Positions 1-64,000 of a DNA stretch of 64,000 bases are shown one piece after another. The stretch comes from Nageia nagi (taxonomy: Eukaryota; Plantae; Pinophyta), in assembly GCA_050084985.1 (NCBI GenBank), contig JBITNC010000001.1:194060001-194124000 (forward strand). The letters run 5' to 3'. The position numbers and the translations under genes are program-made. The notes beneath the pieces are model-generated. The model ran no database searches, was not told the DNA's origin, and saw only the letters and a program-made list of their open reading frames with translations. Within the stretch, counting starts at the first letter, position 1; the number at the start of each line of letters is the position of its first letter.

Positions 1-1600
1 TAACAATTTTATAGAGATTAATATGGTATTTTTTATTTTCATACACAAGGGATTATTGTCTTCCTTTTTTGAGTATCTAGTCCTTAACACTTAGCTATTT
101 TCTTAACTTGTTATATTCCTTCAATTCTATCTTGTGCTATCATTGGCAATGCATTCTCCAAGGGTGACGTTGGTATGACTACTTGAATAGCTTCTCTTGT
201 ATTTTCTAATAAATGTTTAGAATGTTGACCTTCTTTGAAGGTTGTCAATCATTGTCTAGGTTTGAATACTTTAAAAACTCTTATGTTATCATTCATATCA
301 TGAATGATGTTCAATAGTATGGATGAGAGAAACCACTCTCTATGAGGCATTAATATCATATTTTCCCTATTGTACTTTAGAATTTATGTACATCTAATGT
401 CATTTTCTTCTTGATTCCATTCAAGAATGGGTTGCATAGCTTAGCAAGTACTCTATCTACTTCTTATTCTTGTATTTTTGCTCATCTGTGTGAGTGCAAT
501 GGATAGGTTGCTTTTTTTGGATCTAAAATAATCTTGTCTTGGTTATATAATCATTTTTAACTTTTTGAAGAAACCATGTATAATACTTTATCTTTTTAGG
601 TGTACTCAAGTTTGCAATAGCTTGATCATCTACTGAATGAAGGAATTTTGTATTAGTTTTGTTATCTTCTTTTGACCAACCTGGACAAGGTGTATCAACC
701 TCTACTAGAAGTTTATTTATTTCTTCATATTTTTTAGTATCTTCTTGCTCACATTCATCTTCAACAAAAATATTTGTATGTTCATCAAAATCTAAAACCT
801 GTTCATCATATCTATTTTGTTCAACTTGTGTGATTGGACCATTATCATTATTTTTTAGATTTGGATTATCAACCCAAGCAAGAAAATCTTGTAATATAGT
901 TGGTTGAGTAAGTTTCTCATTGATGTTTTGATTAAATCAATAATTTCTTATTGATTTCCTTGATCCACATCTGTCATGGGAACCATTGTGGGAACAAGAA
1001 TCACTACTTCTATCTAAGGATCACATGCTAGAGTTAGCACATGCATTAATGTGGGCATCTATGATATCTTCTAAAAGTATAAATAGGTGGACATTTAGTA
1101 TAGGTGCATACCTATTTGCAAAGAATCCCAAATTTGTATTTCGAGGAATGAGAGTCATGTCATCAGGAGGTATGTTCTCCTTATACCTATTATAATGCCA
1201 TAAATTGTATTGTTTCACTAATTCTTTGTCTTCAAGTGCATAAATTACATAAGCCTTTTCTTCAATTGGTAATCCATTAAGAAGCTTGATAAACCTATGC
1301 TTATTTTCCTTGGAACTAATAACCTTCTTGAAAACTTCATCATTACTTAATCAAGCAATGATCTCTTCTTTGGTTGTAATAGGAGGTTGTTTATTTGGAG
1401 GAATATAATATCCCATATTATCTTAATTAACCCTCTAATTTACTATATTAGCTTAACTATCAAATCTATCTGCAAAACTCTCCTAATATGAAGCACTATT
1501 GGTAGCTTCTTTAGTTATCTAACCCTATACATCGATAGATGGTTGTTTGGTGCAAATTCTTTCACTTCATATTTGATCTACCTTAGGTCTACTAATTCAT
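1..1600 (-). mobile_element. Highly degenerate probable LTR-retrotransposon gag/protease remnant
   Basis: Fragmented minus-strand frames contain protease-like patches (IILDP near 525; YD..REWF near 345-365). There is no intact ORF. Confidence 0.3.
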
Positions 1601-4333
1601 TTTCTTTTTGGAGTTTTCTTGGCTATAGGGTTAGTATTAACATGTGCATTTTTATTGCAAGTAACAAAAATACATTAGGAATATAGTGTGTAAAAAAAAT
1701 CCTTAATAGATTTGACATTACAATAGAATTGTAGGTTTGAACGAAACTTTTATTTTAACCCTAATTAAGAGAAAGAAATCTAGTGAAATATAAATACTTG
1801 TGTGTCCTTACTTATGTTGAATTGTAGGTTTGAACGAAACATTACAATTGATATGTGTTTTGGTATCACCTAGGGTTTTACTTTAAATGAACTAAATACA
1901 TATAAACATTTATCATATGATTTATCTAAGCTAATTAACTCAAATAAACATACATGGATAAGGGAATATAATAGTGTAGTAATAGAATAATGAAATTACA
2001 TTAATGTCAAGATGTAAAATGAGCTACATATACCAAAGAGAAAGAAATCTAGTGAAATATAAATACTTGTGTGTCCTTACTTATGTTGAGAACAAGGATA
2101 TGATAGAAAAAATTATCGAAGAGTAGTGACTTTATTGTGCAAACCCCAAGGCCAACTATAGAAGAAACACTAGTGTGGGTGCTAATCCCTGAGAGCTTAG
2201 GATGGACATGAACGTTAGCATGAATGCAAATGTTCCTAAGGAATGAGGCTTTCCAACAAGGATTAACAATAGAAAAAATTATGATAAACTGAATCAAACA
2301 TATGATCATGGATTTGGATAGTAGATATTCGCTCGAGTGATAATTAGATTCTAGTCTCAATAGGTAGCATTTGGAAACACCCAATTGTAGGGTACCGATT
2401 ATCGAGATGTAATCTTGACATGCTTTCACTAGGTTAGAGATACTTACATATATATCAGGCATGATTCCCCATTTGAACCTTTGAATATTGGTTGAAGTCA
2501 TCTCGATGTACCTAACATAAGAACACAACCTAATAAATATGTGATAATAAGGTAAAATATGAGTAATATATGATTAAATGTGTGTATAACGTTGCACCTA
2601 AGTGGGACCATGTTAAAGGGACCACTTTTAAGTATCAACTGGAGGAATATTGCTATTGGTTGATAGGTGTGTAGGAGTATCGATATAAGAAGAAGGGTTC
2701 CCCACTTCATGACATAGTGTATCTATCCCCAGATGAGGAAAATAGTACTCGATGGTTTTGGCTCTTCATAATTGTTCTTATCAATATTATTCTATATATC
2801 AACAAGAACCATTAGTGTTTTCATACTGGTTTTATTCCCATTGTTCATAGTATTTATCTTTATGGAGAGTGTTATGCATGGGCTCCATGTATTTTGATGT
2901 GGATATACTAATATCTTCATAACTATGTATCTATGAAGAAGGAAGGAATATCATGGCCCATTCCTAATATCACTCTTATTACATCAATATCTAAATGGTG
3001 ATAGTGTACTAATTGATGAACATAGTAATTCATCAAAACAATGAGGTGTGAGTAGGGACATACACATCTACTTCTAATCACCAACTATCTTAATTGGGGA
3101 CATACACTTATAATAAACATTCCATCACCAAATGATCAAGGATAGGAACATTATCATATTTATCTAATATCAAGGATGTAAAGAGGAAGCTTATCATATT
3201 TGTTTACAACCATAATAAAACAATAATGGTTAGGGATCAAGAACATCCAATCAAAAAAATTGATTAGGGAATAAGCACATCCATTCAACTTATAATCCTT
3301 GTGACATACCCATATAGTAGCATACATATCTGAAGGAATTAAACCTTAAAGAACACAATCTTAAACTACCAAGATCATATGAAAGCTCACTGAAACATCA
3401 ATTTACTCAAAGCATAAAAATTTCACAAATTGATACAAGATATAAAGTGGTTTCTCCAACTAGAAGTACATCCATTATCTAAAATCTTTCTTCATTCATA
3501 AAGACAACTCTCTTACAAGATCTTTTTTGACATCTAATCACTATCTTAGAGCATAATTTTGCTTCACAAATTTATGGGTAATCTCAAATAGAGAGTATTC
3601 TATTTATAGGCTAAAATCTCCCTTTAGATCACCCTTTTAGCCATTTTACAAATGCATGTCATGCTTCACCCTTTTACCTAAAGGGCATGCTCATGCTAGG
3701 ATGGCCAATCATTTGCTCAAAAAATTATACAAGTTTCTTATGCAGAGCAAATTTACCATAAAGGTGTACAACAAAATCAACATTATATAGCATAAAATCC
3801 TCCTAAAAATGAAGTTATCATCACAAACATAAATTTAACATAAGAATTCAAACTTCACACCCCCTTGAGGGAAACTTCACCAACCTTATAGAATCCTTAA
3901 GCTAATAAACTAAGCTTCAATAAAGAGTTTGGTGAACAATCAATGGAGTTCAAGGTGGATGAATAATACTCCAAGTGAATGATGTCACCTAGAACTTTCT
4001 TCCTGATGAAATGGACTTGGATTTCTACATGTTTTATTCTCTAATAAAACATAGGATTCTTAGCCAAAGAAATAGTTGATTGATTATCTAAAGAGAAATA
4101 GTAGACTACTTCTTGGAAGCCTAAGAGATAGCACTTGAACCAATGTTGAACACATATGCAAAGATTGATTTCTCATCATTTTTATCTCCTCCATAGTCAA
4201 AATCTGAGAACCCTAAGAAAAAAATAAAAGTAACTTGGAATACTTGAGAGTAAGATCCCTTATCCCTGCAACATACCTCAAGATTTGCTTAACAGTATAG
4301 AGGTGCTAAACATATGGTTTTATATGAATTGAG

Positions 4334-4822
4334 TGAAGGAATTAGATCTAAACTAATTCTCAAGGTCCAAGACTATAGGAAACTTAATCATTCAACATCT
4401 ACAAGCTAATAACACCATTCACACAAGATAACACCAATATAAGTGGTTCCTCCCTCCTTAGGAGTACATCCACAACTAGATCTCAATTCTCAAACTATGC
4501 ACCCTCTTACTACAATTCCTTTCTCTTCTACATAAACTAGTAGAGTAATCTTACTCATAATCTAAGTGATATTACAAGAGAAGAGGCCCTCTATTTATAG
4601 CATGAGAGCACCTCTCTAACCTCCCTTTAACCCAAGGGTAAGGTTAGGGTTACAATAAATATATTACCTAACTTTAACCTACCAACTAACCACTTGGTAA
4701 GGTCAAAGTTTACATAATAAAGAATTCAATTAATCCCTTAAGGTATCTAAATATCCTTTAAGTGATTAATTGAATTTATAAGAAGTTTAGATATTCATAA
4801 TATTTTATTACAAATTCTAACA
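4334..4822 (-). repeat. Element A 3' LTR
   Basis: Direct repeat of 12723-13211 with about 14 substitutions by eye, all transitions. It is adjacent to the PPT AGGGGGAG (4823-4830). Confidence 0.97.
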
Positions 4823-5410
4823 CTCCCCCTTAATGCAATATTGGGATAGAGCATAGAAGAGAGAAGAGAGAGAGTAAGAGAGAGTTCTCCTCCATAGATA
4901 TACAAGCGGAGATGAGAACATTTACATATTTGAGAATCTTTTTGAGAACTAGTTTGAGACTCACTACATTACTATTTGACAAAATAGTTTACAATACAAT
5001 CATTAACCACAACTAGTTTCATTGTACATAGTAGTTGATCAACTTTAAGCTGACATGTGAGTCTCCATGAGTTTGCTTACACAAGGTGAGTAACCTGCAT
5101 TTCTGAAGAAGATCCTGCATGCTAAAAGCAACTCATGAATAAAATCAGTTAGATGCATCATATATTCATTTTATTAATAAGAGAATCAAATAATGCCATC
5201 TTATAAATAACTGATCAATGGTGCACTATAATTCATCACGGAGATGTCAAGCCATCACTCATAGTCACCTGTTGTATATAGACATGTGTTGATTATTAAT
5301 AGAGCATAACATATAGATGATTGTATAATACCTAAAGACACATATTAGATCTTTTCAAATGAATACTTGAATAATGAAACTGATTGATCAATTATATGCT
5401 CAAAAAATTG

Positions 5411-5690
5411 TACAAGTTTCTCACGCAGAGCAAACTTACCACGGAGGTATAGAATGTACAACAAGTTTCTCACGCAGAGCAAACTTACCACGGAGGTATA
5501 AAATGTACAAGTTTCTTACGTAGAGCAAACTTACCACGGAGGTATAAAATGTACAAGTTTCTCACGCAGAGCAAACTTACCACGTAGGTATAAAATGTAC
5601 AACAAGTTTCTCATGTAGAGCAAACTTACCATAGAGGTATAAAATGTACAATAAGTTTCTCATGCAGAGCAAACTTACCACGGAGGTATA
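5411..5690. repeat. Tandem array, 6 x 46-49 bp, in the 3' UTR of element A
   Basis: Unit tacaagtttctcacgcagagcaaacttaccacggaggtataaaatg; element B has only one copy (about 3728-3770). Confidence 0.93.
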
Positions 5691-5761
5691 TCATAATCAA
5701 CACTATATAACAACAAAAAAAAGAGCCTCTTAGAGGTGAAGTTGTCATCACTAATAAAAGT

Positions 5762-8700
5762 TCAAACTTCACTCCCCCTTAAGGGCAACTTCACCAACCC
5801 GAGAGAATCCCTAAGCTTGCTGAACTGAGTTTCAGGAAGGGGCTTGGTGAATAAATCAGCAGAGTTTATAGTAGATGGACAATACTCCAAGTGTATGATG
5901 TCATCTAGAACCTTCTCCCTGATAAAATGGGCTTGGATTTCCACATGTTTGGTTCTCTGATGGAACACAGGATTCTTAGCCAAAGAGATAACCGATTGAT
6001 TGTCTGAAGAAATAAGAGATGGGCCATTTTGCTCATACCCAATTTTGTTTAAAACGATGCCTCAGCCAAATAGCTTCTTGGGCAGTAATAGACATGGCTC
6101 GATATTTGGCTTCGATGGTAGAAAGAGTCATAGTAGGTTGCTTCTTGGAAGCCCAAGAGATAGCACCTGAACCAATGCTGAACACATATGTAGAGGTTGA
6201 TTTTCTATCATCTCTATCTCCCTCATAATCAAAATCTGAGAACCCGAAGAGAACAATCGAGGGCACTTTGGAATACTTGAGAGTAAAATCCTTTGTCCCT
6301 TCCACATACCTCAAGATTTACTTAACAGCATTGAGGTGCTCAACATATGGTTTTTGCATGAATCGTGCCATCAGATTCATTGCAAAGGCAATATCAAGTT
6401 GAGAGATAGTCAGATACAGAAGACTACCAATCGATTGCCTATAAGTTGCAGCATCAGCCAACTGAGAATCTAAGCACAGAGATACAACGATTCCAAGAGA
6501 AATAAGTATTACAGCATATCTACACTCCATTCCAAACTTTTGCAAGATGTCTGATATATACTTTCGTTTGACTAAGATAAGTATAATCTTTATGTTGGTA
6601 TACTTGCATCCTAAGATAGTAATGCAATAGACTTAGATCAGTCATATCAAATGTTGCCTTCAGTTTGGATATGCACTCTTGGATGATTTCAATATTATTG
6701 CCAGTTATGAGAAGATCATCCATATAAAGGAGAATTAAGACCACGTCTTTTCCTTGATTAAGTACATAGAGATCTGAGTCAGAGAAGCATTTGAAAAAAT
6801 CAATATCTGCAAAGAATCCTAAAATTTTCTTGTACCATGCTCTAGGTGCTTGCTTAAGTCCATACAAAGACTTCTTTAGCTTGCACACAAAAGACTTTTT
6901 ACCTTCTAGAATAAATCCTTTTGGTTGATTCATGTAGATTTCTACATCCAAGTCACCATTGAGAAATGCACTCTTGACATCAAGTTGAAAAACTTTCCAT
7001 CCTTGAGCTGTAGAAAGAGTAAGGATTATCCTGACAGTAGGCATTTTGGCCACAGGAGCAAAGGTTTTCTCATAATCAATACCATATTTCTGAGCGAATC
7101 CTTTGGCCACTAACCTTGCTTTGTATTTTTCAATTTCTCCATCAAAATTGTACTTGACCTTGTATATCTATTTATTTCCAATCACATTTTTCTCATTAAG
7201 ATAAAGAACCAAATCCTAAGTTTCATTTTTCATGAGCACCTCATACTCAACTTTCATAGCTTCCATCCAACACTCTTGCTTGGAAGCTTCTTTGAAGGTT
7301 GATGGCTTATTCGTATTATCAATTTTGGTAAATAAAGATTTATTCAAGGTCATACTCCTTGTAATTCTCTGAGCTAAAGAATTTAGCTCTTATGGTGACT
7401 TTCTTACATTATCATCCAACCAGTTAGGTGCAAGCGAAGAATCATCTGAATCAGACATCTCAGCACAAGAAGTCATATCCTCAGGAAGTTCATTGAACTT
7501 GACATCCCTAGAAATAAAGACTATTTTATGGGATGAGGAGTAGAGCCTGTAACCTCTATGCTGATTATCATACCCCACAAAGATGCATTTTTTTAATCTT
7601 TTATCTAACTTCTTTCTTTTCTCTAAAGTAATAAAGGTAAATGCATCACAACCAAAGACCCTGAAGTGTGAGATGTTAGGTTTCTTTCCTGTCCATGCTT
7701 CATACAGAGTTTTTCCTTCAACTGCTTTAGTAAGACACCTATTTAGGGTGTGAATAGCAGTGTGAATAGCTTCTCCCCATAAGAAACTAGGAAGGTTACC
7801 CAACATGCACCTTGCCATTTCCATAATGGTTCGATTCTTCCTTTCAGCAACTCCATTTTGTTGAGGGATGTAAGGGATTGTGAATTGCCACTTGATCCCA
7901 TGTTTAACATAATAGTCGTTAAACTCATTGCTATTATACTCACCCCCATTATCAGATATCAACATCTTGATCTTAAAATTAGTTTGATTTTCAATAAGAG
8001 CCTTGAAGTCTTTAAACCTGTCAAAAGTTTGATCATTGTGCTCAAGTAGATAACCAAATGTCATCCTGTTGAATTCATCAATGAAGGTCAAAACATAAGA
8101 AGCTCCTCCTAGAGACTTAGTCTGAAACGAACACATCAAATCTGAATGCACAAGCTGAAGAGGATGAGTAGCCCGAGTTGCCTTATCTTTTTCAAACTTT
8201 TGCCTATTCATCTTTCCTAGAATGCACCTTTCACAGAGACTAATTGTGGGTGAAATATTAGGTAAACCTTCCACAAGTTCTTGATTTTTCATATCTTGAA
8301 TACTCTTGTAGTTAAGGTGCCCTAATCGTTGATGTCAAATATTACCCTTTGAACAAACATTTGCAGTAAGACACATCTTTGAAGGAACTTGATCCACAAT
8401 ATAAAGGTCATCCTTTACTGATCCTTTTATCAAGGTGGCAAGTCCTTTCTTAACACACCAGGAGTGTGAGGTAAACTCAAATGAGTATCCTTTCCTTGTA
8501 ATCTGAATTACGAAGATAAGATTCATCCTTAGTTTAGGCACATAAAAGACATTATCAAAAACCTTTCCATGAATCTTCATACTCCCTATTCCTTGAACAT
8601 CAAGGATTGAATTATCACCTATCATAACTGCATCCTTCTTGTACTTATGAAAGTTTTCAAACTTATCCTTTTCATAACACATGTGATTAGTGCATCCTGA

Positions 8701-9678
8701 ATCAACAATCCAATCATTTGAAATAGTTTGAGTCACTAAGTAGTAGGCAACAGTAGCAGCATGCTTAGTCTTCTTTTTATTATTGAAATTTTTCATATTT
8801 GCATTTCCCTTACCTTTTTGAGCAAATTTCTTTTTACAACAATCATACTCTTTGTGCCCAAAGATGCCACAAAAGTTATAATTTCTATCAAACTTTTTCT
8901 TAGGTGTTGGATTGCTTAATCTAGCTTTGTCATTCCTTTGCTTGAAGTTGCCATTATTATTGCCCTTTTTCTCATACTTCCTGAAGGTAGATGAGGATTT
9001 GTTATCTTTGAATTTATAATGTTTGAACTTCTTCTTGAAAGGAGTTTTGGTTGCTCTTAGAGCAATGCTTTTGTCCTTTGGAGAAAAGTTCAACATTTTC
9101 TTATTCAAAGTTTTCTCATGCTTCAGAAGGAGTCTAGAAAGGTTATCAAGAGAGATGACATCTTCTTCATCATCGAGCCTAGTTTCTATAACCGTGATAA
9201 AGTTACTAAACTTTGTAAAAAGGCTTTGAAGAATGATGAAGACCATGAACTCATTATTGATCTAGTTGCACCCACAGCCAACCAGTTGTGTCCTGAGGTC
9301 AATGATTTTGGTCAAGTAAATAGAAGCACTTTCATCTTCATCTTGACGATATTACAATAACTTTTGTAAAATAGTGAACCTCCTTGAAAATTTTGACCCA
9401 AAGTAAATTTTCTTCAACCTATCCCAAGCTTCCTTTGCTGATGTTGAAGAAGAGATCATGAGAAGTACATCATCTGAAACTGCACAATAAATCATTGAAG
9501 TTGTTAACTCATTCTTTGAGTTGTAGATTTCAAGAGCCTTCTCATCTGTAGGAGCGACCAAGTCTTCATTAACTATCTACCATAGCTTCCTTGCTTGTAA
9601 CTCAACTTTCATACAAGGTTCCCATATGCCGAAGTTGGAACCACCGAGTATATGCTTGGGTATAAAGGTTTCAACCAT
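5762..9678 (-). pseudogene. copia A gag-pol pseudogene
   Basis: Starts MVETFIPKHILGGSNFGIW. Contains a degenerate zinc knuckle (NFCGIFGHKEYDC), protease WIVDSGCTNHM, integrase (SDNGGEY, QQNGVAERKN), RT (QLDVKSAFLNG, YMDD) and RNase H (KNPVFHQRTKH, ADLFTKPL). Several in-frame stops and a frameshift are present. Confidence 0.95.
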
Positions 9679-11494
9679 TGCTACATAAAAGTAAATAAGC
9701 AAGAAGAATGAATAAATTTTTACAATTTACCATCTATACAAATCAAACATTGATAAGTAAACATGTCCCACATGTGCAAACTTATAAACCAAGATCTGTA
9801 GAAGGATAAAGTTGAGGTTATTTTCTTGTATAGAATTAGGCCTTCACCTGGATGCCCGCAAAGTGGAGCCCAAGTACTACCAGTCCTCAACCAGTTCACC
9901 TTGGTCAGTAATATACTCTCTCAAGAAGTACCAACTATTTTCTAAGGATTCGACGTATCTTGGATCGGCCATTTTAATTATCTTGTTTAAAGTTTTTACG
10001 TGTTCCTCCTAGGTTATCAGGATAATCCCTAAATAGACGTGCGGATATGTGGTATCACTACACACATGCCTATCCACCTAATAGAGTTATGTCCAATCCA
10101 ACAGAGGTCTTAGGGGTAATTAAGATGGATTTACCATCACTTGGTTCTTCAGACTAAAAAGGCTTCAGTCTACCCTATCCTCGCCTCGTGGCTCTCCAAA
10201 CAAGTCATGTTGTGGAAAAGTACGTGCGGATGTGTTCATTTTAGGGGTTACTTTCAATATTTTGCATTTTGCAAGTATAAAGTAATTATGCAAAAATATA
10301 AAGTAAAGTATTAAAAAAATACATCATCCATAAGAACTTGAAATATAAGAGTCCAATGGGTTTTGTACTAACCCCTAAAGGATATTTTTACATTTTGCAT
10401 ACTTGCTTAAGTTCATAAATTCATTCAACACTTTAATGAATTTAAAAGGCTAAATCCTACTTAGCATTAATCCATAACTTAAAAAATTAAGTAATAAACA
10501 TGCATCATTTAAAAATGCATAATTTAACTTAAAAATTTTAAGTACTAAGCATGCTTTATTCCTGCATAAGATTAAGAGGCATGCATTACAAATTTAGCAT
10601 GCAAGATCTAGATAAAATTTTAAGTAAAAAAAACTATACAAATTCTCCCTTTTTTACTTAAAGTTTTATCCCTAAAACTTGTATGCTAAAAAAAATTGTC
10701 TTTTAAGTATGCATTTATATTTTAAGTAAAAAATTTTCCTTGTTTACTTAAAAAAATAGCATAGGTTTCCCTTTTAGGAAACATGAAATCATTAAAAAAT
10801 ACATAGGTAAAAAAAAATCCCTTAAAATGTTAATGTTACATTAATATTTATCATTTTACCTAAGTAAATTGCCAAACTTAAAAGTATTTAAGGCAAATAA
10901 AAAATATATACTCCTAAAGAATTAACTTTATTTGCCATATTTTTTTAAAAAATTGGATAGCATTGAAGAGTAATGATGTATCTACTTACTTTAAAGTATT
11001 ATAGTCATCATCACAATGCTTAAAGTTGGAGTATAAGTACTTCTAAGTGCATTTAATAAGAATAAATGACTTGTAAGCAAGCAAAAAATATTAAATGCCT
11101 AAAAAGTATACATTTGCTTCTAGAAAGCTTGCAAGTATTAATGAAAAAAAAGAAAGGAGACCTATGCATAGTTAATGCTCCTTTTACCTCAAGCACTCCA
11201 AGTCAAAAAAAATAAATGCTTTTAAGTAAAAAAATGGCTACCCTTCCCTTACCAAGAAGGAGTAAACGTTGCTTTGCATGCGCATTTAAGAATATGCAAG
11301 TAGTCAGTCAACAAAAAATTAAATGCACAAAGAAGAAAGGGCCTCCATCTTAAAAAAAAATGGGAGAAGATCACGCAACATGGAGGTCAAGAGAAGGTTT
11401 TGCTACCAATTTTGTTGCATCATGAATCTGAGAGGTAGAGGCTGACAATAGGGTAGAGGCTGGTAGTAGGGCTGAGAAGAGTGCGTAGAGAATA

Positions 11495-11677
11495 GTGTGT
11501 ATGTGTCTTTGTCGTAAGCAAAATGTGCATTGCGTGCTTCAACCACCCGTTTAGACAGAGTTGTGAGAGAGCAACATTCATATCATTTTGGTATGAGATT
11601 GAATGGCCGTGAAAATGCGCGCAACAAAAGACCATGGCCTTGGAGAGCGAAGGAGGTGAAGGTGGCCTTACGGCCAT
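11495..11677 (-). pseudogene. Possible captured 5' fragment of a PLS-class PPR gene
   Basis: SQLCLNGWLKHAMHILLTT resembles the LC..GRLKEALHILLTT-type N-terminal motif of plant PPR proteins. The match is short. Confidence 0.35.
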
Positions 11678-11721
11678 CTATTTCTACCCCTGTTAATATT
11701 AGAGGTCACGAGAGAAGGTGC

Positions 11722-12015
11722 ACGCAGAAAAAATCAGAAATCTACACATATGAAGCTCCCTGGCAAATTTGGAGCTCTCCATTTCATAAGCAATTTTGCC
11801 TTGGGATAGGTAGTTTCCTTGAGGAGATCAACAACAAGGTACAGATCATAGAGCTAGATGAGGAATCTGGGGAACTCAAGAGTGATCCTAAATTAGTGTT
11901 TGACCATCCATACCCCACCACCAAGTTCATGTTCGTGCCGAATAAGGATTGCCAGAAGCCTGACCTTGTGGCCACCACCGGGGACTACCTAAGAATTTGG
12001 CAGATGGGTCCATGA
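11722..12015 (+). pseudogene. Captured 5' fragment of a LWD/AN11/TTG1 (DCAF7-family) WD40 gene
   Basis: QKKSEIYTYEAPWQI...IGSFLEEINNKVQIIELDEESGELKSDPKLVFDHPYPTTKFMFVPNKDCQKPDLVATTGDYLRIW matches the conserved N-terminus of this family. It is truncated after the first WD repeat and lies inside element A, antisense to it. Confidence 0.9.
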
Positions 12016-12708
12016 GAAGGTGCGCGCAGAGGGCTACGGTGGCGGCAAGGACGACCGAGCGACGAAGGCTGCAGGGGTAGCAACGGGCAACCATTGCAGT
12101 CCATAGACTACATTTCAATGAGGCATTCTATCAAACAATTCACAAACCCTTTCAATGTATCTGATTCTAAAATTGCACTTGAATTATGTGACATTTCATG
12201 TCCATTTATTTCTAGCAAAATTGTACATTAGTTTATGCAAGGAAAAAATAACAAAAAAATATTAACCTTTTAAGGTTTGTAAACTTCTGTTAACATATTT
12301 CACTTGACATACCAAATTTTTTTTTTTAAAAGTTATTAATCAATGCTACTAACAAACAAAATGTTAGTAAAAATAATTGCATTACATAGTATCCTCTTAA
12401 AAGGTATATCATGTATTAAGCATTTTGTAAAAAAAATGCTACTAACATAAGAGGTTAGTATAGGAAAAAAAATTGCTTGCATTACCATTTTGATCATATT
12501 TTGCAAAAAATAAGCTCCAATATCTCATAAAATATGTTAGTATCTAATGCAATAATCCATAAGATAACCAAAGGAGGAGGAAATTTATACCTTCTCTTAG
12601 TTTTACCTCACCAATGGGGTGTGAGATGAGGAATGAAGAAGGATCACTAAGATGTAGCTTCCACACCAAAAAGAAAAGCTTTCACACCAAGAAGAGCTTT
12701 CACACTAA

Positions 12709-12720
12709 GCTCTGATACCA
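12709..12720 (-). promoter_or_regulatory. Primer-binding site (tRNA-iMet) of element A
   Basis: Minus strand TGGTATCAGAGC, 2 nt from the LTR end. Confidence 0.95.
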
Positions 12721-12722
12721 AT

Positions 12723-13211
12723 TGAAGGAATTAGATCTAAACTAATCCTCAAGGTCTAAAACTATAGGAAACTTAATCATTCAACATCTACAAGCTAATA
12801 ACACCATTCACACAAGATAACACCAATATAAGTGGTTCCTTCCTCCTTGGGAATACATCCACAACTAGATCTCAATTCTCAAATTATGCACCCTCTTACT
12901 ACAATTCCTTTCTCTCCTACACAAACTAGTAGAGTAATCTTACTCATAATCTAAGTGATATTACAAGAGGAGAGGCCCTCTATTTATAGCATGAGAGCAC
13001 CTCCCTAACCTCCCTTTAACCCAAGGGTAAGGTTAGGGTTACAATAAATATATTACCTAACTTTAACCTACCAACTAACCACTTGGTAAGGTCAAAGTTT
13101 ACATAATAAAGAATTCAATTAATCCCTTAAGGTATCTAAATATCCTTTAAGTGATTAATTGAATTTACAAGGAGTTTAGATATTCATAATATTTCATTAC
13201 AAATTCTAACA
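12723..13211 (-). repeat. Element A 5' LTR
   Basis: Direct repeat of 4334-4822, followed on the minus strand by the PBS. Confidence 0.97.
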
Positions 13212-16200
13212 TTGAGCCATCAAATTCACTACAAAGGTAATATTTGACTTAGAAATAGTCAAATAAAGAAGACTTCCAATTAATTACTTGTAAGTTGTAG
13301 CATCTACTAACTGAGAGTTAGAGCTAAAAAATATAGTGATTCTAGAAGAGACTGGGATTGCAGCATGTCTACACTCTTCCATTCTAAATTTTTGCAAAAT
13401 GTTTGATATATACTTAGATTGACTAAGATAAGTACAATCCTTGTATTGGTATACTCGTATTCTAAGGTAATTATGTAAGAGATCAAGACCAATCATTTCA
13501 AATATTGCCTTAAGTTTGGATATGCATTCTTGAATGATCTCATCATTATTTCTAGTTATTAAAAAATTATCCACATAAAGGAGAATCAAGACCACATCTT
13601 TTTCTTGATTTAGCACATAAATATCGAAGTCAAAAAAGCACTTGGAGAATCCAATGTCTTCAAAATATCTTAAAATATTCTTGTATCAAGCTATAGATGC
13701 TTGCTTAGGTCCATACAATGACTTCTTTAGCTTGCATACAAATAACTTTTTTCCTTCCATAATAAACCGTTCTGATTGATTCATGTAGATTTCCAGATCT
13801 AAGTCACCATTGAGAAATGCACTCTTAATGTCAAGTTGAAAAACTTTCCATCCATCAGCTGCTAAAAGAGTAAGAATTATTCTAACAATAGGCATCTTTA
13901 CCATGAGAGAAAATGTTTCCTCATAATCCACTCATATTTTTGAGCAAAAATTTTAGCTATTGACCTTGCCTTATATTTCTCAATATCCCCAATTGAATTG
14001 AATTTGACCTTGTAGATCCACTTATTTCTAATCACATTCTTCTCGTTAGGATAAGGAATCAAGTCCCAAGTTTTATTTTTCATAAGTGCATCATACTTCA
14101 CTTTCATGGCTTCCATCCAACATTTATGATTTGAAACTTCTTTAAATGATGATGGCTTATTCTTATTATCAATTTTTGCAAATAAAGATTTGTTCAAGGT
14201 CATACTCCTTGTTATCCTTTAAGTTAAAGAATTTTATTCTTGGGATAACTTGTCTATATTAATATCTAACCAGTTAGATGCAAATGATAAGTCATCTAGA
14301 TCATCAACATCTTCATTAGAAATAGATTCTTTAGAAAGATCATTGAACTTTACATCCTTTGATATGAACACTGCTCTATAGGATGGATAGTAGAGCCTAT
14401 AGACTTTATGTTGACTATCATAACCCAAAAAGATGCATTTTTTAACTCTTTTTTTTAACTTTTTTCTTTTCTCAGCAATAATGTAGGAGAATGCTTCACA
14501 ACCAAACACCCTAAGGTGAGAAATATTAGGTTTTATTCCTATCCATGCCTCAAAAGGATTTTTTTCTGCAATGATTTTGTGGAACACCTATTCAAGATGT
14601 AAATTGTAGTGCTCACAAGCTTCACCCCATAAAAAACTAGGAAGATTTTCCAACATGCATCTAGTCATCTCCATAATTATCTTTTTTTTTATAACATCAT
14701 TTTTTTAGGCATGTAAGGAATTGTAAACTACCTTTTGATTCCATACTTAGCACAATTAACATTGAACTCATTACTGTTATATTCGCCCCCATTATCTGAT
14801 CTCAATATCTTAATTTTAAGGTTAGTTTGATTTTCAACTAAGACCTTAAAATCTTTAAAACTCTTAAAGTTTTGATCCTTATGCTCAAATAAATAACCAA
14901 ATATCATCCTACTGAAGTCATTGATGAAGGTCAAGACATATGATGCTACCCCAAGTGATTTAGTTTAAAACAGACCTATTAAATCTGAATGCATAAGCTA
15001 AAGAGGATGAGATGCCCTTGTTGCCTTATCTTTTTCAAACCTTTGTCTATTCATCTTACCTAGGATGCACTTTTCACACAAATCGATTAAAGGTAAAATT
15101 GAAGGCAAACCTTTCATAAGTTCTTGATCTTTTATGAATTGAATACTCGTATGGTTAAGATGTCTTAATCGATGGTGTCAAAGATTTTTTCTAAAGCACA
15201 CATTCGTAGCAAGACACATCTTTGTTAGAACTTGATCCATAATGTAAATATCATATTTCACTGATCCTTTAACCAATGTGGCAAGTCCCTTCTTAATGCA
15301 CTAGGAGTGTGAGTTGAACTCAAATGAGTATCCTTTTCTAGCTACTTGAATCACAAAGAGAAGGTTCATCCTGAGATTAAAAACATAGAGCATATTATGA
15401 AGAACCTTCCCATGAATCAACACACTCCCAATTCTTTAGACTTTAAGGATTGCATTATCACCTATCACAGCTATATTTGTTTTATACTTACAAAAAATTT
15501 CAAAATTATCCTTTTCAAAGCATAGGTGATTAGTGCATCCAAAGTCAACAATTCAATTCGTTGAAGAAGAGTAAGTCATGGAGTAGAGTCCAACAACAAG
15601 TCCAACTTTTATAGTTTTCTTCTCTATGAAGTTCTTTACATTTCCATTACCCATGTTCTTTTCTTCTCTTTTCTTTTTATAGCAATCAAATTCTTTGTGA
15701 CGAAGGATGCCACAAACGTTACAATTTCTATCAAACTTTGCCTTGGGATTTGGTTTACTTATCTTGCCTTTTCTATCTTTTTTTTTGAAGCAGTAATTAT
15801 TATTATTTCCTCTTGTCTCAAACTTTTTAGAAGAATGATAAGATTTTTTTTATGATTGAACTTCTTCTTGAAAGGAGTTTTGGTTGTTGTTAAAGAAATG
15901 TTATTTTCCTTTGGAAAAGAGATCAACACCTTTTTGTTGAGAGTTTTCTCATGCTTTAGGAGCCTTGAAAGGTTCTTAAGAGAGAAGACTTCTTCTTCTT
16001 CATCAATCCTAGTCTCAATGACTATCTCAAAATTATTGAACTTAAAATAAAGGCTTTGAAGAATGATGAATACCATGAACTCATCATTGATCCAATTACA
16101 CCCATAAGAAATAAGTTGGATCTTAAGATTAATAATTTTTTTCAAGTATATTTTAGCATTTTCTTCTTCCCCTTGATGATATTGAAGAAAATTTTGGATA

Positions 16201-16508
16201 ATAGTGAACCTTCTTGAAAATTTATATCCAAAGTAAATTTTCTTGAACCTATCCCAAGCTTCCTTTGCTGAGGTTGATGATAAAATCATAAGAAGCACTT
16301 CATTTGCTAATGCATGAAAAATCATGAAGGTTTCCAATTCATTCTTCGTGTTGTATGTTTCAAGTGTCTTCTCATCTATAGAAGCAACTAAGAACTCATT
16401 AACTATTTTCCAAAGCTTCCTTACCTTCAATTCAACTTTCATCTAAAGTTTTCAAATATCAAAATTGAAACCATCGAGAATGTGTTTGGGTAAGAAGGTG
16501 TCTGCCAT
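13212..16508 (-). pseudogene. copia B gag-pol pseudogene (gag, protease, integrase, RT N-part)
   Basis: ORF fragments contain SAKEAWDRFKK, RSDNGGEY, LRVFGC, QLDIKSAFLNGDL and LYVDN. There are many stops and frameshifts, and it is colinear with element A. Confidence 0.9.
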
Positions 16509-17349
16509 TTGCTACATAAGAATGTGAAAGTGTTAACCAATGTAAGCATGTGGACTAGATTAACCAACTTTACATGTTTAGTTTTAAACATCCATACATG
16601 TTTGAATAAAACAACCATACATTTTAAATTTGATAAAAGGACATATTTAATTTGTTTAAACAAAGTTCACATGTGCAAATGTTTAAAATAGAAACTCATA
16701 ATACATCCCATGTATCCAACACTTTTGTCATCACCAAGTACCATAAATATAGAGGGATAATGTTGAGGCTTATTTTCTTTTTTAAAATTAGGTCTTCATC
16801 TGAATGCTCGTAAAGTAAAGCCTAGGTCCTACCAATCCTCAACTAGTTCGCCTTGGGTAGTAATACACTCTCACATTATTTCTCATACAAAGAAAAACAT
16901 TTAATGCACAAATATTCCAAGAAAAATATGAATACTACCACGGACAATTGACCACAATCACTCACACCCACCCAATGAAAATAAATGATTAAAATAAAAT
17001 TCTATATCTAGGTCAAGCACTATATGATAATGTTTGTTAATATCTCCAAATGGTAACTTATCACCTATTGCCAAGGGATTTGAGAGACAATTGAGGTGTG
17101 ATGGCACCCACATTGAATGTCTCAAGTTCTACTCCCACCTCTTACATTGTTGATATTTGAAAACTCTTGATAGGTCCTGCAAACCAATAGGTTTAAAGGA
17201 TGTTAAGTGTTGACTTTAACTTTATTAGTGTTTCATAAAACATTAGAAAAAATAAATTAATTAAATAAACACATTAAATAAATTACCAAACAAGGAGCAT
17301 ATGTTATCAACTTGGCAATAGCAAACCCTAAAATGAGAATTCATTGTCA

Positions 17350-17605
17350 GTTCGACAACAATGAACCCCACAAGGGGAATCTATTTTTGGCTTGGTAGTA
17401 GCGAACCTTGTAACAAGAATTCGTTGTTAACCAGAAAGCAATGAATCTCGTAGCAGGAATTTGATGTTGGTCAGGCAACAATGAATCTTGCATCAAAAAA
17501 ATTTGATGTCGGCCAAGCAACAACGAATCTCGTAGCAAGAATCCATTATCAGGAAAGCAATAATGAATCTCGCAAGAAGAATCCGTTACAAGTCTGGCAA
17601 CAACT
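17350..17605. repeat. Degenerate tandem repeat of about 40 bp (about 6 units)
   Basis: Recurrent caa(c/t)gaatctcgtagca(a/g)gaat motif. Confidence 0.7.
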
Positions 17606-18591
17606 TTGTTGCCCCAAACTCATGTATTTATCTCTCCTCCCCTTTGTGTAGCTCCTTTAAATGTAGTACTCGAACCCTCTTTTTGTGAATCTCAAGCCTC
17701 AAACTTGTATTGGCAATAGGTAATCCAACTACAAACAAAGGAGAAGTTGAGCGTGTCCATGACATAGTGAGACCGATAAGTAACAAAGTGTGTTTGGATA
17801 GAGTCTAAGATGATGGCTTATAAAGGAAAGCCAAAATTGGAGGATAGTCAAAGTTATGGAAGTGAGCCTATGAATATCTTTCAGAGTGAGGAGGATGTCA
17901 TTCATGGAAGAGAAATTTCCCACCATATCCAAAGCCCGATGAAAGAGGTAAACATAGTTGAGATGGGGTTGAACGCCAAAGGTCTCTAGCAATGACACAC
18001 TCTCAAACTACTAAATGAGACAACGCCATGGTAAAAGAAATTATTGCTTTAGCATTAAAGATGCAAGATGTGGTAAGCAAATCCTTAGAAAAAGCATGTA
18101 TGATCCATGTTGAAATGCAAGGGCGAATTGATGAGCTTGAACTCTAGCTACAAGAGATGTAAACCTGTTAGGATTATTATAGTTTGTTGTCCAAATCCAT
18201 TCACACATCACTAATGTTTAGTTGGTTAAGGTTTTTTTGTTAGAATTATTAAATCATATGGGAAACTCATGTAGACATACCTGAAGGAAATATCAAAGAA
18301 CCAATTGCTAAAATTCAAAATAGAAGGATGAAACCTTTGAGGTGGGTGAGTGCACTAAGATGTTGAAGAACAATTAAAGGAATTTCTCAACTTGAGTTGT
18401 AACTACATATATATTTGAAAATGGACAAAGATTGGTAGGTAACACAAATGTTAAAAGACATCCTTCAATCTATCTATCTACAAATACAAAGGGAATACAA
18501 GTATATTTTTGGATCATAAATATTTCAACTATTACCTAGCTCACATCAATAACTATAATTATAATACAAAAAAAAATGAAGGATTGTTTGT

Positions 18592-18910
18592 GTAAATAAG
18601 ATCATTAACATACAAAAGTACATACCAATTGTAAACTTTCTTTTTTATGTACAAAGTAGAGTTGTTTTTGCTTCAAAAATATGCATAATCCTTTTATATC
18701 ATGCTCTTGGTGCTTGTTTCAACCAATAATATGTTTTTTCATTATGTATATCATGTAAATAAGATCAACATACAAACGTACATACCAAAAGTATACTTGC
18801 TTTTTGATGTAGTAAACTTGTTCTTGCTTCAAAAATGTGTATAATCCTTCAATATTACACCTTTGGTGCTTGCTTCAACCAATAATATGTTCTTCCATCA
18901 TGTAGACCAT
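18592..18910. repeat. Diverged tandem duplication of about 160 bp
   Basis: gtaaataagatca...ttggtgcttg(t/c)ttcaaccaataatatgtt occurs twice. Confidence 0.75.
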
Positions 18911-19488
18911 GTATTATTTGCCTTTTGACCTCAAATACAAATAGTTACTCCACATACAATTATTTATCTATAAATCCATTCAAGAATGTGTTTTCCTCCT
19001 CCAAATGATGAAAATTCATTCTTCATCAATCCCTATACCCAACACCAATCTTATTATACCTTGTATTGCAACTCATGGATATCACATCATAATCAAATTC
19101 CATATTGTAGTGCATAAACTTCAGACTAACCTCATGCTAGGTTCTCACTGGTAACATAACTCACAAACTTAGTGAAATAATCCCATTTAATTTAAATATC
19201 CTTATCATTTAGTATCTTGAAGCTCCCAAGTATCATTGATCTCTATAAAATCAATCTCTTTTTCCCTAACCCTAACCCATTGTTTTTTCCCTAACCCTAA
19301 CCCATTGGTTACTTACCAATCTTTCACAACAATGCATAATTCACCATTTCTTCATTGTCATGCCTAACTTGAATTCTATTCAAGCTCTATTTGAAATTTT
19401 GATCCAACTTTTTTAACTAGATATGCTTGCTTGAGCTCCTCACAGCAGTTCTTGATGTAGACCCACTTGTGCTTGCTCGTGTGTTTTC

Positions 19489-19732
19489 TCCACATGCACA
19501 ATGAATCAAATTTCACAAGATTGGTTGTTTGAATCTAATTTCCTCTTTCCTTTCATTCGCATGCATATAAACCAAGCAACTAAATACTCTCAAACTGTTC
19601 AATGAAAGGTTCCACATGCACAATGAATCAAATTTCACAAGCTTGGTTGTTTGAATCTAATTTCCTCTTTCCTGTCATTCACATGCATATAAACAAAGCA
19701 ACTAAATCCTCCCTAAGTGTTTAATGACAGGT
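19489..19732. repeat. Tandem duplication, 2 x 122 bp
   Basis: tccacatgcacaatgaatcaaatttcacaag...aggt starts at 19489 and again at 19611. Confidence 0.88.
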
Positions 19733-20029
19733 TTCTGACCATATTATGCCTCGTAAGGACTTTGTTCTTCACCATAGGACTCTTGTTCATAATGTATATC
19801 AATGTTATAGCTACTTCGTTCTAATGATATTCAAAATGTTTTTATCCATCTTTATTCTTATTTGATTCTTCCTTTCAGCATGTGATGCATATATAACCAT
19901 CAATGACCTTTTAATCCCATTGAATACATAATAATCATTGAATGCCTTTGATTTATATTCATTTTCTCTACCCACACTAACTATACTCATTTTTTGAACT
20001 CAACTTGAAAGTCTCATTTCCATAGCCAT

Positions 20030-20640
20030 TAAGTGTTCTCCAATGAAGTAGAAAGACACAATATCACCATATATTACTCAAAAGGTTCAACAGAAACATG
20101 TGCAATCATGGAACAATATCTATCATTCTTGCATTTCTCATATATCACACATCAACAAACTGCCCAATTACAGTCCTCAGATTCTTCTCAAACGGGGTGG
20201 ACTATATATATTCAGTTCTCTTTCATCTTCTTTCTTACCAACAATGTGCTTTTGACATTTACTGCAATATCTTATCATCAATAATTTTAGCTTCTCTTGA
20301 TTCATCCATTTCTAGAACCAATCTTATGATTTAAGCATCCAGAAGCTAGGAACCATACATCATTCTTTCCACTTTCAGCCAATATTGGATGAAAAGAAAC
20401 AATACTGGATTGGTCTCCTCTTGATTGTAGTCAATGATACTTATGTCATCTTCCTTGTACTCCTCTTCTTGCATAATGAATATGCCCTCTTGCCATCATT
20501 CACATTCTTCACTCTAAAATCCCTCTTTTAGTGTTCATACCTTTTACAATGATAGCACTGAAAATCGTTTATCAGATGACCTTTCTCTTCATCTACCTTG
20601 TGACTACACTTGCTTTCCCATAATCATGAGAGTAGTCTTT
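20030..20640 (-). mobile_element. Degenerate copia gag/protease fragment just downstream of LSM7
   Basis: Minus strand gives a zinc-knuckle relic (QCYHCKRYEH) and a protease relic (NDVWFLASGCLNH, cf. WFLDSGCSNH). Confidence 0.6.
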
Positions 20641-21244
20641 ATTTGATTGTTCCTCATTCTAATAGGAACCAAATGAGCTTACTCCATATGATACATGACA
20701 TGAAAGAAACTACTCTTCTAATTTCCCATAACATGTCAGGCATGTTGCAACTTCCACAAGAAATGTTTACAGCACATGCTGAACATAAATGGGAGTGACA
20801 GAATACCAAATTTCCCGTGAGTTACATATTTTTCATTTTGTGCTTTGTGATTATTTTCCCAACAATCATCAAGAAAACATACTATTAACAACGTGAAATG
20901 TAATATTCAATATAAAATATAGCACATCATACTGAAGTTGTAGTTGCTATACAGGGCCTAACTTCCTACTAAAATTAATTACTGAGAAATGCTCCATAAA
21001 ATGCACTTCACATTTACCACACATATTGGAACTATGTTTCTGGGAAATGACTATCTAATCTACATAAAAAGTTTCATTTCCAGGCTACTGTCATACAAGA
21101 TTATTGTTGACTGATATTTCAAAGCATTCCTAAACGTAATATGTCTCTTGCTTTGTAATCGTTTGCAAAATGCCAACCACTTTTCCTGAAAATTGACCCA
21201 GATATGTTACAATATCTTTTTTCCTCTAAATACAACGTAGTTTG

Positions 21245-21340
21245 CTATCCTTTTATGGAGTCTGCCTGAACAAACGGATTAGCAATCGCATCAGTTCCGT
21301 CTGTTGGAGCAACAAGCATGACAGCAGTCCCTCTGCAAAC
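21245..21340 (-). CDS. LSM7: LSM7 last coding exon (VCRGTAVMLVAPTDGTDAIANPFVQADSIKG*)
   Basis: tttgacag|GTTTGC...GGATAG; 96 nt; Sm2 motif. Confidence 0.96.
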   Translation of the reverse strand, partial: VCRGTAVMLVAPTDGTDAIANPFVQADSIKG

Positions 21341-24300
21341 CTGTCAAATTTTAGATTATTAGGATAACAATTAAGACAAGGTTGGAAACCTGAAACGGAA
21401 ATAACATTCAACAAAGACATAATATATATTGTCATCCCTACACTTCACTAAAAGAATTGTTTACATTTTTTGTTGTAAAGCTCTGTTGATACAATCTTTC
21501 CAAAAACCATGAAGTTAACAACTTCCTCTGTGGAACTTCAAAGAAGACGGTAAGATTAAGGGACCCTCTGCTAGGATTTCCTAAAATAATAGAGGATGAG
21601 TTTTATGATTGACCGCACTTATAGGGCTTCTGCTGGAAGGGAAACCATTTGGCGAAAAGGTGTGTGACGAGGGATCATGGAAGATATCTTTTCCTCTGAG
21701 TCTACATTTTGGGTTCTTTAGTTGATTCTTTAAACAATTACCCTTGGAGTCAATCTTCAAGATGATGGTAGAGTGAGATAGAGAACATCACAAGCTTCAT
21801 CATTAAAAGCTGACCACATTTTTCTCTCGGTCCCTCATTCCAGAAAATTAAAAAGTTCAACATACTTCCCACCCTAATTTTAACCAAAGAGGCAAACATG
21901 TCTAAAGACATCATATTGATTTCTAAAGCAATGCTTCATGCATGTTTCCATTTTGATATTCTCATGCCACCAACAGACTTGTCACCTGTGTCTATAACTA
22001 GTTTTTCACAGCAGACAAGCTCCTAAAATCTAGAGGAAAGAATCACTCAATTTTTCAGGATATACAACTGAAAGTGGATAAAACACATTAAAATAGAATC
22101 CATACACAATTAATTGCACTTAATGGCAATCTTATCTTTCAGTTTCCCATCTGTAATCATAAGAAAAGAGGAAATACTCTTTCACGTGAAGTAAGAAACC
22201 TCGGAATGAGTGACAAGACCATTACAACTGATGCTAAGATGATCCTTGAGCAAAGTAAGTAACAAATCTCAAATGCAAAGGGAGTGTGCAAGGTATTCAG
22301 CCATTAAACAATATAAAACTTACAGTTTGACTTGAATGAAGTTCTTTACATCAATTCTTTTGTGTGGAGTGTGCAAGAGACACATTGCACATCTTCTGAA
22401 CTGAGATATATTATATTTGTTTGTTAAAGCCAATTTTAATCTTGCTATACTGTACAATGGAGAAAACAAAGTATATTCTCTTCTATTTTCCTACTAGCAT
22501 ACACATATCACAAACTGACCAATACAGGATATTTGAGGTACAAAACTGTTAGAACTTATAATGCATTATTGTGTAAACAACATAGGTATATTGTTTCTAA
22601 TTAATTGAAAATCGAAGGAACATATACAACACCTACGTTAGGAGGAAAAAGATTTTAAATATTTAGTGAAGTAAGAAAATGGTATATAAGAATGGTAATT
22701 GGAAGACTCTCCATCTACCATTCTCATCTAACATAGGGATATGTTTACTCTATGGGCGATGGCATGCCCCTTGGGTAAAAGAGTGAACCAAAGAGGCTTT
22801 TTTTACCTATAAATAGAGGGTCTCCTTCATGTAAGACATACGCTTGTACAAGCAGTATCATGCTACTAGTTTGTTTAGAGATATAGGTTGATAAAAGGGC
22901 TTAAGGAAACATAACAGAAAATAAACTACGAAATAACACTTCCAGATCCAATGTCCAAGCAGAGACATTATGATAGCAAAATGTAGACAGAATAAAGATA
23001 GGAATGGATAACCACAATTACAATATGTTTTTGTGCCTGGTGAGCTTACACCAAGGTTGCCTCCAATAGGGGTTTTTGCGAATGGCTCAAGGGCCTCACC
23101 AATCGTAGCAGAAGCAAGGCCAAGCCCAAGGCTTCCCTACTTCTCTATGATGGAACAATCAGGGTTCCTCTCCCGAATGGCTGGAGTAAGCTCAAGGCTA
23201 GCCTTCAATCACCTCAAGACCTCAAATGTAAATTGCTCCACAAGTGACAAAGAAAGAGTTCTCACACTCAATCTAATAAAAAGGGGTTTAATCATAAATT
23301 CAGCATATCTTGTGTAATCCAGTAGTCCTCCTTATATAGGAGAGGTAGTCCATCTTCTAATCTTGTGTTGAGGTGATCTAACAGTGCATAATGATGATCC
23401 GTGTGCTTATGATGCCAACGTCCAAGATGAAGAGCCTTGGGATGAACGTAATCACATCCAAGAGCCTAGAAATGCAATGTTGGGATGAGGGGCCTTAAGT
23501 GTGTCTCGGTGTCGCTGCTATGCGCTGGGATTCCTCCAGGAAGGTGACGTGGGGCCTAGGAGTGCCCAGATTTCCAACATGGAGGTCAAGTCTCCTCCAG
23601 ATGTCTAACATGGGGCCTGAAATGCCAAATCTATCCAAAGTCCAAGGGTGGTAGTCGTGTGATGTCTCAAGATGCCAAATATCGCTCTTGGAATGCCACG
23701 TCCAATCTTGGAAGCTTTCCTCGTGCCTCATAGTTTGTGTAATCACATAAGGGGGTGCTCTACCTCGAAGAAGGAAGCACTAATCACAAGAGGACCATCT
23801 AATGCCAATTTACAATCATCAAGGCTAAATATGCAATGTCCCATTAATTGGAAACTAATATTGCACTTACAATCTTAATGGCCTCAACATTATTGGCATA
23901 TTAAGGCACTCAACTATACATAATGAACTAAATAAAGGCCCAATGTTCCATAATTAGAGCATTTAACTAAGTCTCTAAGTGGAACATACAATATTTGGCA
24001 GAAAACTACTAAAATAGACAAAATCACTCCTAAACTAATGTTCCCATTTATCAATGGTGAAATGGGGAAAACAAAATAAAAATGGGGACATTACAAGTCT
24101 GACCTTCACAAATTGCTTGTACCCAAGCAATTCGGAACATCCACAGCTGCAGCAAAGTCTTCTTGACCCTTCTCTTTGTCTTCAAAACCATGCATCATGG
24201 AGAGAATGGAATCTTCATACTTTGGTTGCCTTCTGAACTAAACCTAGCTTCCTCTTGGGTTCCATCAATTTGTTTCTGTGAAGGTGGTCAAGCGTAGCTC

Positions 24301-27300
24301 TCTTGAAGGCTTTTGGGGCATGATGGGCTAAATCTCCTTCTGCTATGGCCAACCGTAGCTCATGGTTGATCCTCACTCCTTTGATGGTGACCTTTTGTCC
24401 CTTGAAGGTGAAACTTACTTCTTGAGTTTGGAAGTTTGTTTGGACATCTCCCAAAGGATGCACCCATTGAACCCCAATCATAACTTGTTGCAAACTGTCT
24501 TGAAGAAAAACATAGAAATCATCCTCAAGTATGTAGTTTCCCATCTTGATTCTAAGCCTCACTGTGTTGTTGCAAACTGTGTAGTAACCATTGGCATTGG
24601 TCACATATATCCCTTCCACATCCTTGGTGGGCAAGTCCTTTGCTACAAATCCCTTGTCAATGAAGCTCCTTGTTGCTCCATTATCAATCATGACAAGTAT
24701 TTCTTCACCAACGGTTTCTCCTCTAACTTTGATAGAAATGTATGGAGGTAGTTTATTGTTTCCCTCCTCAATCATCTTCATATCTATAAATGATTCCTGA
24801 AAAAATGAGGATCTTGCCTTGCTTGATTAGGCATGTTGGGAGCCCAATTTTCCTTGCCAATTTCGCAGTTTTCCTTTGGCCTTCTTTGGACATGAATCCT
24901 CATCCCTGTATGTGTCTTTTTTGGCCCACCTTCCCTACATCTAGATGGAGATGGTTCAACATGGGTTACCACTTGTTCTTTGGTTTTTCCTTTTTGAGAA
25001 TTCAAACACCTCTTCTTCCTCTTCCCTTGTGATCTCAATGAAGTCTTTGAAGCTAAGTGATGCCTTTATGTCATGAGGAAGAGTAGAATAGGCTTGGACA
25101 AGTTTGTGCACTGTTGTAGTAAGCTTGGAGTCTACCTGATTGCTCATGTTGTCTCCCTCTCTCCAACGTGTGCACCTTTTTTGGTGAATTTTGCCTTTTT
25201 AATCAATTATTGCCACGGAAGCTCTACCAATGTGAAAACCCTTGTTTTGGCCTTCACAATTGTGTTCCGACTGCCAAAGCTCTTTGCAACAAAAGCAAAC
25301 TCAATAGTACCTTGGAAATTTTTGGAGAAAAGCCTCTTCCTTCTACATTCTGAAGGATGCCATGATAGTGTCCTAGCTTCCCACAGATTTCCACTAAGAG
25401 TCTTAGTGCCTCAATTCTTCCTCCCAATCCAAAAGAATTTGCAAGATGCTTGCATCTAGATCTATCTTCAAAAAATTCAAATTATGGCCTCAAAGTGTGG
25501 ACATTAGCCTCTAGTGGAAGAAATGGTGAAAAAAGGTCTCTTCAAACTTCACGAATTCCCTCAAGCTCAGAATTGGGCTTTCCAAAAAACCAACGAAGTG
25601 CCTTCAAGTGCTAGAATGATTCCTAGTGCTCAACGCATGCCTCCTATTCCTCTAGCTGCCCAATGAGCTCCGTGAAAGTGCCACGCAGACCTTCCAACTC
25701 TTTTGTTGATAAACATCAAGCTCTTGCTCCTTGAATTCGAATTTTGGATCTCAAAATTGGTGTGCTCTTCCTCTAACCCAATAGTTGGATTTATAGGCAT
25801 CAAAAGTGATTTGAATTTGTCTTTTTTATACTTGCATCATGCTTTCCCTCCAAAATTCAAATTTTGAGCACAATAAAATGATACCTAAAACATAACACCT
25901 TATCTCTCCTAATTTTAATGAGTGTCAAATTAAAAATAATAAAATATCTTTAAATCAAAATAATTCTATTTTTCTCCAAAATACAAAAACAAAAATATTT
26001 TTTATTTTTCTCAAATATTTTCTCCTTTTTTATTTTCTCCTAAATACAACAAATAAAATATTTTTTTCTTTTTCACCTTATTGCTCCTTAAATTAAATAA
26101 AACTCTCCCTTGGAATAAAAAATGCAAATGAACTCAAACCTCGATTTTAATTCTTTCCATGGTGGATGATTCAATTCAAGTGCCAAATCGAATAAGCTAA
26201 ATGTTCACACAAGCATGGAATGATGTAGAATTAACTCCAAACTTCAACAATATGCCAAGATCCCATACGTCCAAGCTCAAATGATCAGATTTTTGCAAAT
26301 CCACAATGAATTGAGCTTCCTCATCACCCAACGTCTCACTTCTGGCTCTCAAATCTTGACAATATTGGCAAAAATGACCAAACGCCTCTCTTTAAGCTTC
26401 CATTATGCAAATACCAATGCGAAAATATGTCAAATTCAGCGATTTGACTCTTCCTATGGCTCAACGTCCTCTTCCCAGTGACTCCAAACTCCAATTTCTC
26501 AAAAATTTTGGCTTGGATGACCCAACAACCTTGCAGAAGCTATCAGAATCCAGATTCCATGATGAAAATGTCAATGCCTGCAATTTGATGTCACTATGAT
26601 GCAAACGCTCCTCAAAAATGGCCTCGGAATGCCTAAACGATCCTCAAAATGACCTTACAATACCAACGTTAGCCTCAAAATGACCAAACGACCTCAGATC
26701 TAGGCCTCTTAAGTCTCAATGAACCTCCTCTTGGCTCCTTGAACCTCAGATCCAAACAAACAAACCTCAAACTTGATGCAAAATATCAAAACTTTTGAAA
26801 ATAATCACTCACCAAGCTAGACGATCCTCCTTGAAGCTTCAAAATTGAAAATATGGTCAAATTATGACCAACAAACTTGCCAAAAGGGTGAGATCTGACC
26901 TTTAGACCTTCAATGTTGGACTCCCAATGTCTAGATCTAGCGAATTGACTACCATAACTGCAACATCAATCTTCCAAGGATAGAATGCTTCAGATCTCCA
27001 CAATTTTTCGAAACCACGATGATCTCAAGTCAATGCCGCAATGAAATTCATTCCAGATCTTCCAACATGACGATAAGATCTCAGCAAATCCTTCTCTTAC
27101 TCGACAAAAATGGTCAAGATCTCCTCAATAACTTCTCCTTTCTTACCTGACAGAAAAGGGCAAGATCTCAACAAATAATACCATTGTGATATCACTCTGA
27201 CCAGTGAATTGGTATTTCCTTCAGCTAAGCTCAGAAATTCTCCATGTGTGATGCCTTTGATTCTAGCAGGATGACAGAATCAAGGCTCTGATACCACTAT

Positions 27301-30300
27301 GATGATCCCAAATCAACATATCATGCTCAAATGTGCCTTAGGCGAGGGTCGTTTGTCTTCTAGCTCTGGATATAGCCAATTCTACTCAAAAATGCAATAC
27401 TACTCCAACATCTAGCAATAAACGACAGAAATGCAAGTTCGAACCACAAAATACCTCCAAAAACTCAACGAAGGGCTTAAAAAAACATAACAAAAAATAA
27501 ACCATAAATAGCACTTCCATATCCAATGTCCAAGTAGAGATAGAATGATAGCAAAATGTAGACAGAATAAAGTAATTGTATTGAGATAGGAATGGATAAC
27601 CACAATTGCAATATGTTTTTGTGCCTAATGAGCTTACACCAAGGTTGCCTCCAATAGGGGTTTTTGCAGATGGCTCAAGGGCCTCACCAATCGCAGCAAC
27701 AAAAGCAAAGGCCAAGTCCAAGGCTTCCCCACTTCTCTATGATGGAACAATCAAGGTTCCTCTCCCGAATGGTTGGAGTAAGCTCAAGGCTAGCCTTCAA
27801 TCACCTCAAGACCTCAAATGCAAATTGCTCCACAAGTGGCAAAGAAAGAGTTCTCACACTCAGTCCAATAAAAAGGGGTTTAATTATAAATTCAGCATAT
27901 CTTGTGTAATCCAGTAGTCCTCCTTATATAGGAGAGGTAGTCCATCTTCTAATATTCCGTTGAGATGATCTAACAATGCATAATGGTGATCTGTGTGCTT
28001 ATGATGCCAACGTCCAAGATGAAGAGCCTTGGGATGAACATAATCACATTCAAGAGCATAGAAATGCAACATTGGGATGAGGGGCCTTAAGTGTGTCTTG
28101 GTGTCAATGCCATGCACTAGGATTCCTCTAGGAAGGTGACGTGGGGCCTAGGAGTGCCCAGATTTCCAATGTGGGGGTCAAGTCTCCTCCAAATGTCTAA
28201 CGTGGGGCCTGGAATGCCAAATCTGTCCAACGTCCAAGGGTGGGAGTCGTGTGATGTCTCGGGATGCCAAATATCCCTATTGGAATGTCACGTCCAATCT
28301 TGGAAGCTTTCTTCGTGCCTTGTAGTCTGTGTAATCACATAAGTGGGTGCTCTACCTTAATGAAGGGATCACTAATGACAAGAGGACCATCTAATACCAA
28401 TTTACAATCATCAAGGCTAAATATGCAACGTCCCATTAATTGGAGACCAATATTGCACTAACAATCTTAATGGCCTTGGTATCATTAATACAACATTATT
28501 GGCATATTAAGGCACTCAACTATACATAATGAACTAAATAAAGGCCCAATGTTCCATAATTAGAGCATTTAACTAAGTCTATAAGTGGAACATACAATAT
28601 TTGGCCGGAAACTACTAAAATAGAAAAAATCACTCTTAAACTAATGTTCCCATTTATCAATGGTGAAATGGGGAAAACACCATGAAAATGGGGACATTAC
28701 ATTTCAATTTTATTTCAATTTAAGATTGAAATTTAGATCTAATTTTATTTTATAATTAGATCTTGTCTAAGAACATCTAATTTTTAAATCTAACATTGTT
28801 TTTACTAGATGTTAGAATTATAATACTTAAATCTAACATCCTCTTGCTATATGTTAGATTCTTTTTTAGGATTTATTTTTTGTAAAAATGTAAACGAATT
28901 TTGCAATTTTTTAAATTTTTTATTTGCAAAATGTTATATATGAAATTCAAAAAAGGGGAATAGAGAATTTTGTTTTGAATACAAAATTGTTTACATTTAT
29001 AAAAAGGATATTATTTGTTTTTTATTAAAAACATTAAAAAAAGATTATTTGTTTTTTATATTAAAACATATAAATATAATGTTCTTTTATATAGAAATAA
29101 GCAAGCCACCCAAAGGGGCCGCGCCAACCCCCAAAGGGGAGTGAACTCCCCAAGGGGATTGCGACCACCCCAAGGGAGCCACCAAACCCCAAAAGGGGTC
29201 ACGAGCCACCAACGGGGATTGCCAACCCGAAAGGCGGGCGCGAGCCACCCAAGGGGGCCGTGTCACCACCAAGAGGGGCATGAGCCACCCAAGAGGGTTG
29301 CATAACCCCTTTCGAGTAGTTGCGAAGTTGTTTCTTCATACAGGTCCAAATGTAGGTTATGTTGGTTAGTTCCTCTTACCCCACATGGTAGACAGCGCAA
29401 TCATGTTGGATCAGTCTCACAAGCCTCTGCAACTACCCATGCCGACCATTGCCTACCCACTCCTACATCCCCTCTACTTGTACGACAATGATTGGGCAAT
29501 CACTTTTTTTTTAACAAGTGCGAATGTTTGATTCAAACGTTAGTTCCCAATGGGCCGCCACTCCCCAAATGAGCATGGACCACCACACATAAGGGTCGCT
29601 ACCCCCAAGGTGATGCAGCCAACCCAAGGGGATGTAGTGGTGATGAATCCTTTCAATACAGGCTATTTTCAAGGGGATGCAACAATGTCGCTCAAGGTGG
29701 TGTCGGCTTGTCCTAGGATATATGGCAAGGGGGCTTATTCTAGTCTCCCTAAATCTACTTGTGGATAAGACTACAAGGGCAAGTTATGATGCATATGGGG
29801 TGAATGGACGGGCTTTCTTACTCCCAACAATATGGGAGTCCTCCACACATTCGTGCAAAACCATTGTGTGGATTAGGGTTTCAACATAAATCAATATATA
29901 GACAATATAATAGGACTATTTGCAGGTGATGATGGTGTGAGAAGAAAGAGCATGTATAGAATTGAAGCACAATATGATATATGTTTTGTTTGTTATCATC
30001 CCCCAAATGATATGGTTGAAAATGAGCTTACATTTATGTATACAAATGCGAATGAATCTATGCATAATAATAGAGAAGGCAAGCTCCAAACAGTAAAACC
30101 ATTTGTGGATGTTGAATATGGCTTTGATTCCCATCTAAGGAAATGACTTTTAGCTGCTTCTTTATATTTCTACCACAATATGAGTGGCATTTGGACTCCA
30201 AGGGAAGCACGCAACCCCAAGGTTGGACGCAGCCCCTACAAGAGCACACGACCCCTATGGGAGCATGCGGCCCCAACAGAGTGCTCGCGGCCCCTACAAG

Positions 30301-33300
30301 AGCACACAACCCCTATAAGGTAGATGCGACCTAAACGCGACCCCTATGGGAGCATGCGGCCCCAACAAAGTGCTCGCAACCCCTATGGGTGGATGCGACC
30401 CCTACGAGAGCTCACGACCCTCTATTAGGTGTTGATGATGTCCTCTCCTCTCTCATTTGCATTTTTTTAAAAACTTTCGAATTTTTTAAACCTAATTTAC
30501 TGGCATTGTAATAGGCTTGTTTACAATTATGGTTTTATATTTCAAGGTATTATTAGCATTCTGAAGGCACATAAATGAATATATTTGCCTAGTTTAAGAG
30601 AGATAGTTGAAGTTGAAAGGCATCCAATCTCCAAAGACTCTTTTTTTATGGAAATGAGAAGCAATAAATAATATCTAGTGATTCATCTTCATTTTCTTGT
30701 TCATAATTTGAAGAAGCCATACAATTTACTACCCATTGAGATTTATTTCTTAAGTTTGGGTTTGCAAAATACATAGAGAAGTGATAATTATTTTGGTGGG
30801 CATAATTTTTTTTTGTGGTTTGAAACCAATTTATTTATTGATCTTTCAAACGTAGTGAGCAAAATTTATATTTTATCATAAGACCATGTGAACATATCAT
30901 AAAGCTATTACATAAAAAATTGAATGAATGCACATTTATAAAGTATGGTGCACATGGTATGACATAAAATTTAATTGCACATTTATGAGGTGTACATATC
31001 ATAAATTTTATTATGTTGATAATTATTTTGCAAAGCAAATCTTTTGATCAATGCAACAATTTTTTGTATAAATTTTGCAATTATTACAAATTTGTTAAAG
31101 CAAAATCGTTTTGCAAGATTTAACATATTTGGATCAATTTTTAAGAAATTGTAAAAATTATGAAGGTAAAATTTTATTTTTGCAATAATTAATTATGTTA
31201 GAAATTAATTATTTTCAAATATATTGAAGCCATTTTTTTTCAAAATTAAAAAGTTTAAGATTAATTTTTGCAAAATGGTATGTATTTTATGCAACTTTTT
31301 ATGATGGCATCATAACTAAGCTTGGAAGTTTAGATGTGCTTATTTAGTTGATGATAAATTAAAAAAGGGGAGGTTGCATTATGTAGCATTTGTCGATCAA
31401 AAGAGTTATTGTGATTGGATGTGCACATTGTTTGAAACAAAAAATTTATGTAAAATTTCTTCAAACTTTACTATATGCATTATCCTTATTCATTGATTGT
31501 GCACATTTTTAAATATTCTAGGTTGGATGAAAAACTTTGGTTGTGCACATATTCATGTTGGAATGAAATGTTTCTAAACTTTCTCCACATTTAAATTGTT
31601 GTGCACATTTCTTTTGGTAAAATGAAATATTTATCCTCAAAACTTTGGTTGTGCACACATTCTTTTTGGAGTGAAAAGTTTGTAAACTTTCTCCGCATTT
31701 GAATTGTTGTGCACATTGTTTATTGTATTAAAAAAAATTTATCCTCAAAACGTTAATTGTGCACATTAGTTGATATCCATGTTGGAGTGAAAAGTTTATA
31801 AACTTTTTTCACATTCAAATTATTGAGCGCATTGTTTATATTATTTGATCGTTCACAAATGGATATCATGCATATCGCCATTGATTAGTGTGCACAGGTT
31901 GATTTCGTATATCACCATTATTGTTTGTGCACATGTGGATATCTTGCATATCACCTTTATTAATTATGCATTTGTTAAAATTGAATGATTGTGCATTATG
32001 GAAAAAAAAGTTAATACTTAACTTCCAAGCTAATACTTAAGGTTGAAAATACCTTAGTATAAATATTTAATGGTATTTGTAAATATTTTTACCTTGGATA
32101 GATTGATAAATAATCTTATGGAATAGGCAATAAATCAATTTTAAGTCTTGTACGTTTTTGCAAAGATATAAATGATGATGCAAATTAATATTATATATAA
32201 AGCTTTATGTAATTATTGCAAAAATTATATGAATAAAAATTGATGCAATAAATAATACAATTGGATGGATTGTTTGCCATTTTTTGAAGTTAGGTTAATG
32301 AATTATTTACCACATTGTTACTTCCAAATTGAGAAGTTATATCTATGTTTATGGATGTTTGGATTTTTTTTTTAAAAGTTAATATTGATGTCAATCTACT
32401 TTCATGTTTGGAAAGTTTATCCTTGTTTATGTTCTTCATTTTTGCTAAAAAGTTATGGTGGAATGGTTAAAAAAATTCGCCTTTCTCCATGACTACAAAT
32501 CGATGGAGTAGTTAAAAAAGTTTGCCCTTCTCCAAAATTACAAACCGTTGAAGTGGTTAAGAAGGTTCGCCTTTCTCCAAAATCACAATTTTTTGGATTT
32601 ATGCCATTTTACTTTCATTGTCGGGAAGTTTATCCATTATGAATTGATGCCACTTTACTTTTATTGTTGAAAAATATGTTTAATCCATGTTAATGGATTA
32701 GTGCTTCTTTCTTCCATCATATGCATCTTGACTAGATGGCATAGTCAAGTTGGCATTTTGTGACTTATGGCTCGTAAATCTTGACTAGATGGCATAGTCA
32801 AGTTGGCATTTTGTAACTTATAGCTTGTAAATCTTGACTAGGTGGTGTATGTATCTTGAATTGCCATTTTCTTCATCCAGGTTATAGTATTGTTGTTGAA
32901 GACCTTAAACCAACAATTCAACATGTTTATAAATTGATAAAAACGTATGCATCTTGGGTTGGCATTTTCTTCATCTAGGCTATAATATTGTTGGTGGAGA
33001 TCTTAAACCTTCAATTCAACATGTTTATAAATGGATAAGAATGTATGCATCTTAAGATGGAATTTAGTGCTTGTGGCTGTATCTTGACTAGTGGTATGGT
33101 CAAGTTGATGTTTATCGCTATGCGTCTTGATTAGTGGTATGGTCAAGTTGGCAATTGATGTTATTATTTACATTTATGAACTTATTTGATTATTGTCTTA
33201 ATGAAAAGAATATTTATCTTGATTCGTTGATGGCAAGAAAACTATTCTTGGTGATTGCCTTAGTCTTTTGGATAGATTATGATGGCAAAATATTGGCTAC

Positions 33301-36300
33301 TTATGTAAAGCACATTAATGATTGTGTGGTTATATGATACAAAATTATTTTTTCGATAAACACATGTTTCTAAAAATTCAACGGAGAAAATTTTCAAAAA
33401 TTGTTCATCACTTATAATTGACATTGTGTTATTTATAAGCCTCCACATTGATGTAAAATGATTAGACACTTAGTATCCTTTTAATCAATTTCGTGTACAT
33501 AAGCATGAACAACTCAATTAAAAGAGTTGGTGGCATTTACCGCTTCACAAAGTAATGCTTACTGCATAAATAGCAATCGACATACGAACTAAGCGATACA
33601 ATTCTAGTTGTGGTAAACCAATTCTCAACTCACTTACGGTTCTCCCCAAATGAGAGGATTGTACGAGAATATTTATAGATTAATGTTGGGGAGGGTTCAT
33701 CATTGGGATTACATGTCGCTCCTGCTAGGGAAGTTTCGTCATTGAGAGATTTGGCCAATGCTTCGTTAATGGAGCATTCCTATAAGTCTTTCCATGAACT
33801 GTGTTTACGATGTGAAGTTTTCAAGGGCAAAGGGCAGTGGGCGATCAAGCATTTGACATGTTCATTAAGGAGTAAATGAGCTCATTGTTGAGAGAGAAAA
33901 TCTCCTTAAACGTATTACATGAACTAACCGAGGAGTTAGAGACTCTAAGGCTAAATGCCATTGCTTGAGTTCCTCCTATTCCCAAATTTCAGTAAAAGAA
34001 AAGTCTTATTAACCTACAGTGCAATGATTATGCCTATATTAGTTATAAATAAAGGAGACACCCTAAATTTGTATTTGAAATTTGCTTGCTCGGTTTTAAA
34101 TTAATTTGTATGACCCAATAGTAAGGTCAATTGGGTTTCAAATTTTGTTATAGGATCTTATGTGCATAACTGCACTTAAATGAATATGATATTGATTTCA
34201 TATAATGGATGCTTAATTACATAAGACAAGCATATTAAATGATATATGTATCGACGTATGGATAACTTAATCACTTTGGTTCATTTGTTTAAGCCTCTCT
34301 TTTGATGAAGTTGCCCTCAAGGGGGACAATTATTTTGATATGATGTCAACTTGATATAAAAGAATATATGATATCAACTTGCATACAGAAAAGCTACAAA
34401 AAAATAATAAGATCATAACATAAAGTTATATGAACCTATAAATTATCTTAGGATGGTAAAGTTGTCCTTGAAGGGGAGTGTCGTATGAATTCTTGAAGTT
34501 CTTATATACTTCACCTATATCATCTCTTAGGATGGTAAAGTTTTCCTTAAGGGGGAATGAAGTACAAATTCTTTTATTGTATAATCCTTTGATGTACACT
34601 ATTATACTGAGTTTTCCACATGTGAAGAACTTGTTTATGCACTTTGAGGTGTATGATGAACTTTATGTATATTATTTAATTAAACACGTGATGAACTGGT
34701 ATGTGCATCATGATAAACACATATTTTGTTTATATAATAAGTGACTATAGGTTTGCTTAGCATCTTTATGATGACTTATAGTGCAACATTTGATCAATTT
34801 ATGGATGGCATTGTTTAATGTTGAAATGAATGTATGATGCATCTAACTTATCTAGTTTATGAGCTGCTTGTAGCTTGCAAGTTTCTTTCAGAGATTGTAA
34901 GTTACTTCGGGTATGCAGGCTCATGAAGGCTCATCATGTCAACATATTGTTGTATAACTATTACTTGTAAATTATAACCATTTATGGTTGATTATTATTG
35001 TATTGTAAATCATTTCTTCAAATGGTTAAGTAGTTGAGTGTCTTTTATGATCTAAATTCTATTACTTTTCAAGATGTCAAGTTCTTATCTTCGATTTGTA
35101 TTTCTTATGGAGGAAAAGTCTCTTACACTCTCTTTCTATCTTCTCTTATCTCTATCCCAATAGTGCATTAAGAGAGAGTGCTACAACTTATAATGCATTA
35201 TTGTGTAAACAACTTAGGTATATTGGTCCTAATTAATTGAAAATCAAACAAACATATACAGCACCTAAGTTAGGAGGAAAAAGATTTGAAATATTTAGTG
35301 AATTAAGAAAAGGATGTATAAGAAAGGTAGTTGGAAGACTCTCCATCTACCATTCTCACTTAACATAGGAATATGTTTACTCTATGGATGATGGCATTCC
35401 CCGTGGGTAAAAAGATGAGCCAAAGATGTTTTTTTTACCTATAAATAGAGGGTATCCTTCATGTAAGACATACACTTGTAAAAGCATTATCATTTTACTA
35501 GTTTGTTTAGAGATCTAGGTTGATAGAAAGGTTGTAAGAGAGATCTTGAGAAGAAAAGTAATAGATTTAGATTCAACTAGATGTACTCTCTTATAGAGGA
35601 ACCACTATACTTCTTATGTGTCACTTTGTATGATTGATTATCGTTATCTTGAGAGTAAAATGTTATAATAAGTGTTAATTTGTTGGAGTATGCACAAGTG
35701 GTCTTAGTTAAGGAATCCTTCAATTCCTTCAAAAACCACATAGGAATCATGAAACTTCATTCCTTCAACTTTGATTTTCCATCAATAAGATCATAGTTGC
35801 ACACCTAGTGCTTCAGTTAGATCTAACATTAACATTTCCAACAGATCCATTAAATCCATGGACAACCACAGATAAAATTAATAATCAGATGGAATGATTT
35901 CCTTTACAAAAAAGAATCCCGGTAAATATTTTGAAAGGATTGTTTGTTGGGTTTTGAAACTGATTTTCGCGCTCACAAAACATCCTTGAAAAGATCCTTT
36001 AAGCACGATGTGTGTACTTCCTGTAACCAAATTGTCCCTTGTCCAGCCAGGGGTTCCCTACTGTCACCAATAGCAAGTAGCAGACTCTAAGGTGTATCTG
36101 TTGGGCAGGAGTCTAATAAGTGGTTGTCTCCTATAGTCTGTACCCCAAAAACCACACAGAAATAACATCATCAAAAGCTAAAGAAATAGTGGCATGAAAA
36201 AACCCGTCAAGGACTCAGGAACATATCTCTCAAAATGGAAAACAAGCCTCACTAAATTTCAAAAGGATTTGAAAACAGGAAATTTCTTTCCATAATATGA

Positions 36301-39300
36301 TTTACCCAATTACTTTGATAATAAAGATATTACGGACTGAAATAGTGACTCTCTTCAAATTCTCAATAACAAGCATATTGTAATCTTTGTTACCAACTCA
36401 TCACTACCAAGTTTAGTTAACTTAAGAGAAGTTTGAGTCTAGAAAACTGTAAAAAATCACCCAATTAAGTTCATTGAAATTTGGCGCAAATTCATTTCAA
36501 GTTAGAAAATTAGACCATTCATTTATATCCATTAAAATTTGGAATTGTAGCACCAAAAAGAACACGTGACACTCGGTATTGCTGTTCAATGAAGTAGAAA
36601 ACGGGAAAACAATATTCCATGCAAGAGATAGAGAAAAGAAATCAGAGAACATTGAAATCTATTGAAGTTATCAAGCACTTTACTCGCTTTTTATTTCTTG
36701 AAATTCATGCCCTGCTTGAGTTTTTTATATAAGACCTAACACTTTCTAAAATTCAAGCTTGATGTACTCAAAAACAAACATGAATCTAATAATTTACGTT
36801 GTAATTAGCTAGTAACATAAACAATAGCAGGGGCCTAGTGAGCCTAGCTACTACTAGGAAACACTTCTGTAAAATGTGTAGCTGGAATTAAAGTTTCTAC
36901 TTTCAATTTCTGATCCTCTGAATGACATATGATGTTTATAGTTTACAGAAGGTCATAAGGATATTAGACGTAGTTAGCTTTTTCATAGCATTGTAAAATT
37001 GTGGTCCTTAAAATATGTTTATGTTATTAATTTTGGTTCTTTTGGAATATCATGTTCTTTATATGTTAGAGACAGGATCATCCAGGCACAAGAAGATCTG
37101 GGGACAACACATACGGCAAAATTAACCGAGAGAGAGTGAACATGTACAGCTTGATAATATGATTCTTCATAAGTGGTTACACATATAAGCATGTGTTGTT
37201 GGATACCATATATGGCATATGCACATAAGCCATCACCCAACTTGTGGGTAGGCAGATATTTACTCATGACAATATAATTACACTTGGAAATCACATGTTG
37301 AAAATAAAAATGTGCTGCAAGGTGTAAACACCAATTGTTTTTAATAGATACTTGGTTCGTAGCCTTGTAAAAGTCATGAAATCCGTGGAGGTTTATGGGG
37401 TGTTGTCCTTGGAATCCCACTACAGTATTTGAAAGGTCAAAGGATAAGGTCGCATAAAGCCCATGCAAGCTGCACTGCGGCTGAGAATACTGATACACCT
37501 GGATCACAGGAAGGGGAGAGAGGGTTAGTTTGCTGCAAGCTTTCATGGAACTCCTCCCTTTCCTTGACCCAATTCATGGCAACTTGACAAAATAGGATTT
37601 ATCTTACAAGGTTAATATTAAAAAGGCAATTGTTTAACTGAGGTTGGGTGGTGTTTAATTTAGACGAAGTTCAAACAACTAGAACTTAATGTGTAAATGG
37701 AAAACTTTGTCCCAGAAAGAATCATCTCATATGCCTTAATCAATTAATTATTTAGACTTCATGAATTACAACACCAGGGATACACAGATGAATAAATAGC
37801 ATTAGAAAGATCTAAGCATAGCGTATCTGTAGGCCAACATTATGAATGCAACCCGAATATTATACATTATACTAATGTTCATTGTTTATACAAGAATGGG
37901 AGTGAAGGTTAGGCTTGTCATTTTAGTCTCTAAAATCAAACATAAATAAATCATAATTATTTATTCAAGTACCATATTCAAGCAGCAAGTAAAATACCAA
38001 AATATGAAGGTTCTTCAGAGATGTGAAGAAAAAACTTACAATTAGACCAAGGGGCCTTGTCTGATCAGTAGTCTTGAGAGGGTCATCTTGATCTGCAGGA
38101 TAAGAAAAAATCAATTTATAAACTTATATCAACTAAAAATACATTGAACCACAAAAAAATATGTCATGTTTATTGCATTATGTCATTACCAGTACAACAT
38201 GGACCACCTTAGCAGCAAACAGACTGATTCCAACATATGACATTAGAACTATATCCAACATATGTTATTTTTTTGTACTACTACAGTACTACTTAATGAC
38301 AGTTATCATTTTGTATTCTGACTCAGACCAAAAATCAAATGGTATATTTTGATTGTAGAATGCTGGTAAAATGAATATTTATCTAGTCCGTAGCTAGATC
38401 GTGACATATCTAGTCAAAAGTTGATCATTTGACTAAATCTTTTAACAACACTATGATGTGTGCTTGTATGGACAGCAAGGGGACATTACAAGAATGTGCA
38501 AAAATGAAAACTACAAAACCAAAAACATGATGAATGTTGTCCACCATGCTAAGAAAATGAAAATTTAACCACAGGAGGGAAAGAAATTACATCTTATATG
38601 CAAAGCCAGTTACGTGATTGTGATTCGCACCAGTTAAGGTAAGAAAATTTCAAATGCTAAAGTAGTTATTCTCTGCCTCATGGAACAATGTGTATAGTCT
38701 CATGAAAAATTCTTTAGTTCTTAATAAACTATAATGTACAAATCAAAGCCAAACTTGAACCATAAGTGCAGCCAGAGTGGTTTCTGTCAACAATGGCAGT
38801 CTCAACAAAAAAGCTTAAACAAGCATATTTATTTATGTTTGAATAAAGTACTAAGAAACACCTCTTAGAAATTCAATTGCTTCATCCAGCACAAGATTTA
38901 GTAGCTGATCATAGCCTTTCAATGTCCCTGTAACTGAATTGATAAAAAAAACAATCTGTTAGTAAAATAGCCATTGAATTTATAACAATTTAGTTCAAGT
39001 GATTATTTAATGCACAAGATAACTCTGTTTGTTGTTCCACATTTGCATCCATGAAAAATTTCGGAGTCACCTGTTAAAACATTTCATTGAACAAAAACAC
39101 AGATCTTTACTGGCACAAGTCTAGTCAAAGGATGCCAAACACAACGATGCATCACTGAACTATTTAATGATGGGTGAAGGTAAAAATGTACACTTATAGG
39201 TATACCGGCTTGGCTGCAACATAACAATAACCTTTATCATTTCATTTGGATGCACATCACTTCTGAATATTAAAAACTATGAATATGACCCAACATTGAT

Positions 39301-42300
39301 GCCCATAAAAATTTCAATATTAAAACAAAAAGTATTGATCCTTTAAATAGAATAACAACATAAAAAATATCACTTCTGAATATTAAATAATAAGGATGTG
39401 ACCCAATTTCATACATCATTTCGCTGCAAAATTCATCCTGTAGTTTTTGGAAATGGTTACGTTGAATAGAACTAGAGGCAACACAATCAATCTGCAAGTA
39501 CATCCGTCTCCTACTCTTAAAAAATATCCTTTTCATGGACAAATAGATACAAGATCACTTGGCAAATATATAGATACAAGATCACTTGGCAAATATATCA
39601 CCCGCCACACAAATAATACAAAGCCAATGTAGATCCTACCGGAGATAATCCTTTTCCTTTACATGTGCCAATGATAATTGCTACAAACTCAGATCTCAAC
39701 TATTAATATTAAAAAGAATTATAGCATGAAAATTGTGCCAAAAGAAACATACATTTTAAAAAAATACAAATGCATATATGAAGTGCAAAATATAAAATAA
39801 TTTCACTAGTAATGACCATAGACGGAAAAATCGCAATAAATCGTGATCCTCTGCCAGTCTGAAAATCGCCTATGGACTCACGAATGAGTCTCCACAAGTT
39901 CTACCTAAGAAACTCGTGGCTAAAATCACAAGTTATAAGAAACTCATGGATGCAAAAAACAAAATGTTAAAAAAAAAAGTCAGAAATTCACACCGTCGGG
40001 GCTAAGTAGAAAAAAAAAAATTGTTTTTGGTCATTTTGTTCCATTTCTCTATGAAAGTTTGCATTTTGAGAATTTCAAGTTTCTCCATCAATGTCTTTTC
40101 ACCACAGATTTCAAGCTTTCCACCAAGGATTTTAAATGATTTAGCGATTCAACCAAGAGTTTTCGGTTTTCATTGCAAGTTTTACAATGTAGGGTTCTTG
40201 ATTTTTTTCTAAAGAAAATTATTTTCTTTGTTTATAGTGTGCCCGTATTTGAAATGGCTTTTTTTTGTGTTCGTATCTTGTAGATTTACTAAAACAATTG
40301 GTTAGGGTTTTATATATTTTTTATCAATTTTTTTTTTATTTTCACTTTCTTGTTTTAAGTTGATTAACATTTTCCATTATTGGTTTATAGTTATACTGTA
40401 CTTTGTATATAAAGTAAAAAATAGGTTTTTTTTATTTTTCTAAGCAAAATTATTATTTTTCCCTGTTGTTTTTGGTTTGCAGGTATCTCAAATGGTTTTT
40501 TTGTTTGTAGATGACTTCCAAAGATGACGGTCGTTCATCTCCATTACTAGGGAAGGATCTTATTGGAAGTATGGGAAGAATGGTATTCTTCCAAACTAGG
40601 TTATTTGTAGCTACTAGAAGAAAAGTTATAGGGGTGGTATTCATAGTTTCAAATACCATTGTGCGAGGATAACTAGCCAAGATGTTGGGCTTTGCAATGT
40701 TGTGGACCATGGTCAGTCATGAGATACAAGCACTATTTTGTTGATTGTTCCAAGGTAGAGAGAAGAAGATAGAGAAAAAAAGTACCAAGGTTGCAATTAA
40801 AGCTAGGCTTGGGAACTTTGGGTTCGATGATCCCACGCCTCATGACTTAGTATCAACATCAGAGTCTATTCTTGGCCGACATGTTTGATCTATGATGATG
40901 ATACTACAAAGAGGTACAATGTAGCAAAGGGTTCTTTGTTCCTCATGGAAAGGCACAACCTTCTTTTAACACTACAACGACTGCAAATTGTTGGTCCTAG
41001 TACAACATTCCCTTTAACGTTGTAAATAGTCCTAATTGGGATGCCATGGTGATGGTATTCACCACAATTAGAATAGGGATGAAACCCCCTACCGCAATGG
41101 ATTTGAGTGGTCCTTTGCTTGAGGATGCAATTGCCGCCAACATACACACTATATTAGCTGAGCAAAGGAAGGTTTGGCACAAACATGGATGCAATATTTT
41201 ATTAGATGGGTTGACAGATGCAAGGAATCACACACTTATCAACTTCATGGTGGCTTCAAGTGGATCAATGATCTTCTCGAAGATGGTCTTCTTGAAGTTG
41301 GTTGATGCATCCAATATAGTCAAAAATACACAATTGCTTTTCAGATTGTTGGAGGAGGTGGTGGCAGAAGTGGGTGTGGAGAATTTGTCCAACTAGCGAC
41401 AAACAATGCTACAACATATATAGCTACAAAGAGACTTCTTCAAGAGAAGTACCCCACTTTATTTTGGAGCATGTGTGCAACTCATTGCATGGACCTCGCG
41501 CTTGAGGGCATTCATAAGCTCTCATGGATTAAAAGTACAATTGAAGAAACAAAAAATATTACAAACTTTTTCTATAACCACACATGGGTGCCTAATTTGA
41601 TGACAAAGCACATTGTTGGTAAGAAGATTATTCGCCCAAGAATCACTCAAGTTGCATCCAATTTTATTGCATTACAAAGCCTTTCAGATGCAAAAGTTCC
41701 TCTTAAGAGGATGTTTGTTAGAGAGCTGTGAATGAGATCTACTTTTCACCACAAGGAGGATGACGAGAGGGTCATCAAGATAGTTTTTTTATGACTAAAT
41801 GTGTCCAATTACATTTTTTTAATTTTCTATTTTCGTATTCTTAAATTTAAATTTGTAAAACTAAATTATTCCTGGATGTGACATTGGCTCATAGGGGTGA
41901 TATCTTGCTTGAGTAGCGCATCGTTGGGCTTTTTGGCATTTAGTGTGACTTGTTTGATGCCCTAGATCAATTCATGGCATGCCTAAGAGCATCATTTGAT
42001 GTTTATTTTATATTTGCTTGCCTAATTACCACATTGAGAATACTTGAATTTTACAGGTTGTATAGTTTTGACAAAATGTTGATCTTCCTTCCATAATTAG
42101 TGTTGTCATAGCATATCTTCAAAACCATTTTGAAGCCTCTGAATATTGTTGGTGAAAAGTTGGCACTCTCGACAAGGAAAAAAGAGTCTACAGGAAAACG
42201 AAGGTACAGGAATATGTACAAGTGAATGGAAGAGGAGTTTCATCCCATGAAAATTATCAAGAGAAATATATGCAATATTATACCTTTAACAAGTCATTTG

Positions 42301-45300
42301 TGAGCACCATAGAGGTATAAGTATTGCATATGTCCTTTCAAATCATTTCCCTTAGTAGAACTTGGGAGAAACAGAATAAGAAGCTACAAGATATAACACT
42401 GGTATTGCTTGCGCTCTTTAGGAAACATGGTAGACAAAATAAGTGGACGGAATGAAGAAAAAGGAAAGAATGGATTTAGATATGAACATTTGTGGAAAGA
42501 AATCCGTATATTCATATAGGCCAGCAGAACTATTAAGGACTAAGATATTAATAAGCTCTTATGGTATATTACGATGTGTTGCGTCTTGCAGATTGGTTCT
42601 GACTCCTGAGCAAAGATCTCAAATCCAGTTAATTCTTCCCTTTCAACATTAGTCTTTTCAACAAGAATGTATGGGTGATAAGGTCCAGAAAAACTATTTT
42701 CAAAATAAAAGTACAATGTCTGCAACAAGTTCTTAGTTATCAAGTACTCGGGTGGACCCACTTTCCATATTTTTAGTACCATGTGTACCAGATTGTTCTT
42801 AAACTCATTGAGTTGTCTTACTGAAAGTTTTAAGTTCCTCTTTATGTAAGCAAAGAAGGAAAAAGGATAATGCAGCAGATATGAAAGGAGTATCATAAGG
42901 AAATTTTGCATAATGTCTTCAACTGTCTCATTTGTATCTCCTGCAAACTGATCTCTAGTCATAATGTTGAATCAAAATTTATTCAATGTTTGCTACAGGG
43001 TCTTGTCACTTAGAACTTTGAGTTGGGCTCTTATTATTTTTGCCTAAGATTGTACTTTGTCCTTAAGCTCCTTGTTCTTTTGTTATGTAGAAAATTTAAA
43101 AACAAACTATATACATAATACAACACACAAAGGAGAAACCAATCACGCGAATAAAGATTCAAGTGAATTCCATTCACTGGAATAGTAAGCTCTCGGGTAC
43201 CCACCAAGTCTTTCAGTCTGTGTGCATTATGCTCTAAGGTTTCAAATATGATGTACAGGCCGCTCCAACAAGAATCAGACTTCTAATGTTTTCCTGGCTT
43301 TGCACGGTCCACATCCCACTTCAAGATAACGTCTATTTCTCAGAAAGCAATAGAAGATAATGTCTTGTTCTCACTGCAATAACTGATTCATACATACCTG
43401 GAACGAGTCCTACTCCAGTTGATCAAATTCCTACTGCAATAACTGATTCATACATACCCGGAATAAGTCCTACTCCAGTTGATCAAATTCCTACTACAAT
43501 AACTGATTCATACATACCCGGAATGAGTCCCACTCCAGTTGATCAAATTCCTGCAACATTTTCATCACCAGAATTTCCAGATGAATTGGCAGCATTGGGC
43601 TTTTACCGTATACTAAGGCATAGGTAGATGTTTTGATAGCAGCTTTGATGTCGATTTGTCTGCCCATAAAGCCAAGTCTAACTTATTGTGCCACTGTCTT
43701 TGATTGCCCTCAATCATCCAGCTTATTATCCTTTTGAGAATCTTGTTTGGTGGATTCAGCTATTCCGTTGCCCTATGGATAATAATTTGATAAGGCTCTC
43801 CAATAAATACCATATTCTGCAATAAACTCAGAGATCTTTTCTCCTAGAAATGTTGGGCCATTTTCCGAAATTATTAGGAATCTCAAAATGAGTAAATAGC
43901 ATTTGCAAAAGCGTAATTATTGTTTCTTGATCAGCATTTCGTGTTGGGATTGCTTCAACCCATCTGGTGAAATAGTTTGTAACAATCAATATGAATTTGT
44001 GACCAGCTTATGAATTTGGGTTTATAACCCAATTGAAATCAAAGCCTCATTGTTGAAAAGGTTCTTCAACAATAACCAGTTTTAACGGCATAGGAGCATT
44101 TCTTATTTTGCCAACAAATTTGTTATATTTTATACATTGTCTACACCTCTCAAAAACTTGTCAAAGATGACAGAAGTGGTATTCTCTGCTTTTAGAAAAC
44201 ACAATCATATCTTCTAAATAAACCAATAAGCTCTTATTCAACAAACCTGCAAAGGCATGGTCCATGGCTCTTTAAAAGGTAGCTTTGGCATTTGATAAAC
44301 CAAATGGCATCCTTTGAAAAAAGAATGTTCCACATTTAATGGTGAAGGTTGTTTTGAATTGATCTTCATCTTTTACCTGAATCTGAATAAATCCAAAAAA
44401 TCCATCAATCATAGAATAATAGTTAGCCCCTGAAACAATATACAAAACTTGCTTCATTGGAGGCAAAGGATAATTATCCTTTAAAGATACCCTGTGAAGA
44501 TTCTTGAAATAAACACAATCTAATATCACCATTCTTTTTTCTAATAGGAAGCAGATTTGCCACCCAAGTGGACTGTTTGATTGGATATATGATTTTCCCA
44601 TATAAAATAGCTTTAACAACTCTTGCTTCATAGCTTCTTCAATTATGGGATTTACTAATCGTTGCTTTTGTCAAAATGGTTTTGCATCAAAGAATAACTT
44701 AATGGTATGTTACATTATGTCTTTATCATATACCTTAAGTTGATCATAGCTCCATGCAATGATATCTGAATATTCATGACACATCTCAATCAATCTTTTC
44801 TCCTCTTGCAAAGAGCATTCATTTCTAATCTTTATCATTTTGTTAGGAGCAAAATAAGCTTCCTTGTAGGATTCTTCAGTGTTCCACGAGGACGCATTCC
44901 TCCTCCTAGAGGAGGTGTTCCCATATTTTGAGAACCTAGGAACAATTGGGGAAACATTTCCCAGTTGTTCCTTTCATAAGGAATGGTTGGATAGATGTTC
45001 CCAAAATATCTCCCAGGGTCAGGGAATCCTCGATTTGGGACCATCCCTAGAACAAGATAGGGAACATTCGGCATTCCTTGACCATTCACGGCAACGTTCA
45101 GCATTCCCCCTTGAATATGGGCAAATTTAGACAAAAAAACAACAACATTTGACTTAAAAAAAAACTTCAAGTGCATGGGATGGTAGCCACCAATGTTCCC
45201 ACCCTGTCTAACTCTAAAAGCATCTTATAAACTCCATCCAAAACTGATTTTGTAAATCACTTTTCATTATGTGCAGCTAAAAAAGAAAAAAAATAACAGT

Positions 45301-48300
45301 TAGAAGAAAAAGACAGCAGTGAGGAGAAATAGAGCAAGGAGGAGGAAAAACACACCAATATAGAGGACAGTAGCCAAGAAGAAGAAGAAAATTACAAGCA
45401 CAATCGAAGGTTTTTCTATTTATCTACTTGTTTAGTTCACTTGTTTTTAAAAAAAAAACAAAACGAGTGAGGTTGAGCAAGAAAATCAAAACTGAGCCAG
45501 AAATAGAAATGGCGGTTAAAAATGAGCAAGGAAAAACCTCAGTTTTTTATTGTCCAATCACAATGTTAAAAAGTGTTGCTAAAGGGCCATTTAATTCTAA
45601 AAAAACTTTGTTGCAATATATCACAAACATGGATGCTGGAAAAAAAATTGATGAGGGAGCAAGAACTTATAAATGTCACACTTGTAACACTACATTTAAA
45701 GGGAGTTATACCAGGATTGAATCACATTTGACTGACAAACAAGGGACAAGGGTGAGGGTTTGTAAAGAAATGAATAAATTTATGTTTGCAAGAGCCAGTA
45801 GTATTGTGCAAGTGGCTTACCTTAGGAAATGTGGGCTGCCCATTCTTAGATCTAGCCAAGCTTCCCATGTATCCTCATCATCATCATTTAGAGAAAAAGA
45901 AACTCACCCCTCTTCTAGTTTGCCAAGTCTTGCATTCCCCTCCAAAAAAAACTAAACATAGTTGAGGCTTTAAACTTGAAGCAAAAACAGAGAGTTGATG
46001 ATGCAGTGGGAAAATTATTTTTATGCACATGCCTTGCCTATTCATCTTGCACACTCACCTTACTTTACGGCAGCATTTGAGAAAGTAAGATTACTTGGAC
46101 CTTCATATGTACTACCTAGTGAGACTAGACTATGTAGTTCTCTTTTGGAGAAGCAATATATCAGGTGCAATTTGATGATGCAAGAGTTGAAAGCTACATG
46201 GGTGCATAGTGGATGTTCCATTATTATGGATGGGTGGACTGACATTTGTCAATATCCACTCATCATTATAATGGTGTCATGTTCAAAGGGTCCTTATTTT
46301 CTTTGAGTTGTTGATTGGTCAAGGAAAATGAAGAATGCAGAGTTCCAATTCCTCCTACTAAAGGAGGCTATTGATGTCCAAGTAATCACTTTACATTTAG
46401 TTTTCAATTTTCAATTTTATTTTTTGTTGTGCAAATGTTAAATTTTGATGTTTTAATTTTTTTTTGTACAAGTAATTACAGATGCAGCCCCTATTTGCAA
46501 GCGTACAGGAAAATTGGTAGAGGGCACTTACAAGCACATTTATTGAACCCCATGTTGCATTCATGCATTGAATAATGCATTGAAGGACATTGGGAAAATA
46601 GATTTGTTTAGGAACATGGTTGCATAAGCGAGACTTGCAAATGTTTATTCACAACCATCATAACCTCATTGGTCCTCTTTCTCTCTCAAAGGAGTTTCGT
46701 AAATTTGCAAATACGAGATATGCCACTTATTTCATCCTATTGCAGAGGATGATTGAGGTGTAAGAGGCACTACAGTCCATGGTAGTTTATGTAGAAGGGA
46801 AGAGGTGGCCAAGATCTCAAACAAAGGAGGGAAAAAGAATTAGCGAGAAAAGTCTTAGATAAGAATTGGTGGGCTGAAGCTAGGTAACAAAGTTTGAAAG
46901 TTTCATTTTTGTATTTTAAATTTCAAGTTGGATTAGTGATTGTTGAATTAGTTTTAAGTTTTTTAACTCTTTTGTTTCTTGAATGTAGGTAAATTGTATC
47001 TTTTATTTCCCCAATTTTTGAAGTAATAAAGTATGCCAATATGGATTCTCCTAATTTAAAAGAGATATATGAGACTTTCAATAGCATACTTGGGCAAATG
47101 AAAAAGATAATTAATGCTAAACCTTCTTTTTGTGAAGGCCATATTAGACACATCATAGAGAAGAGGTAACAAATGTTGATTGTTGACTTCAGTTTCAATT
47201 TAGTTTGCTTATTGGCATATTGTTCATCTAGTTATTTTTATATTAATTTTGCGTTTATTAATTTTTTTTTTATTTTTGGCAGTGGAATAAGATGAATACA
47301 GCTCTCCATATGGTTGTCCATGTGTTAAACACAAAATGGTATGCATCAAAGATTGGGAAAATAGCACTTAATGATGATATGGAGTTGAATTGGGTTCATG
47401 AATTTCTTTGCCAAGATGTTTTTGAGAGAGGATGGTTGTCTAGTTAGAGAGGAGTTTGTAAAATTTGTGAGACTTAAGGGTCTTCGTTTCAGAAAGCAAG
47501 AGTGCAAGGAGGATAGGACTACCCTTGCCTAAATTGATCCCATTGGATGGTGGGAGCTATATGGAGATGACGCTCCACACTTGAAGAATCTTGCAATTAG
47601 GCTCCTTTCCCAAGTTAGTAGACGCATGCCATTAAGTATTCACTATTTGTCAATTTGAAATTTGAATGATTGTTTGAAATCTTAAATTTCTATTTCTCGA
47701 ATAAGCTAATTTGAATGATTATTTGTAGGTTCGTCATTCATCTATTGCGAAGAGAAATTAATTTACCTATGGCTTCATCCACAATCTAAGGAGGAACTGA
47801 CTTCTCGTAGAGCAGAGAAGGTACTTGCAATGCATAGATCTCTTTGCCTTTGCGAAAGAGTTATGTTAGAGTACAGGGCTAGTCCAGCTGCACGTGGAGT
47901 TAGGCCAACTTGAGGCTAATAATGATAAGGAGGATATTGATACACCACCATTAGCACATGAGCCTATCGAACCATAGACTATAGTGGTTATTTTGGCATT
48001 TTCATTTTGATATACTTATTTCACTATTCGAAATAGCTCAACAGATAAGGAGGATATTGATACACCACCATTAGCACATAAGCCTATCAAGCCATAGACT
48101 ATAGTGGTTATTTTGGCATTTTCATTTTGTTATACTTATTTCACTATTCGAAATACTCATGTCAATGTCCACTTTGTGTATTTGATTCATACCTAATGAT
48201 ATTATCATTCAAACTGATTATGACATTTTGATTATGCTATCACATTTATTGTTTTACGATTATGTCTTGAAGCTGAATTTCAAATTTCAATTCCATGTTT

Positions 48301-51300
48301 TCAATTTGTATACATGATTGAATTTGACAATATGATCATTCATCATAATAATTTTTACTAGTATTATACTTGGAAACAAAAAAATCTGAAAATTCCAATA
48401 ATTTTTACTAGTATTACACTTGTCGTTCCCTGGCACATTCCTTGGTGTTCCTCAAAAATGACCACCTACATTCTCTTGTTCCCAAATACACATTTCCTCG
48501 TTCTTTGGCCTTGTGGAACACTAATGATCTAGCTTTATATTGATCATTGGAATCAAACAAGCTTTCAAACAAAACTAATCCTTTAGGAATATTGTTATTC
48601 TTTAATTGAATCACATCTTTCTTTGTGAAACATTTGGGCAGCTCATTAGGAGCAATCATATGACATGGTTTCATTAACAAGAAAATCTCTTATCTACTCA
48701 TCACTATCAAAAACTTGTCAGTAAGTCAATTGATCTAGGATCGAGAATTTGTATACCATTTTAACTCCATCAGAATCTCTAATCTTATGTGTTGGGTTAA
48801 AGTTGGCCCCTTTCGCAGAAAGTGCATCAATTGCCTAATCAAACTCTCTAGGGATTGATTTGAAACTTAGAGCCAGGAAAGATTCCAAAAAATCCCAAAC
48901 CCTATTCCTATAATTCTTTAGATAGTGATGTTTGGCATTAGATTTACTTTTGTGACTTGATTTATTATCAATTGAGAATCACCATATATTCTAAGACACT
49001 TTACTCCCAATCTTATGGCTTGATTCAAACCTAAGCAAAGTGTTTATATTCAACCGCATTAGAGGTGCAAATATAGGTAAGCCAATAAGGAATTTTTTTA
49101 GTGGATTAGATAGAGGTTTTAACACCACTCTTGCTCCAACACCCTTTCTACATCTAGCTCCATCATTAAGCAATAATTCCTCATACCCAAATATGAAATT
49201 ATGAAATTCAAATCATTTGCAGTCAATATTCAATGGCGATTAAGGCTTGTCTAACACTATCTTGTTCAACCACTTCCGCTACTTCTATATTGGCCAAATT
49301 ATGAGGTATTTTTTCAACATGTCTAGGTTTGGTATCCTCATTGTGAATTTTCATAATTTTACCATCAAAGTGAATTTCCAAATATGTATAGTCTAAAGCC
49401 ATATGTCCTAGTTTGGCTATATATTCTTTTGATAAGCTTAATTCAAACATTTGGAGGGAGATATACAACAACAACCATTTGAGGAACAAAAGTCTTTGGG
49501 TAGTTATTTAATGCCATTTGCAAATAATTGATGACTTATATAGAGTGGATTGAACTTCCATCTAGTTGTAACATCCCATCTATACTTGTAGTCTAACATA
49601 AACTCATAGCCTCAGCTATTGCTTTTGGCATAACAATAGTTGTTGCGCTTGAATCTATCAAACAATTGTGTAAGACATAACACTATTATGAGAGAAGCAT
49701 AGAAATGTGGGGGTTTTACATTTCCATTTATTTGAACTATATTAGAGTCACCTAAAGAAGACTTTCCTTTTATCATTTTTCAATTGGAGTGGTCCTTCAA
49801 GCAAATTTAACTTGCCCGACATAAATAATGCATCTAACATAGAAATTTTTGCAGGAATTTGTATCTTCAATAATATTGTAAAACGCAACATTTAAGGACT
49901 TACTTGTGCTTGGCAATTGATGCAACTTCTATTGATGAGCAACGGCTTCTCCACTTTGTCTAGAGGTTGACTGGTGAGTTGCATCTTGAGTTACTCTAGT
50001 TGGGTTATGTTGCGGTTGTTGAAACTGTTGCAACCTTTATTCCGACTTGTGCCCAGCTATATTTCTTTGCTCGAACTGTACAAACGATTGTGTGTCTTTG
50101 TCTATGCTACCGGATGGATTTGCTTGGGCTCTTATTTGAAAACAATTCATATGATCCATAACTTTCCCAAGAACAAACAGGTTCATAAGCGTACTATCAA
50201 CCATTTGATCAATATAAATGCCTAAAACTTCTTGTTGATAATTCTAGCAAGCGTCGAGAAAATGTGGATCATTGCAAGAGCTACATCAGTTAGAAGCAAC
50301 GAGTGGTTTAGGGTCTTGCTATCCGACTGAATTTGAAGCTGGACCATGCTCAACGCTATTATTTTGGGGATTGGCAAATCTCCTTTGCCTTTCTTTTGAG
50401 TGATCTTGTTGCTCAAGTTTCCGATTGTAGCTTCCATTTGCTGAATTTCAATTGCTTTATTATTATAAATGGGATTTGAAGGAGCGGGAAGCATAAAGTG
50501 GGCAGATGGGGCAAGGAGTTGCTAATTTAATGGAGGTGGAGTAATTAAAGGTGCAAGTGCTCGAGGGCTTTGATTATTAGCTATTGGTCCAAGGCCTAAT
50601 TCCAGGAAGGCATTACAACACTAGGAGCTAGCTTGCCAACAAATATGAGGCTTTCTTCAACTTGTTTTGCTATATTTTACACATGAGGGAATGTAGCACC
50701 AAAATTCATTATCAACAATCCTATATATGAACCATATGCTTTCTTGCAATACATTAGAGCTTGAGCAGCAATAGGTCTTAACTCTTATGGAATTTGAGTA
50801 TTGGTCTTTAAGAAACTCATGTTCAAATCAGCAACACTCTCCCGAGGATGTCTCTTAATCAAGACATTGTGCAATGAAAGTCATCTCCTTCTTATGCAAT
50901 TGCTTTACAAAGGCATCACCAAGTTTTGCCCATGTTATTGTGTTTAATGTATAGTGAAGGTATGTGTAGATTCTAGGGTTAACGGTTGCACAGAATTTCG
51001 TTATTACATTCAATGTAGAGTGATTATTTTTTCATGGCTATAAAGAATTTCGTAACATTATTGTGTTGAATGTGTAGCTAGCGATCTTGGGATAAATCCT
51101 CAAGAATTCACACTGATTTCAAGAAAATCCATGTCCGTCTTGGATCCTGTTGCCGAGAAATTGACAATCGTTAATGTGACTAACACTTTGGTCACCACAA
51201 TAAACATCACAACAGAGTCCATATTATTGAATCCGAGCAAAACTTATCTCTGATTAAGAGGTATTTCTCAGCGCCTGTATTTCTTGGGTTGAGGCTTTAA

Positions 51301-54300
51301 TGTGTACGAGTTAGGCTTATCAAAGTGTTAGTCACTTAACAATTGTCAATTTCTCAACAACAGGATCAAAATGGACATGTATTTTCCTAAAAGCCGTGTG
51401 GAGTCTTGAGGATTTATCCCCAAGCTCGCTAGCTACACATTCAACGCAATAGCATTATGAAATTCTTTACAGCCATGAAAAATAATTACTATACATTCAA
51501 TGCAATAATGAAATTTTGTATAGCCGTTAACCCTAGAATTTGTTGTGACAAAACACAACATGCCCCAAAATCCTACGATTTTGGGGACCCTAACTAACTC
51601 GTCTGCACATAGGGTCATGTTTTTAACTCCTCCAATTCAAGTGGTTTCGTAAGAACCTAGATATTATGTCAAGTTGTCCCAAGCCTAAGTTTAAAGAATC
51701 GCCTAAGTCTGCAAAGCCAAAAGTCAATCTTAGGTGAGCCAGGGAAGTCCAGGTCAAGTCGGAACAGTGAAAAGGCAAACTAGGCCACTTCAAGACCTAG
51801 CACATGCCTCAAAAAGACAATCTTGGAAGGCCACATAGGTCGAGTTCAAAGATGAGAAAGTGGAGTCCAAGTACCCACGGGGCATGCGCTCATGAAAAAG
51901 AGGCATCTAGTCTGATCTCATGAGGAAACTTGGCTAAGGCACGAACTCCTCAAACTAGCATCCAACTCAGGCATGACCTAGGGAGTTGGGAGCACCGTTT
52001 CAAAAGACAAAATCTTGTCTTTTTGTAGCATCAATCTGGCTCAGGAGAGTAGGGAGCACCGTTTCAAAAGGCAAAATCTTGTCTTACTATAGCATGGTCC
52101 TAGCTCAAGGGAGTTGGGAGGACCGTTTCAAAAGACAAAATCTTGTCTTTCTGTAGCATGCTCCTAGATTAGAGGAGTTGGGAGCACCATTTCAAAAACC
52201 AAAATCTTGTCTTTCTGTAGCATGCTCCTAACTCAGGGGAGTTGGGAGTACCGTTTCAAAAGACAAAATCTTGTCTTTTTCTAGCATGCTCCTAACTCAA
52301 GGGAGTTGGGAGTACCGTTTCAAAAGACAAAATCTTGTCTTTTTCTAGCATGCTCCTAGCTCAGGGGAGTTGGAAGCATCGTTTCAAAAGACAAAATCTT
52401 GTCTTTCTATAGCATGCTCCTAGCTCAAGAGAGTTGGGAGCACCGTTTCAAAAGACAAAATCTTGTCTTGTTGTAGCATGCTCCTAAGGCAAGGACATGC
52501 CCAGTTGGTCTGCAAGGCGAAATTTGACTAAGGCATGGAGCCTCGAACCTCAAACTCAGCTCCAACATGACCAAAGGGGTGGGTGCATGGTTTCAAAGGA
52601 CAAAATCTTATCTTTTTAAAGCATGCACCAAACCTAGAGAGCCTTCAAGATGATCAAAACATGAAAATCGAGCTAAAGGGATCAAAAATTGAGCAAATCC
52701 AGGCATCTGCAACCCAACGCATGCTACGAAAAGACAAAATCTTGTCTTTCTAGAGCATGCACTAAAACTAGAAGAGCTAGAGGATTGAGCGCATGATTTG
52801 AAAAGACAAAATCTTGCCTTTTTGAATCATACGCTAGGCTTTCGGAGTGTCCAAGTTGAGCACAGTGATCAAATTTGACACATCTAGGCACTAGAAAGAA
52901 CAAACATCAGACAACTAGGAGCAAGGCAACTAGGAACATCAACAAGCAAAGTGCATGCACCCCCAAGGCTGACACATGCCCCAAGAAGACAAAATCTTGT
53001 CTTTTTTGGGCATGCGCTAGGCTTGGGAAGGCTCCAGAAGCCCCACGTCTAGTTTCTAACAGTCAGGCCTATAATTTTGAGTGAGCATGCACCCCGAAGT
53101 CGGCTATCCCAAAAGGTTTCACAGAGCTCATACATTGCATCACAAGGTCCCACGATGTTCCATTAATGAACACAGGCTTCCAGATTATCCCCGCCAGTTG
53201 CTGGTAGGAGTGTTTCAAAGCCAAGTGTTGCAGAAGCAAGGAAGATGGACGAATTCTTGAGTGCTAGAGGAGCATAGCAGCATGTTGCAGTTGCAACAAT
53301 TTTATTTTATTTTATTATTGCAAATTATTTTAAATTTGGATTTCAAAACTTATTAAATTTGGCCCAACCTTGTGACGTATGAGGATTTGCTCCCACAAGT
53401 GCTGGAATAAATCTTGTAATGCCATGTGGAGAATTTGGGCTCATTTGTAGAGGAATAGACATTTTTGCACTTGTGAGAGACTTAATTCTATTGCCAATTA
53501 AATGAGTTTGGTCCATTTGTGAATGTGGTGTGATTTCAAGTAATTGAATGGTGAATGCTATTGCTATCTTGTTTCACTTGAGTTGCTTGGATCATCTCAT
53601 AAACCTTGTTGAGCTGGATGAGAGAGTAGTTGAACATCTCCTGAAGTGATTTGAGTAAAACTTGACTTGTGATAACTTCATAGTTTGCATAATTAGGCAT
53701 GTGCATTTGCGATGGCTCTTATGACGCTTAGCTTAGGAACTTCACTTCACCGTCGAAGATCTACCCATGACTTACTTCTACCACCCTTGCCATTGCTTCA
53801 TGCTCCTTTTACTAGTCCATTCGTGTTGTTGGCTAGTAGAGTGAACGCGGAGTGCGTGGAACCTAAATCAAGCCCAAGAGAAGCAAATCCCAATCCTATG
53901 TACATGTCGATGAAACCATATGCACCCGTGCTCGATTCATACACCATGGTCTAATCTACCTTTTTCTTTATTTTTCACATTTTTCTCACGGCTTTCGTAA
54001 CCTATTTTTCCTTTTCTTTCAAGAAAGAACCATTTGCTAGAGACAAGGACCCTTCGAGTCCTTGGTTAACAAATTATATTTGAGTTGGTAATAGCTTTAA
54101 ATATCCTAGCCAGTCTCCTGAGTAACCTCGCACACATCCCATCATGAGACCTTTGAGTTAACCAATCCTCATAACGGGTAGGGGTCACGCCCTACCACCT
54201 AAGTGTTGGTGTCTTCCCACAAGCCTTGCAAGCCCATTCGCCTATCAGCAAGGTAGGAAAGAAAAGGCCTCCAACAGAATCTACACATATCTTCACTACT

Positions 54301-57300
54301 TCTGTAGTTTTGAATGCTTGGTCAGCCATGACATTTGAATTGCACACAAACAAAACCTAAAAATCAACTATAAAACTCATAAATACATATATACAAAAAC
54401 CCTAACTTACAACATTCATATAGAGAAACCAAAATTTCTCAGAAAACAAACCCTCTTGTCAACAAGACACAAAAGCTCAAGGAGCTTTCCCTCGATTTCA
54501 CTATCTCAACAGTAGCCTTTTACGGCTCCGAAATCTCTTCCCATCATCATATGAACTCGCCAAATACTTCAACCTGTCTTCCGCTACAAATACCCACATA
54601 CCCTAGTTAAAATCAAAACCCCCAAAAAAAAAAACCTACCAAATCACAAACCCCAAAGTTCTATTAACTGTTTTAAGGACATAAAAATAACACGAAGCTT
54701 ACAAAATATTGCCTCACGTAGCTTCAAACAACAACATTCTCCATGGTTGCTTGGTGAAGCTCTACAACAACATAGCAACCAGAAAAATAACACATTAAGA
54801 GGGTGTTTTTCTCAAGTGCCCGTTACCGTACTGTCAACATAGGGAAAAAACAGTAAATTGACCAAAAAGTGAGTTGTTATTATCTTTGAAAGAGAAATTT
54901 ACCCCTTATAGTGCTGCCCAAATATGCAAGAAACAATCATGTCAGAAGTTCACAACCAAGCCTAATCAACAAGGCTCTATAAACATCTGCACTCCTATGA
55001 ACATCATTTGTTTGTAACATCAAATACTATTGTCAATTTTGAAATCTAGTTTCTGGAAACCATTGACAATGCTAGTTGATACACAATACTGCCCATATTT
55101 GTCACTATCTTATACATTGTTTTCTACTCAAACATCAGCAGACAAATATTTTATAGCCTTGGTCTTAGAATGCTTGGAAAAAGCCTGATAACTACTGGAT
55201 TTTTCCAAATTTAATTCAAAAATAAGGTGTTTTCATACACAGAGTGAACATGTTGTCACCAAAAAAAAAGAATACCTTCACCTTTTACCTTTATATTTGC
55301 AACAATCTTCTGACCTATTTACATTCTTCCACTCGAATAAATATCACACCACCTATTCCTAACAATCAAATCTTCATACTCATAAATTTATAATTCAATA
55401 TGCATCCCTCTACATCACATAAAATAATCTTCATGTCCCTATGTTCCTAAATTTTGTACAGTTTCTATATTCTCAAAAACATAGTAAAAACATAATTAGT
55501 AAGGTGCTTTGATTTTAGGCATTTAACACTACACTTCTTATGCAAGATGGACATAGCTAGAAAGTTAACCTTTGAGGAAACCTATAGAAAATGCTATATG
55601 AGATTTGGATTAATTGATTGCTGATAGGATGACCTCCGGAATTCCACCTGATAGTAAAAGTACAATAATTCTTCATGCCTAGCAATTACTCCTGTGCCAC
55701 TAGGCCACTTCTGGTTTTCCACCAAAACAAAATATAGAAATATTATTACATATGAAGCTCACAAAATAATAGTACTCTGACTCTACTCAAACATGGTTTT
55801 CAATATTGCCAAATAAACCACACTAGCAAATTATGACAATGGAGCAGCATGCAAGCCACAACACCAATTCAATTGAAAAACATAGAATTATTTTTCCTCT
55901 ACAATTAATGATGTTAATGAACTCATGCTTGAGCATTGTGCTACCTAATAGCTATGATATATTGATACTCTCCAATGTCAACAAGATCTCCACTTGGTAT
56001 GATTGCCCAAATATACATTTGAGTATGCTTAATTACAATATTTACAACCTCTCTTGGCTCCAGTCCAACATAACTTTCAACATTGCCAGCTCAAAGTAGG
56101 AACAAGTATTAATGTAGTTACTATAAATCATGAAACTGAAAGGCCCACTGTCCATCCATGTTAGGGGAGTTCAGGAACTAATGGAAACACTCCACAGGAA
56201 GCCCAGGTTCAAATCTCCCTGCCCTTACATGGTAAGGAGTTTAAGTCCCTTATCTAATATTTAAAAAGGAATTTACCAATATTTCAAAAATATTAATGTA
56301 AAAAACCTTCAAATAAAAACATTGTTCACACAATTCCGATAATGATTGGGCATTCTATCTGGTACCACAAGAAAAAACATAAACTAGGAGCATTCAGTAT
56401 ATAATACATAAACTAAGATAAATAGACATCTACACCACATAATAAATAGATAGATAGAACATTCAAGAAGTACAATCTAACAATCAACTGATCTTACCTA
56501 CCTCTTATTGTGTGAACTTACAACCATAGTTGCAAGGACATGGATACAACATCAAATACCAATATTCCTATATAGATGTGACATATTTTCAAAACACCTT
56601 GATCCACATATGTTTGATACAATATCCATAAAAAACTTCATATAACAAATATTTTCACAAATATAGAGCGGAAAAAAGACATTTTCATTACTTAAGAAAG
56701 CAATATTTTTTTTTGAATTTTCTGTTGTCATTTAAATTTTACATCATTTTCTATTTAAGCATCTTCTTTTTTAGATTCTCTAATCTTTTGATCATGATAT
56801 TTGGATTGTATCCATTAGTATCTGATGTTATTAGAATACAAACACGCATTTGAAAACGTCATATCTGTATCACCATCCAATACATGGATACAAATATGCA
56901 AGCATAGGGGATGGAGTATCCAGTAACTATGCTTATAGTTATTATACGATATAGGCATATAAAATATGATACAATGTTAAATCATAACTTAGCATTCTAG
57001 GATTATATTCACTACAAAAAGGAAATCATACCCATAACTTATATTCAATGAAGAAATCATGCTGAAATTATCCTTTTTATTTGTAAAAATACTTGCATAA
57101 GATGATATTATCAGAATTTTGCAGCCAAAAAATTATATTTATGATCATCTCCACAGCACTAGTGCAATGGTTCAAGCTTTAACTCTTCTATAGGAGGTCT
57201 CAAATTTGAATCTCTGGATGGTTGTTCCAATACGCTTTGGCTACCCCTTGGCTACCATCATACTTTCCGTTCATAGCCGTCAAGTGGATAAGGAAGACAC

Positions 57301-60300
57301 TAAAATTTTACCATGCTGGCAGCTGTGAAGGGGTTCCTAGAACAGTTTGCCTCATGATTGAACCAAAAAAAAATTTATATTTATGATCAAGTTGACAAAT
57401 GGTTCTACTCTCAATTACTGATATAACAAATAAGATATATGTCTTACAATGCAAGTAATGAATAAATGTTAGAACATTACAATAATATTTGAAAGTAATC
57501 ACTCATCCAAAAACAAGAACATTGACACAAAATTATTATGCTTTGCTTGTCAATGGTTCAAGCTTTGACTCTTCTATAGGAGGTCTCAAATTTGAATCTC
57601 TGGATGGTTGTTCCAATACGCATTGGATACCCCTTGGCTACCATCATACTTTCCATTCATAGCCGTCAAGTGGATGGAGGAGACACTAAAATTTTACCCT
57701 GCTGGCGGCTGTGAGGGGGTTCCTAGAACAGTTTGCCTCATGATTGAACCAAAAAAAATCATATTTATGATCAAGTTGACAAATGGCTCTACTTTCAATT
57801 ACTGATATAACAAATAAAATACATGTCTTACAATGCAAGTAATAAATAAATATTAGAACATTACAATAATATTTAAAAGTATCACTCATCCAAAAACAAG
57901 AACATTGACACAAAATTATTATGCTTTGCTTGTCATGGTATAGCAAAATGTACTTTTATGGTTAGCCTACAGTTCGTGTTACTTTCAATATCTGAAAGTG
58001 AAATTTTGAAAAACAAATAGGAAGGAGATCATACCCTGCCTGCCACCAGTGAGCTTTACTTGAACTCCTTTATCAATAAACTTTGCTAAATCTAGAACTG
58101 TTTCTTTTCGACCTGACTACAATCAACAAAATGATTCTCTTAGTCTCAATTTGCTGGCAAATCAGAAAAGGAATTGATAAGTAAATTGATCATAATTAAT
58201 GTCGATGAAAAGCTTGAAACAGAAAGAAGATGCATATTATGTTTCAGTTCCATTGGTTTCATACAATAACGTGTTGCATCAGAGGAATTTAGACACATTT
58301 GATTTCTTTTTCAGATATAGTACAAGTTATGAGAATTCCAATGATCGTAAATTCAAAAAATGCAGAACTTGAACATGATAGTATCAGTTAGACATAGACC
58401 TTACAGAGGCAAAGAGAAACCTTGCAATCAATCAAAGGCATGTTACTAGCAAACTAGTAAAAGTTACATAATATAAAAAAAAACTAAACATAGTTTTATA
58501 TCTTCATAAGTAAAGATATCAATAAAGGAGATCAATGCCAGGGTCCAGGGGGATTCAACGAATGCGTCTGGCACTACAGTTGAGAGGATGATACAGAGGT
58601 GACTGGCCAAAAGGGACCTTGCCTGTCAACAAACATCTTCAAGATCCCAAGAAAACCTTTTCAAGCCATTCTCTGCATCATATATCAAAGGATTTGGCGG
58701 CCTAATCTCTACTCGGTAACTATGCCACATCGCTAACGCAGTTTATAACACTGGAACAACAGTATACGTAGCAGAAGGAGAATTAAACAACAACGAGTTC
58801 TAAATCGCTCTATTATGTAACGCACAGCTTGGAGTCTGTCTGTCCAAGATGGCGAAAGGCTGCGGAATTTAGGAGCCATCTGAGGAGAGTCTGATAAACC
58901 TGTTCAGGGAATTGTTTGATTCTGAAGCTGGAACCGATGACAATAACCAGCCTCTATGCATCCTCACATGATGAAAAGCTTTGACGATTTGGCCTGAATT
59001 CAGTACTGCGGTTGCTCCACTCACAGTGGTTTGCTATGTCCTTTTTTGAGTACACAATTTTTAGAGTCTCTGCCAGTATCCTGGAAACTTCATGTATTAT
59101 CTTCTTTTGTGATATGGCCAGGCGAACTCTTTTCTGAAGATCGTTTAATTCACTAACCTGCGGAGGATTCTGCCACCTCTGTAGAAGGCTTTATTGTCAT
59201 GGGTTATGTGCCCTGTTGTTGCTGTACTCCCTAGGCCTGTTTTGGATCTGGGACTGCTGATGTTAAATGGAAGTTGGTACAAAGGAATAGTCATTTGGTT
59301 TGAATCGAACCCAACTTTTGATCATGTGGAGCCTTCTATATTTTCAAATGTAAAACCCTAACCTGTGGAGGCACTCTGCAATTTATGTGGAGACCTTTAT
59401 TATCATGGATTAGGAGAACTTTTTGTTGCTGCACCCTGTGCATTTTGAAATGAATGATAAAGAACTGAAAATAGAACATGGAGGCTGGCAGTATTTAGTT
59501 TATACCACTGCTATTGCACAGAAGTGTGTAGTTTGTGGATATGTGTGTTTGATAATTTCTTTGAGCTGAGTTCTGAACAGATTGCACACATGCCTTATGC
59601 TAGCTGGTTGTGGTAAAGTTTAAAAACATAGATTATAGTGAGAATGGATGAGTATGCAAGCATGTTTTTCCCAGAAAGAACCATATAGTTAACCAGGCAG
59701 TAAAGGATGAAAAGTGAGATTTACAATAAGTATAAGATTAAAGTTTCCGACCTTAATATTATTAGTAACAATGAATAGGGGATGGAGTTATGTTGATAAT
59801 TTAGATACCAGTAATCCAACATGCCTCCCATAAAAGAATAGGAAAATATATCCAAATCTGCTACATGTTAAATATCAGAACTACTATGTTTTGATTATTA
59901 AGGCAAGAAATCAACAAAGAAAAGAACCTAAAAAGTGTAATAAACTTCCGACAATATGGGAAACCAGATAAACAAGAACTGAAATTACTGTGATTTGGGA
60001 GACACAGCTCCAACACCAGAGCTGAAAGTTTAATATGAGAGATGGTTCAGCTCAACCAAGGGAAGTCCTTGACACATTGGGTATCCCCAAAAGACATCCC
60101 TCGACTCTCAGAGTATACTTCTTGGGGAGGCATGCAGGTTTCCATCAAAACAGGAAAGTTTACCTTTTCTGCATAAAACTATAGATGTAATAGGCCCACT
60201 CCAGCATAGCATATACGATGGAAATCAAGCACTAGGAAATTCATGTTTCAGCACCAGTTGATGGAAAGTACACAACTCTTAAAACAGATAATTTACAGAA

Positions 60301-60497
60301 GTTTTGGAAGTATTAACTGTTTATAGCTTGTCTAAATGTTTAGAATTTAAACAAAACAAAACTATTTTCAAATATTTTACTTAATTCAGATTGAACAATA
60401 GAGTTTTTCGTCCATTTAGCATATCTTACACTAGAGAATAATTAACAACTCATGTTGTAGGATAGTGATATGAAACACCAAGACGATTTCTTACCAT
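21245..60497 (-). CDS. LSM7: Sm-like protein LSM7, spliced CDS join(60495-60497, 58035-58116, 38862-38933, 38040-38092, 21245-21340), 101 aa
   Basis: Exons total 3+82+72+53+96 = 306 nt, with GT-AG introns in compatible phases. Translation: MSGRKETVLDLAKFIDKGVQVKLTGGRQVTGTLKGYDQLLNLVLDEAIEFLRDQDDPLKTTDQTRPLGLIVCRGTAVMLVAPTDGTDAIANPFVQADSIKG*. This has the Sm1/Sm2 motifs and matches plant LSM7 as I recall it. Confidence 0.95.
22895..28701 (-). mobile_element. Non-autonomous Ty3/gypsy element (element D) nested in element C
   Basis: LTRs at 27300-28701 and about 22895-24095 (truncated) both start TGTAATGTCCCC on the minus strand. PBS TGGTATCAGAGC at 27285-27296. The 3.2-kb interior has gag-like and protease ORFs but no RT/RH/INT. 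Confidence 0.9.
24215..24781 (-). CDS. Retroviral-type aspartic protease ORF of gypsy element D
   Basis: LVMIDNGATRSFI active-site motif, plus VMIGVQWVHPLGDVQTNF, typical of gypsy RVP_2-type proteases. Confidence 0.8.
   Translation of the reverse strand: MKMIEEGNNKLPPYISIKVRGETVGEEILVMIDNGATRSFIDKGFVAKDLPTKDVEGIYVTNANGYYTVCNNTVRLRIKMGNYILEDDFYVFLQDSLQQVMIGVQWVHPLGDVQTNFQTQEVSFTFKGQKVTIKGVRINHELRLAIAEGDLAHHAPKAFKRATLDHLHRNKLMEPKRKLGLVQKATKV
29100..29305. repeat. GC-rich tandem repeat of about 20 bp in element C
   Basis: Repeated (g)cgagccacccaa(a/g)gggg motif. Confidence 0.8.
30205..30425. repeat. GC-rich tandem repeat of about 20 bp in element C
   Basis: Repeated gc(a/g)acccctatgg / gcggcccc(a/t)acaagag motifs. 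Confidence 0.75.
31420..33155. repeat. Series of degenerate tandem arrays in element C
   Basis: ttgtgcacatt units (31420-31950), tcgcctttctcca units (32460-32590) and hairpin units cttgactag...tagtcaag (32725-33155). Confidence 0.75.
35179..35731 (+). repeat. Element C 3' LTR
   Basis: The first about 350 bp match 22547-22897. It contains TATAAATA, ends AATTCCTTCA and is preceded by a purine tract. Confidence 0.88.
38040..38092 (-). CDS. LSM7: LSM7 coding exon (DQDDPLKTTDQTRPLGLI)
   Basis: tcctgcag|ATCAAG...CTAATT|gtaagt; 53 nt. Confidence 0.96.
38862..38933 (-). CDS. LSM7: LSM7 coding exon (VTGTLKGYDQLLNLVLDEAIEFLR)
   Basis: aattcag|TTACAG...AAGAG|gtgttt; 72 nt; Sm1 motif. Confidence 0.96.
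39817..41800 (+). mobile_element. Truncated degenerate hAT transposon (DUF659-type transposase)
   Basis: GCNILLDGLTDARNHTLINFMV, EEVVAEVGVEN, CATHCMDLALEGI, IIRPRITQVASNF. The candidate left end is CATAGACGG; no right end was found. Confidence 0.85.
43374..43551. repeat. Tandem triplication, 3 x 60 bp, inside the Tat integrase C-terminal region
   Basis: Unit ctgcaataactgattcatacatacc(t/c)ggaa..agtcc.actccagttgatcaaattccta. Confidence 0.92.
44877..48523 (+). mobile_element. hAT DNA transposon with intron-containing transposase pseudogene, inserted between aRH and RT of the Tat element
   Basis: TIRs CAGTGTTCCACGAGG / CCTTGTGGAACACTA and subterminal GGAAC/GTTCC repeats. BED finger (CHTC...SHL...C), GCSIIMDGWTD, PCCIHALNNALKDI and dimerisation domain (WWELYGDDAPHLKNLAIRLLSQ). 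No clear 8-bp TSD. Confidence 0.9.
51541..54276. mobile_element. Solo LTR (2736 bp)
   Basis: Termini TGTTG...CAACA; TSD GAATT/GAATC (51536-51540, 54277-54281). Removing it restores ccctagaatctacacata, the mirror of the other foldback arm. No coding domains. Confidence 0.85.
51981..52490. repeat. Tandem array, 8 x 64 bp, within the solo LTR
   Basis: The core caaaagacaaaatcttgtcttt recurs at 52001, 52065, 52129, 52193, 52257, 52321, 52385 and 52449. Confidence 0.95.
56525..56931. mobile_element. hAT-type MITE
   Basis: Termini CATAGTTGC...GTAACTATG, internal GGATAC/GTATCC motifs, and a degenerate 8-bp TSD CTTACAAC/CTTATAGT (3 transitions). Confidence 0.65.
57148..57374 (+). mobile_element. tRNA-derived SINE
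   Basis: A-box-like TAGTGCAATGG, degenerate B-box AATTTGAATC, poly(A) tail, and a 15-bp TSD TTATATTTATGATCA (57133-57147, 57375-57389). Confidence 0.75.
57165..57935. repeat. Tandem duplication, 2 x about 386 bp, including most of the SINE
   Basis: caatggttcaagcttt...ctttgcttgt starts at 57165 and again at 57551. Confidence 0.93.
58035..58116 (-). CDS. LSM7: LSM7 coding exon (SGRKETVLDLAKFIDKGVQVKLTGGRQ)
   Basis: ttgattgtag|TCAGGT...CAGG|gtatga; 82 nt. Confidence 0.96.
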
Positions 60498-60551
60498 GTT
60501 GCAGAATTGAAGTATAATCTTTTATACAAAGGTGGTGGTTGTTTCAGCTAG
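60495..60551 (-). CDS. LSM7: LSM7 candidate start exon (54 nt 5'UTR plus ATG only)
   Basis: Minus strand reads ttgtttttgtgcag|CTAGCTG...GCAACATG|gtaaga: a strong acceptor, ATG in AACATG context and a strong donor. It joins in phase 0 to TCA (Ser) of the next exon. Confidence 0.65.
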
Positions 60552-61365
60552 CTGCACAAAAACAACATTCTTATAATGGCTTGAATGTAAAATGCAATAA
60601 ACATGAAAGCAATGGTATAACAACTACCATATCTTAAATAGAGAATCACATAACAATTCAACGAAATGTACAAGATCATCTACCAAGCAGGCGAAGTACC
60701 ACTCTGTTATCAAACAACATTTTCATGTTCAATTTAAACCATTTATTTTTTCTAGCAATTATATGTTCTCATTCCACTTGGTAAAATTATTCGGAACATG
60801 ATTACAATTTCAAATATTAATTGGAAAAAAATTAGTGAGGCAATGCATAATGGTAATACCCCATAACATAAAGCACACAAGGATACTACAATTTAAATTT
60901 AATCCGACAAGCAAGAAATTTACAAATTAAATAAAAAAGTGCCAGTGTTTCTGTTAGTTTAGCATGTTCGTGCACAAATTAAGGTGTTATTCACCAGAAC
61001 TATGCTCATATTGTGAACCCAAGTTAGCATCAAGAAAAATAACGGTCAACTAAATTTCAAAAACTTCTGTCAGGACCTCTTGTTGCATGTTTTAAGAAGA
61101 GCATTTAAAATTAAATGTACCAGTGTTCTTAACATATGGATAGGTGAAGCAATTTTGTCTGACGATTTTGTTCCAACACCGCACACAAACAGATAAAATA
61201 TTCTTTCAATATCTAATCAAGCAATAACATAACTCATATATTGCTTTGCATGTATGGGTTTGTTTGTGTGTTATTATCTTTTATATGATATCAGCATATA
61301 TACAAGAGAAAACAATCATCAGGACACACTAAGAAGAGGAGATATTCCAAAGCAAGTATATCAAA

Positions 61366-61910
61366 TGTTAGGATACCATATCCTAACATTTACTTATGTT
61401 AGTTATTTATTTTAAATATTTTAATTATTGGTATATACTGACTTGTAAGGTGGACCATCACATTTTTGTAAGGTGAATCGTCATTTTGTAATGAACCGTC
61501 AATTAGGGTTAGGCTAGCATGATTATAAATATGTGTAAGAGGGGAAGAGAGATCATCTTGGAAAATATATTGCCTTTTGAGTTGTAAAGAGGAAGTGATT
61601 CATATTACTATCAATAAAGTTACTCTATTTTCTGCTATCTTGCTATTGTTCTAAATCATATTGCTTGAGTTGTATGTTTTGTTGTATTTCAAATTCATTG
61701 TTATTCCATGTTTTGTTGTTATTTTGAATAAAATCTCTCTTTAGATCTTCTAGGTTCCGAACATCTCGTATCAAAGCTTCGATTTTGGCTACCTGTGGGA
61801 AAATTTGAAGAAGTCGGATCAAGTTGAAGACCTAGATTTTATCCATTTTCTAGATTTGAAAACTGAAGGCCATTTTAGTGAAGTCAAATCAAGTTGAAGA
61901 CCAAGATTTA
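61366..61910 (+). mobile_element. Old LTR (about 61366-61763) with degenerate PBS and truncated interior
   Basis: TGTTAG...AACA, TATAAAT and AATAAA inside, then TCGTATCAAAGC (61766-61777, cf. TGGTATCAGAGC). Confidence 0.6.
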
Positions 61911-64000
61911 TGATATAATATATAAGTAAATGATGATGTTTTTATGTTACAATATGCTTCTTGTACTGAGATATTCGCATTTTTGAACAATCCTATTGTA
62001 GTACAAGAAGCATATTGTAACATAAAAGCATCATCATTTATTTATAGATTATATCCCCTCTCTCATGATTGCTTGTTATTTGTAGAATTTTATACAATCA
62101 AGGGCATGAACCATCCAATATCGAGACACCAAATAATCTAATTGATATCAATATCCCATCCCTCCATCTCCTAATAATTTATAAAATACACTCACCCATT
62201 ACTTTCTTTGATACCTTCCTAAAAAAAATTAAAATATATTAATGACATAACATAAATCAAAGCTATCAAAAATCATTATAAATTTAAGTTATAAAATACA
62301 ATAATATTTTAAAGAAAAAGATAGATGATTATATTTTGTCAAGCTATTACTATATTTTCAATCTTAAGAAGAAGAACAAAATCCATACACCCTCATTACA
62401 ACTTAAAAATCTTTACTTTAATCATTTCAATTATTTAATGTGTATACTACCACTATTCATACGTAGTATTGATATTTACAATGGCCCGGAGTGCTTCATT
62501 CTGAAGCAAGGAAAGCAACACAGAAAGCAAGACTGCTCATATATCAAACCCTAGCAGGTAAGTGCATTTCCTATTTGCAAATGTATAAACTTGGACCATG
62601 TATTTAGCCTATTTTCTTGTTTAGATTTTCTTGGCAGGTTTTATATTTCGAGTGTCGCCTGCTTTAATAGAGACATTAAACCCTTTTGCCTTAAACAGAA
62701 AGTTAACATATTAGCAGTCATTTCCCAAAACAAAGCATTTTAACAATATAATTCAAGGTCCAGAGATTTCAAGGGCATTGTTAATTTCAAAATTCCTTAT
62801 TTGACCTTGTATCAAAGTTTTATGAATAAGGTTCCAATCAACATCCTCTATTGGATCCAAAACACACATATTACTCCATATGATTTCAATGTTGTAAAAA
62901 TAGTTTGTATTAAAAAAAAAGGAAATAATATAAGTAAACTCCTATAAATTCATGGCTTCTAGTATTATGCATGTTATTTGGTTCATTAATGAAACTGTGT
63001 TTGTATTGTATTGACTCTCTGAACACCAACTAGCTATGAAATAATACATGTCAAAACTATATGTCAAATCCTCTAAAAGTAAACAAGCAATTTCTCATCC
63101 TATGTTCTTTAAATGAGTTAAAACATAGGGCATACTTTTCTTTATGATGTTCTGCAGTTCTTATATTACTAGTACATGGTCCAACTTTGATTGTTTCTGA
63201 TAGGAAATATTTGCAATGAGATATAGATGTGTGCCCCAACACAATTATTCGTATGTTAGACATGAAAATTAAAGAGCAAAACTTAAATGCATTCATTGTC
63301 TATGTAGTTTCATGTTATGGTTGTATAATTTGTTGTGCTTGAAAATAAGGTACAAGTAATTTTTTTCCTGTCCATACAAAATACACTTGGTATCTATAAT
63401 ATCCTCTATTTAAGTATCAACTTACTGTATAAAGGATGCGTATAAAATCCTTTATATGGTAAATCATAAAATAAAATTTATACATTGATATTACTGTCAA
63501 GGTTCATTTTATCATATTTATTATTATAAATTAATTTCATTACAGTTGGTTTCTACGGGAATCACCAACCTACGAATCATAATCTTCTTTGTTTATATAA
63601 TTATAAATTATAAATTTTTCTTAAAATGAACCTTGACAGTAATGTCAAAGCATATATTTTATTTACAACTAGTTCAAACTTATGGACAAGAAATGGGACC
63701 TGGATCAACCTAACAGTACTTGTCCTTGCATTTGATTTACAAGTGATCAAGAAATAATACCTAGTTTAAACTTTAGGCAAGGAATGGGACCTGGTTCAAC
63801 CTTACATTATCTGTCTCTGTACCTTCTTACCAAATACATATATAATGATAGTGCTTTCATGTTTAGTTTAATAAGATATCATTTCTGAATTCATTGAAGA
63901 TTTATGATTATATTTTCATATTTCTGAATGCATTGAAGATTTCTGATTATATTTTCATTACTCTTTATGCACATTACATGTTTGTAACTTCCTTTGAAGA

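What the first reader, a model, noticed from the sequence alone, without database searches (positions are those of the whole stretch)
11712..12030. Copia retrotransposon carries an antisense fragment of a host LWD/AN11-type WD40 regulator gene
Seen: a roughly 97-codon, stop-free stretch matching the N-terminus and first WD repeat of the DCAF7/AN11/LWD/TTG1 family lies between the PBS and gag of an element with intact LTRs and TSD. It is opposite to the element's transcription. Established: LWD1/2 are clock regulators and TTG1/AN11 are MBW-complex scaffolds; gene-fragment capture is well known for Pack-MULEs and Helitrons and less often described for copia. Inference: element transcripts would contain antisense WD40 RNA and could drive siRNA or methylation cross-talk with the host gene. 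If the fragment is present across the family, it has been amplified as cargo.
Basis: partly seen in the sequence, partly recalled or inferred. Interest (0 to 1): 0.8.

Follow-up and report, generated by a model that had tools for sequence, protein, structure and literature searches.

The report
Host clock-gene scrap in conifer retrotransposon
A broken jumping gene in a conifer-type plant carries a backwards 285-base scrap of the host's LWD clock-protein gene, likely pasted in by error-prone DNA repair, shared with related species and likely decaying without a function; such captures are reported in the hundreds of thousands per conifer genome, so this is ordinary.

Summary
Bases 11725-12009 (+) are a piece of a gymnosperm LWD gene (78% amino-acid identity; groups with one gymnosperm LWD paralogue, not TTG1). 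It lies antisense in the 3-kb leader of a broken copia element (489-bp LTRs, 5-bp TSD, about 7 My). A transcript contig of a related species matches it about 97% outside a 19-nt scar and runs on as LWD coding sequence at both ends. The insert is framed by a 17-nt duplication, a 4-nt microhomology and a short filler that matches donor sequence elsewhere: a likely DNA-repair signature. The same junctions or scar occur in three related organisms, in two of them as divergent variants, so it is not a one-off, but cover is far lower than over the leader ends: a small sub-lineage, not family cargo. Six of seven window-specific changes alter amino acids, and the stop-free frame is expected by chance (about 70%). 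Small-RNA cross-talk is possible in sequence terms but untested. Copia gene capture, without orientation bias, and siRNA cross-talk are published for maize; mass capture is published for conifers. Verdict: new member of a known kind, low interest.

The parts
4334..4822 (-). 3' LTR of the copia element (489 bp)
   Evidence: 97.1% identical to the 5' LTR
4329..4333 (.). Target-site duplication TTGAG (left copy)
4823..4833 (-). Polypurine tract
   Evidence: sequence read directly
5762..9678 (-). gag-pol in copia order, broken by stops and frame changes
   Evidence: Pfam Retrotran_gag_2, Pol_BBD, gag_pre-integrs, rve, RVT_2; breaks; the RNase H part had no Pfam hit and is named from recall
9679..12708 (-). 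Long leader between PBS and gag (about 3.0 kb)
11340..12160 (.). GC- and CpG-richer mosaic patch in the leader that holds the LWD piece; sub-blocks 11483-11592 and 12105-12161 match other repeated sequence also seen in RNA-type runs
   Evidence: GC 45-52%, CpG o/e 0.61-0.87 in the flanks against 0 in the LTR; depth steps and loose ends
11712..11728 (+). Left copy of the 17-nt duplication; its last 4 nt (CAGA, 11725-11728) are shared with the donor (microhomology)
11725..12009 (+). Captured LWD coding fragment (about residues 9-106 of a 339-aa protein), antisense to the element
11769..11787 (+). 19-nt internal scar replacing a donor stretch 12 nt longer; starts with a fold-back palindrome and holds short inverted copies of neighbouring sequence; shared with copies in organisms A and B
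12007..12018 (+). Right-junction filler word: bridges donor end (GGT) and duplication (GAGAA); in copies of organisms B and C it equals a 12-nt word inside the donor stretch lost at the scar
   Evidence: 12012 reads G in X2 and X4; donor word in the X17 loose end before 11794; chance estimate
12014..12030 (+). Right copy of the 17-nt duplication
12709..12720 (-). Primer-binding site of initiator-Met type (tRNA type recalled)
12723..13211 (-). 5' LTR (489 bp)
13212..13216 (.). Target-site duplication TTGAG (right copy), inside an older related copia element

Best explanation
This is a 285-base piece of the host's LWD gene lying backwards in the leader of a broken copia element; it was likely pasted in once by error-prone, microhomology-guided DNA repair, likely carried along passively in a small sub-lineage of the element, and is likely decaying without function. 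Shown: identity of the piece, its limits, the 17-nt duplication, the 4-nt microhomology, the scar, and the same junctions or scar in three related organisms. Inferred steps: a break in the leader of an ancestral copy; the free end primed on LWD DNA or cDNA at CAGA, copied about 300 nt with a fold-back slip (the scar), slipped again onto an internal donor word via GGT and returned to the element 17 nt back via GAGAA; later retrotransposition spread that copy; methylation-driven C-to-T decay followed. Any silencing RNAs from these copies would match the donor, but this is a by-product.
For: Donor contigs in RNA-type runs X5 and X7 cover exactly 11725-12009 (13 other letters, 12-nt gap) and continue as LWD coding sequence on both sides. 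17-nt repeat with 1 mismatch; 1 of 300 random position pairs 302 apart gave as good a match. Microhomology of 4 nt or more at a random junction about 0.017, of 5 nt about 0.005; a given 12-mer in a 297-nt template about 4e-5 exact, 2e-3 with one mismatch (post-hoc figures). Microhomology of about 3 bp plus fillers templated from nearby or foreign DNA are the marks of polymerase-theta end joining in Arabidopsis (PMC10923293, passages). Antisense orientation does not fit first-strand switching onto a co-packaged mRNA (inference from the model in PMC5131818). Shared origin: left junction bridged by 2 contigs of X1 (6 and 1 differences in 69 nt); right junction by 1 contig of X2 and 1 of X4; scar in 2 contigs of X1 and the end of it in 1 of X2; 2 pairs of variant contigs in X2 (8 of 9, 8 of 14, 3 of 3 and 3 of 3 laid contigs were shown). 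Decay: 6 of 7 listed window-specific changes alter a residue; 6 of the 7 listed private changes of the X1 copy fall on CG sites; 7-8 random changes leave the frame open 66-73% of the time.
Against: No contig shows the empty site, so the duplication is read as a target duplication without the unfilled allele. No contig links another copy of the fragment to a copia LTR or gag, so spread by retrotransposition is inferred; segmental copies or a smaller mobile patch could give the same picture. Reverse transcriptase also jumps at microhomologies and can add de novo bases (PMC5131818), so the junctions do not prove DNA repair. The inverted 8-of-9 match in the scar is weak on its own (about 0.06). 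The scar could be a later event than the capture. Difference tables were cut by the tool, so the change counts are partial. All laid runs are from relatives, not shown to be the window's own species.
Confidence: 0.62

Rival explanations
1. Reverse-transcriptase template switching: the LWD mRNA was co-packaged and copied during second-strand synthesis, or during copying of a transcript running the other way (a backward promoter in the leader, or a second plus-strand element from which the patch came), and the chimera was then amplified.
For: Microsimilarity at both ends and partial mRNA copies are the marks of LTR-mediated retrocopies (PMC5131818, passages). The donor is abundantly assembled in RNA-type runs. 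A PBS-like word (9 of 10) follows a CA at 11585 on the + strand, and the block 11483-11592 is repeated and seen in RNA-type runs. Maize Sirevirus captures show no orientation bias.
Against: Antisense to the copia RNA; element sequence is duplicated rather than replaced (in the Drosophila cases element sequence was replaced); fold-back and inverted filler suit a DNA template better. Most related contigs leave the window at 11592, before the PBS-like word ends, so that word is not shown to be a family PBS. The donor has no intron in this stretch (ungapped DNA-type contigs in X4 and X17), so intron loss cannot decide.
Confidence: 0.2
2. The LWD piece was captured by a different small mobile unit (the 0.8-kb GC-rich patch, from another repeat family) that later landed in this copia leader; the copies in relatives need not be in copia elements.
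For: The patch differs in GC and CpG from the rest of the element; its sub-blocks have their own depth levels and loose ends; two contigs that cover 12156 onwards leave the window there; in X2 and X4 the right-hand motif also occurs with other left flanks.
Against: No terminal inverted repeat or duplication framing the patch was found (only scattered 9-mers); one X2 contig runs from 12156 into the high-cover leader at 12343; all 30 bins of 11000-12750 have cover in X1 and X2.
Confidence: 0.15
3. Selected regulatory cargo: antisense LWD RNA from element transcripts makes siRNAs that tune the host clock/flavonoid scaffold gene, or shields the element from silencing.
For: 141 of 262 24-mers and 153 of 265 21-mers still match the related donor. 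Cross-talk siRNAs are linked to CHH methylation of captured regions in maize (10.1101/777037); conifer donor genes are more methylated (PMC13477047).
Against: Same papers: syntenic donors keep their expression and capturing elements gain no clear advantage or copy number. This copy is broken and its LTRs have no CpG left. The donor in organism A keeps CG sites that the captured X1 copy lost and is assembled as 1.8-kb contigs in two RNA-type runs. Low cover relative to the family.
Confidence: 0.08
4. LINE-type (target-primed) retrocopy inserted into the element.
For: A 17-nt duplication is in the size range of LINE target duplications (recalled).
Against: No poly(A) tail; the 3' end lies in mid coding sequence at 12009; filler and microhomology at that end.
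Confidence: 0.04

Closest known systems
Gene-fragment capture by Sirevirus (copia) LTR elements in maize and the 'epigenetic conflict' model (Muyle et al., 10.1101/777037; passages read)
   Same: Copia element with an exon fragment; antisense orientation is as common as sense there; siRNA cross-talk is the proposed consequence; captured elements do not reach high copy number.
   Different: Gymnosperm host; 5' coding piece in the PBS-gag leader (Sireviruses favour 3' exons, 64%); no small-RNA data here; copia lineage not determined.
Mass gene-fragment capture by TEs in gymnosperms (Platycladus genome paper, PMC13477047; passages read; supplements not read)
   Same: Conifer TE with one captured fragment from the first exon of a conserved gene; copia examples shown; average 481,821 capturing TEs per conifer genome.
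   Different: That survey did not resolve junctions; here they are read base by base and traced in three related organisms.
Maize Bs1 and LTR-mediated retrocopies (PMC5131818, passages; Bs1 as summarised in PMC13317346 and PMC7264820, passages)
   Same: Partial host coding sequence inside an LTR element, microsimilarity at junctions, further rounds of copying.
   Different: Antisense, element sequence duplicated not replaced, no chimeric reading frame with a start codon of the donor, neutral decay.
Polymerase-theta-mediated end joining with filler DNA (PMC10923293; passages)
   Same: Short microhomology, patchwork fillers templated from nearby or foreign DNA.
   Different: Described for engineered breaks and T-DNA in Arabidopsis; here a natural ~300-nt host template with a 17-nt duplication; enzyme not testable.
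LWD1/LWD2 clock proteins, closest homologues of TTG1 (PMC6977477; passages)
   Same: The donor belongs to this family.
   Different: Only about residues 9-106, no start codon of the donor, scarred; clock function of the gymnosperm donor is assumed from Arabidopsis, not shown.

Membership tests
Ty1/copia LTR retrotransposon | Paired LTRs with TG..CA ends and 5-bp TSD | tested here: met
Ty1/copia LTR retrotransposon | PBS after 5' LTR, PPT before 3' LTR | tested here: met
Ty1/copia LTR retrotransposon | Order gag-PR-INT-RT with copia-type RT (PF07727) | tested here: met
   RT relatives are copia proteins
Autonomous copia element | Unbroken gag-pol | tested here: not met
   stops and frame changes
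Named copia lineage (Gymco, Ale, Ivana, SIRE etc.) | RT placement against a lineage reference set | not testable with these tools
   one search gave no lineage labels
LWD/AN11/TTG1/DCAF7 WD40 family | Sequence similarity to the N-terminal part | tested here: met
LWD (not TTG1) clade, gymnosperm paralogue A | Groups with gymnosperm LWD proteins of the 339-aa type | tested here: met
   98/95 support in the full-length tree, 84/87 in the trimmed tree (Ginkgo copy just outside); 23 rows picked by hand from the proteins held
Functional LWD gene | Donor start codon, whole propeller, purifying selection | tested here: not met
   about 29% of the protein; 6 of 7 listed changes non-synonymous
LTR-mediated retrocopy (template switch) | Microsimilarity at junctions | tested here: met
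LTR-mediated retrocopy (template switch) | Intron loss relative to donor | tested here: inconclusive
   donor has no intron in this stretch
LTR-mediated retrocopy (template switch) | Insert sense to element RNA, element sequence replaced | tested here: not met
   antisense; 17-nt duplication; the sense requirement is my inference from the model
LINE-type retrocopy | Poly(A) tail and mRNA 3' end | tested here: not met
Polymerase-theta-type templated insertion | Microhomology plus fillers copied from nearby templates | tested here: met
Polymerase-theta-type templated insertion | Dependence on the enzyme | not testable with these tools
   historical event
Nested Pack-MULE/CACTA/Helitron | Terminal inverted repeats, own TSD or Helitron ends round the patch | tested here: inconclusive
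   no TIR or framing duplication found; Helitron ends only looked at by eye
Family-wide cargo | Present in most copies of the family | tested here: not met
   cover about 2-27 against about 700-24,000 at leader ends; depth is only a rough guide
siRNA cross-talk system | 21-24-nt RNAs mapping to both fragment and donor, donor methylation | not testable with these tools
   only sequence match counted

The most novel reading that the evidence does not exclude
Copia leaders in these conifers are repair-fed collectors of host genes: polymerase-theta-type patching writes host coding DNA into the leader in either orientation, the element spreads it across species, and silencing RNAs from these copies reach the LWD clock and flavonoid scaffold gene. 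The Phi-1 fragment 18 kb away, within the span of a related LTR pair, would be a second case.
Probability: 0.12. Interest if true: 0.6.

Novelty: new member of a known kind. Interest (0 to 1): 0.27.

Why it matters
As a class it is known and very common in conifers. Its modest value is as a clean, datable specimen: donor, both junctions, an internal scar and several descendant copies can be read base by base, and they point to DNA repair rather than reverse-transcriptase switching, a route that a 2026 review of plant gene capture does not mention in its main text (0 hits for repair, DSB, filler, microhomology in PMC13317346), though the Platycladus paper names FoSTeS/MMBIR as possible. The scar and junctions also give reads that tell captured copy from donor, so the cross-talk idea is cheap to test here.

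Tried and rejected
No whole genome is held, so copies could not be counted. No solved structure matched the fragment. Two exact-pattern scans of metagenome contigs found 0 matches. A search among short proteins found 24 of 40 candidates, none above 68% identity, so no translated captured copy. No RNA holder is on record in the run search: no evidence either way on expression. No empty-site joint in either lay, no scar-bearing contig in RNA-type runs X5 and X7, no donor-type contig shown in X1 or X2, and no junction contig among the 3 laid from the deep run X17: holes, not evidence. The older copia into which this element is inserted shows no match to the patch, but its leader match ends at 16875. 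Rfam: 1 weak match below gathering score at 10592-10691. The promoter scan is for bacterial promoters and says nothing here. First try at the LSM7 exon used the wrong frame. RT search did not give a lineage. Earlier-finding look-ups by sequence and place were empty. Paper search for LWD1 with retrotransposon/captured/WD40 listed 10 of 120 papers, none on this capture by title or abstract start; searches served for background; seen as listings only unless passages are cited. Rejected: a hidden gene kept by selection (neutral change pattern); TTG1/AN11 as donor (tree); a unique post-insertion event (shared junctions); a plus-strand PBS at 11589-11598 as proof of a second element (relatives diverge before it ends). 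Supplementary tables of PMC13477047 (counts by superfamily) were not read and may bear on how common copia captures are.

Full report
Observation. The frame 11722-12012 on the + strand is open for 97 codons and matches LWD/AN11/DCAF7-type WD40 proteins: 191 of 218 candidates at E<=0.001, best 78% identity. The best cluster contains proteins of Picea, Taxus, Cryptomeria, Ginkgo and Wollemia, so the host is a gymnosperm; the donor's start and a second paralogue seen resemble the Wollemia and Araucaria proteins, which suggests the Araucaria/podocarp side (inference). In a tree of 23 hand-picked rows the fragment falls with the 339-aa gymnosperm LWD paralogue (98/95), away from the TTG1-type rows.

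The element. LTRs at 4334-4822 and 12723-13211 (489 bp, 14 transitions, no transversion, K2P 0.0295), TSD TTGAG, PBS 12709-12720 and PPT are all present. gag, protease, integrase and copia RT lie on the minus strand in copia order, broken by stops and frame changes. At 2.2e-9 per site per year, the gymnosperm rate used in PMC13477047 (passage), insertion dates to about 6.7 My (3-10 My). It sits inside an older relative (76% identical over pol). The leader from PBS to gag is 3.0 kb; the LWD piece lies in it, antisense, within a patch (about 11340-12160) richer in GC and CpG than the rest.

The donor. No genome is held, so I laid public contigs from relatives. In two RNA-type runs of organism A (X5, X7; RNA is the tool's guess) one contig each, 1,856 and 1,811 nt, covers exactly 11725-12009 with 13 other letters and a 12-nt gap and continues as LWD coding sequence at both ends. 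Seven of the 13 fall in one block; outside it at most 8 of 266 nt differ (about 97% identity). DNA-type contigs of the donor in X4 and X17 cross the stretch without an intron.

Junction anatomy. A 17-nt direct repeat (11712-11728, 12014-12030, one mismatch at a CG site) frames the insert; 1 of 300 random pairs at that spacing did as well. Its last four letters on the left are also the donor's first four. On the right the donor ends in GGT at 12009; four letters follow before the repeat. In copies from organisms B and C position 12012 reads G, and the 12-letter word 12007-12018 then equals a word inside the donor stretch that is missing from the fragment (exact in organism H's donor, 11 of 12 in A and C). 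That missing stretch is replaced by a 19-nt scar (11769-11787) that opens with a fold-back palindrome and holds short inverted copies of neighbouring sequence. Post-hoc chance figures are 0.017 and 0.005 for the microhomologies, 4e-5 to 2e-3 for the 12-mer, and only 0.06 for the inverted 9-mer. Microhomology of about 3 bp with templated fillers is the signature of polymerase-theta end joining in plants (PMC10923293, passages). Reverse-transcriptase switching also uses microsimilarity (PMC5131818, passages), but first-strand switching onto an mRNA would give a sense insert (inference), and in the Drosophila cases element sequence was replaced, not duplicated.

One copy or many. In one search (shown: 8 of 9, 8 of 14, 3 of 3, 3 of 3 laid contigs) two X1 contigs bridge the left junction, with 6 and 1 differences in 69 nt; one X1 contig runs 11736-12010 ungapped through the scar with 15 differences, and another leaves at 11782; one X2 contig and one X4 contig bridge the right junction; X2 has two pairs of variant contigs. 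So the capture predates this insertion or at least the split of these organisms, and A and B likely hold more than one copy. The three X17 contigs (organism H) are donor or paralogue only; the fragment shares a Leu codon at 11875 with the donor of C, where H and the other conifer proteins have Phe, so capture likely came after that change. Against family-wide cargo: summed depth is about 2-27 over the fragment, 60-600 over parts of the patch and about 700-24,000 over the leader ends in X1 and X2; the tool warns that this is no copy number. No contig spans from the fragment to an LTR, and no empty site was seen, so spread by retrotransposition is inferred.

Function. Of the 7 listed changes specific to the window's copy, 6 alter a residue; 6 of the 7 listed private changes in the X1 copy are at CG sites. 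Seven or eight random changes leave this frame open 66-73% of the time, so the stop-free state needs no selection. The window copy's 7-8 changes exceed the 3.8 expected from LTR decay only mildly (P 0.04-0.09). For cross-talk, 141 of 262 24-mers still match organism A's donor, so it is possible; but the donor keeps CG sites that the X1 copy lost, and is fully assembled in a species that carries the capture. No small-RNA or methylation data were available.

Comparison with what is known. Maize Sireviruses (copia) capture gene fragments (204 elements), with no orientation bias, siRNA cross-talk, kept expression of syntenic donors and no copy-number gain (10.1101/777037, passages). Conifer genomes hold on average 481,821 TEs with captured exon pieces, copia among them, favouring first exons (PMC13477047, passages). 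Bs1 and additional or antisense frames in plant LTR elements are reviewed in PMC13317346 and PMC7264820 (passages). LWD1/2 are clock activators in Arabidopsis (PMC6977477, passages); the role of the gymnosperm donor is assumed. I found no paper on this particular capture (10 of 120 listed).

Verdict. Real, correctly located, and ordinary in kind: a host LWD scrap, likely repair-inserted, carried by a small sub-lineage across at least three related organisms and likely neutral. New member of a known kind; interest 0.27. Its best use is as a well-marked test case for capture mechanism and siRNA cross-talk in conifers.

Noticed in passing
window 29640-29875 (+): Frameshifted C-terminal fragment of a Phi-1/EXORDIUM gene (Pfam PF04674, E 4.5e-10; translation) in a GC-rich, tandem-repeat patch (29100-30420) between AT-rich flanks, within the span of an LTR pair 22547-22898 / 35179-35531 (89%) whose 3' region resembles this element's (71%). 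Possibly a second captured gene piece; its carrier is not established.
   Followed up: partly
window 21251-21340 (-): Exon of an LSM7 gene, C-terminal part (E 1e-6 to LSm7 chains); the copia lies downstream of it on the same strand.
   Followed up: partly
window 3700-4329 and 13212-16875 (-): Older, decayed copia of a related family (76% over pol) into which the element inserted.
   Followed up: partly
window 22895-28701: Nested LTR element with 1.2-kb LTRs (90.6%) and a gypsy-type aspartyl protease remnant on the minus strand.
   Followed up: no
window 41001-41728 and 45980-46303 (+): DUF659 pieces, usually hAT-type transposase remnants (recalled); an RVT_1 remnant at 44275-44670 (-) lies between them.
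   Followed up: no
window 5412-5690 and 51917-52556: Tandem arrays: 49-bp unit, about 5.8 copies, in the element's 3' region; 64-bp unit array elsewhere.
   Followed up: no
window 11483-11598 (+): Repeated block also seen in RNA-type runs, ending in CA, TTT and a PBS-like word (9 of 10); most related contigs leave at 11592. Origin unexplained.
   Followed up: partly
window 10592-10691: Imperfect hairpin in the leader; weak Rfam miRNA-precursor match, 28 bits against a cut-off of 70, likely chance.
   Followed up: partly
run X1, record 8 (window 11736-11782): One copy of the captured fragment leaves the window's sequence inside the scar and continues in unrelated DNA: a truncated or interrupted copy.
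   Followed up: no
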